The notes under the pieces were generated by a model. That model worked only from the letters and a program-made list of their open reading frames with translations. It was not told the DNA's origin and ran no database searches. A stretch of DNA of 63,454 bases, filler included, from Hausera hauseri (lineage: Eukaryota): NCBI GenBank assembly GCA_046269625.1. It is 11 parts of 11 records of this genome, joined end to end, with 100 filler letters (N's around TTAATTAATTAA, not from the genome) between each part and the next. Parts side by side here need not be neighbours in the genome. Positions count along the whole stretch, not along the records: positions 9,413 to 15,509 come from JBJURY010141094.1; positions 15,610 to 19,622 come from JBJURY010819975.1; positions 19,723 to 31,560 come from JBJURY010065550.1; 8 more parts are not named here. The stretch is one strand, 5' to 3'. Positions 1 to 63,454 of this stretch are shown piece by piece. Made by a program: the position numbers and the translations under genes. Position 1 is the first letter of the stretch. Every line of letters begins with the position of its first letter.

Positions 1-942
1 CAGTATCATTTACTTGTATTAATCTGTCATTATTTTTAAATGGCAAAAAACATGTCCAATTTGTTTGGAGGAGATTGTAGAAAAGACGATGCGTATGGCT
101 ACTTGCAACACATACTTTTTGTGTGGGATGTCTTCAGAAATGCCTGTGTCGTAATATATCATGCCCAATATGCAGGATATATTGCGACTATGTCGATATA
201 CAAGATGATGAAGACCAGTGTCTGTACGTGTCGTGGGTAGGGTGTTTGATAAAGACATTACATGATCTATGGCCTGACACAAATTGAATATGACAGTGAT
301 GAAGCCATTATCTGATTATTTGTTTAACATATGTTTTTACTGTACTTTTTGTCTTATAGAACCAACTATTTTTCATAATGCATTTATTTCGCAACAACAT
401 AACTTTGACATAACTCTAAACACTTTTCATAAGCACAATGTAAACCATGTTCACGATAAATACATGTAATGTTCTTTGGAATAACTACCAATTTGCCACA
501 TTCATATGCACATATTTGTAATTCTGGAAATGTGCTATTAAATATCTTCTTTCGTCCATCAGCATTATCCGTGACGTAGAACATGAATTCATAAATATCA
601 TACATTCTCAATATTTCACATAAGGCAATCTCTGCAAAAGTGGGTATTATATTCTTCCAACATTAGTTTATGGTGATGCTGCGTTAAATAGGCATTTGTT
701 CCTTGTGCCTTGTTTGTACAACAATGTATTTTAGGTGTACAATAGCATATATTGCATGTTCTGTACTAAAATTTACTTACGAAAATACATAATGTAGTAG
801 ATGAAACATTATCTACTGGCACTATACATAGCTCCTTTATAATGTATTCATTATTATTATCTACAAATACCTCAAAGTCAATAAACAAAACAAACATTAT
901 TTAATAACATTTATTAACACAATAACAACGATTGTAACAATT

Positions 943-1311
943 TTATATACATTGGCGTCTAAGCCAGACCACACAATAATTCACACATAGAAATGTCAAT
1001 GGATGTTGATACATAATGTCATTGTATGTGACGGGTTGTCGCATACGTTCAAATTTCGTCACCAATGATGATTGGTAATACATCCTAAGTGCATCAAACA
1101 CTTGAATATGATCTGGTGAAACATATTCTGCGATGCAGTGTTCTCCTGGTAAATTAGCAGAATGTGTATTAATCACATACCGTCCATTGAGTAGATAGTC
1201 TGGAACTTTATCCAAAGGATATACTCCACGGAAATGTGGGAGTCTATCCAAGGCCTTTTCAATCTGAAATGTACTGCACGTGTAAAATATTACAAATCTA
1301 TAAAAGCTCAC
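943..1311 (-). pseudogene. Adenain-like cysteine protease of a Polinton/Maverick element (degenerate)
   Basis: Motifs FRGVYPLDKVP, YVINTHSANLPGEH(C/W)IA, VFD and YQHPLTFLCVNYC match the Polinton PRO pattern (NTD..PGxHW, FD, Q...CG.YC). Confidence 0.8.
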
Positions 1312-1347
1312 TTCATATCAACATCCAACAACAATTACTGGCACTGT

Positions 1348-1406
1348 TTATGCAATAATTAATCCATCTTTGCGAATTTGTATTTCATTATCGAATACTC
1401 CATATA
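1348..1406 (-). pseudogene. C-terminal remnant of Polinton major capsid protein
   Basis: Minus strand reads VYGVFDNEIQIRKDGLIIA*, resembling the Polinton MCP C-terminus (YAEFDNxIEIDK). It lies directly upstream of the protease and is truncated by the mariner end. Confidence 0.55.
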
Positions 1407-2353
1407 CTAGGGTGAGTCATAAGTAATGTCGAATTATCTGCAACCGAGAATCTATCACCTGATGTTTGCCTGACAGTAACAAATTATATCTTTGTTAACT
1501 TGTAGATTTTCATCTGACGGTAACACGTTATTTTTTGTATTTAAGAAAACATGATGATGGCTTAACTTCTATTACTTTTCAACTTATTTTCAGTCATGGA
1601 TAAAAATATCATTCGTGTTCTGTTACGTTTCTTCTGGAAAAAGAGCACGTGCTGCAGCATTGGGAATTTGTGAAGTAGAAGGTAAAGGAGTGGTTGATAT
1701 TCATAGAGCACGACGGTGGTTTAAACGGTTTGCGGATGGAAACACCAGCCTTGAAGATTATTCTCGCTGTGAAAGACCCTCAAGGTTAAGTCCGAAGTCA
1801 TTCTCCATTCATTTGAGGAGAATACTACCACAAGCATATGTAGGTTATCAGGGAAGCTGGGAATATCACAAACAAGCGTAGTTCGCCATCTGCATAAGCT
1901 TGGTAAAGTCATCAGGATCTGTCGAGTTGTACCGCATGAGCTTACCCATGCACAAGCAGAACAGCGTGTTATTTTGTGCCATCAACTGCTCCAGAAACCC
2001 ATGGATGAGCGATTTATAAAAAGGATGTCACAAGTGACGAAAAATGGATATATATCCGTAATCCAGACACGACAAACTAATGGTTAGATCATGGCCAATT
2101 TCCTGAACCTTCTGCCAAACGAGGAAGGTTTGAACACAATGCACTGCTATGAGTCTGGTGGAATTGCGAGGGGCCAATACACTACGAGTTTGTTCCAGAT
2201 GGTCATGGTGTGAGTGATGAACTCTACTGTTCCCAACTAGAGCGAATGTATAATGCTGTAGCCCGACGTTACCCCGCCATGATCAACCGAAAACGTGTGT
2301 TGTTACAGCACGATAGCGCACCTCCTCACAAGGTCAAAATGACGAATGGTAAA
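1407..2353 (+). mobile_element. Mariner (Mos1/SETMAR-like) transposon remnant, 3'-truncated
   Basis: TA followed by TIR-like CTAGGGTGAGTCATAAG; HTH segment RRWFKRFADGNTSLED; RVVPHELT (WVPHEL motif); TSDEKW (first catalytic D); LLQHDSAPPH (second D). Contains frameshifts and stops. Confidence 0.9.
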
Positions 2354-2446
2354 TGTGGTGCCCACAGCGGCCGGTGCCCTTTGGCCCATTTGGTTGGACA
2401 CGGCCGGGCGTCCGTTGCCGCCGCGTCGGGCCCGACCTCCCGCCTC
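2354..2446 (+). repeat. GC-rich self-complementary module, copy 1
   Basis: TGTGGTGCCC...GGGCCCGACCTCCCGCCTC. A close copy lies on the minus strand at 35601-35706. Confidence 0.85.
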
Positions 2447-2519
2447 ACGAATCTATTTACAAAACACCTCTACCACTTTACAATAATGTAAATGGCATTT
2501 CGTGAAAGGTGGACGTGTG

Positions 2520-2890
2520 ATGGATAAGAAAACGGTTATCCATCCGTGGCTACTAACCGCTGTCTTTGTTGTCATTATATCCCTCGTTCTGATTTTTGTC
2601 TTATTTGCAGCTCTCTATTTTCCGAGGAATAAGAAAGGCAAAAAATTATTCAATGGCATCGGCATTGCCCGTTAGAAAATCAGAGTATAACAAACGAGGG
2701 ATTCAGAAGGATGAGGATAACACATCTCTTGAAAGTAACGGTGAACCGAATCCCTATGCCGTATATCAACCAAATACAGACGCGAAGGCGACATCTATAT
2801 CCCAGAAAATTTCTCTATCAAATGCTGCATCTACCTCATCGTACAATTTTCTTGATCATTACAACCACTATAATCAAATAAAAATCTCCC
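2520..2890 (+). pseudogene. Fragment of an unidentified single-pass membrane protein (TM plus cytoplasmic tail)
   Basis: MDKKTVIHPWLLTAVFVVIISLVLIFVLFAALYFPRNKKGKK, then a frameshifted tail containing EPNPYAVY. The T-rich stretch could instead be an intron 3' end (CTAAC...TTTGCAG). Confidence 0.35.
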
Positions 2891-2899
2891 GGAGTTCCA

Positions 2900-4027
2900 A
2901 AGCTATAAATTGTGAAATGCAATCCCAAGGTAAATTTGCCGAACAACTGAAATGTCTCGAATCTCGAATGATTATTGACAGTTCGATTCTCAGCGATCTC
3001 AACGACTTCTTTTGTCAGCGTTCCGTCGTCGAACAGAAATACGCGGAATCTCTATCGAAATTAGTTTAATCTTACCATCAAAAATTAGCGGCTGAACAGT
3101 AGAAGCAGCAAAACTGGTCGAAATATTTGTCGTTGGACTTGATTAATACTTTAATAGTATCATCACAGAGAAGTGCACATACGCATTACGCTATGGCAAC
3201 ATATTCGGTCAACAGATGACTTAACGGATGGTTGACGTGCAGAATGACGTAATTCGACTGTACAAACATAGCAAAGAACTACTTCAGAAATGCCAACAAA
3301 ACGTTTTAAACACTTGCGCTAAAATGCACAAAGATCACAAAGCATACTCGAGTTGCTACCAGTTGTCGGATGAATACCGGAAAACGATGGAAAAGTCGAG
3401 AGAGAAACTGGAAAAGGAAGAGAAGCGGTACGTTGACAAGAAAAAAAGATTTTCTAAAGGGTAGAAAGTTCAAAAAGTTGAACGATGATTATAACGAAAA
3501 ACGAGAGACATATGAAACAAAACGGCTGGCATGTTCACAGGCCAGAAATGAATATATTATTCAAGTTGCAGCAGTTAATAAGGCAATTGAGAAATTCTTT
3601 CCCCAAGAAATTCACGATGTTCTTGAGTGCATGAGTTACGGTTATCATAACAGTCTCTCTAGAGCCATCTTGAATCACATCAGCTGTGAAGAGGCATTTG
3701 CAATGAGTCATAAAACTATCGTCTATATGCTCCAGGCAACAATGAACAACATAGACGCAAGGAAAGATACTGGCCTCTTTCTAGAGTTGTCAGCCGGTAT
3801 TTAGTCAAATGCCTGAACGGAAGTTTCAGCTGTGTAGAGATGATCAGATACCCACTATATCCACTGAAAGTCCATTGAAAGAGAATCTCAATAGTGTGGC
3901 CTTCGATCTTAGAACAAATATCGATTTTTCAATTGTGGAAGTTGACGAAATCTGGAAGACGATTGAAGAAGCTGCTCAAAATCTAAACAATTTCATCAGT
4001 TGGAAATTTTATATAGACGTTATCTAG
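2900..4027 (+). pseudogene. SRGAP: Intronless, disrupted SRGAP (Slit-Robo GAP) F-BAR domain fragment
   Basis: EQLKCLE...DLNDFF...VEQKYAESLSKL and ARNEYIIQVAAVNKAIEKFF..EIHDVLECMSYGYHNSLSRAI match the srGAP F-BAR (ARNEYLL...DLIDCCDLGYHASL.RAL). Several stops and frameshifts; no introns seen. Confidence 0.8.
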
Positions 4028-4375
4028 CGTGCTACCATAAAATGGAGATTTTATATGAAATTGGTACAATAAGTTACACACATCTTTTAAATAAGTATTC
4101 GATTTATTTTCGACATCATTCTCTGATACAGTTCTCACCATCTCTTCCCTTGCCCATTTGAACTTTTCTCGGAGTGTATATTCCCCTACTCCTACTTAAA
4201 GTATTTTGAGTCAAATAACCGCTCAAACATGCGCTCATTTTAAGGCTACGTACATCATCTGTAAAGCAAATTTTCTTTTCCATCGAGTTACCGTACATAC
4301 ATATGCTCGTTTTAAGACCATATGTAATTTTTCTTGATCCGAGTATCCTTAAATTTAACCAAAGTTTCATGAGAC

Positions 4376-4475
4376 NNNNNNNNNNNNNNNNNNNNNNNNN
4401 NNNNNNNNNNNNNNNNNNNTTAATTAATTAANNNNNNNNNNNNNNNNNNNNNNNNNNNNNNNNNNNNNNNNNNNN
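4376..4475. other. Artificial contig spacer (first of 10)
   Basis: 44 N + TTAATTAATTAA (stop in all six frames) + 44 N. The others are at 9313-9412, 15510-15609, 19623-19722, 31561-31660, 36157-36256, 41600-41699, 48422-48521, 54932-55031 and 59131-59230. Confidence 0.98.
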
Positions 4476-5731
4476 ACTGCAGAAATATTATATAAAATTT
4501 GGGGAAGATTTTTAATTTTCGAACAAGCTGCATCAGGATTTTTAGCTATCTGTTTCTTGGTACAGCTCATAAAAGCTAGAATTCAATTCGTTATAAACGG
4601 CTATGAAATATTTTCACGCAAAATTTTGACCGCAATCATAACGCCGTTTGGAAAATTTTTGAAGGCTTATGAAGAAATCAAATGGAAAAGCGACATGGAG
4701 AGACACTTTGGTTATTATAATCGGAAACGAAAGAAAAAACCTATATTTTATAGGACAAAGAGATACAATATTTCGAAAAACGATTCGGATGATGATAAGC
4801 CTAAGGGAGGAGACGCAGTCTTTAACATAAGCAACCGTATGACGCTTAGGCCACCTTTGCCAATGCTGCCCCCTTCGGCACCGCAATACGAAAACTGCGA
4901 TAAGAGATATATTTACTCCTATATTTCGGAAATTTATCAAAAGCCTTTTAGTCACGAAGGGACAAAAAAATACGGCGTGTTACGGAAAATGTACCGAACC
5001 AAAGAAAAATCCGAATTATGCTGCCAGCCGGTAGATGATCGCAAGGTAATATACTCTCCAAGGATCTCACGGAATATAGAAACTAATGCATTATTTTGGG
5101 ATAATACACGAATGCAATCCTTCCATAACCAAAACAGCCGAGAACCGCTAATCAATACGCCGGATCGAGACAACAAAAACAGTGTAAATAATGGATGATA
5201 TCCCATTGAAGAACTAAGGCAAGTAGTCGAAAATAAGGTACCTGAAATCACTATAAATGAGTACAAGATATCCGTCGTTAGACAACCTAAGATAAAAGAA
5301 GGTTGACCTTTCGCCAAAATTAGTATTGACGACTGGGAAGTATATGCACTAGTAGATACCGGATCAGAAAAATCATTCATGAAAAACGTACCGATACCAA
5401 AATCACTACGGAATCAACTACGTCTACCAATAGCAATGGATGCCGGAAGTGTAGGAGCTTTCGGACAAGAATCGAGACCAAAATTTAAATGGAACCCTAA
5501 TCTTAAAATAATGGAACAAACATTCCAACATGAATTTTCTATAATGGAACACTAACAGACAATGTCGTGCTAGGCTGCGATATATTGAGACGTTTGCCAA
5601 ATGTTGCAGTAGATTTGAATACCTCGAAGTTAATCGAGCTTGGATCAATAAGAGGGACCAAGATTAATAAATAAAGAGAACGCGTAGAAGTATGGATTCC
5701 GATCGACGAAAACATTCCGCCTAGAACGGAA

Positions 5732-6691
5732 TTGTTGATATTTGCGCAAATGTGTCAAGATGATGATTTTCCAGTATACTTTGAACCGAAAGAAACACTA
5801 AATACAGATATAATATTGAGCAACGTACTAACTCGAGTAGCATCCGGTCGAATACTCGTAAGGATAATGAATAATTCTCAAAATCCAGTAAGATTATATT
5901 CTAACATTACCTTGGAGCATACTTACAAGGTATCAGAAATAACGGTTGAAGAGAAACCGTATAAATACGCTGATTTTCCACCACACGTTGATACGAAGTT
6001 TTCACCAGAAGCTTATTGCCAGTTTTACCAATTATTATGTCGATATAAATCAATCATTGCAAAGGACGAAGAAGACATAGGCCAAGCAAAGACGTTAAAA
6101 TTAACTATACCACTTAAGAAAAAGCCTGGTTTCAACCTCGAAATCGACCTCGAGGAACGGAAAATGCCAAAACGGTATCCGCCGCCGCATTCCCCAAGGC
6201 CGGAGATAACCAAGGAGGTAGAACGTATGTTAAAGGCCGATATAATCCGGCCAAGTTTCAGATCATGGTATTCCCCTATTTTTATGGTTAAAAAGAAGGG
6301 TACCACGAAACGTCGATTTTGTATCGATTGTAAAGCATTAAATACTCTCATGATGAAAGATTTTTTTCCTTTACCATCCGTGAAAGAGGCTCTAGATAGG
6401 CTATCAGAAGAAAAATGGTTTACCACTCTGGATTTACAATCCGGATACTGGCAAGTAGAAATTGAAGACGAAGACAGCTATAAAACAGCCTTTAAAACAC
6501 ACGATGGAGTATACGAACTTAATGTTATGCCGTTTGGAATTACTACCGGTCCAGCCATATTTACCAGGATGATGAATAAAATGCTAATTGGATTTGAACA
6601 TGCATTTTCTTACTTAGATGACGTAATGATTGCATCAATAGACAAAAAAGAGCATCTGAAGGATATTGAGGACAATCTTATGAGGTTATAA
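5732..6691 (+). pseudogene. Ty3/Gypsy reverse transcriptase (with preceding spacer domain)
   Basis: WYSPIFMVKKK, RRFCID, FTTLDLQSGYWQV, KTAF, VMPFG, YLDD. Confidence 0.95.
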
Positions 6692-6875
6692 CAGGCCGGG
6701 TTAACACTAAACCCCAAAAAATTCAAATGGGCCCAAAACACTGTCTCCTATCTTGGCCACGTCGTTGAAGAAGGAGGATCAAAATTCGACAAATCATTGT
6801 TAAACAAGATTTCGGACTGTATGGAACCCCAAAACTAAAAAGAACTGGGACATTGGTTGGGCCTGTGTAGATATT

Positions 6876-7400
6876 ATGCTACCACATAACTCGAAAATCA
6901 ATGCGTCATTCTACCAATTATTAAAAAAGGGAACGAAATGGAGATGGATCGATGTTGAGCAAAAGGCATTCGATGAAAGGGAGAAGATATTAGCTAGTGT
7001 ACCAGTACTGAGATATACTGATTTTAACTTACCGTTTATTATTAAAACAAACGCAAATAAAGAAGGTATTGGATACGAATTAGCACACAAGAAGACGAAG
7101 AAATAGAACACCCTATCGCTTATGGAGGACGCTCCCTGAATAAAGCAGAGAAAAATTATTCAGTGACAAAACTAGAAACGTGAGCAGTAAAAGAACCCTT
7201 GAGGCATTTTAACGTTTACATATATGGACAGAAGATAATAATAGTTACCGATCACAAGGCAGTTACAACTTTAAAGGGACGAGGAAATAACCCTACATGT
7301 AGACTGAATAGGTGGATCGAAGAAATATCAAGATACAATATCGAGTTCAAATATAAAACTGGTGCAAAAAACGTGGATACAGATGAATTGTCCAGGTTGA
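6876..7400 (+). pseudogene. Gypsy RNase H
   Basis: LRYTDFNLPFIIKTNANKEGIG, HPIAY, EKNYSVT, TDHKA, RLNRW, NVDTDELSR. Confidence 0.9.
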
Positions 7401-7561
7401 AAACAAAGACAAATGCGATCATGACAATGAAGAAAAATCAGCTCGAAGAATTAGTAGACCGACAACGAACTTTAACGTCAGACGGAGCAATCAGAATTTC
7501 AAACGAACAAAAGAAGGATTGAGTTATCCAACAAATCATTGAATATGCCGAAGCAGACGTA

Positions 7562-8720
7562 ATGCCAAAAGGACACCAGTTAAAGATACATTTACAACGA
7601 CATAAACATAAATATTGTGTCTCCGAGAACAAGAACAATAAAAAAGTGCTGTATTACGAACGAAAAGGAAGAAAATTAGTATTTATACCCAAAATTCTAC
7701 GAAATAAAGTTTTAATGACCGAGCACGATTCGTATTTGGCAGGACACATTTCCTGGAAGAAGACGTTAGATAGGACGTTAAACAAATACTATTGGCCTAG
7801 TATATATATTGATGTGAAAAATTGGGTAAGCGCTTGTGATGTATGCGCGACTAAGCAGAGGAAAATGCGGAATTACATAGTAGAGCTGAAACCGATAGCT
7901 GTGCCGGACAGGCCGATGCAAGCCATGTCAGTGGGCATCGTAGAACCACTACCCACGACGAACAGAATTAACAGATATATACTAACATGCGTCGACTGTT
8001 TAACTCACTTCGTGGAGTTAGTAGCGTTATATGATTAGAAAGCAGAAACATTAGCCGAAGCCGTGGTAAGGAAAATTATATGTAGATACGGGCCGCCCGA
8101 TCAGATACTAAGTGATCAAGGGAGAAACTTTACCAGCGAACTATTTGATAAAATTACGAAAATATTCGAAATCGAGAGGTTAACTATGACAGCTTACCAT
8201 CCCGAATGTAATGAAATTATTTAGCGTATGAATGCTACAGTAATACGAATATTGTCAACCGCAGTCGCAAAAAATCAAAAGGATTAGCACGAATTCCTAG
8301 AAAGTACACAATTTGCCATCAATACTACACAACATCCCGCGACAGGATTACATCGTCATCATGATGTATGGACGAGAGGCAGCATTACCTACGGACTTAC
8401 GAACGATTCCGTATGAAGCAAATCTCGAAGAATTAGAATCAAATTTTGTAGAAGTTCTACAAGTTAGACTGCAAAAATTTTGGGTGGTAGCGTATACCAA
8501 GAAGGATTTAAAAGACAGTATGACAAGAAGGCATAATTGCACGATTTAAGAAACGGAGATTGGGTCTATGTGCATTACTCCATAGCTGAAAAGGGCACAT
8601 CGTTAAAACTCACTCGTACTGGAAGAGCACCTTACGAAGTTATCAGAATAACACACATTACAGTTTATAAAATAAAAACGGAATGGAAGAAGTTGTGTCA
8701 GTACAACGAATGGTGAAAAC
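7562..8720 (+). pseudogene. Gypsy integrase
   Basis: HDSYLAGH...YYWP...CDVC zinc finger; core SDQGRNF and TAYHPEC; GPY-like APYEV. Confidence 0.9.
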
Positions 8721-10749
8721 AGAGATAAGACCAAGTAAACAACATCAATTACGTGTAGAAGATACAAAAGCGAACCAGAAAACGAATCACAGGAAAGCCA
8801 AGACCTCGCCTATATTTAACAGAGCCATGTATTACATACAGATAGTCTTAGCACTATCATTGATAGCTTCATTTATTCCAAAATCCAAGGCTCAAGGAGG
8901 ATTGATTCAACAACTAAACAAATGGATAAAGGATGAATAGATAAAAACAAAAAGAAATAACTTAAGCACCTTAGATCGATTCAAGATCTAAAGTATGGAT
9001 CCAATACGAGACTGTGTGCTATTTAAGACGGACGGAGTCGTGAGAAAATCAGTAAAATACCAAGTAATTCTATGGAACGCGAATAAACGAGTAATGACCC
9101 ATTGAGATTTTCCGTATGGAGCTCGAGAAAGATGTTGTGTCACAAATTATAGAAACACTTATACCTTCACAGTGCGAATGTACTATAAAAACTACGAACG
9201 CACACAAGGAGAGATAAGGCCGCGAGTAAAATTAGTAATACCTGCCAGAGAACGGATCAATGCAACAGAACTCTACGACATAGTGAAGTCAACTGATTCA
9301 ATTAAATGGGCGNNNNNNNNNNNNNNNNNNNNNNNNNNNNNNNNNNNNNNNNNNNNTTAATTAATTAANNNNNNNNNNNNNNNNNNNNNNNNNNNNNNNN
9401 NNNNNNNNNNNNGACTTGATACGATGGTGGAAAGTACTTGATAGTGAGCTGGTTGCGAGAGCAGCAAGTGATTTTGGATTTAAAGAAGACTTAGCGTCAA
9501 TAGCATTGATGACAACAACAACAACACCAACAGCAGCAGATTGTACCTCTATAGAAAATTTAATTGTTGTGTTAAATCAAATGAGCATTCACCGATTGTA
9601 CGATACAAATTACTTTAATGCTGTTGAAAAGGTACGCGGTGAATTAAAGAACCTGAAAGTGAAAATAATAGACAAAGTACGAAACTGTAAGTTTATGTGG
9701 TCATCTTGTTGTTTGTCAAATGTGTTCCAACCCCACCACCACCAAAGTAACCCACCAATGTCCAGAATGTAAATGTACTGTAATGGAAATTGTACACATA
9801 AATGAATACATTGACTTTTCTGTAATGCGTGGAGTTTATAGGGGCAATTTGTTACAGTGACTCTTAATGTTGACACGTTTGTAAGAAAAACAAAACAGCA
9901 GGTTGGAGAAGTATATATAGCGATATAATTTCATTTCAATTTGTCTCTTTTTCTCTCTTTCTCTCTCTCTCTACGACAATGAATTCCGATGAAGCGTCAC
10001 TAGATTTGAGTTCTGCTGCTGCTGCTGCAAGTCAACCACGATACAATCAATATTCGGTCAGACCGTCTCGGTTGTACAAAATGGCTACAAATTGAACTAC
10101 CTACAAACTCCCATTCACTTGTCATTGGCGCAACCGGTCAAACTCAAGCAGGTGAAATACGGTTTGTTAGCAAAGAAAATCAGCGACAATGATTTGGATA
10201 CGATGGAACGTACGCTGAAAAACAGTGATTTGGTGTTGTCCAATAATAATCTGGACACATCATCTCTTTTTCTCAAGGGCAATATGAAAAATATTGTCCG
10301 TTCAAGTGGTAATGAAACAACAACAACAACAACAAAAGCAGAATCGACAAATTTGCCATCCGAAGGTGCTAAAGGCTGCTTGACGCTGAAATTGAAAGGC
10401 TACAAATAACTGTGTGGTGTTAAATCCCCAATATGGAAACTGGGGACGTTTAGTCTAATTTGACTTAATCATTGTGTGTGTATGTGTTTTTGATTATAAT
10501 TAATAAAAATATTTGAGCTCATGTTTTGTATTTTAGGTGATGAACAATGATGTATAGCGCGTAACCCGTTTATGTATTATTTCCCAACTTAAGCTTCATT
10601 CCCTTGTTAACTTAAAACTACGTAAAACAGAAGACAAAAACCAGTATACAAAATACGTTATTGCAATATAATACACCATGTACAAGGGAAAACAAAACAA
10701 AAATGATAAAAATCACAAATGTACGTAATTTTCAATAATGTGGCTGGAC

Positions 10750-13700
10750 TGAACTGGTCTGTCGGTGCAACAAATGTATCTGTGCATGTGCTTTACTTCA
10801 AACGTCCGTACGCCGAATTCTTATTCCGTCCCACCCACTTTCGCTTGTCATCGTTGCATGACAAAGCAACCTTTCTATTTGTGATTGTATACAGCTGGTG
10901 CTCAATCGATCGTATTATCGTTTCAGACACAACAGCCTTTCCTCCTTCTTTTCCATCTTCTCCATCTTGTCCATCATAGACGCGGCAATAATCACCGTGA
11001 CTTAGTTCCGTCTATTTCAGCTGGATGCCTTTTGCGCGCATTTTTGGTCCACAGTCCGTCAGAAGACTGTAGCACTTTGGGCGTAGAAATATCCATTCCC
11101 TGTACTGGACCTAGCCTTCGCTTTCGTCCTTGAAGCAGCCGATTTTGTTTGTTATCGCGCTGCTGTACAGCGGATAAACCGGCGGGTAGTTGGACGTGTC
11201 CAGTAGTCCATCTACTATCATTTGTCGGAGCAGCTGGTCTCGATTGATGTTTCTCAGCTCCAAAAAAAGCTGTCTGTGTCACCGGCAACGATATTTATCT
11301 CATAGCTGCCGCCGCCGTCGCCGCCGAAAATTTGTCGATAACGTGCTAAGTCGCGATACTGGAGCTCGTACATTCGCAACTTGCTCAGGTCCAGTACTAA
11401 TTGTCCGATGTAGTTTTGCCGTTCCAGTGCGACTTCTTCCCGGTTTAGAAGCACGGCGACCAATCCATAGGCAATATGCATTGACCACCTGAAATGAGCT
11501 TTGCTGTTGTACGTAACCAACCGCTTTTCGTTGTTGCACAGGTGCACATTGAGCTGCTTTTTGAGGTTCTCTATCGTTCGCCGTAAAGAGAATTATTTCT
11601 TAACTTGTAATAGTCCTTTTCGAACTTTGTACAAGCTGCGGCTCATTTTCCGGAATTTCCATCGATGTACGCCTTGAATATCGGCGCCTAATTAAAGCGG
11701 ATTGCACGATGCAGCTGTGTGACGCGTACACCCAACTTCATGTAAAACTGCAGCAGACGCCAATGAACCACGTAATTCAACTTCGGTTCATGCGTCATGA
11801 ACAGTTTCTTTACTTTTGTTGAGCCGCCGGGTGGACATTGGCTGATTGGTGCCACGGGTAATTCGTCCAGAGCGTCATGCAGCTCATCGGATACCACGAG
11901 ATCAACTTCCATTAAGTAGCCGACGGAGCTGCTTTCTGTCGTGTTTGCTGCTGCTGTTGCTGCTGTCAGACGTCCATTAATGCATCCAATTCCGGTTTTT
12001 CGACAACCCATTCAAATTATCCGTACGACAAGAGTTGCGAAAGCGCCCCGCCGTACAGGTTATTAATGTCGATGTACAACATTGATGTTTTATCATCACT
12101 AGTTACGTGATGCTTGTTGACAAACGTCATGCCGCCACGAATGCCGACATCAAACAAGCCGTCCATTTCTGGGTCTTGCAGCAGCTCAATGTCCCGATCA
12201 AGTGACATTAGAGCTGATGCCAAACTCATTCCCAGTATGGAGTAAAAGTTTAGCGGCTTCAACCTATCTTCCGCCAACGCTTTAGCCCGAAACGCTTGGA
12301 ATACGTCGGCCAGCAAGTACACGTCCAGTTTCAGGTACCGAAGCATGTATTCCAACATGTTTCTGCAGCCGAGCTCTGTCCACGCTTCCTGTGCCCTGTG
12401 GTACTCCTCCTCTCTGATTCCGGTCCATTGTGGCGGCAATTCCTCTGTTGTATGAAGCCGCTCGTATGACACAGCAAAGTCGTATGGGAATATGCCTTTG
12501 CTGCGTGCAATATGCGCAGGGAACTGCGTTAGCGTTATCGGCACATCCGGCAAGGCACTTACGAGCTTTCCTAGTGACTCATTCAGGAACTGCAGTGAGT
12601 CAAGAAACCGTACCTGAAACCAGTTTATACGTGCTTATAGGGACAAGTACCTCTCCATCGTTGTTGGAATTATGGATAATTCCCAGTGCGGAAATCCGCT
12701 GATGGCCCATTTCAGAATATGGTGACAATCATAACCCCGAAAGTTATGAAATATCACCGGTAGGAATGGCCGCACACGCCTTGCAAATTCCATGCAGTGC
12801 ATGCTGCTCCCAGATATCGACCGGTAAAATGATCATGGTCTGGTACTAGCCGTTCCTGTGCATCGAACGGCAATATTTTGTGGTGGCACAGATAACATTC
12901 ATCCGTGATTGCAAACGTCAGGCTTTCATCTTCATCTGACCACATCAAGGGTTTGTTGCTATTTCTACTGTACCAGAGTGCGACTTCCGTTTCTACTATT
13001 GTTTCCAACTGATGCAGGAAATCACGTACGCAGTTCCAGGCATGAAAAACGTAATATCGCGGTTGAACTGCGGCTTTTATTGGGACAAACAACATACCGA
13101 CGGCGATTGGAACATGCTTTTTGTCATAAATGTTGTGTCGTGATAAGATAGCTTCGATATCGGCATACACAACGTATGCCGGACTGTCCGTCTTCGACCA
13201 GTCACTAATCGGAGCTTCTTTTTGAGTGGCATTAGTACATAGTTGTTCCCGTTGAATTTTGTCCGCGCAGAGTCACGTGTTTCTCCCATGTTGTTGCTAA
13301 TCTGAATCCGTGCAGACATACAGGACACCATTTACATTGTGTACGCTTTTGGACAAACTGATGGTGAACCATATTTAACAGTCTCTCCAGATTTGTCACT
13401 GCAAAGTAATGGAATTTTTCCTTTTGCTCCAATCACAACAAATTTATTGGGCGACCATTTGGGTTCCGAGTACGGTAGATTATATCTACGTGGGGGTTTA
13501 TGTAAATTTCTTCATCCGCCGGTATTTCTACGATTGTGTTGTACTGCAGCACATTTATTGCCACTGTCGGATTAAGCCGTTCAAATGCCGGAATGGATTT
13601 CAGTTTCATCGGAATCCAGCTTTCATCGAAATTTAATTAGGAAAAATATTTCTGATGCTGTTTTGGACGAGATGCACTATGTCCGTCCACTTCGTCGTAT

Positions 13701-14041
13701 TCCAATACGGCCAGAATAATGTAAATAAAACAGTATCCGTCATTAGTATTTTTTACATTCACTACCGCCAGAGACTGCTTCAAAGCTGCAGGTATCGGTA
13801 TGAATGATCGCCCGGACAAATATATTATGTCACTCGACTTCGTTACAATAAAGCCGAGAGCGACAATTCGTATAATTTGCCATCCACTACCCTTTTTTGT
13901 GTAGTTGGCGATTTTCTCCTCGAGCTTTTCGCCTACGTCGGCAATAAAATCGTCGGAATACGGTACGGCTTGATGTGACAGGTACCACTGTTTCATGTCA
14001 CCTTCAACGTTTTCAAATTCTGCAAGTGCATAATACTGCAC
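10750..14041 (-). pseudogene. Protein-primed family B DNA polymerase with endonuclease VII-like zinc motif, frameshifted
   Basis: YADIEA (ExoI); CYLC...DHDHFTGRYLGAAC; FHNFRGYDCH (ExoII); RFLDSLQFL; KGIFPYDF; DVYLLADVF (ExoIII); YIDINNLYG; YKLRNNSLYG; GDTDSF; DDKR. Confidence 0.92.
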
Positions 14042-14178
14042 TTTTCAGTGGTGGTAGTGTTGGAATTTGGCCACCTCTGTTTCCAATCGGTTACACACAT
14101 GAGCGGGTACATCCTTCAATTACGTTGTTGCTGTTGTTTTCGCCGACATGTCCACCGTCATGTCCACGTACGATCTGT

Positions 14179-14859
14179 TCAAGCCGTACTTGACTGTAAT
14201 GTTGGGAATTCTCTCCCCCCTTCTTGTTGATGCTGTTCCTGCTGCTGCTGCTGGGTACTGTTTCTGATTAAGTCGTCAAGACTTGTTGAGGCCTGATGTT
14301 TCCTACTGGTTGTTGTTGTTGTTGTTGGTATGATGCTGCTGCTGCTGTTCATAAATATTTGTTTCTTCGACCGCTTAAACTGGTTCAAGTGGTCCTTGTG
14401 AGTGTTGTAGAATTGTTCACAGTTGATTTCATCAACTATAGAACAACAACCGGGATAAACATAGATCCGTTTAATGTGAAGCGTTGTGGTGATGCCATAA
14501 TACTGCTCCATTGCAGTACGGCAACCATCAACGTCATGCACTCTACTGGTACAATAATGTGGATATGTGGGGCAATGCGCAAGAATCATCTTCTTTGACC
14601 GCGTAAACGGCCCGAGATAATGTTTGTGCATCTCGTAAAAGTCGGCGTACGGGCACTGCGTTGAAGTATTGCACGTGAGACATAGATATGTGTCCGTCCC
14701 TACAGAGTAGTACTTCGCCATCTGCTGATGGCACTGCTCCTCATTTACGTGAATGCGTGACACGCAATACACGGGATAATGTTTGCATTTCTTCTGAATG
14801 AGAAACAAATTAAAGTAAGCGTACAATACAATATATATAAAATTATTAGAATAAAACAC
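14179..14859 (-). CDS. Unknown protein with a tandemly duplicated Cys/His-rich domain, upstream of pPolB
   Basis: Repeat 1 CKHYPVYCVSRIH....CHQQMAKYY...FYEMHKHYLGPFTRSKK; repeat 2 CPTYPHYCTSRVH....CRTAMEQYY...FYNTHKDHLNQFKRSKK. Confidence 0.55.
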   Translation of the reverse strand: MFYSNNFIYIVLYAYFNLFLIQKKCKHYPVYCVSRIHVNEEQCHQQMAKYYSVGTDTYLCLTCNTSTQCPYADFYEMHKHYLGPFTRSKKMILAHCPTYPHYCTSRVHDVDGCRTAMEQYYGITTTLHIKRIYVYPGCCSIVDEINCEQFYNTHKDHLNQFKRSKKQIFMNSSSSIIPTTTTTTSRKHQASTSLDDLIRNSTQQQQQEQHQQEGGREFPTLQSSTA

Positions 14860-16482
14860 TACTTCTATGGTGGGGTAGGGGTGCTGATATAAGGGAGACT
14901 ATAAATATTTGCCTCTCTTAGCACTCAATGTCACAGTAAGTAAACAAACGTATGGAAGAGTACATAGAAAGCGAGATTCATAGATTGACCGATGACATTT
15001 TGACCGTCCATGTGTTTGATGTTCAGTACCTATGTGAGCTGTCGGAAACGAGAACAATGAGCAGAGAATATATTGAATTGATAGTCAGATTTCTGTTCGT
15101 AAAACATATCGAGGATTAAATGAGACGAAAACAACAACAGCAACGACGACGTGTTAATTTTCTCATTGGACTTGTATTTACTGCTTCGCTTTGTATTGTA
15201 ATGAAAAAGTTGATTAACCGTATTTAACCACACATAAATATGTTATTTCGCTACGTGTTTGTTTTTACTGTGTGTGTGTGTGTTCAATATAGATTGCAGT
15301 ATAAATACTTGTGCTTCTTCTTCTTCTCATATGATTATACAATGTCTCACTTGACGACACAACTCATTAGCTTATACCACTCATTCGAGGGTCTCCGGAA
15401 CCACCTGTACAATCTTGATGGACCGTTGGACAATGCTCGGTATTTGCCTCCGGAAGAGCTACTTCTACTTGCTGAGCAGAATTGGAGGGCACGAGAACCC
15501 GACTTACGCNNNNNNNNNNNNNNNNNNNNNNNNNNNNNNNNNNNNNNNNNNNNTTAATTAATTAANNNNNNNNNNNNNNNNNNNNNNNNNNNNNNNNNNN
15601 NNNNNNNNNTACAGATTCTACTTTAGAGGTAGAATACTGGATGAATTAGAACAATTAATCGATGTTGGGATTATACCCGACGAGACCAATAGAATAGTGG
15701 CAATAATAACTAACGAGCAGACTAAAGAAGAAGCCATACGTAAGGCAAAGACGGAACAGTGTGTAGGACAAATCATGGGAGTCCGAGACGCTGCAATGTA
15801 TTTTGAGTATTTACAAACAGATGAAGACAAAGAACAATATGACAAGAACTTAGTTCCATTAGGTACAACACCGGCGACCATCCAGAAACAGAAACGGCCT
15901 GTAGGTAGGCCTAGAAAAATCCGAGAAGATGTCGATTACAATGGAGAGCTAATTAGAGAATTGCGACAGATGTCAATTCCCACTTTTAGTACGGATAATG
16001 AAGAACTAAGCGAATTGATGAAGAATTTAATACGAATAGTAAACTATTCGAGCCTCCGAGGAGACACGTTAGATGATAAAGAAAAAGTGATCTTTAACGC
16101 AGCTAGGACAATGAGAAGTGCGCGTTTCAAATTATCAAAAAGTAACTTGACGGACGAAGCAGTAGTTGAGAAGATTATGGTAGAAAATTCAATAGAGGAA
16201 TTGAGAAAGGTATTGCTCTATCTAGCAATCAAGACAAATCCTAGTCGAGAAAATGAATTCAATCGGGCTATTAGCTTGGCGCGAAAAGCAGCAAGGAAAT
16301 TACCCTGCGAAGTAAATTGGCTTAAAATATTCGATAAGGAAGAAGATAAAAGAGCCACTGGTAGTAGACTAGAAGACGCGCTACGGAATCTGACGGTAAC
16401 AGGCAATAATACCCGGAAAAACGAATCTAACTGGTTAATCAGCCTACTCACGATAATGATGTTAATGAAACAGATAGGTGCC

Positions 16483-18240
16483 GTCACTGTCTACGATTGT
16501 GATAAATTTAAGCTCGGACAAAAATACTCTCTAATGGATTTAGAAGCATGCGAGGATGCCAGACCCCACAAATTGGAAACAAAAGAAAAGAGTTATATCC
16601 TGTACCAACAACAAGAATTGATATCCTTGGACGGAATGGAGTGTATGCTTAAGCGATTTCGTAGCATTTTTCATTGTGGATTAATGTATGGACATTCTTC
16701 AATAATCAAACCAACGACCCCCCTGATTCCAATGAATTTAGAAAGACAACACTGCAAACAGGCTAAAGAAACTGGAAAACTGAACTGGGATAGCATGGAA
16801 ATAGAAATGCAACCAGGGAAGATAATCAGGGTAAATAAAGTAGTAGTCGGAAGGTTAGATATGCACAACGGACATTGTAATGGAGTAGAATACGACACTG
16901 GAAAGGGATTAGAACCCAACATAGTGGTCGTAGACTTTTACGAATCAGAGATGCGAACACAGAAAGTATTGTTCCACAGCGTCACCAAATTATATACTGA
17001 GAATCAAAAATGCCATTTACAAGACGGAACATATCCCTTTCGAAGTTCTGTTATTATATGGGAACCTCCCACAGGAAAAAGCTGCAACTTCATTAAGATC
17101 AAAGAATTGAAATTCAATGAAACTACTGGGAAAAGATATGCGGATAAGGCCTATAGTAATTCAAGATCACGAGAAGATGTAGCAGAACACTCTACACCCG
17201 CCATATTAATTTCGGAACAACACGGACTGAAATTCATTAAGAAAGAAGTGATTTCGCGTTGCGAAGTTGTAATGTTTGCCACCAACTATGAAGCATTTTT
17301 TGTTGCAGAAACGGAAGTAAATGCGAAAACCTTTCAACTGCAAACACAGGACGTTCGAATGGAAGATTATCTGAAGAACCGAGATGATTATTTTTATTAC
17401 AAAGGACAAGCGGGAATAGCTGAATTGTACCACAAGATGATAACGAACGACTGTAAGTTGGATATGGAAATTATGAGGACAAAGTTAGCCCTTATTTATG
17501 CAAACCCAGAGCTGGCGTCACCAATAATTCCCATGAGAGAAGGAATTTTTGGCCGAGTTACAGGTGAAGTTTTGTTAACGTATGAATGTGAAAAACGAGA
17601 TACGCCGATCAATGTCGAAGAAAAACGATGTATACAGGAACTTCCCGTTATTTATCAGAGCACTCCAAGATTAGCTATGCCACTTACCAGAGTGTTGTTG
17701 GACAACGCGACTCAGCCAACAATCCTTAAGGATTGTAAAGCAAGCTTAGGAGAACCCATGTTTAAACACAGCGATACTAAGTGGGTTAGTTTACCAAATG
17801 GAGGTATCAGTGATACCCCAGACAAACTGGCAGGAACAAATCTCGCAAGAGGAATTACCTATGATAAATTTTTAGACACCTCATCACAAGGGATTTATAG
17901 ACCTAAGGAAATCGAAGCTTTCAGACAATTTCTTGCTTTTCCACGACAATGTACTCATGAATTAAATCGAGCTATGGCTTCTGTAATAGATGACACTCGA
18001 CATCAGGCTAAATAGGAATCGTTGTTAGGAGTAAATCACTATCAACGAGTAACTACGAAAATATTTTCTAAAATTTGGGGAAGATTCTTAATTTTTGGAC
18101 AAGCCGTATCTGGATTCTTAGCAATCTATTTTATGGTGCAATTAGTAAAGGCCGTAATCCAAGCAATCATAAATGGTTATGAAATATTTACATTAACAGG
18201 ATTTTCTTGCAAAATTTTGACTGCAATTATTACACCCTTC
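16483..18240 (+). CDS. Chuvirus (Jingchuvirales)-like envelope glycoprotein domain
   Basis: Signal peptide WLISLLTIMMLMKQIGA (from 16432), then VTVYDC, SLMDLEAC, IFHCGLMYGHSS, GHCNG, GIFGRVTGEVLLTYEC, CIQELPV, TRVL, GIY...FLAFP and WGRFLIFG...AIINGY. The cysteine spacing and motifs follow the chuvirus G pattern (YDC, CGMHSH, AGEV...C, CY.ELPV, GIY, MFP, IHGY). Confidence 0.85.
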
Positions 18241-18919
18241 GGTAAAATGCTTAAAGCCTACGAAGAAAATCGATGGAAAAATGATGTGGAACGACATGTT
18301 GGCTACCACAACTACAAGCGGCGAGCAAGACCCTTCTTCCTATTAAGACGTAAAACTAAGAAAACGATAACCAGAAGAGATGATTCGGAGGATGACGAGC
18401 CTAAGGCAGGAGAAGCGTTCCCTAGACAAAATAGACACAAAATGTATTCAGTGAACAAAGCACCATTGCCCATCATGCCGCCGACAGCCCCGGTATACGA
18501 AGATTGTGATAAGTCTTCTACGATGTCATACAGATCAGCATTTTGTCAGAATCCCTTCCACTTTGAAGATCCTTATGAAGGAACAAAACAGTACGGAGTG
18601 TTAAAGAAAATGCAAATTACTAACCAACAGCGAGCGGAAGATGATCATGGAATAATATACTCGTCAAGAATACCTCGCAACATAGAATCCAAATCGACAA
18701 TCTGGGAAACTCATGGAACGAGATCGTTTTCAAACTCAAGAATTCAAGAACCATTAATTAGAAACAATGAAAGTGGCGTAGTGAACAATGATCTATATCC
18801 AAACGGGGAACTGAAACAACTGACAGAGAATATTGTATCGTCGCCAGAGATAACGATTAATGGACATAAAATTTCTTCAATTAGACGCCCCAAGGATGTA
18901 TCGAATTGTTACGGGACAG

Positions 18920-19260
18920 TTGTGGAAGGAAGACCCTTTGCAAAAGTTACCATCGAGGATTGGGAAGTTTATGCCTTAGTGGACACCGGATCGGAGAAGT
19001 CCTTTATCAAATTAGAATCAATACCGCCGACACTACGAAAACAATTACAGCCAGCATCTTCATCAGATCCAAGTAGTATAGGAGCCTTCGGGCAAAAATT
19101 CAAACCGAAATTTAAGTGGAGCCCTGTAGTTCATATAATGGGTCAGACCCTTACGCATGAATTTGCTATAATGGATCAACTAACTGATGACGTAGTACTA
19201 GGTTGTGATATACTGAAACAGTTACCTAATACCGCAATAAATCTACAAACTGGGAAATTG
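18920..19260 (+). CDS. Retropepsin aspartic protease domain, in frame with the glycoprotein
   Basis: RPFAKVTIEDWEVYALVDTGSEKSFI ... DVVLGCDIL. Confidence 0.93.
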
Positions 19261-20041
19261 GTTGAACTCGGACCAATAAAAGGGATCAAAACAATGAAAG
19301 AAAGGAAATCAGGAGAAGTATGGATTCCCGTTGATGAAAATATTCCACCTTGGACTGAAATGTTAATTTATGTTCAAATTCGAGAGGAAGACGATCAACC
19401 GGTATATTTTGAGCCGCAAGAGGATGTTAACCCAAATATCATACTCAGTAATATTTTGACAAGAGTAACGACAGGACGAGTACCAATTAGATTGGCGAAC
19501 AATGCACCAACTCCTGTAAAGCTGTACGCCAATACCACATTGGGCCACACTTATAAGGTGTCAGCTATAACAATCGAAGAAAAACCGTACAAATACGCCG
19601 AATTCCCACCTCATGTTGAAACNNNNNNNNNNNNNNNNNNNNNNNNNNNNNNNNNNNNNNNNNNNNTTAATTAATTAANNNNNNNNNNNNNNNNNNNNNN
19701 NNNNNNNNNNNNNNNNNNNNNNTAGTGAAACCACGATCAAACCAATCAATATATTGATTATTGATCATTGATTTCATATCTCCATATAAAATTCCCATAT
19801 AATATTGATTATCGATCCTGGAGGGGGGGTTGGTTTGGTGTGCTCACTTCCCCCTACTGACATAACATGAATGACAAACTGGAAATCTGACTTTAGTACA
19901 ATATTGGTTGAAAAAAAACGAAAATTTTATGAAATTTCAACATTCCTCTGCGTGTTAGGGAAAATTGAAGAAGTTCCAAATGATGTGACATTATTGAGAT
20001 CATATTGCATAATCATAGTTTTGTTGTCGAATATTTTTCGT

Positions 20042-20202
20042 ATTTAAATTCAAATATAAAATCCTTTACCAAGAACTGATCCCATAACTGTAGATTTTAA
20101 ACTCAAATAAAAGAGACACCAACTTTAGTTGTTCACTGGTAGACATTTTTCTCTGTTTATTGGATCAGTCCTTGGTAAAAGACTTTATATTTAAATTTAA
20201 AT
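20042..20202. repeat. Imperfect ~46-bp inverted repeat with a ~70-bp spacer (MITE-like)
   Basis: ATTTAAATTCAAATATAAAATCCTTTACCAAGAACTGATCC matches the reverse complement of 20156-20202. Confidence 0.6.
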
Positions 20203-20621
20203 GTAAATGATTTACTAGCACGTTACTCCGACAGCATTTAAAAAACCATAATTGTATCTATCCAGTTGCATTGGAACACAAAAACGTTACAATTGTTGAT
20301 AAATAGTTGTTCGGTTTACTAATTAGATTTTCGAAGTATGACACTGAATTCAGTTATTACTGTTATATATTGGGGTGGCCCTTACACAATCTACCTCTAT
20401 ATAACAATAGTTAAAGTAAATTTAGTTTGAGTTGTATGCATGTACGGTTTATCGTTCTCAAATAGACTGTTTGTGCCTTACTTATAGTTAATTTCTTTTA
20501 GAACACTACTATAGGTACTGAATGTAGATGCTTGCGTCACGTTACTCAATTTCTCCTCTTATGTATATAGTTCACGTCTAGAGTTTAATCCTAGTGGAGT
20601 CAAATCGCTTTTAAGAAGCAA

Positions 20622-21139
20622 TGGAAATTATCAAAAAAATAGAGATACAACAATACTTTATTAACAAGAAAAATTACCCAATATCAATGAATACAATACT
20701 AATAGTAGCACGGTGAAGTCCTTTCGTCAACACAATCAAGATTAATAGAATAAGTCTTTATCAGTATCAATTTCGCTGCGTCTGATTTCGTTCTGTCTCT
20801 CCAATTAGTTCTGATCTAGCTCTGTTAGTATTTGGCTTTTATACTGTAACGTTTCTAGCGTATTTCATTTAGTGCCCATAATTTTCCAATAAAAACTCTT
20901 TTACTACATTATATCTTATATAATGGCTTTCTTTTATGATTCTTTTTAGATATAATTTCATTCATTCCGCTTTTTACACTCATTTTATTTCTAATATCTA
21001 CATAAATATTATTTACAATGATTTCATTAGTCGCCCAACTCTGCAAATTAGTTTTAGCAATTTGGACAGGCTGTACTATGGGTCTCTATTGCGTTATGAC
21101 CTGGACCAGCTGTCTCATTTTGACTTCTATTCTTCAACA
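20622..21139 (-). repeat. 3' LTR of copy C (left boundary approximate)
   Basis: PPT AGGGAGGAGAAA (21140-21151) directly followed by TGTTG; TATAAAA near 20840; AATAAA near 20660; candidate end ...TTTCCA. Confidence 0.7.
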
Positions 21140-21506
21140 TTTCTCCTCCCTGAGCGGCATCCTCGGATGTGCCTATTGCGTCAGGAGAGGTGACGCCCGA
21201 TCGAGGTGGTCGTAATAAGTCCATACGTTGTCTTAAGCTTGATCCTGAACTGGTACTTGCTTGATTTTCCCTATGGTTTGTCTCCAACTCGTAGCTAAAA
21301 TGGGGCTTTATTATGACCACTCTGGTATAATTGCCATTTGAGTAATACTTCAAGTCCGTCGCTTGTACTCTACACACAGCACACGTGGTTTTACCGTTTT
21401 CTAACGTCCACATTTCTAGACAATCTGGACAGTACTTGTGTCGACAATCCAAGTTATTTAGAACTACATAACCTTGTTTTAGATTGGCCTCACACCGGAT
21501 TTTCAT
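21054..21506 (-). CDS. RING-HC finger protein (putative E3 ligase) overlapping the PPT and 3' LTR
   Basis: C...CRHKYCPDC...W....CAVCR. The first Cys of the RING appears mutated. Confidence 0.75.
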   Translation of the reverse strand: MKIRCEANLKQGYVVLNNLDCRHKYCPDCLEMWTLENGKTTCAVCRVQATDLKYYSNGNYTRVVIIKPHFSYELETNHRENQASTSSGSSLRQRMDLLRPPRSGVTSPDAIGTSEDAAQGGEMLKNRSQNETAGPGHNAIETHSTACPNC

Positions 21507-21569
21507 TTTCTTTTTTTCCCCAGTTTTCGTCGTGCAAATCGACTCATTGTAATTTCAATGGGTTCCATC

Positions 21570-23644
21570 GCTAGTCCTCCTTCATCTTGGTATAGATAAC
21601 CATGTATTCTTTTTTGTTTCCTGTTTATTGAACTCTTCTTGGGATCACATACCACGGGCACTAAGGTCCAATCGCTTATAACATCTCGATCTAAATCGGG
21701 AATTTTACCAGTGTATCAGTATTTCTGATACTGTTTCTTAAGTAATATCTTTACGGACTTGTCCACAGGGACTATGAGTTTACCATTCCTTTTTGACTGA
21801 AATATTGGGACAACATATTTACCGATCCTTGGATTCTCCCATACGTACGTATTCTTATATACTTCCCATGCGGGCATCAATTTGACGAAAAACATTGCTT
21901 CTTGATTCTTTGTTGACTATAATATTCGGTAGTTACCAATATTCTGGGGTAATCCTTGGTGGTGGTGAACTGGATGTTGTCCGCGGAATCTTTCTTTCGT
22001 AATACATTTACTTCCGTTATTTGCTCCCTTTGTTTACTTGGAGGTCTTCCAAATTTTTTGGTTTAAATCGGCGTTCGCGGTTTGGATGAGTTTTCTTTTT
22101 GTAAAGTTGGATTTTGTTATTTGATTTATATCCTTCTTGTGGTCTTTTTTCGCCTTCTTTACTTTTTCCTTAAACAAGTAATCGAGGAAAGAAGTTTTTC
22201 TTTTAGTCGTTTTTCTGATTTCGGTTTCTTGGATCCTATCCCCTTTTTCTAGGTACTTTTTGGGAATTTCTGGTATTTTGAATATATAGCTGTTTTCAAT
22301 GACTTTAGTAAGCGATTTAACGTCATAGCTTGTACTAGGTTTTTCGTCTATTTGCTTTCTGCTATGGGATCTCCCGGGGTTAATTCCTTGAATAGTCACT
22401 TGATAATTCCACTCTTGTGTTTTTTCGACATTCTTTGGGGGAGAGTAGGGACGGAAATGCCTCCTGTATCGGTTACTTGATCCTTCTATTTCATGGAATT
22501 TACGTAAGTTCTTGCCAGGGTTACTTGGGATCCATTCATGTTCCCATCTTAATCCAGCATTTATGTCCCTCAAGTATTGGGAAGGTTGACTAGCAGTTAG
22601 TAATCAATTTATTTTAATATGTCCTTCACTCATTGCTTTGATCATTAGCTTAAATCGACCTTCCACGGTCGGGGGTAGATAGCCCTTTCATTCTTTTACC
22701 TTTATCTCTATTTGTTTTATTACGGTTGGATGGGTTTCCATTTCTCTTATCCCGGCTATATATGTAACGGGTATTCCTAATTTTTCTATAATCATTTCTA
22801 CTTGGTAACCCACTATGATACAACCATATAGGCAATGTGTCATATCCTCTTGTAACAGTTTACTATCTTTTCCTGATATCAATTGTTCCCTTTTTAGTCC
22901 GGTTACTTTCGCGTAAGTTTCTTTTATCCTTTTTTCTCGGATTAATTATTTTTGAGTAGATTTCCGTTCCACTTGCTTCTCGTATCGATATCGCAATCGA
23001 AATGTAGTTTTCCTCGTCCTCTTCTCCGTAGTTTACTGCGACGATCCGAATGTTCATTGTGTCTGCAACTAATCTAAATGAATGTAAGTGCTCTTCCTGA
23101 CCTTCCTCAGTGGGTTCTTGTCTAAACTCTAATGGCGGCAATGGTTTGGTTATTATATCTTCTCTTGTTGTTTCAGTCATCAGTTTTACGGGCAAGGCGG
23201 CTATACGGAATTCCAGTTCGTGGTTGAAATCTAGAAAATCCTTACTGTTGAATACAAAGGTGCTGTATCGATTTTGTCTTCCTTGAAACGAGTTCCGTTG
23301 CTGGCTTTTCAAACGGTAATAAATTTCTCCATCTTCGAGATGTATGAACAATTTTTGCTTTCCGTCAGTCTCGTAATGGGCTATTTGTTGTAGGTTATAT
23401 GCTCTTGCATCTTTATCTTCTCGCCATGCATATAAATAAATTGTCCTATCTTCTTCCGTGGTTCCTTTTAAATTGTTAGGGATGTTATTGATTTTCTCAT
23501 ATCGGACGAAAGTTTGTCCTTGTAGCACCGTACTAATCTATATATATAGACTTGGAATTTGGGATTAATACGGTTACGTATTGTTGTAGAAATTCGTCGA
23601 TGCTATGTCGGCTTGCCTGCATATCAGTCTGAGTACTTACCAAT
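21570..23644 (-). pseudogene. Frameshifted accessory ORF homologous to 56612-58717 (IPNNxK domain plus DEDDh-exonuclease-like domain)
   Basis: HSIDEFLQQY, NIPNNLKG, IRIVAVNYG...ISIREASGTEIY and CLYGCIIVG...YIAGIREMETHP align with LSIEQLLSQY, QIPNSLK, IRILTVSLG...ISDLKGKTLY and WLFGTIVMG...YLAGVVDILKHP. Confidence 0.7.
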
Positions 23645-23774
23645 CTGAAAAAGAAAATGTAAAGGTTAATCTTAAAACAAAGTATGGCTTTAAACCAAAA
23701 CCAATTCCTTGTTTGGTGACAGAATAACCTGATCTGTAGTTGTCAAGTTATTTTATCATACGGGTCCACTGGAT

Positions 23775-25140
23775 TTACCATTCCCTTAATTCCCATTCCG
23801 AATTTTTAGGACGCTTAAAATAATGATTTTTGGCAACTAATCGAAAAATCGCAATTAACATAATGAGAACAAATGTTGATAGTACTGCAGTGGATACAAT
23901 CGGTAAGACGGTTAATCCTAGCGGTGTTTGATTAGTAACTGGAGTTGTAGTTTCATCGTCTCTATCCGCATATAGGTGCGGCTCCACACGAATTTCATCT
24001 AGGGTACGCAACGTAATTGTTTGGTTTTGCTTATTCTCTGCGTGCACTTGTACTAGGTATTCAGATTGTAATTTTAGTAAATTGCACTCTGTTTGATAAG
24101 TATTTTTAAATAATGTTACAATTTGATTATTATATGTTGTTCGACAACTTATGTGTATATCGTAATTTTGTTTCTTTTCTACAACGAGCACGATTTTATG
24201 TCGGTGCGCCGAATATCTAATAGGTATGCTTTCCAACTCTGCTTTAGGTATGTTGCTCGCTGTAACAATTAGGGTAGTGGGACTAACTTTAGTGGTTGAC
24301 TCTTTGGTCGTGGTTCCCACTGCAATTTTCCATATTCTATTTTCTGGATAGTAGGTTCGTAATTGTATACTTGGTTTATTATGTCGTACCTCGTATAAGT
24401 CAAATTTTATTTTGAACTCATGGTTCACGGGAAGTTTACAACAGGGGTGTTGTACACCTGCGCGAATAGAGCAATATTCTATTTTCGGGGTTGGTCCAAT
24501 TGCTGCTTCGAATGCAATACTAATTTCTCGATGGACAGTCAGCTCTGTCCGGGTGTCTATTTGGATGCATTATTTTTCCTTGTTTACAGAGATTCTTTGC
24601 ATATTCTTGTCTAATAATCTTATACCTGGGTGGTGAATCGTAGCATTTCGTCGGGTTTTATTCCATGATGTCTTTTCCATGCAGGAATAACTAATTGAAA
24701 TTGTGGTTTTGTTTCAATATAAACTTCGGATGAGTCCGGTAAGTACAGACGATAGGTAAGGTTATAAGTATTGCAAAAATATATGTCGAAACACTGAGTA
24801 TAGTCTACACGTTCAAAATTACAATTCTTCGCTTCTTTTCTTGTTACATCATGAAAGACAATTTGAAATCTTCCGAAATCGTGGTGTGATCTCCAAGCCT
24901 TGAATCCAACACATACGGAGTGTGGTGAGAAATAATAATTTAAGGTTTTCTTGTCTTTGGACCTCTTCCGGAGTTAATCCCTTTTTCTCTGCTTTATTCC
25001 TCGCCTTCATTCCACTTTCTCGTATCCCATATATGTCTCCTAGTGTAGATTCTTTAATCCACCATTGGGTTTGTACCCTCGGCACATAAGAAGCAATAAT
25101 TGATAATGCCAAAACTATCTGAACGTACGATATTGGTCTA
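23775..25140 (-). pseudogene. Putative type-I membrane protein continuing from the integrase C-terminus
   Basis: Signal-like YVQIVLALSIIASYVPRVQT in frame after integrase (also in copy A: YIQIVLALSLIASFIPKSKAQ); C-terminal TM LPIVSTAVLSTFVLIMLIAIFRLV with a short basic tail. Confidence 0.6.
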
Positions 25141-25199
25141 GCAATTATTGAGGAAGTTTTTATCTCGCATTGGCGTAGCTTGTAACGTTTATTGGGCCG

Positions 25200-28100
25200 T
25201 ATCTCTGTCTTAACAACTCTTTGTACCGATACGACTTCTTCCTTTCCATTCTTGTTGATGTTTACTGTGGTTGGCGTAACTCTGCTAACTTCATATGGTA
25301 CTCTGCCTGTACGGGTCAATTTCAATGAGGTGCCTTTCCTGGCTACTGGATAATGTACATAAACCCAATTTCCTGGTTCCAAACCATGTGGTTTTGCTTT
25401 CTTATTCTATTGCTTTTTAAACCGCTTTTGATATTCTTGGGATAACGCCTTGGCGATTTTCGAACACTTTTGCAATCGCGTCTGTAGCACTTCTGCAAAA
25501 TTTTGTTTTAAATCCTCGGGATTAACCGTGTTTGGCCTCATTCCTAAATCCGTAGGTAACGCGGCTTCACGTCCATACATCATGAAAAATGGCGTAAATC
25601 CTGTTGCTGAGTGTGTAGTGGTATTAATAGCAAACTGAGTTCCTTCTAAAAATTCGTCCCAATCTTTTTGGTCCTTCGATACTACTGTTTATAATACGCG
25701 TATGACGGTAGCATTCATCTGTTCGACCATTCCGCTACACTGAGGGTGATATGCTGTAGTTGTTAATCGTTCGATTTCGAATATTTTGGTGATCTTCTCG
25801 AATAGTTCACTTGTGAAATTCCTTTCTCGATCTGTGGGTATCTGGTCTTGGGGGCAGTATCGGCAAATAATTCTTCTTACTACGATTTCTGCAAAGGTTT
25901 CTGCCTTTTGACCAATTAATGCTATTAACTCGACAAAATGAGTTAATCGATCAATACAAGATAAGATATACGTATTGTTCTTGTGGGTAGTAGGAAGAGG
26001 TCCTACGATATCCAGAGACATGGCTTGCATGGGTCAATCGGGCACAAAAATTGGTTTTAATTCGGCCATGTAGTTTTTCGTCTTCTTTTGTTTTGTTGCG
26101 CATACTTCGCGGGCATTTACCCAATTCTTTACATCAATATAGATATTGGGCCAAAAGTATTTATTTATTATTCTTTCTAATGTTTTCTTCCACGATATGT
26201 GTCCGGCTAAATATGAATCATGTTTCGATGTTAACACTTTGGTTCGTAAACCCTTTGGAATAACTAGCAATTTTCTTCCTTTCCGTTCGTAATATAAAAT
26301 ATACTCATAGCTCTTGTTATTTAAGACGCGGTACTTATGTCCATGTCTGTGTAAATGTTTCTTTAACTGTCGGCCCATCAGTATGATGTCTTTTTTAGCC
26401 AATTCTATAATCTGCTGATTAACTTTATTTTTTCTTTGTTCTTAGGAGATTTTAATTGCATTATCCAACGATAAGGCGCGTTGGCGATCTACTACTGCTT
26501 CAAGTTGTCTTTTCTTCATTACCGTGATTGCGCTTGATTTAGTCTTTAATCTCGATAATGCATCGGCATCTACATGATTATTTCCTGGTTTATACTGGAA
26601 ATCGATATTGTGTCTCGATATTTCTTCGATCCATCTGTTAAGTCTACATGTCGGGTTATTTTCTTGGCCTTTTAAAGTCGTAACGGCCTTGTGATCATTG
26701 ACAATTATAATTTTCTGCCCGTATACGTAAACGTTGAAGTGTCGAAGTGCTTCTTTTACGGCTAGAGTTTCTAATTCGGTAACAGAATAATTTTTCTCGG
26801 CCTTCTTCAAGGAACGCCCTCCATAAGCAGTTAAGTGTTATAATTCTTCAGCTTATCTTTTCTGTGCTAAATAATATCCAATGCCTTCTTTACTAGAGTC
26901 TATCTTGATTATAAAATGTAAGTTAAAGTCTGGGTATCGTAAAACAGGTTCGCTTGTTAATATCTTCTTCATCTCATCGAAGGCTTTATAATCGACGTCC
27001 GTCCATTTCCATTCAATTCCTTTTCTAAGTAGACGATATAAAAGTGCATTAATTTTTAAATTATATGGCACAGGCTGCGTAATATCCGCGGAGTACTAGC
27101 CAGTGCCTTAACTCTTTCTGATTTTGTGGTTCCATGCAATCTGATATTTTGTCTAATAACGATTTATCTGGTTTCGATCCTCCTTCTCCAACTATATGGC
27201 TAAGGTAGGATAGTGCATTCTGAGCCCATTTACATTTCTTCCGATATAGTTTCAATCCGGCTTGTTCCAAAATCATCAGCGTGTGTTCAATGTCCTTCAA
27301 ATGTTCCTCTTCTGTCCTTGACTCTATCATTACGTCATCAAAATATGCAAAGGCATGATGCAGTCCCATTAACATTTTGTTCATCATTCTTGTAAATATG
27401 GCTGGTCCGGTAGTAATACGAACTGCATGACGTTAAATTCATAAACACCATCGGGTGTTTTGAATGCTGCCTTATAACGGTCTTCGTCCTCAGTCTCTAC
27501 TTGCCGATATCCGGATTGTAAATCCAGACTGGTAAACCATTTTGCTCCTGACAGTCTGTCTAAAGCCTCTTTCACTGACAGTAATGGGAAGGAATATTTC
27601 ATAATAAGATTATTTAAGGCTCTGTAGTCAATACAAAATCGATGTTTGTAGTACCTTTCTTATTAACCATGAGGATTGGTGAATACCAAGACATATAGCT
27701 GGGCCTAATTATATCGGCCTTAAGCATTCGTTCGACTTCCTTCGTTATCTCGGGCCTTATTGAGTGTGGCGGAGGGTACCATTTTGGCATCTTCTGGTCT
27801 TCCAAGTCTATTTTTTCGTTCGAACCAGGCTTTTTCTTGAGTGGAATAGTCAGTTTTAACTCTTTCGCTCTACCGATATCTTCTTCGTTCTTAGCGATAA
27901 TCGATTTATAGCGGCATAATAATTCATAGAATCGACAATAAGGCTCAGATAAAAATTCAGCTTCGACATGAGGTGGGAATTCGGCATACTTATAAGATTT
28001 TTCTTGAATAGTTATTGGCGATACTCTATAGTTATTTCCTAGAGTGGTATAAGCATAAAGCCTGACGGGTGTCTGTGCGTTATTAGCTATTCTGATCGGC

Positions 28101-28400
28101 ACCCGACCGAAGTGTACACTTGTTAGTATATTGCTGAGTATTATATTTGAATCTAATATATCCTTTGGTTTAAAATGTACCGGTTGATCGTCATCTTGCT
28201 ACATTTGGGGGTAAATTACCATTTCTATTCTTGGTGGAATGTCGTTGTCCACAGGTATCTATACTTCTTTAAATTTTCTTTCTTTGGCGTTTTTATACCC
28301 TTATTTAGTCCGATTTTTACCACCTTTCCCGCTTGTAAGTCGATCACTATATCTCTGTATCTATCAAGGCATAAACTTCCCAATCTTCGATAATGATTTT
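25200..28400 (-). pseudogene. Gypsy pol (PR remnant, RT, RNase H, integrase) of copy C
   Basis: ALIDT; LDLQSGY; YFDD; YPDFN..FIIKIDSS; NYSVTELETLA; HDSYLAGH; LDIVGPLP; TTAYHPQCSGMVE. Confidence 0.92.
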
Positions 28401-29079
28401 GGCGAAAAGTCTTCCTTCTGTCACCGTTCCGAAGCAGTTTGATGCATTCTTTGAGCGTTTTGTTGCCGATATCTTATGCCCATTGATTCGGATTTTTGGG
28501 GAGGATACTATGTTCTCTACCAGTTGCCTTAACTCTCCGTTTGGGTATAATTAATTGTTTTCGATGTTTAAATTTTCTGCTTCGTGAGTACTGATTAATG
28601 GTTCTCGATTGTTAGTGTGTAGTTCGGTATTCTGGAAGGTTTTTAACCTTGGATTGTCCCAAACCGTTGATCTATTTTCTATGTTCCGAGGTTCTCTCGA
28701 GGAATATAATATTCTGGGATTGTCGAGGGATTGTTGATAACACATTTTCCGTAGAATTCTGTAACGCTTCGTTCCTTCATAGGGGTCTTCTATATTAATT
28801 GTCCTTTTATGTATTTCCGTCTGGTATGAACTCATTGATCGTTTGTCACAGTCTTCATAGACTGTTCGCTAGGGGTAGCATCGGCAATGGTGCTTTAATT
28901 ACAGAGTACGTCTTATGTCTATTTATTCCTGAAAGTACTTCTTCTCCCTTAGGCTCGTCATCATCTCAATTATTTCTTCGTACATTGGGTTTTGTAAATT
29001 TCCGCTTTTGCAAGAATATAGGTCTTCCTTTTCTCTTACGATTATAATAACCGACATGGCGTTCTACATCCGATTTCCA

Positions 29080-30870
29080 TCTATTTTCTTCGTATGCTTT
29101 TAAGAATTTTCCAAAGGACGTTATGATTGCAGTCAGTATTTTACATGAAAATACAGTCAATGTAAATGTTTCATAGCCGTTTATTACTGCGTAAATGACT
29201 GGTTTAATCATTTGTATCAGAAAATATATCGCTGAGAATCCGGATGAGGTTTGTCCGAAAATCAAAATTCTTCCCCAAATTTTGTAGAGTATTTCTGTTG
29301 TTACTCGCTGATAATGGTTTACGCCAAGTAAAGATTCCCGTTTAGCCAGATACAGTGTATTGTCTACTATTGAGGCCATGGCTCATTTAATTCATGTGTT
29401 AGTTGTCGCGGAAAAGCGAGGAATTGTCTGAAGGCTTCGATTTCCTTAAGCCTGTATATGCTTTTCGCCGAGGTGTTTTGAAATTTATCGTCCGTAATTC
29501 TTTTCGCAAGGTTTGTTTTTGTTAGTTTATTTGGACCGGCGGTAATACATCCATTTGGCAAATTAACCCAGTCTGTTTCACTACGTCTAAACATGGGTTA
29601 ACCTAAACTTGCCTTACAGTCTTTAAGGATGGTTGGCTGGTTTGCATTATCCAATAACACTCTCGTAAACGGTGTAGGTAACCGGGGAGTATTCTGATAA
29701 ATAACTGGGAGTTCTTGAATACAAAGTTTTTCTTCCACGTTGATGGGTACATCTCTCTTTTCGCATTCGTAGGTTAGCAGTACCTCGCCCGTGACCCGAC
29801 CGAAAATTCCCTTTCTCATAGGAATTATTGGAGAAGCCAATTCTGGGTTGGCGTATTTAAGGGCCAGTTTCGTTCTCATAATTTCGGTATCTAATTTACA
29901 GTCATTCGTTATCATTTTGTGATATAATTCCGTTATTCCGACTTGTCCTTTATAATAAAAGTAACCGTCTCTATTTTTCAAATAATCCTCAATTCGGACG
30001 TCCTGGGTTTCTAGTTTGTACGTCTTTGCGTTTATTTTCGTTTCTGCAACGAAAAAGGTCTCGTAGTTAATGGCGAACATCACTACATCACAATAAGAGA
30101 TCATTTCTTTTTTTAATAAATTTCAGTCCGTGCTGATCCGAGATTAATATAGTAGGTGTAAGGTGTTCCGATAAATCCTCACATGTCTTCGAGTTGGTTT
30201 CCGATTTATCCATGTATTGCTTTCCCGTAATCTCATTAAACTTCAGTTCCTTAATTTTAATAAAATTACAACTTCTTCCAGAAGGAGGTTCCGATATTAT
30301 AACAGAACTTTTAAAAGCACAGGTTCCGCTTTGTAAATGACATTTCTGATTCGCAGTGTATAACTTAGTGATACTATGGAACATTACCTTCTATGATCGC
30401 ATCTCTGATTCGTAAAAATCCACGACTACCACATTCGCTTGTAATCCTTTCCCAGTGTTGTATTCCACTCCGTAACTATGTCCGCTATCCATATCTAACC
30501 TTCCGACCACTACCTTTTATGCCCTAATTACCTTTCTTGGTTGCATTTTTAATTGCATATTATCCCACTGTACCCTTCCAGTCTCTTTAGCTTGTTTGCA
30601 ATGTTGGCGTTCTAAATTCATTGGAATTATAGAAGTTGTTTGTTTGATTATTGAGGAATGTCCGTGTATTAGTTCACAATGAAAAATGCTATGAGATCGT
30701 CTCAGCATACATTCCATTCCATTTAACAATATTAGTTTTTGTTGTAGATATAGGAAATAATCTTTCTCTTTTGTTTACAATTTGTACGGTCTGGCATCTT
30801 CGCACACTTCGAGATCCATTAGGGAATATCTCTGCCATAGTTCAAACTTATCGCAGTCGTAGACGGTAAC
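29080..30870 (-). pseudogene. Chuvirus-like glycoprotein of copy C
   Basis: Fragments colinear with 16483-18240 (VTVYDC, GIFGRVTGEVLLTYEC, KIWGRILIFG). Confidence 0.88.
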
Positions 30871-31701
30871 AGCGCTTATGTGATTTATTAGCATCATCAA
30901 GGTGAGTAGGCTGATTAGCCAATTCGATTCATTTTTTCGATAGCCAACATACGCCGTTGTCAAATTACATAACATATCGTCGAGTTTGTTACCGGTACGT
31001 CCGTCTTCTTCCTTGTCAAATAGTCTTGACCACTTTACTTCGCAGGGCAGTCTTCTAGCCGCTTTTGGTGCTAAGCTTACAGCTCTATTGATTTTATTTT
31101 CTCGACTGGGATTTATTTTAATAGCTAAGTATAGTAATACTTTTCTCAATTCCTCGTTGGTGTTTTCTACCATAATCTTTTCAATTACCGATTCAACTGT
31201 TAAATTACTTTTCAATAGTTTAAAACGTGAACTTCTCGTCATTTTAGCTGCATCGAATATTATCTTTTTTTATCATCTAATACATCACCTCAAAGGCTTG
31301 AATAATTTACAATTCGTATTAAATTCTTCATTATCTCGTCTAATTCTTCATTATCTGTGCTAAAAGTCGGAATCGACATTTGTCTTAATTCTCTAATCAA
31401 TTCTCCGTTGTAGTTTACTTTTTCGCGCGTTTTCTTGGGCCTACCTACTAGACGTTTCGTCTTTTGGCTCTGGCGGTTATTTCACTCAGTGGTACTAAAT
31501 TTATATCATATTGTTCCTTATCTTCGTCCGTTTGTAAGTCCTTAAAATACATTGCAATATNNNNNNNNNNNNNNNNNNNNNNNNNNNNNNNNNNNNNNNN
31601 NNNNTTAATTAATTAANNNNNNNNNNNNNNNNNNNNNNNNNNNNNNNNNNNNNNNNNNNNGTTCTTTCATCATCACGTGTCCCGTTTTAAGGGTGGGAGA
31701 A

Positions 31702-32476
31702 TGTTGTGTAATAGAGGTGTAGCAATAATACTGTAGTATTAAATTGCGGAAATAATTAGTCTTTGAGGGTTAATGCAGAAGTGCCGAATAGTCTAGTTTT
31801 TTCTATGACCATTTTGTTGCCAAAAATAGCCAATTTTTCCTAGACCTTTTTCTCTTTCCTTGATACATTTTTACTCATTTTCTTCTACAGATTTTCTCTC
31901 ATGGATACATTTAGCCTAAATATAGCAACTTTTCCTTCGAAGAAAATGTTGCTAAAAATACTTACCCGTGTAATGGCCGCGACTTTTCTCTCCATTTTCT
32001 GCCCTTTTCTCTCATTCCACAATTTGTACCTAAAGTTAGATCAGGTTTAGGTATAAATACCAACCTGAATCTTGACTTAGGACGCACAATAATTTTTCGG
32101 TACAGCGATTTTGATCACGATAAATGCAACCCTTGTTGAACGTCTTGGAGTCTATTATCCTGATTTGTTGAGTGATTGGAATACCCAATCCTTCAAATCT
32201 TGATTTCATATTTTGATGACTGATAAGAAGGTTGATGTAAGTTTAGTTATTATTTGTGTCATTTCAATATATTGAATTACATTTGTTGTTTATTGTTCTA
32301 ACTTAAAAGTCATAACCACAGCCAGCAGAAGGCTGTAGGTAATTAAACAATTTCATCCTTTCCGGGCAAGCATCACTAACATTTACACATAATTAATAAA
32401 TATTGGAAGTAAATCATCGCATTGTAATAAAAATACAATATATAGTTGTATTGGAGTTTTCGAATATCTGACATCA
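31702..32476 (+). repeat. 3' LTR preceded by a PPT (related to the LTR at 55619-56311)
   Basis: CCGTTTTAAGGGTGGGAGAA followed by TGTTG; TATAAATA near 32053; shares ATCACTAACATTTACACATAATT and a terminal AGTTGTATT...GACA(T/A)CA with the 55619-56311 LTR. Confidence 0.75.
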
Positions 32477-33293
32477 TAGTCGGATACAGCACATGTTAGT
32501 TTCTATGTGTGTATGCTTTACATTTTTCGATTTCCACTTGCTTGTATGCTAAAATCAACTTCAAAGGATTTATCGGAAAACCATTATTATTTAGTAAAGC
32601 ACACTTGCACATGTGCGACACATCTGAAAAGTGCTATCTAGATGCATTAAGACATGGAGAATGGGCTTCCGCACTCAAATTTCTCAAGAAATTTATGGGT
32701 GTCTAGATATTCGATACTATTCGGTGAAAACTGAATTTATTCGAGTTGTGCACCGAATTTCGGAAATGTGAGATGGAAGACCTAGTTTACAATGTGGAAC
32801 TTCCTACCTGTTCTCGCTTAAACATTTGTCGAATTTTGCTTCCTTATGGCCTAAGAAACATATGCGGATTCTCCCTCAGTTGAACTTGGAACGCACAATA
32901 TTCAAAAAACTATTCGATCGATTTAAATTCTAAGTGCACAGTGTAGTAGACAATCAAAAACTCGTTTGAAGTGCACTCTCCAAATGTGCTAATCATCAAT
33001 ATTGAAATTATCGGAAAACCGTTTTTATTCCTTTTTGCACACTTGAACATGTGCAACACACTTGCACTGTGCACTGATCGATGAGCCTCGATATGTTCTA
33101 CCAATTAGCACTTTATTCCAATCGATTCTGATCAATACTGCACTATGCAGCGATCAATTGTGAAAAGTGCAAAAGTGCACTTAGAAACGGTTCCAAACGT
33201 AACCGTTGCCTAGCATAATACCAGTCGATAGTGCACCGTGTGCACTGCCGATTAGCACACTTGCAAAATTGATTTATTGATTCGCACACCCCC
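32477..33293. mobile_element. Possible hAT-type DNA transposon end
   Basis: Dense (G/T)TGCAC subterminal-like repeats at 32930-33265, ending in TTCGCACACCCC (reverse complement GGGGTGTGCGAA, hAT-like terminus). Confidence 0.35.
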
Positions 33294-33659
33294 GGGGTGA
33301 GGGAAAATCGCATTTTCCCCTTACTATGAATGACAAATGTCACGCTAAAATTTTGATTGGCGGTAGCTACTTTTATCGTTCAACAAAGGTGAAATTTTTA
33401 CTGAATTTTAAGCCGCACCTCTAATATATATATGTATATATTTCGGAGAAATAGTCGATTCATAGGACAATCAAAGCATATCCATAAAGGATAACTAGGA
33501 AGCATATGAAAGTATTAGTTTATTAGAAGCAATTTTCTCCTACTTGATGTGATTAATTGTTTGAATACATTTTGCATTAATGAAAACAGAATCAGATAAA
33601 CTATACACGGATGGATTGATTAAAACAAAACGAAAAAATTGAAGTCAAAGCAAAAGGAA

Positions 33660-35600
33660 GGGAAATAGTTTATTGTCATATATATATATATATGTATGTA
33701 CAATTACTGATACATCAAATAGTAACAATAATAGTTTTTAATAGTAGAGATGATAGTAGTAATAATAATAATCGTAATCACGTATCAACATCATCATCAT
33801 CATCATAAAAATCCATTGTTCCCTATAACTCAGCAGAAAAATATACACGCCATCAATCATATTTACATATGTTCACAAAACAACAGTTTACTCCTTTGAA
33901 TCGGATACAACTGTTTGAAGGTTCTGGCTTGAATTGTCTCTCGATTTGGTGAAATCAATATCTATATTACTGGCATTTTGATTATTGATATTACTATTGC
34001 CATTGATATTGACGGCACAGTCTTAGTTACACTCTGGAGGGCTTATAAATCTCTTGGGGTTTTGGTACCGTCTTTGTCGGTCGATATTGATTCGAGATTA
34101 AATTTTCGTCCCTTCGTATTGTTCAGAGTTGCCTGTCATTTTGAAAAACCCGTTTCGAGAGTAATTATTGGTCCACTGGTCCTGTTTCAATTGTCTGATT
34201 TGGTCATGCGATAGTCGTTATTTATGATTCAACATGGCTGACGACTGACCGCAGTCGGGATACTGCTGGAAAATGGAACCGCCAACGGCGGCTGCTCCTT
34301 TCATTTCGGCAAGTTTTTTCAAATAAAATGGATTGGCCGGAGAATTGGCTAACGGATTGAAATAGTTTATGGGAGTCGGTTTGTTAATTGTTGGATGGTA
34401 TTTCGATAGAAAGGCTTTCTGATATTGCTGCTGTTGTTTCAACATGTAGAGTTGAAGATCAATGTCATTGACTTGGGTATTGACGTAAGGAGTGATTTCA
34501 TTTTTGATTGATGCCAGATAGGCTGCCAGTTTTTTCGAAGATAGAGACTGTTGGGATCAACGTCTGCTGATTGAACCGGTGGTATCTGAATTGATGGAAA
34601 ATTGGGCATTGCATTATTGTTGGTGTTTTGAGCGAACTGCTGATACCAGAGATAGAACTGAGTAAGAATTTCTGGATTGAAATGACTACTGGATATTATA
34701 TGATTCAAAAGGCGCAACGATTTTTGTTTGTGTTTGATGGTAGTCATCAAAGGTTTTCTAGTTTGCATATCAACATCTGCGTTTTGCGGAAACACTGCTT
34801 GATACGGATTGATAGGTGGTCGTATTGACGGGTTTAGAAATGCAGTTGGAGATTTCGGCTGATGGTTCATATAAATGGTATCATGTTGAGGTTTGACTTG
34901 AGATCTGTAATCCACGTAAGGACTGGAATGTGGCAATAGGTTGCTCGGATAAGCTGTTGGTGGAATGGGTGCGAGGCCAGTCGGTAATTTTTTTGACCGT
35001 ACATCAGATTAGGTAGCTGAGAATTTATCTCCTATGATTTGTTCATTGTTAATTTTCTTTGGGATCGATAAATGAAATATGCTATTTTGACGTGCATATC
35101 GCACCAGTGGCCTTATCTGTTGACGTTGTCAACTGCTTTGAAATTTGCTGACGATGACGATAAAGGCTTACTGAGCGATTCTTTGCTTTGGATGCATACG
35201 CATGATTTGTATGAATCTTAGAATCGGCTGGTGGCAGAACGAGGTTATACGGACATTTTAATGATGCCTGTTTTGGAGTATTATTAGAGTCTGATGTTGG
35301 TTGAATATCGATGTCGTTTGAGTTTGGTTTGCATTCTTTCGTTCTCATGTTGTCGTTAAAGTCATTTGCCTGATTTTCCTGATCGACAGACGGATTGGGC
35401 TTATCAGTCACTTGACTCGAATCAGAAACTGGAGATGTCACCACTGAATTGTTGGCATTTGGCCATGTTGGGTTTTTTACAGTCAGCATTCGACTTTTGT
35501 TTGAGAGACTTTGATTTAAAACCTTTTATCGACTCACGATGCCTCGTCAAAATTTTCGACTGATTGCTATTGATATTATTGTAACTTCTCTCGCTATCTC
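33660..35600 (-). pseudogene. Disrupted, intronless host-gene-like coding sequence with a 3' UTR-like tail (unidentified)
   Basis: Consecutive frameshifted minus-strand ORFs (35082-35489, 34439-34936, 34218-34445), rich in P/Q/N/S; microsatellite-containing tail; AATAAA near 33670. Confidence 0.5.
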
Positions 35601-35706
35601 GAGGCGGAAGATCGGAGCCCGTCTATGGGCCCGACGCGGCGGCGGCGGACGCCCGACCGTGTCCAACCAAATAAGTCAGAGGGCGCCGGCCGCTGCGGGC
35701 ACCACA
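35601..35706 (-). repeat. GC-rich self-complementary module, copy 2
   Basis: Reverse complement reads TGTGGTGCCCGCAGCGGCCGGCGCCC...GGGCCC[13-nt insert]GATCTTCCGCCTC and matches 2354-2446. Confidence 0.85.
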
Positions 35707-37680
35707 GTGACGCTCAAAAAATCTTGAATGGGTTTTATCTAAATCTTCTTTTGATTTGAACCCGAAAGTAAAATCTGGAGTGCGAACGAAATAATATTTT
35801 TTTGGTTCAAACTGTTTAATAATATGCTGAATAATTGCTTTGCAAAAATGCAGTTTATCAAAAAACAACTGAAAACAGATATGATATACAAATTTGTATT
35901 AAAAAAATACAAAAATGCTAAAAGACAAATTAACAACTATCAATTAAAATTAGAACAAGTTGCTCAACTGTTCTGGAAATTTGATCCAGAATCAAATATT
36001 TCCAAATTTTTGTCAAATAAACTGAATGTTTAAAAAGCTTTTGACTTAATTCAGTCCTCTGATAGAGATTTGACTTCTAAACATTTTAGAACTGAAGTTG
36101 ATTTAGTGTGTCAATGCTTTTTTTGTGTGTCGTAAGTGATTTTTAGTGCAGGTTTTNNNNNNNNNNNNNNNNNNNNNNNNNNNNNNNNNNNNNNNNNNNN
36201 TTAATTAATTAANNNNNNNNNNNNNNNNNNNNNNNNNNNNNNNNNNNNNNNNNNNNAGTCATTCGTTATCATCTTTTGATATAGCTCCGCTATTCCAGCT
36301 TGTCCCTTGTAATAGAAATAGTCGTCTCGGTTTTTGAAGTAATCTTCGATCCGCACATCTTGTGTTTTCAAATCATACGTTTTTATATCGATTTCTGTTT
36401 CCGCTACAAAAAATGCTTCGTAGTTAGTGACATACATAACTACATCACAACGTGTTAACCTATCTTTTCTAATAAACTTTAACACGTGCGCGTCTGATAT
36501 CAATATCGTTGGTGTGGGATGTTCTATTACGTCTTCCTTTGATCTGGTATTTGTGTGTAATTTGCCTGAATAACGTTTTCCGGTGGTCTCGTTGAACTTT
36601 AACTCTTTTATTTTGATGAAATTGCATTCTCTGTTGGAGGGTGGGTTCCTTACAACGACTAAACTTCGGAACGTGCAAGCGCCATCTTGAAAGTGACATT
36701 TTTGATTTTCGGTGAATAGTTTGGTAACACTGTGAAACATGGCCTTTAAGGATCTTTATTCGGTTTTGTAGAAATCTACGACTACTATCCCTCCTTCCTT
36801 TCCTTTTCCGGTGTCATATTCTGCTCCGACACAATAACCGGTTTGAATGTTTAATTTTCCTACCGCCACTTTTAGGCTTTAATTATTTCCCTTCTTGTGC
36901 TTCTAACTCAATAGCGTCCCAAACCATTTTGTCGGCTGTCCGGACTACTAAATAATGTTGTCTATCCACATTCATTGGAATTAATGGTGTGGTTGGTTTG
37001 AGTATTGAAGAATGACCGTGCATATTACCACCGTGAAATACGCTGCGGGATTTCCGTATCATGCATTCCGTCGCGTCTATTGCGATTACTTCACGCTGCT
37101 GATATAGTATGTATTTTTTCTGCTGTCTCGTGCTTATGGCGTCTCGCATCTTTGCATGTTTCGAAATCCATCAAGGAATATTTCTGACCCACCTTGAATT
37201 TGTCATAGTCGTATATGGTGACTGCTTCTATCTGTTTTACTAGCATCATTATCGTCAGCAGGTTGATTAACCAATTGGATTCGTTTCCTTTATTCGGGGC
37301 GATATTTCGTACCATGTCATCTAAATTATTGGTCATCTTCATATTATCCTCTTCTTCGAATAATTTAGTCCATTTTATTTCTTTACGTACCCTTCTTGCA
37401 GATTTTCTAGCTAATCCATTTGTCTTGTCGAATTCATTTTCCCGTAGATGGTTAGCTTTTACGGCTAAATATATCAAGACCTTCCTTAATTCTTCCATCG
37501 TATTGTCTATCATGATTCTATCAATTACTATTTCATCAAGGAGGGTGCTTTTAGATAATTTGAATCGCGAAGTCTTCATTGTCCAGGCTATATTATATAT
37601 TAGTCTTTCTTCCTCGGATAATATGTTGCCTTGGAGTCCGGTATAATTGACTATATTAATTAAATCCTTTATTACCTTGA

Positions 37681-39477
37681 TTAGTTCTTCGGGGTTCGTA
37701 CGGACAGTTGTCTTTGTTCCCTAATCAGATCTGCATTATAGTCTATTTCTTTCATTTTTATTGGCCTTCCGACCGGTCGTTTCGGTTTCGTCGGTAGTAA
37801 AGTTTCACTTAGAGGAACTAAATTTTTATCGTATTGCAGTTTTTCGTCATCAGTCTGTAAGTATTTGAAATACATTGCAGCATCCTGAATCCCCATGATT
37901 CTTCCGACGCAATGCTCTGTATGCGCCTTCCTCATGGCTTCGTCTTTGGTTTGCTCACTAAAAATTATTGCTATTATTCGATTTCCTTCGTGGGGTATAA
38001 TCCCCACGTCTATTAAAGATTCTAACTCATCTAGTGTCCTACTCCTGAAATAGAGTCGGTAATTAACTCCTTCCTTACCATCCTTATCCATTATTCGCTG
38101 TCTTATATCCGCAACGGTGGTATAAGTAGTGCACTCAAATTCCTCGTCGTCCATCCATTCGGATGATACTTTAACTTTAATTTCCGTTTCTGGTTTGTTT
38201 CTCAATCGTTTAGCGTATTCTCTTATTAGGAGCTTGGTGACCGCTCTGTATGCGGTGTTTTCACTGGATAGCTTAGTCAAAGTTGGGATAAATTTCCTTA
38301 GTCTATCCTCACTTATGTTTATTTTCAGTACACCGCTTAGCTCCTTTTCAGCTAGTATAGGATCAAGTATCATTTGTACGCCAAATTTCGTTTTCTGGGT
38401 ACCAATAAGTAACTCATAAATTTGTATTGGAGTTTTTTGACTCTGCTCGTTTAAACTTTGGAGGTATTCATCCCACTCGGCATTATTATCTGCGTCAGGT
38501 AACCCGTAGTTTATAAATGCCGCGTGTCCAACTTGGACTCTTTTGCGTAGTTCTCGTATCTGCGGTTGTAACGTTTTCATTATGGAAACCTTAAATCCGT
38601 CTCCATTTCCGCAAGCCTGTTGTATCAATGTTATTATTTGGCACATTTTTTCTGGTTGTATCAAGGCTTTCTCCTGATAGCTGGTCACCTCTGTGATTCT
38701 GTCTCTCAGCCATCTCTGTACAAATTCCCTTTTGTCGTTTACTTCAGATTCCGTAAGGGAATACTTGTTCTTGTGAACTTCCGCTTCTCTTAGTAATTTG
38801 TTTAGTTCGCACTGTCTTTTCTCGCAGCGTAGCCGGGTTTCTTTTATCAAACGTATTCGATTTGTCAGTCGTCTGGCTACTATTTCGTCATTTTTTGCCA
38901 TTTCTTTTAATAGTACTTTTTTGTTCAATACTTCGGCGTCCGGATCTATTGCGTCTATTAGCCTGCCTATGAACTTGGCTTCGTCATCTGTCAACTGAAG
39001 ATCCTTCCTAAATTCCGTTAGTTTGGTATGGCAATGTAGATCGAAACCTGGTGTCCATTCGGCTGGATTCTGGAAATATTGTAATGTTTGCACCAGGGCG
39101 ATTCGGTGATCGTTACATACTTCTAATGTTTCAATTTCCTGCGCTAATATTTCCTTCAATGGTTTCTGCATTAGGCTCTGAATCCCTTCCCAACGGATAT
39201 TCGCTAAGCTTCGCTGAAGGTCACTTAATTTATTTCTCTTTCTATCGAATTCCTTTTCCTCAATCATACTATATATCAATGTTGGTGTTGTTTGATCTTG
39301 ATTACTACTCATAAATTCAAGTTCTCGGAATGATTTGAATTTAATTCGCAATTTCGCTTTCTCCTCCATTGTACCTATATCCACTAACATTTCTTCCAAT
39401 TGGTGTCTCATTATAGGCTCAGTCATAGTGAATTCTCTTAGCTTCTCATTTATTATCGCTGTTATGGAAGGGAACAA
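37681..39477 (-). CDS. Polyprotein segment: helical/coiled-coil region, ubiquitin-like domain (37963-38181) and AT-hook (~37756-37782)
   Basis: [41 protein letters not shown] compared with ubiquitin [49 protein letters not shown]. Confidence 0.7.
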   Translation of the reverse strand: [598 protein letters not shown]

Positions 39478-41009
39478 GTCTATCCACTTCCTTATTTGTT
39501 TGGGTATTACCGGTTTAGTGTAGATTATCTCGTCTAGTGACTCAAGAGCTTCTTTTAGTTCGTGATCTGGCCCTCATACAAATATTATGATATGTTTCAG
39601 GTAGTTGAATTTTTTTATACTCATCTAATTAAAGAAGACAAGCGCGTGTTATTCGCTGAGCTTCTGCTTTTTCGGGGTGAACTATACCGGTCCTAAATTT
39701 TTTAATTTTGGTTCGTGCCTCATTTTCTTTTCCAATGCATGATTTTAAATCTGGATACTTCCGAGGGCTATCCTTTATCAGGTTGCACATTTCTATTAGC
39801 TGTGGGATATCAATTGGGTCTATGCCTAATATCTCTAATTCGGTTTCGTTTAGTTTATACACTGGCTTGATGTGAAGGTTAGAGATTGTCGCCTCTTCGA
39901 TCTTATATAGAAGTTCTTCTAAATTACGTCTTACACGTTTCCGTCTCTGGTTCTCTTTTAGTGCGTTTAATAGTCCTTGCGCTTGGTTTACTTGATCAAG
40001 AAACGGTTCGCTTCTATTTCTCCACATTTTCGTAAAATCAATCCTGCATCTCGTCCACAGCTTTAATTTATTTTGCCAACCTTTCATCAAATCTTTCAGC
40101 GTTTCTTGGAGTTCATAAGGTGTATTTTCTTCCCTTTTCTGAGAACCGGTTCTAAGATTTTTATATAGCTTTTCTATGAATTGTTGTTCTTTTCTGGAAA
40201 TATCCAACTGTTTGCCCATCTGTTGGAGTTTTTGGGGATTCTTATGTAGTCTTCCGGGATCATTCAATGCATCTCTCTTATTTCTATTAGTTCGTTTGCA
40301 TTTTTCCAAGATTTTCTGATTTTCCCAAACCCAGTAGGTTTTTCTTCTTCTGATTCCTCCTCACTAGGTGGTAATGGGCATATTTCATTAATTTCACCGA
40401 TATTCGAAGTATTTGCTAGTTCCGGAACATCTTGGGTTATAATAGGAGTATTTAACTCCGCTTCATCTCTTAAGATGATAGTAAAATCTTCTTCCTTTTC
40501 TAAATCCTTTTTAATAGGAGATCGCGAACGGGTTCCCGACCTTCTTCTAAGTGAAGGGTTTTTACCCCTATTTTTTGTTATCTTACGTATTAGTGGGCCA
40601 ATGAATTCGCTCTCAACCTCATTTGCTGTTTTGTCCTTATCTTGAGGCGCGACCTCGGTATCTTCGTCTAAGTCTAGACTTGGAGACGTGGTCGTTTTTC
40701 ATTCTTCTGCTACCTCATTTTGGTTTATCTTCCTGGCCATGTTAGTGTTTCTGGGTGCTATAGCAATTTTGTATTCCGTTTTTGGTTCTCTTGACCCATG
40801 ATAGACTTCCATTAGCTGCAAATTTTCTTCATACTCCTTCCTGGACTTGCTTACTTGTGGATTATTAGATTCACCCATATTTCTTATATACCTTCGTAGG
40901 TCTTGCATCTCGATAATCATGCATATATCACCTCGTTTTCCATAGATTCCTTCCAAATTACCCTTTATCACACTAGCTTTACTGGTCTCCTAAAATGATA
41001 CGCTCCGTG

Positions 41010-41599
41010 GGTTAGGGCACGATCTAGCTATATGTCCTTCCTTGCCATATGAATAACAAATTAAGTTTCCGTCTCGGGCGATCCTTTGTCGCCCGTCTTC
41101 TTTCACTGGTGATTTGGATCTGCCTATTACTTTATTTTGAGTTGGTCAAGCTTGTTTATTGATTCCATTATTTCTATTTTCGAAACTGCGACTCTCCATA
41201 TATCGGTTCTTGTTATTTCGGTTATTATTTTGGTTTCTATCCAGATTATAACCTGTTTTGTATGTGTTCTGATTATCACTAAAGTTCCTATTATCGTATC
41301 TCGTACTGCGATTAGTGGCATTTTGAATTCTATTCTCATAGCCTCGGTCCCTATTATTATCATTAAATCTTCTATTGTTCCGGTTTCTATCCTGATTATC
41401 ACGATCATTATTTTGGTAATATCTATCATTCTGTCTAGAGTATCTATCTAGTGCCATTTCTAACTTCTGGGCTAACTGTAATGCAGTCTCGAAATTGTCT
41501 GGACGAGCTAAAATTACTTGCTTAACTAAATCTCTGGACCATATACCATTTATTAACTGAGTTGTCATCATGAGATCTAAATCCGGCGGGCTAGCTTTT
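41010..41599 (-). pseudogene. gag: Gag C-terminal part (capsid CTD end, N/R/D-rich linker, CCHC zinc knuckle)
   Basis: QLINGI...ILARPDNFETALQLAQKLE; N/R-rich stretch; ICYSYGKEGHIARSCP (CX2CX4HX4C with one C>Y change). Confidence 0.8.
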
Positions 41600-41699
41600 N
41601 NNNNNNNNNNNNNNNNNNNNNNNNNNNNNNNNNNNNNNNNNNNTTAATTAATTAANNNNNNNNNNNNNNNNNNNNNNNNNNNNNNNNNNNNNNNNNNNN

Positions 41700-42701
41700 G
41701 AGCTGACAAGAAACAGAGAATCCTTCAGAAGGGCTGTGATGAGGGCGACGTTCTGCAAAGGACAGGCCACATGATGTCATATTGTGGCATCATCTGTAAG
41801 TCAAACATTGGTAGACTTAGACAGGAAAGAGGCTGTTCAATAGGATAACAACCAGCATTTTCTGCTTTTAAAACCGTCTGACACGAAGTAAAAGCCAACC
41901 AGTGTTACCCGACTCTTTTCATAGAAGTTTCTCTTGTCTAGACTCTGGACTGGCCCAAATGATCCAAAAAGACACCTTTCCTCCTCTGGTCTATATTGGT
42001 CTTTTTATATTAGTCCTTTTGTGTACGACAGATGACTGGTATCGAGGTAAGATGCCCACCTCGGATGCTAGAGATCCGGGATTCAAATCCTGTTTTACTC
42101 ACTGGGGATCTTCTCTACTGTATTTTCATGATCTCTTAGATCGGACGTTCATGTACATTCTTATGTTCACTTCTTTCTTTCTTTCTTTCTTTCTTTTTCC
42201 AGCAAGATCGCATCATTTATTGATTATGCTCAGCTGCAATAAAAATGGTTTCACTAACGATAAGAATTCCGTAGTGTGGACTTGTCGACTGTATACTCCA
42301 CTTAACTTAATCAGAGTCTGCCCTGCAGGCGACAGAGTAATACCCTTCCCCAAGTCAACAGCATACAAGTCTATGGTGTACTAATCATGTATGGTGTCTT
42401 GTTCGCTCCTAGGAAATGTTAATAGATTTCTTATAAAAACAATTACGAGCTGTATAATGTGTTGTATTGTTGGTACACCATGTTTATTTCTTTCGGAATT
42501 CTGTCACTTCATCAATTTGTTTTGGAATATATTCATTCTTTTATTCCTAGGCAAGTAACTACAGATTATTCTTCTTCTGCACTTATTTATTATCATGCCG
42601 CTTTTCGTCTTCTGTGTCCGTTTATTATTTCCATTGCATTATAGCGTCTTTGCTTGTACGCGCGAACTTGTGCATGTGGATGTGCGTGCAATGCTGTTAC
42701 A
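41700..42701 (-). repeat. 3' LTR (U3 part, runs off the contig)
   Basis: Begins TGTAACA just after a polypurine tract at ~42704-42718. Confidence 0.7.
42029..42100 (+). other. tRNA-Pro-like sequence inside the LTR
   Basis: TGGTATCGAGGTAAGATGCCCACCTCGGATGCTAGAGATCCGGGATTCAAATCC resembles tRNA-Pro (TGGTCTAGGGGTATGATTCTCGCTTCGGGTGCGAGAGGTCCCGGGTTCAAATCC), with A- and B-box-like motifs. The acceptor stem is not intact. Confidence 0.55.
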
Positions 42702-43477
42702 CATCCCTCCTTTCCTTAAGGGAGACTTTTGCTTTGTCAAATGTCTACTAGAATGCTACTACTTCTCAAAAAGTCATAAAGTGTATAATACATAGCATAA
42801 TTGTAATACAATCATTTACAATATAATAATCATGTCAAGTATCATGTTTTTCAAACCCTACATTCCTGATTTCAAATATTCATTAACCTTTAATGCATTA
42901 AAAAGTTATTATCATTTTTAACACAATAAAGTGAATGCCCTATCAAAGTTACGTATCAACGCAATAAAACAAGTGTCATCTCAATGCGAAATACAGATAC
43001 TACAAGGTGCAATGTTTAGTCTGCATGCTCCAAATTTATAACATTGTTGTAATACCTAAACTCCAAAGATCACACTCATGAAACTTAATTATGGTAACTT
43101 ACAATTACAATCTCTAGTTACAAAAAAAATTCTTCAGAACATCATGATAACTGTTTATAGGTACATGAGATATGCATCCAAAGTAGATACAGTCGTTAAC
43201 CCTTCATTTAAGTAATTCACATCTCAAAATATCAAGATTATCTGTAACATAATTCATTACAAATTCAGTTAAAGGTGCACATAATAACATTATTATCGAT
43301 TAATTGTAACAACTTCTCATACAATAACTCATCAACAAAATAATTGAAAGCATGTCTAAAATACAACATCATAATTCCCTTTAATCATACACCCGGACAT
43401 ATATGCTTCATCTACCCTAATTGTCTGTGTCATGTGATGTTTTACAATTGCGTCTGTTGTTGTTGTTGTTGTACGGA

Positions 43478-45483
43478 TCAGGCTAGTTCTAAATTTGGAT
43501 ATAGCAATAATTTGCCTGATGGTTTTGTTTCTCGTTTTTGTTCATCTCTTACTACTGTTATGTTTGTGTTCTCGTAATTAACAGGTTTGACGGGTGTTTG
43601 TGTTTCTGTGTTCCTATCCTTTAATTCCATGTTTTTACTGTTTCTGGTAGCTTCGGCTGTTTTGTTCTCCATACATTTAATTATTTATGATGGTTTTTCT
43701 ATTCTTCGCTCCTACCAAGCCTAACACGATTATCACGACAATCGTTGATATCGTCATTCCCCCAAGTTACTTCTGGATCTTGTATTTACTTTGCTAATTT
43801 CCTGTATCTGGTTTAGTTCATTAATCAGATCGTTCATTTCAATCCGGTCTACGTTTTTCTACGGCTGTGGTAAATTCCTTAACACTAATGGTTTCAATTG
43901 TTTCTTCACTGGTTCCCAGATTTCCGAACCGATCCGTTTATTAATTACTTCCTTTAATTCTACTTTATCCTCCACATTAACGCTACTACTGAAAGTTCTA
44001 TACGAAGTTAACCTAAACCAATCAGTATGTGCAGTACATTCTGAATCCAATGTTATAATATCTAGCGGAGCTTGTAATTCTATATGTTGTGTTGTTACCT
44101 TATCCTCTTCTTCTCATAACTTTGTTACAGTTATGTTTCTTGAAGTTATTACTAACCATTTGTCTTCATGAATCTTTTCTAATTGTGGAATATCAGGTTT
44201 CAGTGTTATCTCAGCTCTACAGTCTTCTATTATATTCTCCGTCTTATCTAAAAATAATGTTAGTACTCAGAATCTTGCTCCGTTTACTATATATACTGGA
44301 TTCTCAAATTTGCAAAACCTATACGGTTGGTTTTCACATCTTTCTAATTCTTCCTGATTGACTAACGCAAATTGTGTTCTTTCCTTATTTATTCGAATGG
44401 TAGATTCTTCTACAATGTATCTTGCCATGGGTACCCTGTTTGTTTTCCCTACTAGATCTTCATTTATAGGTTTAAATAGGGGTTTAACTTTATAAACTTC
44501 GTATATATTCACATTATCCACTAAAGGTATATCTGTGACTGTGATGATCTGTCGTCTAAAACTGGTCGTATCTATTGATAACAACTTATAGTATACCCAT
44601 AGTTTTTCTTCTATGTCAGTTGGGAACTGTACGTTTGTAATTGGCACTTTTTGTAATCCCTCTAAGATGTTTTTCAATTCTGCTGGCATAAGTAGACTTG
44701 TCGTTAATTTCTTATTTATGGATACGTTTAGACTCGTCAGTAACTTCTCAATAGCATCCCTCACTTGATATATGAGTTCCCTACAATTGTCTGCTGTGAC
44801 TAAACTTATGAAAGAACGTTGCGTAAACTCCTCTAAGTCCCTTATTTCACCTTTTAACTGTGAATTCACCTGGTTGGAATAATCGACTATCTCCTGAATG
44901 AGTCTAAAAGCTCTGTTAATATGATCCATATTCTCGTGTACTTCTTTTCTTGTAATATTCAAAATAGAAATACTTCTCTCCATTACATGTTTCAATTTCC
45001 CTTGATTATCTGCAATTATTTTTATATCCTTTTTCATCCCTTCACCGTCAACTTCATTCGCTGTATCAAATAGAAATCCTAACACATCACCAATGTACGG
45101 TAGAACTGATCTTTTCCTTCTACCAGTATCTATTACAGTTTGGAATGTCTTATGTTCCTTGAGTAGGTAAAATTTCAATAACATAATCTCCTCTCTTAGT
45201 GTTTCTAGTGAATTAGCATAAGTACCATTGCCTCTTGCCTTGTAATTTTCTCAGTAACGTCTTGTAAGCGCATAGCTTGTCTGGTTGCATTCACTAATGC
45301 TTCCTCGTATGGCTGCATATCTGTCACAATGGTTAATTTCCAATGGGTTTTAATATCTGACCCTTCTTTCACTTTAATAAACACTGTATTATCTCTCACC
45401 AATATATGGTTTTTCTCCTTCTTGCCAAGAATGGTGGTGATATACATTATCGTCCACCATAGAATCCTTATTCGTCTCTTCAT
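43478..45483 (-). pseudogene. env: Envelope protein, baculovirus-F/errantivirus type (frameshifted)
   Basis: Signal MKRRIRILWWTIMYITTILG; furin site RRKR (45110-45121) followed by fusion peptide SVLPYIGDVLGFLFDTA; heptad region; TM MTISTIVVIIVLGLVG. A TACTAAC branch point at 45534-45540 lies upstream. Confidence 0.85.
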
Positions 45484-45543
45484 TTTTTCTTTGAAATTTG
45501 CGAAAAAAATGTATAGCCTAAGGTAATTCACCCGTTAGTATGG

Positions 45544-47035
45544 CTAATTCCTTTCTAACTTTTTCATAGCGTATTTGGTTAATACTGCGATGGTCGGGTC
45601 TTCGTCCTCTTCTATTGGCTTGCCCTTTTTACTTTTTTGTTTCTGTTTCTTCACTTCACAACTTTGCATTTCCCGTGTTCTTTCTGCGGTCTGCTTCTCA
45701 TTTTTCTTCGCTCTTAACTCCTTCTTCTCAATCTCTGGTTTTACTTTACTCTTTTTCTCTTCTCTCTGTGTTTCCTCTAATTTGACTTCCTCCTTTTTGG
45801 TTTGTTTCTTTTTTGTCCTCCCAACTGCCGCTTGAGGTTTCCGTTTTACCACTGGTTCGTCTTCACTCGAACTCTCTTCTGTGTAAGGTCTTTTTATTGC
45901 TTCTCTCATAGTTTCCTCCATTTCTTCTTCTCCCTCATCCTCGCTCGATACCATTGATGACGGTTCTCTCTGTATGTTTTGTCTGATTTCCTCATCCTCA
46001 CGCGCCACAGGTTTCTCTGCTCCTTCATGGTTGATTCTCTCATCTCTGTCTGCTAGTCTCATTTGTCTTTCCGGTATGGGCATATCACTTTCCTCTGAGG
46101 AATGTTCCCTCATTCTCCTAGCTCTCTCTAATTGTCTTTGTTTTGCTGCTTCAGTTCTTCGTCTAAGTGCTCCTCTGGTCTTTTGGAATGGTGCGTCCAT
46201 AAATTCTTCAGTTTCTCTAATTGATTCTTCCTCGTCTCCTACAGACTGTGTGTCCTTAGCGTCCTTGTGTTCCTTATATTTTCTCTCTCGCATCATTTGT
46301 TGGTAGGTTACTGGCGTATATCCTCCTACAGCTGATTCATCTTCAAAGTCTGACAATAAATCATCTTCGCTTTCGATATCTGATGCTTCCTCGTCTGTTG
46401 ATTCTGGTGTTACTGCATATTTCGTGTTCCTAAGTCTTTTATCTCCTTCTACCTTTTCTAATTCATCCCATCCTGTGTCATCCTTCCTCAATTCTGAAGT
46501 GGTTGCTTTAGCCTGGTGTCCACTCCAATAATTCTTTATCTCGTATGTAACTGGTCCTCTTTTCTCAATGATTATATACCCCTTTGTCCACTTATTGTTG
46601 AATTTGGAATCCTTGCCGTGTACTTTATACTATACTTTGTCGCCTACTTCAAATTCCTGTTGTTCTGAATTCTTGTTGCTTGATGCTTCCTTTTTATAAA
46701 TGCTTTCTTCAGACTCCCATGTACCCTCAAAAATGTCCTATGCATCTCCTGCAGCAAAATGTCATAGAAATCTTCTCCTAAGTACTTCCTATGCGGCTTC
46801 AGCAATAAATCTAGGGGAAGAATTGCTTCTCATCCATACAACAATTCGAATGGTGAATGTTTCATACTTCCATTCTCGTTCATTCTCAATGCTGCTAATG
46901 CTTGATTCAGATACAAGTTCCAGTTCCTCTGATTGTCTTCTACATATTTCGCTATGATGTCGTACATAGTTCTATGCTGTCTCTCATTTTTCCCGTTACT
47001 CTGTGGGTGGTAGAATGATGTCGTTATATGCGTAA
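45544..47035 (-). pseudogene. Integrase C-half with a long charged (E/K/R-rich) extension
   Basis: YHPQSNGKNER, FEVGDKV, KFNNKWTKGYIIIEKRGPVTYEI, then a 315-aa low-complexity tail. Confidence 0.8.
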
Positions 47036-47331
47036 GTCGTAAGTCAAATCACTTCAAACAACAATGATAATAATAATATCTCCAGAAGAAACTTCAGTTA
47101 CATAAACAATGCAAGTCATCAACAAAATATAACCACAAAGTCTAACTAAATATAAGTACATTCAACTAATCTCCTTGATGATCTTTGTTAGTTAAATTCG
47201 CGTCTCCAGTATTATCAGATAATTAACAATGTTCATATGACTTGGCGTGTCCTAAAGTGTTCTTAAAGTCGACCGCAAACGTAAACAGGACCTCAATTAC
47301 TCGTCGTGATGGTTGGTCCTTAATAATACAA

Positions 47332-48421
47332 TGTAACCCAGGTAATCTGGCACCTCGATACTGTCAGTAATAAAACACTTGAATTGATACACGAGTTTCA
47401 ATGTCTATCTCTAACTTTGACTGTTTATGTGTCTTTACTATTCAACCACATTGTCTGTGGGACTCAAGACTTAGTGCATGACATTGTTTCTTTACGGTAA
47501 CAACTGTTTAAAAGGTTCACGATATAACTACGTTGATCACTTTATTGTCTGTCTTTAAATGTTTCACTAAATCAGTACACGGCGTTCCACACTATCAGTG
47601 GGACTGTAACACTTCAGTGATTCACGATGTCTCTAGTCTATTAATTAGTCACTTGTTTCTCACAGTAGCCCTAGCCTCGAGCACAGTTACTCTACGACAC
47701 CGTTACACTGTCAATGAATAATCAATGGTTAAGTGTCTTAATCTCTACTTACAACAAGTTGCACTGTCGAATATGTCTGCTGACAATACACACGGGCTTC
47801 AACGATCAGCACCGGAGTCTAGATGTGGCTCCCTCTTCAGTGTTCAGCAAGGGTTGACAATGGCTCGGCTTTTCCACAGGATATCTGGCAGAGGATAGGG
47901 TATCTCTCGTACAGGCGACAAATAGAGAACTTTGCTATCCATAACGATGAATATAGCAGTCAACAAAGACTAAGCTCTGCTCAGTGCTTTGTTCTGTCCT
48001 CTGTATTATTAACTGTATTGCTTGACCCTAGCTCTTGGTGTGTCTGCTGGCTGACATTGTCTTCGTCTGTGAGGACGCGAATGAAAAGGCTCAAATGTCT
48101 CTCTACTCTGTCTGGAGTATATATAGTACCGTATCTAGTGTCCTTGGTCATCTACATTCTAGAAGTTTCTACGCACGTTGACATATGTACTTTTTCATGT
48201 AGCTCATGTCTAGGTCAGGGACAACATGTTTGTTAAATGTTTCTAGAATGTCTGAGAACCAAAGTTCCTTACTAATTTTAGTACCTATTCTGGAACATAC
48301 TGCCACATGATGCGCACTTCTAGAAAACAAACAACTTTGCCCTCAAACTGTCAGTTCTGATATCTACTGGGAACTTTTTCATTTAAACAGTGTCTTTCAA
48401 AACACACCCTCATGATTTTGT
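47332..48421 (-). repeat. Probable 5' LTR (TATA to U5 end)
   Basis: TATATATA near 48120 on the minus strand; ends ...GGGTTACA, an inverted match to TGTAAC. No overlap with the visible part of the 3' LTR, so identity could not be confirmed. Confidence 0.55.
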
Positions 48422-48521
48422 NNNNNNNNNNNNNNNNNNNNNNNNNNNNNNNNNNNNNNNNNNNNTTAATTAATTAANNNNNNNNNNNNNNNNNNNNNNN
48501 NNNNNNNNNNNNNNNNNNNNN

Positions 48522-51500
48522 ATATTCTTTCCTATGTCTTCTTACATGACATGTGTCCTGCTAAATATGAATCATGTTCTGCCATTAGAACTTCAGTTTG
48601 TAATTTCTTTGGAATTACTATAAGTTTTCTTCATTTTCGTTTATAATACAAAATGTCTTCTTGGCCTCTATCGTTTAAGACACAATATTTGTGGTCATGC
48701 CAATGTAGGTGTTTCTTTAGCTGTCGTTCTATGGGCATTGTGTCTTCCTTAGCAAATTCTATAATCTGCTGGACAACTTTGTCTCCTTTCTCTTCGGTTA
48801 AATTTTAATGGCTCTATCCAACATTAAAGCGCGTTGGCGATCTACTAATTCTTTAAGCTGAGCTTTCTTCATCACCCTAGTGGCGCTCGTCTTACTCTTC
48901 AGTCTTGAGAGTGCGTCAGCATCTACATGTTTGTTCCCAAGCTTATACTGAAATTCAATATTATATCGAAAAATTTCTTCAATCCATCTGTTAAGTCTAC
49001 ATGTCGGATTGTTTGTTTATCCTTTTAAGGTCGTGACAGCCTTATGATCCATTATGATTACGATTTTCTGTCCATACAGGTAAACGTTAAAATGTCGAAG
49101 TGTTTCTTTAGCGGTTAAAGTTTCCAATTCTGTAAAAGAATAATTTTTCTCAGATTTTTCAAATGAGCGTATTCCATATGCAGTAGGATGTTCCAATTCT
49201 TCATCATCTCGTTTCTGAGCCAGATCGTATCCAATACCTTCTTTACTGGCGTCAGCCTTAATTATAAATGGTAAATTGAAGTCTGGGTACCGTAAAACTG
49301 GTTCGCTCCTTAAAATCGTTTTCATTTCATCGAAAGCCTTCTGTTTGACATCTGTCCATTTCCACTTGATTCCTTTTTTAAGGAGACGATACAAAGGCGC
49401 ATTTATTTTTGAGTTGTCTGGCACAGAGATGGCATAATATCCACATAAACCTAGCCAGTGTCTTAACTCTTTCTGATTTTGCGGTCCCATGCAATCTGAT
49501 ATCTTGTTTAACAACGATTTTTCTGGTTTTGATTCTCCTTCTCCAACTATATGGCCAAAGTAGGATACTGCATTTTGAGCCAATTTGAATTTCTTCGGGT
49601 TTAGTTTTATTTCTGCTTGCTCTAATCGCATTAACGTGTGTTCAATATCCCTTATATGTTCTTCCTCTGTCTATGACGCTATCATTACATCATCTATGTG
49701 TGCAAAAGCGTGATCTTGTCCAATTAACATTTTGTTCATCATTCTTGTAAAAATAGTTGGTCCGGTGGTAATTCCGAACCGCATAACATTAAACTCGTAA
49801 ACGCCATCATGCGTTTTCAATGCAGGTTTATAATGATCTTCGTCTTCGATTTTTACTTGCCAATATTCGGATTGCAAATCCAAAGTAGTAAACCATTTTG
49901 CCCCTGAGAGCCTGTCAAGAGCTTCTTTAGTTTGTCCTGTAGTCGATCCAAAATCGATGTTTCGTAGTGCCCTTCTTCTTAACCATGAGAATCGCTTTAA
50001 GCATTCGTACGACTTCCTTTGTTATCTAAGGTCTCAATGAATGAGGTTCAGGGTATCATTTTGGCATTTTCTGATCTTCTAAATCTATCTCTTCGTTTGG
50101 ACCGGGCTTCTTCTTAAGCAGAATAACCAGTTTTAAGGCCTTTGCTCTGCCGATATCCTCGACGTCCTTCTCAATAATCGTTTTATAGCGGCATAATAGT
50201 TCTTAGAATCGACAATAAGATTCAGACAGAAACTTAGTTTCGACATGAGGTGGGAATTCAGCATACTTGTAAGGCTTTTTGTCGATAGTAATAGATGATA
50301 CTTTATAGGTATCTCCTAAAGTAGTGTAAGCATGTAATCTGACAGGGGTCGGCGAATTATTCGCTATTCTGAGTGGCACACGACCGAGTGTACTCTTGTC
50401 AATACATTACTAAGTGTTATATTCGGATTTAACGTTTTCCTTTGTTCAAAATATACTGGTTTATCATCATCTTGTTGTATTTGAGAGTAAATTATTATCT
50501 CTGTTCTCGGTGGAATGTGTTCATCGACTGGAACCCACACTTTGAATTTCCCATATTTAGCAATTTTTATGCCTCTGTTTGTCCGAATTTCTATTAGCTT
50601 TCCCGTCTGTAAATCTGTTGCTACGTGTGGCAGCCTTTTTAGTAGGTCGCAGCCTAGAACTACATCATCAGTTAATTGTTCTGTAACTGCAAATTCTTGA
50701 TAGGAAAATTGTTCTACTATTTGAATTTCTAGGTTCCGCATGAACATCAGTTTCGACATTTGACCGAAACCTCCTGTGCTATTGGGGTCTTCCTTATACG
50801 TTGGAGACAGTTATTCTCTCAATGTTTGGGGAATTTAGTCGTTTTTGATGTAAGACATCTCAAAACTTGTGTCGATTAGGGTATAGACTTTCGAATCTTT
50901 GATAATGATCTTGGCGAAGGATCTTCCTTCTATTACCGTTCAGGAAAGGTTTGATGCATTCTTTGCGCGCTTAACTGCCGATACGTTGTGCCCATTAATT
51001 CCGATCTCTGGGGAACTTACTATATTTTCCGATAGTTGCCTTAATTCTCCATTTGGATATAATTCATTATTTTCAATGTTTGATTCTTCTGCTTCATGAA
51101 CACTGATTAATGGTTATCGGTTGTTAGTATGCGGTTCTATATTCCGGAAGGTTTGTAATCTTCGATTTTCCCACACAGGTGGTCTGGTCTCTATATTTTG
51201 AGGTTCTCTCGGAGAGTATAGGCTCCTAGGATCATCCATAGGCTGCAGATAGCGCACCTTCCGCAGGATCCTGTATCGCCTGTTTCCTTTATAAGGGTCT
51301 TAGAGGCCAACTGTTCTCTTGTAAATTTTCGTTTGATAAGAGCCCATTGATTGCTTGTCTCAGTCTTCGTAGACTGGGCAGACGGAGGTAACATGGTCCA
51401 CGGCGCCTTTATGATAGAATGTCTTATGTCTATATACTTTTAAGCGAACTTCTTCTTCTTTAGGCTCGTCATAATCTGAGTTATTTCTGCGTGTATTAAG

Positions 51501-54500
51501 TTTGGTGGGCTTCCGCTTATACAAGGACATAGGCCTCCCCTTTCGTTTACGATGATGGTAGCCGACATGACGTTCTACATCTGATTTCCATCAATTTTCT
51601 TCATAGACCTTTAAAAACTTTCCGAAAGGTGTGATGATTGCCGTCAATATGTTACACAATAATCCCGTCAATGTAAATATTTCATATCCGTTTATCAAAG
51701 CTTGGCCTACCACCTTAATTAGTTGTATCATAAAATATATCGCTAGAAATCCAGGTGCGGCTGGTCCAAAAATTAAAAATCCTACACAAATTTTGTAGAG
51801 TATTTCCTTATTTACTCGTTGGTAATGATTTACTCCGAGCAATGATTCCCATTTAACTTGATATCAAGTATCGTCTACTACTGAGGCCATAGCTCGATTC
51901 AATCCGTGCGTTCGTTGTCGTGGGAAAACCAGAAATCGTCTAAAGCTTCAGTTTCCTTTGGTCTATAAATTCCTTTTGATGAGGTATCCTGGAATTTATC
52001 ATCCATGATTTATTTCACGAAATGAGTTCCCGTTAACTTAATTGGAGCGCAGTAATACCTCCGTTTGGCAAACTTACCCAATCTGTTTCGCTACGTCTAA
52101 ACATCGGTTCTCCTAAGCTTGCCATACAATCTTTAAAGATTGTTGGCTGAGTTGCTTTACCTAACAATACTCTGATAAGTAGCATGGCTAACCGGGGAAT
52201 GTTTTGGTATATAACCGGAAGTTCTTGGATACACCGTTTTTCTTCGACATTGATCGATGCATCACTTTTTTCACATTCGTAAGTCAATAAAACCTTACCG
52301 GTTACTCGACCAAAAATTCCTTCTCTCATAGGAATTATTGATGATGCTAACTCAGGATTAGCACAAATGAGAGCTAGTTTTGTTCTCATAATTTCCATGT
52401 CTAGCTTACAATCGTTTGGCTATTCCAACTTGTCCCTTGTAGTAAAAGTAATCGTCTCGATTTTTCAAGTAATCTTCAATACGAATATCCTGTGTTTCGA
52501 GTTGATAAGTCATTGCATTTATTTCCATTTCTGCGACGAAAAATGCTTCATTATTAGTGGCAAACATCGCAACCTCGCACCGTGAAATTATTTCCTTTTT
52601 AATAAATTTTAGCCCATGGGTATCGAAATCAGTATCGTGGGTGTAAAATGCTCTGCCACGTCTTCGCGCGTTCTTGAGTTACTGTCGAATTTATCCACAT
52701 ACCGCTTCCCGGTGGTTTCATTAAATTTTAGTTACTTAATTTTGATAAAATTACAGTTTATTCCAGAGGGACGTTCCCATATTATAACAGAACTTCTAAA
52801 AGCACACGTTCTGTCTTGTAAGTAGCATTTTTGATTTTCGGTATACAGTTTAGTCACACTGTGAAACATCACTTTCTGTACCCGAATTTCTGATTTATAG
52901 AAATCTACGACTATTACGTTCGATTCTACTCCCTTCACGGTGTCGTACTCTTCTCCATTACAGTGCCCTTTGTGCATATCTAGCTTCCCAGCTACTACTT
53001 TATAGGATCTAATTATCTTTGCTGGTTGCATTTCCAGTTCCATACTATCCCATTTTAATTTTCCTGTTTCTTTCACCAGTTTACAGTGTTGACGTTCTAA
53101 GTTCATTGGAATTAAGGGTGTCGTCGGTTTAATTATCGACGAATGCCCGTGCATTAATCCGCAGTGAAAAATGCTACGTGACCGCCCTAACATACATTCC
53201 ATCCCATCCGGTGATATTAATTCTTGTTGCTGGTATAGGAAGTAACTTTTCTCTTTTGTTTCTAGTCTGGCGTCAAAATCCATTAAGGAGTATTTCTGTC
53301 CGAGTTTGAATCTATCGCAATCATAGACCGTAACTGCACCCATCTGTTTTATCAACATCATCAATGTTAGAAAGCTAATTGACTAATTCGATTCGCTTCT
53401 TCGGTTACTGTTATCCGTTGCCATCAGGTTCCGTAGCATGTCTTCGAGTCGGCTACTATTATTGGATCCTTTATCTTCTTCCTTCTAGAACAATTTTTAC
53501 CAGCGTACTTCTTGGGGCAATTTCCTAGCCGCTCTTCGTGCCAAACTTGTAGCTCTATTAAATTCATTTTCTCAACCGGGATTCGTTTACATAGCTAAGC
53601 ACAGTAGTAATTTTCTTAGGTCTTCTATTGTGTTCTCCACCATAATTTTTTCGATCACCGTTTCATCGGTTAGATTACCTTTTTATAACCTTAAACGAGA
53701 ATTTCTCGTCATTCTAGCTGCATTAAATGTCGCTCTCTCTTTTTCGTCTAATACGTCACCATGGAGGTTTGAGTAATTTACGATGCGTATTAGATTTTTC
53801 ATTAACTTATTTAATTCGTCGTTGCCTGTGGTAAAATTAGGAATAGACATCTGTCTTAATTCTCTAATCAGTTCTCCGTTATAGTCAACGTCTTCTTTAA
53901 TTTTCCTGGGTCTGCCTACCGGACGTCTCTGTTTCGGAACAGTTATTGTCATTATACTCCGTGGCACTAAATTCTTGTCATATTGTTCCTTGTCTTCCTT
54001 CGTTTGTAAATATTCGAAATATATTGCGTAGTCTCTGACACCCATGATTTGTCCTACGTATTGTTCTTTCTTGGCCTTACGCGTGGTTTCTTCTTTCGTT
54101 CGTCGTTGGTTATTATTGCCATTATTCGGTTTACCTCATCAGGTGTAATCCCAACGTCTGCTGGCTGCTCTATATCGTCCAGTATTCTACCTCTGAAGTA
54201 GAATCTATAGTTCAATTTATTTGTTCCGCCACTGTTATTTACCCATTCTCTTGCGTACCTTACATAGGAATAGGTGGTCAACGCGCATTCTTTTACCTCC
54301 ATCCACTCAGATGATATCCTTAGTTTTATCGACATCTCGGGTTTAATTTTTAAGATTTTAGCGTATACCTTAATCAAAGGTTTCTGCACCGCGCTGTAGA
54401 TTGTGTTCTCACTAGATAGTTTGGTTAAATTCGGAATAAGCTGTCTTAACTTATTTTCCGTAATATTCACGTTAATTAATTTAATTAAATCCTTTTCGGT

Positions 54501-54931
54501 TAGCGCTGAATCCAGAAGCATCTCCACGTTGAATCTCCCATTCTGTAGGCATATTTTCGGCTCGTTTAGCCGTACTGGAGTCATTGGTGGGGTCATGGGA
54601 TTTTCATCAGTTATCGCATCTAAGTAAGCATCCAATTCTGGTTCATTTCCAACTTCTGGAAGTTCATAGTCTACTAATTCTGTACTCGTTCTCTGTACGT
54701 TTTCTCGGATCTCTTTTAGTCTCGGTGGTATTTCTTTTATTTGTGTGGTATGGAAACCTATTCCGTTTCCACAGGCATATTGAACCAATTTCAGTAGTTC
54801 GGCTAGTTCGTTAGAAGAAATGAGTTCCTTTTGATGGTAATCGGTCAGTTCAGTAATTACCTCTCTTTGTCATCTTTGTACGAATTCTCGCTTATTATTA
54901 ATTTGCGACTCGGTAAAAGCGTATCTTTTTC
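48522..54931 (-). mobile_element. Chuvirus-G Gypsy element copy E (UBL - AT-hook - G - PR - RT - RH - IN start), degenerate
   Basis: NYRFYFRGRILD; RRPVGRPRK; G from 53334 to ~51620; LIDTS; DLQSEYWQV; HIDD; YPDFNLPFIIKADAS; HDSYLAGH. Confidence 0.92.
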
Positions 54932-55031
54932 NNNNNNNNNNNNNNNNNNNNNNNNNNNNNNNNNNNNNNNNNNNNTTAATTAATTAANNNNNNNNNNNNN
55001 NNNNNNNNNNNNNNNNNNNNNNNNNNNNNNN

Positions 55032-55507
55032 CGCATTCCAACCTTGCTCTTGTCATTAAAAATGATCTTATTCCAATCATCTTGAATCCACAATTGATAA
55101 ATATTGGCCAAAATCTTACGTTGACGAATGTGATTCTCTGTTAGCAAAGGTTTGCTTTGTGCACGGTACACTCTTCTTCCACATTCATTTAGTCTTCTTT
55201 GAATCGTCCTAGTTGACATTGATTTTCCAGAGTCACCAGGCTCACCTTTCAAATCAACAGAAGTTAGTTTTGTGTCTTTATTACTCTTCATCCTGAGCAA
55301 ATCGACACTATACTCCGACAATTTCCTCTTTCGCCCACAACGACCTTTTCTTTATGACAGACATAAACCTGATTCCCTAAACTTTCTTGCCAATTTGTAT
55401 ACTTCACTCTGTGAAACACAAACTTTACCTGCTATCTGACGTTTGGAATACGCACCAGTTTCAATTAGGGCTTTTATTTCACCCCTTTTCACCAATTCAA
55501 TATCCAT
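55032..55507 (-). mobile_element. Tc1 transposase N-terminal remnant
   Basis: Paired-like HTH (SKRQIAGKVCVSQSEV), RTIQRRLNECG, KPLLT, WNKIIFNDKSK (corresponds to W..V.FSDES). Confidence 0.88.
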
Positions 55508-55618
55508 TGCAATGCAAAAACAGCTAAAAATTTACGCAAATAATGGCAAACAAAATACACGTATGATTCATTCCATGATGCAGCAAAACAATTAATTAAA
55601 TTTAAATTCATACAGTTC

Positions 55619-56311
55619 TGTTGTCGCTGCAAGCAAACCTAAATACAACTTTTAGGGTAGGTGTCTTGCGTTTGTGTTTCAAATTCACAAACCAAATTCT
55701 GAGGGTTATCTTTCAAATGTTGTTGATTAAGTTGTTCTTTTCTAATTGCTTCTCTAGCAAAGAAAAACTCAAGTCGCTCTTTGATAACGAAATTCAAATA
55801 TGAGATTAGAATGAAGATATGATTGAAATATGTGGTTAAATTATTCAAGTATTTCACAATTATCATAAAATTCCTTCTACAAATTATGTGTAAATGTTAG
55901 TGATTTATGTGTAGAATAGAAATGGTTTAATTTCCTCAGACTTTCTGTGAGTCTGGGATAACAATATTACTTTAAACAAGTGAAAAACAATTAACACAAA
56001 ATTATATTAAACTTTCTAACGAATAAAAATATACTTACAGTTTTTTTTTCTTAAAATCAATTATCACCCAAGAGGTTCATAAAACAATAATATAACCAAA
56101 GCACTGATTATAGAAATAAAACTTTGTAATTTGTGTTGTGTCCTAGCACATTTTTCGTTTCAGTATTTATATAAAAGTCTGGTCTAATTATGGGCACAAA
56201 TTCGGGTAGGAGAAATTTTACTCTGACAACCCTAATAAATCAGACCTAATCAATCAATTCTGATATTTTTAGATTTATCAGACAATTGTCTGATTTCAGC
56301 ATTTATCAACA
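55619..56311 (-). repeat. Complete 3' LTR (693 bp), apparently inserted upstream of the Tc1 ORF
   Basis: PPT AAGGGTAGGGGAA (56312-56324); TGTTG...CAACA terminal inverted repeat; TATATAAATA near 56170. Confidence 0.8.
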
Positions 56312-56611
56312 TTCCCCTACCCTTAAAACGGAATGTATATATAAAAAAGGAAAGTGAACTAAAGAAATAATATTTACACTAAATAAAGTAAATAGATTGA
56401 TATTGAAAATACAATAAAAACAAGAAGAATGACGAAGGTGTAACATGCAGATGAAAGAAAATTAGTGAGTGTTACAAATACAAAATAAAATAAAATGAAG
56501 AATATACAATGTATACAGGATGTAGTCAAAAATCAGATTAATGTTAGTTCATAATATTAATGTCTGTAATCATTTGTATCAGTAAAATTTTGGATTGATC
56601 TGGTTCTGAAC

Positions 56612-58717
56612 TTATCCATCCAAATCGACACTTTCCTGGTTGATTCTAGTATCTATCAGATCTTCGTCTTCTGGTTGTAATCCTGGTCTAATACGTTCGA
56701 TAGGTATGAGTGTTGGTTGCGTTTGTTTTAGCAGTAATAAGTATTTGATCTGTCCATTGAAAAATTGTTCTGTTACCGAGTCAATCGTATTTGATACAAT
56801 TAATTTAATTCGCAATTTGGTGCTGAGCTGTACTCCGAAATTTACGGGTAGCTTCAGTACCACCGTGGGTTTCTGATATGGTATTAGAAAGTATTGGTTA
56901 TCTGGTCTTTGATATATGGCGCCAATGAAATTATTTCTCTCGGAATTCCATTTTGAAAGTCGTCTAAATGTAATGGTCTTTTTGAAAAAATAGGGTCTGT
57001 CAATGTGATGTATTGGAATTGGCAGAGTCAGATGATTCTTTTTCAATAATATACCGAAATTGAATGCTATTTTTTCTACATTGATTAAACACCTTTCTAT
57101 TTGTTGGGCCAATTTATCTGAATTTGATAACATGGTTTGAGTCATTATATCTTTGGTTTGCGGTGGATGTGTCCACAATCCCAATTCTAGATCTTCATCG
57201 TTACTTTCGGCTGCCAATATCTGCTGAATATCTCTGTTATCCACGATATCCTCTGATTGTTCTGACTCTGGATCTTCTAGAGATATGTTGTCAGGAGTAT
57301 TAAGCTCCATATCTATATCAATTTGTTCATTGGTATCGTTCTTTCTATTACCATTAACCAAACAGACATCAATTTTATGTATCCATCCGAAGTTTTCTAG
57401 ATATTTCTCTCTTCTATAAAATAGTTCACCAACGTCTATTATGTTTTCTTGTGGATTGTCTGGTGTCCAATTCACTTGTCTTGGTTCCGTGATGGTATGT
57501 ATAATATCCATGGTTAGTTCAAATTTTCCATCTGTGTCTTGGTTATAAAGTTGACCCTTACGAAATTTTGGTAGTTTCAATTCCTTTGCGACATTAATGA
57601 TATCTATGGTAGTAAAAGTAACTCCTGTTACTTCGGGATGCTTCAAAATATCTACCACTCCAGCCAGGTAATTTGGGTGAATGTCAAATATTTGTATCAT
57701 TCTATGGGTATCAATACCCATTACTATGGTGCCGAACAGCCATTGTGTTAGTTCTTTTGAGACTTCAAAAACATCAATTCCTCTTGATTGCAGAATCTGG
57801 AAATCGATTCCATGTCGGCCAGTATTACAGTTATGAACTCTTTCTCTATTTACCACGAACGCTCGATATAAAGTCTTTCCCTTCAAGTCTGAGATAACCA
57901 CTTCTAACGGCATAGGAGATCCATCCACTCGGTAACCCAACGATACAGTTAATATCCTAATGGTATTTGATTGATTGGTTTGTAGATAATTAAGTTTTGA
58001 GTCCATTATAATTTCTGGCGGTGTCTGAGCTAGCACCATCGGACGTGGCATAGATAGGTGCTTTTCAGGTAAAAGCCACTCAATCATAAGTATTAGTGGT
58101 ATTCTGTTTGGTCTGAACTGAAGTAAATTTGCGCTCATAGGAGTGTTTATGGCTAACGTTTCCTCCTCAAAGAGGGTTGCTATATTGGACATACTATACT
58201 GAGAACTTCTTGATGTTTTTATGACAAGGGTACCTCTTGCCATATGCAATATGAGGCCATCAATGGAGGGACATTCGGTTATGTATTCTTCTAGTGATCG
58301 CTGATGCGATTCCGCAATGGTGATAATTTTTATATGTCTGGTAACGGTTGGTCCATATTTCAATGAATTGGGGATCTGGGTTACATGATGGAAGAACTGC
58401 TCTGGATATACTGCCGCTTCTCTTCTGATATGATTGTAAAAAGTTCTGGACATAGTTTTGGTGAATGACGAACTTTTCGATGCATATTGTGACAATAACT
58501 GTTCTATTGAGAGAGTGTCCGCATGAAACAATGGGAACAAACTGGTGAATCTGTTTTGGTGATGGATTTGCGTCATATCTTTTTTGTTTCTGATTATTCG
58601 GTATCTGTCTTTGAAATTAACTTTGTTTTGTAATCGTGTTGGAAAAAGAGATGAATAAAAATTTTTTTCAAATAAATACTCACTTTGTTGTGTGTGTGTG
58701 TACCGCATGGTAACCAA
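56612..58717 (-). CDS. 701-aa retroelement accessory protein with a central DEDDh (REX4/ISG20-like) exonuclease-like domain
   Basis: Uninterrupted ORF ending ~290 bp upstream of the PPT. LEVVISDLKGKTLYRAFV...NCNTGRHGI...DVFEVSKELTQWLFGTIVMG follows the REX4 fold pattern (RVSIVN..G..LYD.FV.P...DYRT..SGI...F..V..EV...L.GRILVGH). Confidence 0.65.
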   Translation of the reverse strand: MVTMRYTHTQQSEYLFEKNFYSSLFPTRLQNKVNFKDRYRIIRNKKDMTQIHHQNRFTSLFPLFHADTLSIEQLLSQYASKSSSFTKTMSRTFYNHIRREAAVYPEQFFHHVTQIPNSLKYGPTVTRHIKIITIAESHQRSLEEYITECPSIDGLILHMARGTLVIKTSRSSQYSMSNIATLFEEETLAINTPMSANLLQFRPNRIPLILMIEWLLPEKHLSMPRPMVLAQTPPEIIMDSKLNYLQTNQSNTIRILTVSLGYRVDGSPMPLEVVISDLKGKTLYRAFVVNRERVHNCNTGRHGIDFQILQSRGIDVFEVSKELTQWLFGTIVMGIDTHRMIQIFDIHPNYLAGVVDILKHPEVTGVTFTTIDIINVAKELKLPKFRKGQLYNQDTDGKFELTMDIIHTITEPRQVNWTPDNPQENIIDVGELFYRREKYLENFGWIHKIDVCLVNGNRKNDTNEQIDIDMELNTPDNISLEDPESEQSEDIVDNRDIQQILAAESNDEDLELGLWTHPPQTKDIMTQTMLSNSDKLAQQIERCLINVEKIAFNFGILLKKNHLTLPIPIHHIDRPYFFKKTITFRRLSKWNSERNNFIGAIYQRPDNQYFLIPYQKPTVVLKLPVNFGVQLSTKLRIKLIVSNTIDSVTEQFFNGQIKYLLLLKQTQPTLIPIERIRPGLQPEDEDLIDTRINQESVDLDG

Positions 58718-59118
58718 ACAATTAATAAAGATGTGATGATTGGACTTAGTGTGCGAGGCGCATATGTGTGAATGCTAGATGGCGATGACATCAGCTGTGG
58801 CTGGTCACGCGATTTTAGAGGGCAGTAGCACGTGCTAGTGCTAGTAAGAATTTGTCTGTAAATTTTTGGAGTCAGCAAGGTACCTAGAGTCAACACTATC
58901 AACAACAAAACACTTAGAATAATGATTAATATGGCACACACAGTTATGCTTAATTCTGTAACTTCTAGACTTTTCTTAGACACTGAGTCATTTCTGACGT
59001 CATTTTGATTGTAATTAAACTTTACTACATTATTTATTTTTGGCAACGTTCTGATATGAGTTTCAAAATAATGTGTACAATTTTTAATTATTACTAGATA
59101 TTCAGTGTCTGACGTCAA
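58594..59118 (-). CDS. C-terminal part of an accessory membrane protein
   Basis: TM ITVCAILIIILSVLLLIVLTLGTLL, in the same position as the membrane ORFs at 23775 and 60521. Confidence 0.6.
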   Translation of the reverse strand: MTSDTEYLVIIKNCTHYFETHIRTLPKINNVVKFNYNQNDVRNDSVSKKSLEVTELSITVCAILIIILSVLLLIVLTLGTLLTPKIYRQILTSTSTCYCPLKSRDQPQLMSSPSSIHTYAPRTLSPIITSLLIVWLPCGTHTHNKVSIYLKKIFIHLFFQHDYKTKLISKTDTE

Positions 59119-59234
59119 TCTGGTACAATANNNNNNNNNNNNNNNNNNNNNNNNNNNNNNNNNNNNNNNNNNNNTTAATTAATTAANNNNNNNNNNNNNN
59201 NNNNNNNNNNNNNNNNNNNNNNNNNNNNNNTTTA

Positions 59235-60340
59235 CTAATTGGCTGGAAGTGAACGAAAAATTGTTTTTCCTGAGGGAGCTCTGTATCCGAGTCCGTCAGG
59301 TTTGAAGATCTCGCCGTCTATTAATACCTCTTCTTCTATTTCGATCTTTCTTCTTTTTGATGATGCTTCTGGTGGTCTTTTTAGGACCTTGTCGGAGGCC
59401 GTCGTTTCATTTATTACTTCATCGTCCCATCGCAAAGTGTTATATAAGGCATGGTGGCATTGTACCAATGCCATACTGCGGAGTGGCATACCTTTCATTT
59501 CATAGAAGTTCTTTGCCAACTCCTTATAGGTCATCGTCTCTAATCTATACTTCCGAATCACCTCTTCGTGGTAAAGCACATCAAGAACTCCGATGATTCG
59601 TCGTAACGGACAGAGGTATTTTCGTAACATCTCCAGCACCCCGACTTCAACGACCATCTTGTCATTTAAGATCGCTGAAATCTGGTAAAATAGATTGGCA
59701 TCCATTTGATTGTTAATACTGCTCTCGGTGAGCCCCATAATATGGGAATCAAAATTATTAATTCTCTGTCTTGGAGTTATCATAGCATAAAATAAGGTGT
59801 CTCCTTTGAAACTTATCACTGAGCATTCCAACGGAGTTAATTGGTTATTCTGGTCGTATGCTAGGTTGACTAGGCGTTGTCCAGATTAATTCCGCCTTTA
59901 ACAACTCGATTCCTATCATAATCCTATTAGTCAGTGTGCGGATTTTGAGGATACTTCTTTTGACCAGATCGAATTGAATCGTTATTCCATGATTTGGGTA
60001 TAAATTGATTAGATCCCCTTGTTGATTTGTCTTAATATCTTTCATTTTTATTTGAAACTTTCCAGTAATATCATAAACATTGAGGCTATAGAATTTGTCC
60101 AGGAAACTAATCAAATCCTGAAGAGGGAACGAAGTATCCTTCGTTATCTGGACTAATGCTAGCGACCGATTTCCCATGGAATACCCCTTGAAATTATTGG
60201 GTATTTGCTGAACCATAGGGTAGTTGATAATGTACGTATTATAATTGACTACTATATGATACTAATTGGATGAATTGGCATTGATCAAATGGCTTTTGGC
60301 ATTTTCATACCAATTTTTACTGCGTTGCACGGCTTAAATA
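59235..60340 (-). pseudogene. Accessory ORF: IPNNxK domain plus DEDDh-exonuclease-like domain
   Basis: QQIPNNFKG...; LECSVISFKGDTLFYAMITPRQRINNFDSHIMGLT...ILNDKMVV...IIGVLDVLYH. Confidence 0.65.
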
Positions 60341-60520
60341 TCTATTAATGCAAAAATCAAAGTCATGTATATATCACAAAATCTTAAATATAATAAAACG
60401 GTTATCATATACTTAACTTTGGTAATCGTTATTTTAATTCTGTTTGTATAAAAGGTAACTGTGACGCTCAGTTATCGTGTTAATTCGGATTGCGTTGACA
60501 TCAATCCGGGGAAACCATCG

Positions 60521-61812
60521 TCAGCTTGGATTGGCAGTATTCAAGATGTTTGCTATGCGTCGAATATCTATCTTCGCCAAATTGGTTCTGCGACGCTTTC
60601 GTACGTAGGGGACTAATTTCATGGTAAGTGATATACCTATGGCTATTATTATAGGAGGCATGGTACATATTAGTATTATTTCCAATTTTGAATAAGTGTA
60701 TGTTGTATGTGACAGTCTTAAAGCTGTCGTTGGTCCGGCAGTAGCTTTTCTATAGAGTAATTTTATTTCCATTTCATTTCTGATCAATGCTGTTAATATT
60801 TTGGTGGATAAGACTGTACTATTATCGTCATATAGTTGCAACAAAATCATATATTTGGTATTAGGGGTCAATGCTGCACAAGGCACGATTAAGTCATCCG
60901 GTGTTATAACTCCTTTTGCAACTACCGTGTCTCGTATTTTACATGCAAATTTTACTTTAAAGATGTCAAGGTATTTGTGACATTTTCCCATATGGAACGC
61001 TTCTGCCGGTAATATGATACGCATGGCATAATTAGAACAGTCATCTCCCTTTCATTACTTTTATTAATCAGCAAGGAGTGCACAGATGATGCCGTAACAT
61101 TCTTTAGTTCATCATATTCAACTTTATTTCGATATCGCAGGTACATGGTTGGTCCTTTTCTTTTTATACATCTTACCTCTAGTTTCGTTGCACATCAGTT
61201 ATCTGACATTTCTGAGTTTTTTTGCGATTTTGCGCTTTTTTAACGGATATTGTTATCCAACGAGTGTTTTTTAATTCTATCGTGCTCGAAATTGCAATAC
61301 AGCTTCTTCTACTTTTGAATACTATTGATTTTGCTGAGAGTTGGATATTTATTATCTCATCCAACAATTTTTTATTCATCTCATGTCTAGTAGGAATACG
61401 GATGTGTTTAATAAATTAGGTGTACTGGCTCTTATAGCAGGCTCCTTTTTATGAGGGTTAAGTACACACCATGAGGGCCTGAACCACTCACTAAACATTG
61501 GGTTTCATTTACACAAGCGTGGAGTATGCAGTTATAGCGGCGTTCATTAGGGTTTCTTTTATCATCGTCCCAAGGTATTATCTGTATTCCTATCATATAT
61601 TCAATAGGTATCCGTCGGGCTGTATGCCAGATTATACCTTTTTTACCGTTAATGGTGTACGTTACTCGGTATCGTAGACCTTTCAGCAACAAACCTCCAT
61701 TTATTGCCATTGCGTGTCGTATTTTAGCTTTCTCAATCTCTTTGTCAATTGGCTTAAGACTGGGCAATAATATAAAAAACATCAATACGACATAATTTTT
61801 TATTTTAACCAA
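60521..61812 (-). pseudogene. Accessory type-I membrane protein (frameshifted)
   Basis: Signal-like NYVVLMFFILLPSLKP after integrase; TM IILICTMPPIIIAIGISL followed by RKRRR. Confidence 0.6.
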
Positions 61813-62049
61813 TTTGTGTTGACCTTTCTTTTACCTCTTTCTTCACCTCTCACCGTCTTTTCCCTAACCCTTCTTACTGTTTCCGGTTCATCTTGTCTAA
61901 GCTTGCTTTCTTTAGCTGCTGGTTTACATATATTAACGTCGACTTTAAAAATAACATTATTTTAAATAGATATTTGGTTAGTCCACCTTTTCCACTTCAT
62001 ATGGTCCTTTATATGGTCTATCTAATTTGGATGTTCTGCCTTTCTTGCC

Positions 62050-63454
62050 CAACTTTGTATATAGCATCATTTTGTCTCCTATCTTAATTTTTGGCTGTTT
62101 AGTTTTTTCATCGTAATATTTCTTATATCTTGTTTTAGTCTTTCTGGTTATTCTTTATTACTTTGTACGCTAATTGTAAACGTTATTTCATTAATTGTTT
62201 GTATTCTTTCACCCCATTAAATGCAATGTGGGTCGCACATTGAAGTTCAAATCAATTGGTAATCTGGCATCTCTTAGATACATCATGCAGAAACATGTCT
62301 CTTTAGTGGCCTCATGTACTGATGTCCGATTCACAAAGACACTGTTTGTAGTTTCTCCTTCAGATCTCCTATGTACCTCTCAACCATTCCGTTATTTTAT
62401 GGATGTCCCCGTGTTGACCGTAATTTTAATGTCCTCATCATATCGTAAATTGCTTGCATTACATTTCCTGTTAAGTTTGAGGTTTGATCAGTAAGTAATA
62501 TTCTACGAGCTCCGTAGTTAAATAGGATACTTTCCACGAATTTTTTAGCGATTGTTTCTGCTTTCATATTGTGCATTGGAAACGCGACGACCTATCGAAT
62601 AAAATAGTGGATAAAGACTAATATATATTTATTTCCGTTTGTCAATGTTAACGGTCCCGTTATATCCATTGTAGTAAATTCAAATGGGGAAGGTGAATTA
62701 TCCTATACTTTCAAAGGAGCTTTAAATTTGAATCCTGTATTCTTTCGTATGACAGAGTTTGCAACTGTCACCAATCTTGGACATCCCTTGTTATAGTTGA
62801 CCAGAAATATTTCCTTTTTAGTTTGTTTATCGTTTTTTTCATTGACTGATGTCCACCTAATAACCCATCATGATATTGGGTCAATAATACTGCTCTATTC
62901 TTTTTTGGAATTACTAGGGCGGGTCCGTTTGGATGAATATAATATAAAAATCCATCTTTCTCTTCATAAGCGCCACTAAATCTGGTTAAATGGCGAGCTA
63001 ATTCTGTATCCCTTGGTATAACATTATTCTGTATATAATTTCTAATGGCTTTTATTTCCTCATCCTCGTTGATTTTCTATTGTCTTCTCTGTAGATCCGT
63101 CCATACTCCATACATATGCGATTACGTCTTTTTTCCGTTGATTCTTGCGGCATTCTTGATAAATAATGCGCATTCACATTTCATGTACCAGGTTTGTATT
63201 GAAAGTCTAGCTTATAAGGTTGAAATTTTAAAGCCCATCGTAGTAGTCTACGGTTGGGGTTTTCATGTTTCTTCAGCCACTGCAATGGTCGATGGTCTGT
63301 ATAAATTACCAACGGTTTATTCTCACTAATATAAGGTGAGAATACTTCTAGTGCAAATATTACCGCTAGCAGCTCCTTTTCAATAACGGCATACTTCTTT
63401 TGATGCTTATTTAACTTTATCGACGCGTAAGCAACTGGATGTTCTTTACTATCT
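62050..63454 (-). pseudogene. Gypsy RNase H and integrase remnants
   Basis: Motifs as listed for the 59231-63454 element; many stops and deletions. Confidence 0.8.

Follow-up and report, generated by a model that had tools for sequence, protein, structure and literature searches.

A decayed Ty3/gypsy element of Hausera hauseri with a class III envelope glycoprotein in frame ahead of its protease

In the Anakin BEL/Pao elements env lies 3' of pol, and nematode ERVs with a continuous gag-env-pro-pol ORF were reportedly described by Sacco et al. in 2022. Among the planarian elements, Burro/GYPSM1 are giant gypsy elements of more than 30 kb in which, according to the section of PMC6431247 devoted to Burro, env is placed in frame between gag and pol within one large ORF. 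The same section describes an env that matches mononegavirus fusion proteins, a ubiquitin/SUMO-like domain followed by a Bcl-2-like domain directly before env, a dUTPase-like domain between the protease (PR) and the reverse transcriptase (RT), accessory MATH, BIR and ankyrin domains, and decayed copies in a related planarian (PMC6431247). PMC13524379 catalogues GAG-ENV-POL elements of nematodes, bryozoans and flatworms whose env is of gB type and chuvirus-like; it reports that these elements are not monophyletic and cites nematode non-canonical ERVs as a metavirus with env and pol flipped.

The window analysed here, a stretch of 63,454 nucleotides from Hausera hauseri (GCA_046269625.1), consists of 11 contigs joined by identical 100-nt spacers (N/12-mer/N). 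The locus of interest corresponds to exactly one of them (15610-19622, forward strand), bounded by the artificial spacers at 15510..15609 and 19623-19722, so that the closeness of other copies within the window says nothing about their linkage. Frame +1 from 15610 encodes 801 aa up to a stop codon at 18013-18015 and then 535 aa up to the contig end. Translation, hydropathy and Pfam searches place in this single frame an internal signal, a class III fusogen, a transmembrane segment (TM), a linker of 229 aa and an aspartic protease with the LVDTGS motif, as an earlier note on this DNA had described with a linker of about 230 residues.

The glycoprotein (G) begins with a signal-like hydrophobic segment (16432..16482), detected by hydropathy and located at the same position in homologs, and its mature form is predicted to start at 16483. 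The ectodomain (16483..18081), of the chuvirus-G/herpes-gB type, matches the Pfam family PF24664 (Monjiviricetes_fusion) with E-values of 3e-41 upstream of the stop and 6e-16 downstream of it. Its AlphaFold model (pLDDT 92) has a chuvirus G as best viral fold match (E 3e-34, TM 0.73) and herpes gB as best PDB fold match (Foldseek E 1e-13), and the chuvirus-like class III identity claimed earlier is thus confirmed by profile and fold. At the sequence level, the single G had no match in the PDB, and a 75-row profile alone gave matches. The TM region (18082..18240, PF24664 positions 527-605) comprises, by hydropathy, a TM at 18082-18174 and a second hydrophobic stretch at 18184-18240. No furin site was found in G; class III fusion needs no furin cut. 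The Anakin elements carry a G of the same family, PF24664 (PMC10084718, PMC12440569), but belong to BEL/Pao, a different retrotransposon family (PMC10084718).

Four further decayed copies are present in the window and yield a composite order that starts with Gag and, further downstream, continues through a ubiquitin-like domain (Ubl), a helical domain, G, PR, RT, RNase H (RH) and integrase (IN). Copy A (4476..9312, forward strand, many breaks) runs from the G TM through the linker, PR, RT, RH and IN, and a second signal-like segment continues the frame of the IN C-terminus. Copy C (21057..31560, reverse strand, many breaks) contains the helical domain, G, a partly deleted PR, RT, RH, IN, a second signal and a second ectodomain with TM (23778-24973), together with nuclease-like ORF pieces (22346-23180) and a RING finger (21057-21554) on the same strand. 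Copy D (36257..41599, reverse strand, several breaks) holds a Gag C-terminal domain, a degenerate zinc knuckle, a long helical region, the Ubl, the helical domain and the first half of G, and copy E (48522..54931, reverse strand, many breaks) the Ubl, the helical domain, G, PR, RT, RH and the start of IN. No copy in the window is open from Gag through to IN. The order G, PR, RT, RH, IN attributed to copies A, C and E stands for C and E, but A starts within the G TM region and continues from there to IN. The proposed length of at least about 15 kb is approached by pieces that sum to 14.4 kb without the Gag N-terminus or LTRs; as the copies are 64-75% identical across long matches, this figure is a composite over subfamilies. 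Scanning the window for paired LTRs, polypurine tracts and target-site duplications revealed no LTR pair or duplication, no primer site was found, and the contigs stop before the element ends.

The stop codon at 18013..18015 cuts G short ahead of its anchor, which leaves this copy unable to make the full protein. It is private to this copy: compared simply as stop or no stop, the aligned codon is a non-stop in both other copies that cover the site (C and E), in agreement with the earlier claim. Its status as the sole break among 1,337 codons, and its position just upstream of the TM, might suggest a programmed read-through site producing secreted and anchored G, but its absence from both of these copies and from single-ORF homologs, along with the many private stops in other copies, makes such a role very improbable.

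Codon-position bias indicates that the linker (18241..18927, forward strand) is coding, since its differences reach 0.52-0.54 at third positions versus 0.24-0.30 at second positions in all three copies compared. The pattern p3>p1>=p2 holds in nearly all domain-by-copy comparisons, and third-position divergence is similar across parts (G 0.42-0.57, linker 0.52-0.54, PR 0.44-0.53), which shows that G, linker and protease have been under purifying selection in one frame. The linker leads into a retropepsin-type aspartic protease (18928..19224; Pfam RVP E 2.8e-7, LVDTGS at 18976). Beyond it lies a conserved domain (19261..19575) at the place where Burro has its dUTPase-like domain, recognised by homologous segments in P0006, P0004 and P0014 (E 1e-8 to 5e-7); no Pfam or PDB match to a dUTPase was obtained for it. 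The pol order of the element, PR-RT-RH-IN, is that of Ty3/gypsy (Metaviridae), and the best PDB matches of the RT are Ty3 RT (E 3e-32), then 8r0s (E 3e-24) and HIV (about 1e-10), so that the RT appears closest to Ty3/gypsy and the original family assignment is upheld.

Upstream of G, the contig opens inside a ubiquitin-like domain, of which the C-terminal part is retained (15610..15702; E 0.002 with a helical+Ubl profile of five homologs). The full helical+Ubl module of copy D reaches E 2e-18 with the same profile, and its Ubl piece matches Pfam ubiquitin at E 0.015 and, in the PDB, mostly ubiquitins. A ubiquitin-like domain ahead of env is therefore weak taken alone and strong as a module common to homologs. 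A basic GRP[KR] motif (15895..15921), which we take to be AT-hook-like, is shared with 5 of 14 homologs examined. The helical domain that follows (15991..16329) occupies the position of the Burro Bcl-2-like domain. Its alignment to the Bcl-2-like regions of homologs gives an hhalign E of 0.015 with a probability of 3%, its model (pLDDT 46) has no Foldseek match, and Bcl-2 family chains appear at ranks 20, 40 and 48 (Z 3.6-4.2) amid generic helical matches. The homologs P0008, P0017 and P0005 show a weak Pfam Bcl-2 match directly before G, which is the Burro order. Gag lies upstream of G in copy D, as had been claimed: its C-terminal domain (E 9e-4) and the degenerate zinc knuckle are found about 4.3 kb upstream, with the frame broken several times in between.

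The same layout occurs in natural ORFs. G, PR, RT, RH and IN follow one another within a single ORF in P0004, P0006, P0013 and P0020 (4 of 24 scanned) and in P0154, the ORF of P0014 ends after RH, and Gag or a zinc knuckle stands together with G in P0003, P0009, P0016, P0017 and P0020. P0006 is labelled as a protein of a Flavobacteriaceae MAG and probably represents animal DNA in a bacterial bin. RT-like matches were also seen ahead of a partial G in P0095, and without PR in P0060, which is placed among stand-alone Gs. Word-index protein searches yielded a single match in a set of 3,174 longer candidates; the 3,689 candidates of comparable length and the 2,216 very long ones yielded none, and no relatives were found in metagenome contigs, viral contigs or phages. 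A view of G as a viral insertion of separate origin that sits inside a gypsy element, or of the order as an assembly artefact, could be argued from the window being a string of short contigs from a repeat-rich assembly and from the failure of any contig in runs X1 and X2 to span the whole stretch. With an identical order among copies 64-75% alike, a frame preserved through both G junctions and the same order in unrelated natural ORFs, hardly any credence is left to it.

In a G tree restricted to matches covering at least 400 residues (47 of 152 were left out), the window G falls inside a 17-row clade (SH-like 0.966) in which PR follows G in 12 of the 16 other rows, while the remaining four end at or before the TM. 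The five relatives with a single ORF running from G to IN belong to this clade. Stand-alone Gs lie outside it, and the window G is not nested among chuvirus Gs. Its identity is 22-31% to polyprotein-embedded Gs, compared with a mean of 19% and a maximum of 22% to the 89 other rows, the chuvirus P0040 among them at 21%. The motif RTK(L/M)A, picked after the sequences had been seen, occurs in 12 of the 17 rows that make up the clade, as against none of the 89 others. The helical+Ubl module and the domain between PR and RT are likewise common to the window element and its relatives with an embedded G, and the G and RT trees (7 taxa) both recover the pairs (P0004,P0154) and (P0013,P0020). These observations run against the proposal of the earlier note that this family acquired a chuvirus glycoprotein independently, in its own lineage. 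The window branch is long (1.42), and its place differs between two RT trees. Such a capture would agree with chuvirus Gs being the best viral fold matches, with the long branch of the window G and with the lack of monophyly of GAG-ENV-POL elements stated in PMC13524379, but it is now highly improbable.

The second proposal of that note, an architecture that its author did not recognise from described elements, does not hold, since Burro, in its section of PMC6431247, and the GAG-ENV-POL elements of PMC13524379 share the layout. Like Burro, the window element has env in frame with PR, a Ubl and then a helical domain ahead of it, and a further domain that separates PR from RT; unlike Burro, it gave no Pfam match to MATH, BIR or ankyrin in the window pieces scanned, and it measures at least 14 kb as against more than 30 kb (PMC6431247). 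It also resembles the 'ancient errantiviruses' with an HSV/gB-type env, above all Smed_errantivirus_1-6, in its Ty3/gypsy pol and gB-type env before pol, but those copies are intact and often LTR-flanked whereas the window copies are broken, and the words 'polyprotein', 'in-frame', 'ubiquitin' and 'Bcl' are absent from the main text (PMC13524379). By eye, the domain I-II pattern of the window G resembles the planarian Smed_errantivirus rows and looks unlike the nematode rows shown there. The contig is thus best regarded, with a probability of roughly 85%, as one degraded member of a many-copy Ty3/gypsy (Metaviridae) family that follows the GAG-ENV-POL plan already known, with a class III env in frame before the protease, likely inherited in an old lineage related to planarian Burro-type elements and not newly captured; the link to the planarian elements is based on the order of domains and on visual comparison.

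The active ancestor presumably made one polyprotein, and a membrane-threaded chain, with a topology predicted from hydropathy, is a sound inference. Gag, Ubl and the helical domain would remain cytosolic, the internal signal would direct G to the ER lumen, where signal peptidase would free its N-terminus, and the TM would bring the chain back to the cytosol, where PR-RT-RH-IN would stay attached to G until cut out by the element protease. A second signal after integrase would target another membrane protein to the lumen and, with its TM, would anchor Pol at both ends. Since such a chain tethers Gag and Pol to G, both would be held at the G-bearing membrane, and enveloped particles could bud off and use class III fusion to gain entry into other cells. 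Alternatively, G and Gag could derive mainly from spliced or subgenomic RNAs, the threaded polyprotein being a minor product: errantivirus env is made from spliced RNA, and a 1:1:1 Gag:Env:Pol ratio would be unusual among enveloped retroelements. In this element, no separate start codon for G exists at the signal, G shares its frame with the sequence on either side, coding selection acts on the linkers and relatives retain one ORF, and this alternative is rather unlikely.

The second signal-like segment, in frame after IN, occurs in two window copies (A and C) and in four of the five homologs extending beyond IN, and in most cases an ectodomain and a TM come after it. The Burro section of PMC6431247 names no membrane protein at this position, and no published account of one was found in the literature searched, which included PMC13524379 but not Repbase, Grohme 2018 or Sacco 2022. 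No alignment was obtained between the ectodomains that follow IN in the window and those of the homologs (best E 0.009-0.014 in a very small search), and the post-IN part shows little codon-position bias between copies A and C (0.48/0.39/0.48 and 0.50/0.51/0.57). It might be speculated, at low confidence, that the lineage makes a togavirus/flavivirus-style threaded polyprotein composed of signal, G, TM, PR-RT-RH-IN, second signal, fast-evolving ectodomain and TM. With four conserved hydrophobic segments, it would have Pol anchored at both ends, and its second protein would be an undescribed receptor-binding partner of the class III fusogen, in the way that gH/gL or gD serve herpes gB.

As the layout has already been described, the finding opens no new class. 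What it contributes to the little-studied group of envelope-bearing retrotransposons is a many-copy family of high divergence (about 30% identity), and it shows that a Gag-Ubl-helical-G-PR core is common across that group. The predicted topology is worth following, both for how a retroelement assembles with Gag, Env and Pol joined in a single membrane-spanning chain and for the role of the post-IN membrane protein, which, if the two-protein scheme were true, would form part of a two-glycoprotein entry machine inside a retrotransposon.

The focal element occupies exactly one entire contig (15610-19622), one of the 11 that are joined in the window by 10 identical 100-nt spacers (N44 + 12-mer + N44). 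Its frame +1 encodes 801 aa up to a stop at 18013-18015 and a further 535 aa beyond it, and the Monjiviricetes fusion glycoprotein of Pfam is matched on either side of this stop (E 3e-41 and 6e-16). Translation, Pfam and hydropathy confirm the single frame described in an earlier note, which, with this one stop, runs from a signal-like segment (16432-16482) through the glycoprotein (G) and its transmembrane segment (TM, 18082-18174), and across a 229-aa linker into a retroviral protease (PR; Pfam E 2.8e-7). No furin motif was found. The stop truncates G ahead of its membrane anchor, so this copy is dead; as also claimed, the stop is missing elsewhere, namely in both of the copies that span the position. 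When all domains of all copies are compared with the focal frame, third codon positions differ most (0.33-0.58, versus 0.00-0.30 for second positions), and the linker presents the same excess. This excess, together with the missing stop, points to coding selection on the frame while the subfamilies diverged, with the breaks arising later. G belongs among the class III fusogens of chuvirus/gB type: herpesvirus gB accounts for 39 of the 40 PDB matches of a 75-row G profile (best E 1e-4), and the AlphaFold model (pLDDT 92) retrieves herpes gB as top Foldseek match in the PDB (E 1e-13) and a chuvirus-type G as the top one among viral models (E 3e-34, TM 0.73), which upholds the chuvirus-like identity first proposed from the sequence.

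Four additional copies are present in the window, with 64-75% identity across long matches: A (4476-9312, +), C (ending at 31560, -), D (36257-41599, -) and E (48522-54931, -). Contig searches matched 8,522 contigs covering 30/30 bins in run X1, just 376 of them at ≥99% identity, and 625 contigs covering 29/30 bins in run X2; these figures, which are not a copy number, suit a large family with divergent copies. The reverse transcriptase (RT) of copy A has Ty3 as its nearest solved structure (E 3e-32) and is followed by RNase H (RH) and integrase (IN). The placement of Gag upstream of G in copy D is supported by a degenerate zinc knuckle and by a match to the C-terminal domain of Gag (E 9e-4 with a profile built from 5 homologs). 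In the element, Gag and G are separated by an extended helical region, a ubiquitin-like domain (Ubl), a motif resembling an AT-hook and a further helical domain. In the window, the latter may at best be Bcl-2-like (hhalign E 0.015, probability 3%; Bcl-2 chains at Z 3.6-4.2 only), and its model (pLDDT 46) has no Foldseek match. No LTR pair was found in the window, where the contigs end too early. By eye, a short purine run followed by TG at 19855-19845 (-), 120 nt before a contig end, may mark a polypurine tract and the start of a 3' LTR, for which no partner was found.

A full HMMER scan returned 555 proteins at E <=0.001, 150 of which were listed, the best being long polyproteins of 25-33% identity. 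G-PR-RT-RH-IN lies in a single natural ORF in four of the 24 homologs scanned (P0004, P0006, P0013 and P0020) and in the 4,844-aa P0154, while P0014, also among the 24, carries G-PR-RT-RH; Gag or a zinc knuckle shares a single ORF with G in P0003, P0009, P0016, P0017 and P0020. Among 152 proteins, a protease follows G in 13 and RT-like matches precede G in 1. The helical and Ubl module (copy D, E 2e-18) and a post-PR domain are common to the polyprotein relatives, and a weak Pfam Bcl-2 match lies immediately upstream of G in P0008 (E 1e-3), P0017 (0.055) and P0005 (0.2). P0004, P0005, P0009 and P0154 have 2-8 protease-like domains per ORF, P0154 also with ankyrin repeats. P0006, a full G-pol polyprotein, is entered in the database as a hypothetical protein from a Flavobacteriaceae MAG and is probably animal DNA within a bacterial bin.

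In a FastTree phylogeny of 106 G ectodomains (493 columns; 47 short matches excluded), the window G belongs to a clade of 17 rows with a support of 0.966, and PR follows G in 12 of the 16 others; its identity is 22-31% within this clade and at most 22% beyond. Stand-alone Gs, including the named chuvirus protein P0040, fall outside. Small RT and G trees have two pairs in common, and the long branch of the window sequence shifts between them. A fresh capture of G, the independent event that the earlier note had proposed, is contradicted by this nesting among polyprotein-embedded Gs.

The C-terminus of IN continues unbroken into a second signal-like segment in copy A (within 8650-9312, +) and in copy C (within 25150-23778, -), where an ectodomain and TM come next. 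Such a segment follows IN in four of the five IN-bearing homologs (P0004, P0006, P0013 and P0154), all four with a later TM-like segment, and P0020 stops right after IN. The post-IN ectodomains of the window and homologs gave no mutual alignment, and those of copies A and C show little codon-position bias. The boldest remaining reading, an entry system of two glycoproteins that would hold Pol at either end, seems unlikely.

Several other window features are of note. Three mutually homologous ORF pieces (23180-22346, 58774-56615 and 59885-59238, all -; E 2e-7 to 1e-3) sit downstream of TM-bearing ORFs and have no Pfam match; they resemble a DEDD-type exonuclease domain. A RING finger (21554-21057, -; Pfam zf-RING_2, E 1e-4) lies at the 3' end of the copy C accessory region. 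More distant gypsy pieces at 59231-63454 (-) and 55032-59130 (-), with RH-IN, a signal, a TM protein and a nuclease-like ORF, are possibly 3' halves of related families. DEDDy ORFs are reported from rotifer LTR elements (PMC5408684). A separate gypsy element (41700-48421, -) has IN followed by an ORF (45250-44270) that lacks a Pfam match. The basic cleavage motif of this ORF and its hydrophobic peptide make it look, by eye, like an F-type env at the usual 3' position. Other contigs contain mariner fragments, further LTR elements and a polymerase of the Polinton type, a content suggestive of a repeat-rich part of an animal assembly. They include a decayed Polinton/adintovirus-like region (9413-15509, -) that matches endonuclease VII as well as type B DNA polymerase (E 6e-10), a broken F-BAR gene piece (2593-3804, +; FCH, E 3e-4) adjoining mariner fragments (1558-2488), and mariner-like pieces near 35515-35756 and 55034-55351.

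The architecture, which the earlier note could not match to any described element, is not new, since the kind is already known (Burro, PMC6431247; GAG-ENV-POL errantiviruses, PMC13524379). The six planarian G rows of PMC13524379 look, by eye, like the window G, whereas the nematode rows shown alongside them do not; this makes a flatworm host somewhat more likely than not. The element is a real, new and divergent member of this kind. The analysis shows the order, the frame, the fold and the intact relatives, and signal-peptide and retropepsin biology suggests how the polyprotein may be threaded through the membrane: the internal signal would send G across, signal peptidase would release the G N-terminus, leaving the Gag-side chain anchored, and the G TM would halt transfer, so that PR-RT-RH-IN would be left in the cytosol, tethered to G until cleavage by the protease.

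Follow-up and report, generated by a model that had tools for sequence, protein, structure and literature searches.

A stretch of 63,454 nucleotides from Hausera hauseri, referred to here as the window, contains on its minus strand at 37963-38181 what is very probably, judging by its predicted fold, the ubiquitin-fold domain (UBL) of a Burro-like element. The domain is kept by purifying selection and occupies the spacer between Gag and Env in a Burro-like, high-copy but decayed Ty3/gypsy retrotransposon of GAG-ENV-POL order; on the most likely, though tentative, reading it is an uncleaved docking module for the host ubiquitin-proteasome machinery. For Burro elements, where such a domain was known from a single line of HHpred annotation, this adds evidence from fold and selection; it also speaks against reading the UBL as a cleavage signal. 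In enveloped Gag-Env-Pol elements a single chain has to be sorted into capsid, membrane protein and enzymes, and a small natural UBL provides an easy handle on how ubiquitin-like cargo might aid such elements.

Element copies and architecture

The window consists of 11 short contigs with N spacers between them, and positions count along the joined stretch. Pieces of one Ty3/gypsy family are present on five of these contigs and are approximately 64-75% identical in DNA: copy A (contig 4476-9312), copy B (15610-19622), copy D (19723-31560), copy C (36257-41599), which is the site of the UBL at 37963-38181, and copy E (48522-54931). All copies in the window are broken. The contigs span 4-12 kb; full element size and LTRs lie beyond what contigs of this length show.

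The order of parts is Gag, a helical spacer, a three-helix unit, the UBL, approximately 60 residues, a basic GRP motif, a helical-looking domain, a signal-like stretch, an Env matching PF24664, a TM-like stretch, protease, an insert, RT, RNase H and integrase. The C-terminal part of Gag in copy C (40993..41598, minus strand) contains stops and is similar to the Gag of two proteins found in database searches, P0005 and P0006 (see below). It includes one visible degenerate CCHC knuckle (approximately 41058..41011, minus strand; zf-CCHC E=0.0022). Between Gag and the three-helix unit lies a spacer of approximately 950 codons, mostly helical-looking and broken in copy C, where stops and a frame change interrupt the continuity from Gag to the UBL; in P0005 and P0006, Gag and UBL share one ORF. 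An open segment of 630 codons (37681..39573, minus strand) covers a long helical region of the Gag-to-Env spacer, the three-helix unit, the UBL and the basic motif. Upstream of the UBL, no Pfam family reached the cut-off within 37681..39573.

The helical-looking domain of copy C (37346..37690, minus strand; placed by alignment) lies after the basic motif and ahead of the Env signal, where Burro has its BCL2-like domain. Its equivalent in copy B is located at 16003-16347 (plus strand), shortly before the Env signal stretch. Pfam, PDB and Atlas searches returned no Bcl-2 match for this domain. In P0006, residues approximately 915-980 contain what look by eye like BH1/BH2 motifs, and the Env signal stretch of the window copies could double as a Bcl-2-type tail anchor.

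In copy C, the signal-like hydrophobic stretch and a broken Env ectodomain occupy 36257..37290 (minus strand; tblastn to copy B) and run off the contig. The Env region of copy B (16435..18171, plus strand) comprises a signal-like stretch (16435-16491), an ectodomain matching PF24664 (E=3e-41 and 6e-16) and a TM-like stretch (18115-18171), the two stretches being placed by hydropathy. PF24664 is presumably a gB-type Env, in keeping with a by-eye match to published Env rows (see below). An aspartic protease follows in the Env frame (18928..19224, plus strand; RVP E=2.8e-7), and the UBL half of copy B, Env and protease share a reading frame that is interrupted once, by a stop at 18013. PF24664, RVP, RVT_1, RT_RNaseH, Integrase_H2C2 and rve were mapped by Pfam across contigs C, D and E. 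An insert is present between protease and RT, with no dUTPase match in Pfam. Pfam likewise gave no match to MATH, BIR, ankyrin or Smc in the ORFs scanned, which come from decayed and cut copies.

Downstream of the integrase, contig D contains, within 25406..21057 (minus strand), a signal-like hydrophobic stretch, one ORF that ends in a TM-like segment (24569..23778), two unannotated ORFs, and a RING-finger ORF (21554..21057; E=1.2e-4). These are likely accessory cargo.

Sequence evidence for the ubiquitin-like domain

The 73 codons of 37963-38181 are open on the minus strand, and the plus strand contains stops. With the fold model taken into account, the domain extends over 37954..38181 (minus strand) and ends without a C-terminal glycine. 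The earlier note, made from the sequence alone, had pointed to an ubiquitin-like segment of approximately 73 residues, and the HMMER alignment bears this out: 43 residues of copy C pair without gaps with ubiquitin 19-61, with 12 identities by hand count. Against the Pfam ubiquitin family PF00240 (cut-off 25.4 bits), copy C scored 18.1 bits (E=0.0023), copy E 14.5 bits (E=0.03) and P0006 17.1 bits (E=0.0046), the last being a match independent of copy C. All profile matches of the UBL lie under the curated cut-offs. Given this shortfall in Pfam, it is on the evidence of the predicted fold that the UBL is a remote member of the ubiquitin-like superfamily.

Ubiquitin chains dominated a phmmer search of the PDB with copy C. 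Single-domain matches started at E=0.004, and the lowest E-values are inflated because of poly-ubiquitin repeats. With a profile of the family, 8 of 8 PDB matches were UBL domains, led by those of ubiquilins (E 0.009-0.05); with a best profile E of 0.009, no donor gene can be named for the UBL. Conversely, a host-UBL profile ranked the copy C ORF first among 1102 targets. The UBL profile gave host UBL repeats 4.6-14.0 bits versus 10.9 for the best of 2200 shuffles, a modest separation. In the ESM Atlas, ubiquitin and Rad60-SLD clusters were matched at 0.90-0.91 and ranked after unnamed clusters. Among 1100 window segments searched, no second UBL was found. Matches of the UBL region to Avr2/Six3 were rejected and put down to chance, because the predicted fold gives them no support.

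Predicted fold

AlphaFold2 (AF2) was run on an alignment of five retroelement sequences only, with no ubiquitin rows and no templates. The model shows a strand-strand-helix-strand-strand arrangement with pLDDT of 72-91 across residues 71-150, which is the beta-grasp fold that the earlier note had expected; a single-sequence run on 37699-38400 was uninformative (pLDDT 35). With this fold predicted and a ubiquitin profile matched, if below its cut-off, the outcome that the earlier note had named as refuting does not apply. After the last strand of the UBL, the model runs on into a helix.

Foldseek returned 294 PDB matches at E<=0.001, and among the matches listed all were ubiquitin, SUMO, ISG15 or UBL entries, with a target-normalised TM of approximately 0.74-0.88 versus single-domain chains. 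VIA on the best structures gave Z of 9.4-9.9 over 71-80 aligned residues (rmsd 1.6-2.2 Å for the top five), and model residues 74-149 superimpose on ubiquitin 1-76. VIA was also run against 48,161 chains without recourse to the Foldseek matches, and the best Z was 9.7 (rmsd 1.9 Å, 76 residues aligned, 18% identity). In the structural alignments, identity to ubiquitin and its relatives does not exceed 22%. SUMO1, a Parkin entry and ubiquitin tie in VIA, and the model is no nearer to SUMO than to ubiquitin. Ubiquitin inserts of BVDV are among the viral fold matches of the UBL model.

Conservation and selection

The UBL had been proposed as conserved in copies B, D and E. It is full-length in copy E (54111..54329, minus strand; 49% identity to copy C), whose contig goes on through Env, PR, RT, RNase H and the IN zinc domain. 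Copy B retains the C-terminal half (15610..15711, plus strand; 33 residues, 79% identity), cut by the contig start. For copy D the proposal did not hold: it has the basic motif and no UBL, because its contig begins after the UBL position.

A search of 1.84 billion representatives yielded 13 matches to the UBL region. Two of them, P0005 and P0006, align over the preceding helices and the UBL with approximately 26% identity and are Gag proteins with a zinc knuckle. P0008 and P0011, from the other 11, are multi-UBL proteins that do not belong to retroelements; the remaining nine of the 13 were placed with non-retroelement UBL proteins from the range of their match alone. Queries with longer proteins or with the copy B ORF brought nothing new, the corresponding region of P0006 found itself only, and no relatives of the locus were present in the metagenome contigs and viral contigs scanned. 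Fold and selection evidence together support a beta-grasp UBL retained across the element family.

The ubiquitin pattern read by eye in the earlier note stands in part. The part of the UBL conserved in the family is its C-terminal half only, and the 'I.DK.G' stretch is specific to copy C, being missing in copy E, P0005 and P0006. The statement that the C-terminal GG is absent was confirmed: no glycine follows the last strand in five of five sequences (copies C, E and B, P0005 and P0006). The HMMER alignment places Tyr, Ser and Arg of copy C opposite Ile44, Gly47 and Lys48 of ubiquitin. The changes of Ile44 to Tyr and of Lys48 to Arg are found in the window copies; Gly47 is retained in the other four sequences.

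The UBL copies are under purifying selection. Over the 33 codons of the UBL half in common with copy B, dN/dS was 0.08 and 0.12; for Env, copies E versus B gave 0.04. Between copies C and E the UBL is synonymously saturated (pS 0.76, pN 0.28). Sequencing run X1, which is possibly the source sample and so not independent, has 1169 contigs on 37740-38360 with no indel listed, the X1 depths not being copy numbers; by hand count, 23 of the 40 variants shown (100 in all) are at third codon positions. Read-coverage bins of the UBL match those of the remainder of contig C. Synonymous sites are near saturation between copies but the protein is kept, and no indels are listed for the X1 contigs; the UBL is therefore a lasting component of a large family, as opposed to an insertion in a single copy.

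Three-helix unit and basic motif

The three-helix unit of copy C (38200..38349, minus strand) is directly N-terminal to the UBL and belongs to no named family. Its helices in the AF2 model are residues 18-24, 31-45 and 52-67. The unit precedes the UBL in four of the four sequences that cover the site (copies C and E, P0005 and P0006), with 57% identity between copies C and E; in the remote relatives it was placed by alignment at residues approximately 588-640 (P0005) and 576-630 (P0006). Searches gave no named match and one weak one, to a designed protein based on a CARD template (E=0.32), the fold lists being filled by the UBL. By eye, the unit resembles the TFIIS-N/LEDGF-IBD type or CARD, and it may be a captured host fold.

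Approximately 60 codons after the UBL, as previously indicated, a basic GRP motif follows in copies C (37782..37756, minus strand; degenerate) and B (15892..15918, plus strand). It is also found in copy D (31431..31457, minus strand), where the contig continues with Env-PR-RT-RH-IN and the accessory ORFs, and in copy E (53902..53928, minus strand). The canonical core of the AT-hook is R-G-R-P flanked by basic residues. Of the earlier designation as an AT-hook, the presence of a basic GRP motif stands; the motifs in the window read VGRP, and that of copy B is under the cut-off for Pfam AT_hook PF02178 (12.3 bits, E=0.16, cut-off 17.4). P0005 and P0006 have a canonical KRGRP after the UBL, at a larger spacing, yet show no Pfam AT_hook match. 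A loose version of the motif occurred in 149 of 20000 and in 265 of 20000 ORF shuffles. As a sequence motif it is plausibly an AT-hook, and an NLS is equally possible.

Comparison with known elements

The Burro elements (Burro / GYPSM1) of planarians are giant Gypsy-like LTR retrotransposons more than 25-30 kb long. According to the accessible sections of the review, they have two to three CCHC knuckles; a Ubi2/SUMO-like domain lies between MATH and BCL2, Env follows in frame, after Gag and ahead of Pol, and PR and RT are separated by a dUTPase-like insert; MATH is optional in the Burro of D. tigrina (PMC6431247). The element described here is similar in its CCHC-knuckle Gag, the Ubi/SUMO-like domain in the Gag-Env spacer, the mononegavirus-like fusion glycoprotein placed in frame after Gag and before PR, the PR-RT insert, the accessory ORFs and the decaying copies. 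It differs in having one knuckle versus two to three, and in that MATH, BIR, ankyrin and BCL2 were undetected. The architecture with a UBL before Env is thus already known from Burro, and the element of copy C is a decayed further member. Two small details of which the literature searched gave no description are added by the basic motif and by the three-helix unit that accompanies the UBL: the accessible text of the Burro review mentions neither an AT-hook (0 occurrences) nor the three-helix unit (PMC6431247), and no mention of an AT-hook in such elements was found in the literature searched.

GAG-ENV-POL order is reported, in the available portion of the source, from Nematoda, Bryozoa and Platyhelminthes in errantiviruses of HSV/gB type, e.g., Smed_errantivirus_1-6 (PMC13524379). 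The present element shares with these the gene order and an Env between signal-like and TM-like stretches; the published elements are intact, whereas the window copies are decayed. By eye, insert and motifs of the Env agree with those in the Platyhelminthes C1a rows (six Schmidtea) and not with the 10 nematode rows seen in the supplement (PMC13524379). This resemblance points to a flatworm-type element. That paper leaves the Gag-Env spacer unannotated, and its main text, as available, contains neither ubiquitin nor AT-hook (0 matches; PMC13524379).

With the integral (type II) UBLs of ubiquilin, BAG6, RAD23, Parkin and UHRF1, the domain has in common a beta-grasp within a larger chain and the lack of a conjugable GG; it differs in the Tyr at the Ile44 position and in its site in the middle of a polyprotein.

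Proposed role

The element would make one long polyprotein, in which the hydrophobic stretch before Env would act as a signal-anchor. If this first hydrophobic stretch is indeed a signal-anchor, the UBL would be cytosolic, together with the three-helix unit, the basic motif and the helical domain. This cassette would be released by signal peptidase and the element's own protease, and not by host deubiquitinases. The integral UBLs of ubiquilin, RAD23 and BAG6 bind ubiquitin receptors or ligases via a hydrophobic patch. The UBL might bind such receptors or ligases in the same way, via a patch that appears to be retained. With Tyr at the Ile44 position and Arg at that of Lys48, standard receptor binding is not assured, and docking of the UBL onto host proteins of the ubiquitin system is proposed only tentatively. 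The basic GRP motif may bind AT-rich nucleic acid or help nuclear entry.

The main rival, unlikely though worth weighing, is that the UBL is instead the element's own assembly adaptor, with UBL and basic motif tying the capsid or the genomic RNA to the Env membrane. Analogues exist in coronavirus nsp3, whose Ubl1 binds the nucleocapsid, and in the Env leader of foamy viruses, which binds Gag. In the window copies the UBL keeps a constant site after the Gag knuckle and ahead of the Env signal, in P0005 and P0006 it lies inside the Gag ORF and is followed by KRGRP, and the absence of the cleavage glycine also fits. Against this stand the neighbours of the UBL in Burro, which are the host-modulating MATH, BCL2 and BIR in the accessible part of the review (PMC6431247), so that a host-directed cassette is a better fit. 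A wider proposal, quite unlikely on present evidence, would make an ancient module, conserved in enveloped Gypsy elements, of the three-helix unit, the UBL and the basic GRP motif. The module would lie at the cytosolic side of the Env signal-anchor, take the place of a matrix/late domain or a chromatin tether, and connect the capsid either with budding at the membrane or with AT-rich DNA of the host.

It appears improbable, but the UBL could also belong to an anti-defence cassette and act there as a decoy or competitor, dampening host silencing or apoptosis signals that depend on ubiquitin or SUMO. The tie of the fold with SUMO1 and ubiquitin agrees with this, as does the RING ORF downstream in contig D (E=1.2e-4); on the same side counts the work of Lee et al. 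2026, which is said, at second hand, to describe a Burro1 with an anti-apoptotic RING-BIR region. However, identity of at most 22% leaves little surface mimicry, selection between the copies is purifying and not diversifying, and Bcl-2 and BIR were undetected in this element.

The role as a processing signal suggested in the earlier note was modelled on pestiviruses: in the available sections of the sources, cytopathogenic BVDV carries cellular ubiquitin inserts in its polyprotein and is cleaved behind ubiquitin by host ubiquitin C-terminal hydrolases (UCHs) (PMC8310069, PMC13517609). The UBL resembles these inserts, some of which are among its viral fold matches, in being a ubiquitin-fold sequence within a viral polyprotein, but it is very unlikely to be such a signal. 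That role would require a C-terminal (Gly-)Gly; all five sequences lack a glycine after the last strand, and the model has a helix there instead. The domain is also old, divergent (<=22% identity to ubiquitin) and fixed in its family, whereas the pestivirus inserts are recent cellular ubiquitin (PMC8310069, PMC13517609, as far as available). The uncleaved docking module is therefore the reading kept here.

Other elements in the window

A different element at 45250..44267 and 46629..45544 (minus strand) contains a coiled-coil, Env-looking ORF after an integrase tail; this ORF has a furin-like RRKR by eye and no Pfam match at the cut-off. At 12017-13272 (minus strand), a protein-primed DNA polymerase B (E=6e-10) adjoins an endonuclease VII-like ORF (E=4.7e-4), which suggests a Polinton/adintovirus-like relic. 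Fragments of an F-BAR (FCH) domain in two adjacent frames at 2593-3804 (plus strand; E=2.7e-4) are possibly a host gene or a retrocopy. Long ORFs at 56612-61051 (minus strand) are without Pfam matches; two are exonuclease-like by eye and two have terminal TM-like segments. A distant integrase zinc domain is located at 63055..62771.

Follow-up and report, generated by a model that had tools for sequence, protein, structure and literature searches.

A long open reading frame near the 3' end of a retroelement in Hausera hauseri raises the question of what a mobile element would do with a nuclease that has lost its active site. The frame lies in the 63,454-nucleotide stretch of DNA analysed here (assembly GCA_046269625.1), hereafter the window. 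A preliminary description of this DNA read the gene as an altered DEDDh exonuclease shared by three divergent elements. The fold and the loss of catalysis have both been borne out; what that reading missed is a predicted AlkB-like N-terminal domain, a RING fusion and the intact nuclease site in 27 of 58 family members.

Three homologous genes at the 3' ends of gypsy elements

The window is composed of 11 contigs of 4-12 kb with N-spacers between them, and consists mostly of decayed LTR retrotransposons. Five of these contigs form a single family, with 64-75% nucleotide identity in the main matches, in which a Monjiviricetes/chuvirus-type fusion glycoprotein is placed immediately 5' of protease and pol. 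On a sister contig the Monjiviricetes fusion glycoprotein (E 3e-41) is followed by the protease, and a weak ubiquitin-like match (E 0.09) is seen 5' of the glycoprotein. Three homologous genes, referred to as copies A, B and C, lie at the 3' ends of three Ty3/gypsy elements, each on a contig of its own, and it is for these three window copies that the retroelement context is established. Because the window is a set of contigs joined by spacers, copies B and C do not lie side by side, and the treatment of 55619-63454 as one locus has to be abandoned. The features of copy C and its element are as follows.

56612..58708, minus strand: copy C, intact 698-aa accessory gene (ORF, family profile and model)
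58061..58498, minus strand: copy C residues 71-216, predicted 2OG-Fe(II)-oxygenase/AlkB-type double-stranded beta-helix (model pLDDT 87.4, fold matches and motif count)
58358..58378, minus strand: QIPNSLK, copy C residues 111-117, the most conserved stretch of the N-terminal domain
57464..57964, minus strand: copy C residues 249-415, REX4/ISG20-like DEDDh fold (profile and model)
56615..57118, minus strand: copy C residues 531-698, C-terminal region without a Pfam match
58594..59130, minus strand: 3' part of the element C membrane ORF, cut by the contig edge (sequence)
56312..56324, minus strand: element C polypurine tract (sequence)
55619..56311, minus strand: element C putative 3' LTR, TGTTG...CAACA (sequence), its end being one of three CAACA candidates in a single LTR copy with no second for confirmation

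The copy C frame is uninterrupted, as had been claimed, and extends for 720 codons from stop to stop, where the longest frame in 1000 shuffles is 169. The earlier length of 701 aa starts at a TTG, and counting from the first ATG (58708) yields 698 aa. From its N-terminus the protein comprises an AlkB-like double-stranded beta-helix (DSBH) domain, a dead DEDDh domain, an acidic linker and a C-terminal region without assignment, and its start is overlapped in a different frame by the membrane ORF. The other two copies are broken.

59235..60417, minus strand: copy B, broken homologue (family profile, P0002 alignment)
60521..61830, minus strand: element B broken membrane ORF, directly 3' of integrase
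61981..63454, minus strand: element B RNase H and integrase remnants, a distinct gypsy lineage
21054..23680, minus strand: copy A, broken homologue, collinear with intact P0003
23775..25150, minus strand: element A broken membrane ORF, with a signal-like start after integrase and a transmembrane segment near its end
25187..31560, minus strand: element A upstream genes, all decayed: Monjiviricetes/chuvirus-type fusion glycoprotein, then protease, RT, RNase H and integrase
19847..19858, minus strand: element A polypurine tract; the TG next to it is an LTR start cut by the contig edge

Copy B changes frame between its N-terminal domain (59869-60342) and its exonuclease part (59307-59870), and an intact relative, P0002 (447 aa), is 49% and 59% identical to it. 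Copy A comprises the N-terminal domain, a dead exonuclease, a long middle region and a C-terminal RING finger (about 21369-21494), and is collinear with the intact relative P0003 (870 aa), in which the RING is also present. P0003 shows that gene A continues through the RING ORF and ends at 21054; the homologue had been rightly located at 21570-23644, but its extent was too short. The element A polypurine tract follows 1.2 kb past the RING stop, and its glycoprotein gives a Pfam Monjiviricetes_fusion match at 29598-30122 (E 3.9e-18).

A membrane ORF with a transmembrane segment precedes each of the three copies. This ORF follows integrase in elements A and B, and a polypurine-like tract and TG follow the accessory gene in A and C; the gene B stop lies 4 nt short of the contig end. 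The proposed placement 3' of the membrane ORF and 5' of the polypurine tract is thus seen for A and C, while for B it is cut off at the contig edge, and the description of a 3' accessory gene of gypsy elements, between pol or membrane ORF and polypurine tract, is upheld. The element B pol is 29-43% identical in amino acids to that of the A family, and the cassette therefore occurs in two gypsy lineages. Similarity among the three membrane ORFs is weak, with 8, 27 and 188 of 2000 shuffles matching the pairwise scores. By eye these ORFs appeared FN3-like, and neither Pfam nor a three-sequence profile against PDB gave a match.

That the three genes are homologous, as was proposed, is supported by several comparisons. 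A tblastn search of the window with copy C matches copies B and A alone (E 5e-8 and 8e-8; next E 3.1), and the family profile run over all six frames finds exactly three copies. In shuffle tests the score was matched in 0/2000 for the C and B exonucleases, 1/2000 for the N-terminal parts of C and A, 5/2000 for those of C and B, and 10/2000 for the B and A exonucleases. A test profile of 46 relatives, built without the window sequences and the three closest relatives although the 46 were originally found with window sequences, gives copy C 122.8 bits and the A and B pieces 32.6-75.9 bits; shuffles score at most 5.8 bits (198 reported of 200). The shared motif that had been noted is present as QIPNSLK (C), QIPNNFK (B) and NIPNNLK (A).

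A family of relatives

Copy C alone is nearly silent in searches: it matches 0 Pfam families, gives one chance-level match with phmmer against PDB, 0/3774 candidates in a word-indexed protein search and 0/31 pattern matches in a bacterial and archaeal genome scan whose reach is close relatives. The blanks of the word-indexed search carry little weight, because the G protein too gave 0/7995 candidates. The C-terminal region of copy C scores no better against the tails of relatives, where 67, 1143 and 1238 of 2000 shuffles match the score, and a tail profile gives it less than 3 bits.

A profile of five window pieces was searched against 1.84 billion representatives at a cut-off of E 0.001. This retrieved 116 proteins, 57 of which span the N-terminal region and the exonuclease (58 with copy C); fragments, cellular REX4-like proteins, multi-repeat proteins and apparent chance matches were left out of the counts. 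The 58 members are diverged at the 50% level. The DEDDh/DEEDh site is intact in 27, lost in 25 and incomplete in 6. Pfam RNase_T matches 19/50 aligned members, an N-terminal Pfam model 0/50, and the RING is present in 1/50; Atlas leads for the gene are RNase_T clusters (0.90). Three related proteins lie on contigs of 4533-4547 nt, which might represent transcripts, pieces of elements or a virus of some other type.

An exonuclease fold without its catalytic residues

The assignment of a REX4/ISG20-like DEDDh fold is confirmed by both profile and model. Against PDB, the family profile places ISG20L2 first (E 7.6e-31), with ISG20 (E 1.9e-18) and SDN1 (E 2.4e-16). The AlphaFold model of residues 71-450 has pLDDT 84.6 and pTM 0.82, from an alignment that contained catalytically intact relatives. 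Residues 249-415 of copy C superpose on ISG20 with Z 17.0 and rmsd 2.4 over 157 residues (next row Z 14.0), and a Foldseek search with the copy C model finds ISG20L2 at E 4.5e-7. The comparison with arenavirus NP and nsp14 in the preliminary description holds as analogy only, the nearest structures being cellular ISG20 and ISG20L2. Arenavirus NP, an Atlas lead (0.88), and Maelstrom are not among the 50 rows listed in a wide fold search; Exuperantia is a fold match (Z 10.5).

The catalytic residues are lost, as had been claimed. The five positions are occupied in copy C by T254, S256, M337, Q390 and K395, with 0/5 DEDDh residues kept; apart from D94, the ISG20 catalytic numbering used is the one we take to be correct. 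At ExoI the D-x-E is replaced by T254-V-S256 in C and A-V-N in A, in keeping with the TVSLG and AVNYG already pointed out, and copy B, whose ExoI site is likewise dead, has N at the E position. The ExoII catalytic aspartate, which corresponds to ISG20 D94 (catalytic according to the consulted part of PMC6805002), is M337 in C, M in B and I in A. The ExoIII H-x4-D, scored in C and B with the register set by profile alignment, is Q390/K395 and L/L, respectively; the ExoIII column of the family alignment contains position D327A of the ISG20L2 structure. In 17 hand-picked REX4-like control proteins, D-E-D-H-D is found at the same five columns in 17/17.

Across the 58 rows there is a sharp split: DEDHD in 11, DEEHD in 16, none kept in 22, one in 2, two in 1 and incomplete in 6, with no row retaining three or four catalytic residues. 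Intact-site members carry the histidine in 27/27 and the DEED variant in 16/27. The 25 dead members keep the IPN, PR, G, D and GIRD fold-core residues in 72-100%, and median exonuclease identity is 21% among dead members versus 36% among active ones. An ECHC zinc tetrad was sought in the 25 dead members, where no Cys and no exonuclease-domain His is conserved at 60% or more.

These observations bear on the idea that the dead protein is still an enzyme because its active site has switched, in the way described for Maelstrom. Acidic residues do lie near the old site in copy C (D333, D391, D393 and E397), and the ExoIII register comes from the profile alignment, at a place where the model is less confident (block means 69-89). 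However, both ExoI acids are lost from a high-confidence strand, and no alternative Cys/His/acidic tetrad is conserved in the 25 dead members, such that we regard a switched site as highly improbable.

Inherited loss of catalysis

P0002, P0003 and P0004, all with intact frames, have A-x-N at ExoI, as does copy A, and copy B has the same N. Because these intact relatives of A and B carry A-x-N, the loss was inherited and is not the product of decay after insertion. In the exonuclease tree all 26 dead rows lie beyond one branch (SH-aLRT 89), and the REX4-like rows form one starred group beside the active members with the dead rows on the far side; this is a quick tree with the catalytic columns included, in which long branches may falsely group the dead rows. 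In the N-domain tree dead rows are nested among active ones, with 9 changes, and no starred branch forces more than one. The arrangement fits a REX4-like nuclease having been captured and having later lost catalysis, once or more than once, with the rooting dependent on the REX4-like outgroup.

Would a dead gene of this kind be a functionless relic of a once-active exonuclease gene, simply carried by the elements? Copies A and B are broken and the dead members sit on long branches, as a relic might. However, the pol and env genes of A and B are equally broken, which indicates general decay, and the 25 dead members are open frames whose core is conserved beyond the divergence that a neutral gene survives. 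A relic is very unlikely in our estimation. The 698-codon frame and the fold core conserved at a median exonuclease identity of about 21% argue that the protein is maintained.

An N-terminal domain with an AlkB-like fold

The IPNxLK motif is not part of the nuclease but of a separate N-terminal domain of about 145 residues (median identity 17%); the motif is conserved across 59 rows with P at 95%, N at 83% and K at 69%. The domain has no Pfam or PDB sequence match. Folded alone it gives pLDDT 87.4, and the model matches ALKBH6 (Z 10.3, rmsd 5.2, 146 aligned), Ofd2 (Z 10.1, rmsd 3.2, 134 aligned), the viral prolyl hydroxylase vCPH (Z 10.0, rmsd 3.3, 130 aligned) and ALKBH7 (Z 9.9, rmsd 3.2, 137 aligned). 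A cupin scores Z 9.9 (rmsd 2.7, 94 aligned) and ties with the AlkB type within 1 Z unit. The AlkB/P4H-type chains cover 130-146 of 152 residues (Z 9.2-10.3) and simple cupins about 90-95, and of the tied fold matches it is the 2OG-oxygenase type alone that extends over the flanking helix and strands.

In a viral library the best match is an unnamed protein (E 4.6e-5), and the fold matches include ampelo-, viti- and foveavirus polyproteins, named 2OG/AlkB proteins and poxvirus EFc proteins; vaccinia C16 N-terminal domains are also among the N-domain fold matches. We infer, from the available part of PMC544882, that the plant-virus polyprotein matches are to their AlkB domains. The AlkB/2OG-Fe(II) dioxygenases are defined by HxD...H iron ligands (PMC544882, in the part consulted). 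With ligand windows set from the strand order of the model and the general AlkB topology, and drawn wide, H-x-D/E is found in 3/57 rows, a distal H in 10/57 and both in 1/57, at scattered positions, and the RxxxxxR 2OG/substrate motif in 1/57. Copy C has no HxD, distal His or RxxxxxR. What is conserved in the domain is IPN-LK, an Arg, the His in LHIxxG and the Glu (80%) in which the last strand ends. With hhalign, the domain aligned to the single E. coli AlkB sequence reaches a probability of 0.2%. The domain as modelled thus has an AlkB-like fold that lacks a metal site; its likeness to AlkB lies in the fold, and these comparisons gave no link at the level of sequence.

Relation to known systems

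Exonuclease and AlkB ORFs are each known in LTR elements. The bdelloid rotifer Juno and Vesta LTR retrotransposons, and Terminons, carry a DEDDy/DEED exonuclease as ORF3 (PMC5408684, in the part consulted). As in the rotifer elements, the gene here is a captured DnaQ-like 3'-5' exonuclease carried as an extra LTR-element ORF, 3' of pol (A, B) and before the polypurine tract and 3' LTR (A, C), with the DEED variant in both. The rotifer ORF3 is set apart by its description in the available part of that paper as RNase D-like DEDDy with residues intact and no reported DSBH, whereas the present gene is REX4/ISG20-like DEDDh, has an AlkB-like fusion and is dead in the window copies. Phalaenopsis Ty3/gypsy elements carry an AlkB (2-ODD) ORF, again a 2OG-oxygenase fold as an extra gypsy ORF; according to the available part of the report, the orchid protein is a recent, active m6A demethylase near plant ALKBH (PMC9289625), whereas the fold here is barely recognisable, without metal ligands and exonuclease-fused.

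The cellular DEDDh exoribonucleases ISG20, ISG20L2, REX4 and SDN1 share the fold and the sequence profile, and differ from the gene in that copy C keeps 0/5 catalytic residues, has an extra N-terminal domain and resides in a mobile element. GAG-ENV-POL order is described in the consulted parts of reports on planarian Burro elements (PMC6431247) and on errantiviruses of nematodes, bryozoans and flatworms (PMC13524379). Like Burro/GYPSM1 and these errantiviruses, element A has a mononegavirus/chuvirus-type glycoprotein before protease-pol, a likeness that applies to element A only as the B and C contigs end 3' of that region. No ORF for an exonuclease or AlkB appears in the section on Burro (PMC6431247); in the errantivirus paper "exonuclease" is absent from the text, and exonuclease, AlkB and DEDD are absent from the 6 supplements searched, of 7 (PMC13524379).

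KolobokD DNA transposons carry a DEDDh exonuclease ORF (PMC9587614, in the part consulted), and they and arenavirus NP ExoN are functional analogies in which a parasite uses a DEDD fold. Maelstrom, EXD1 and Exuperantia are functional analogies in which a DEDD fold is kept without catalysis. A DSBH is reported for none of these in the parts of the sources consulted, and, unlike in Maelstrom or arenavirus ExoN, the zinc-finger/ECHC tetrad is not conserved here, the nearest relatives being REX4/ISG20. An AlkB-like domain fused to an exonuclease was not found in the literature searched, which extended to neither Repbase, subscription journals nor figure-only annotations; within that literature, the two-domain fusion is an undescribed architecture.

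Possible roles of the accessory protein

How would such a protein serve the element? The explanation we favour, tentatively and at somewhat below even confidence, is that it is a double pseudo-enzyme, an accessory protein that may bind element RNA or host factors and so blunt RNA surveillance. The fold, the inherited loss of catalysis in a maintained protein, the position in two gypsy lineages and the RING fusion speak for it. An ancestral element would have captured a REX4-like exonuclease and fused it with an AlkB-like, non-catalytic domain that served for RNA recognition. Active forms would trim or destroy the element-derived RNA that triggers host surveillance, as arenavirus NP does, and in dead forms the two-domain body may shield element RNA ends or tie up host surveillance factors. 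The RING form (copy A, P0003) might also have a host factor, once bound, removed by way of ubiquitin. Precedents exist, in the parts of the sources consulted: arenavirus ExoN dampens innate signalling (PMC7968707), RNA binding persists in the inactive DEDD derivatives Maelstrom and EXD1 (PMC5408684), and the orchid gypsy AlkB binds RNA and has been proposed to counter host surveillance (PMC9289625). Points against this explanation are the near-neutral charge of the two copy C domains, the rarity of the RING, the cupin tie and the absent AlkB sequence link, and the faster divergence of dead exonucleases also fits relaxed selection.

The 3' position of the gene, which resembles that of the regulatory genes of complex retroviruses, allows a second proposal, in which the dead protein acts as a Rev/CERV-like factor that binds element genomic RNA for export, translation control or packaging rather than against host defence. 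A strong predicted splice acceptor is located at 23645, directly before gene A (such sites occur at about 0.09 per 300 nt), and Cer1 CERV, produced from a spliced mRNA, does an RNA-handling job of this kind (PMC10309623, in the part consulted). However, no comparable acceptor precedes B or C under the same filter, a nuclease site in half of the family would be superfluous for an export factor, and the extreme divergence of the N-terminal domain better suits a host-conflict role. We consider this proposal unlikely.

Another proposal draws on charge. In copy C the N-terminal domain has 15 K+R versus 12 D+E and the exonuclease 19 versus 19, and with both domains near neutral the sequence offers no obvious basic surface for RNA binding. 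This neutrality would favour a protein-only adaptor that has lost RNA binding, binds a host restriction factor and recruits, or with the RING is, a ubiquitin ligase. The RING fusion in A and P0003 points the same way, as does the presence among the fold matches of poxvirus EFc-family proteins and vaccinia C16 N-terminal domains, which we take to be non-catalytic immune antagonists. Ubiquitin- and apoptosis-related domains are also numerous in Burro elements (PMC6431247, in the part consulted). Weighing against an adaptor are the rarity of the RING and the loop beside the RNA site (PR...G...D), which is still conserved in dead members, and we judge it unlikely as well.

It has long been asked by what means animal transposons counter small-RNA silencing, and the best documented antagonist proteins encoded by elements are those of plants (VANC). 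Because natural active and dead forms exist, the two-domain protein is compact and the model is confident, nuclease, RNA-binding and silencing tests of our favoured explanation would be straightforward. A broader version, which we offer as possible though doubtful, is that of an undescribed and widespread family of accessory proteins of animal retroelements in which a dead AlkB-like reader joined to a REX4-like nuclease has repeatedly turned from nuclease into pure binder and would antagonise piRNA/RNAi or RNA-modification surveillance, as part of a complex-retrovirus-like 3' cassette of surface protein, RNA antagonist and RING ligase in invertebrate gypsy viruses. The three window copies already show that the accessory genes of invertebrate gypsy elements can match those of complex retroviruses in elaboration.

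Candidate splice signals at the gene starts

Inspection of the regions around the starts of two accessory genes revealed the following candidate splice signals:

23636-23664, minus strand: strong splice acceptor, then a GTRAGT donor, before gene A (sequence scan)
58605-58683, minus strand: candidate short intron at the start of ORF C (GTGAGT donor and T-rich/CAG)

A GTRAGT donor lies 4 nt past the strong acceptor at 23645 and is the sole GTRAGT donor of the 11.8-kb contig, and together the acceptor and donor could delimit a micro-exon just upstream of gene A. Because the database relative P0004 has the same FFFRLVS read-through as is found before gene A, this suggests that the signal is conserved. 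By eye, several further relatives have F/L/I-rich starts that end in Q or FR ahead of a Met, as if they were translated acceptors. Within the start of ORF C, a run rich in T lies downstream of the GTGAGT donor at 58683 and closes with CAG. This may be a short intron, and the true N-terminus of C is therefore uncertain.

Envelope-like and membrane proteins

Membrane ORFs and a glycoprotein gene belong to these stretches:

23775-25150, 58594-59130, 60521-61830 and 8820-9312: type-I-membrane-like ORFs in the usual env position
4476-9312, 15610-19622, 19723-31560, 36257-41599 and 48522-54931: five contigs of a Burro-like family

The membrane ORF occupies the usual env position, though the true fusogen sits before pol. 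It contains L-x-x-x-x-x-Y-x-V/I stretches, which we take to be reminiscent of fibronectin type III repeats; profile searches of Pfam and PDB with this ORF gave no match. Its start is also found after the integrase of the sister element at 4476-9312. In the Burro-like family, a chuvirus/mononegavirus-type glycoprotein is placed ahead of the protease, with a weak ubiquitin-like match (E 0.09) upstream of it on one contig. By eye, this glycoprotein resembles the Schmidtea errantivirus env (PMC13524379).

Other contents of the window

41700-48421, minus strand: separate gypsy element, different from the accessory-gene elements
9413-15509: degraded remains of a protein-primed DNA polymerase B, matching Pfam DNA_pol_B_2 at E 6e-10
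2593-3804: F-BAR (FCH) host-gene-like fragment
55034-55531: Tc1/mariner transposase remnant flanking element C

The family profile, run on all six frames of the window, did not find the accessory gene in the separate gypsy element, which has a PPT near 42705. After its integrase, an F-type-env-like ORF (about 43500-45480) with a furin-like RRKR site was recognized by eye. The polymerase-B contig is Polinton/adintovirus-like; its GC is higher.

Relatives of the accessory protein

Short beta-hairpin-like tail motif, shared at the C-terminus by about 17 relatives, by P0002 and by copy B (59238-59330)

With the tail profile, P0002 (the intact relative of B) scored 11.8 bits versus a shuffle maximum of 4.1, and copies B and C both scored <3 bits; the likeness in copy B was seen by eye, via P0002. 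P0016, P0021, P0030 and P0080 form a separate group of 730-800 aa with hydrophobic N-termini and four tandem, mostly catalytically altered REX4-like domains, without the DSBH domain. The close dead-type relatives P0055, P0118 and P0119 each come from one contig, and the contigs are nearly equal in size (4547, 4545 and 4533 nt); they possibly represent a defined transcript or small genome segment.
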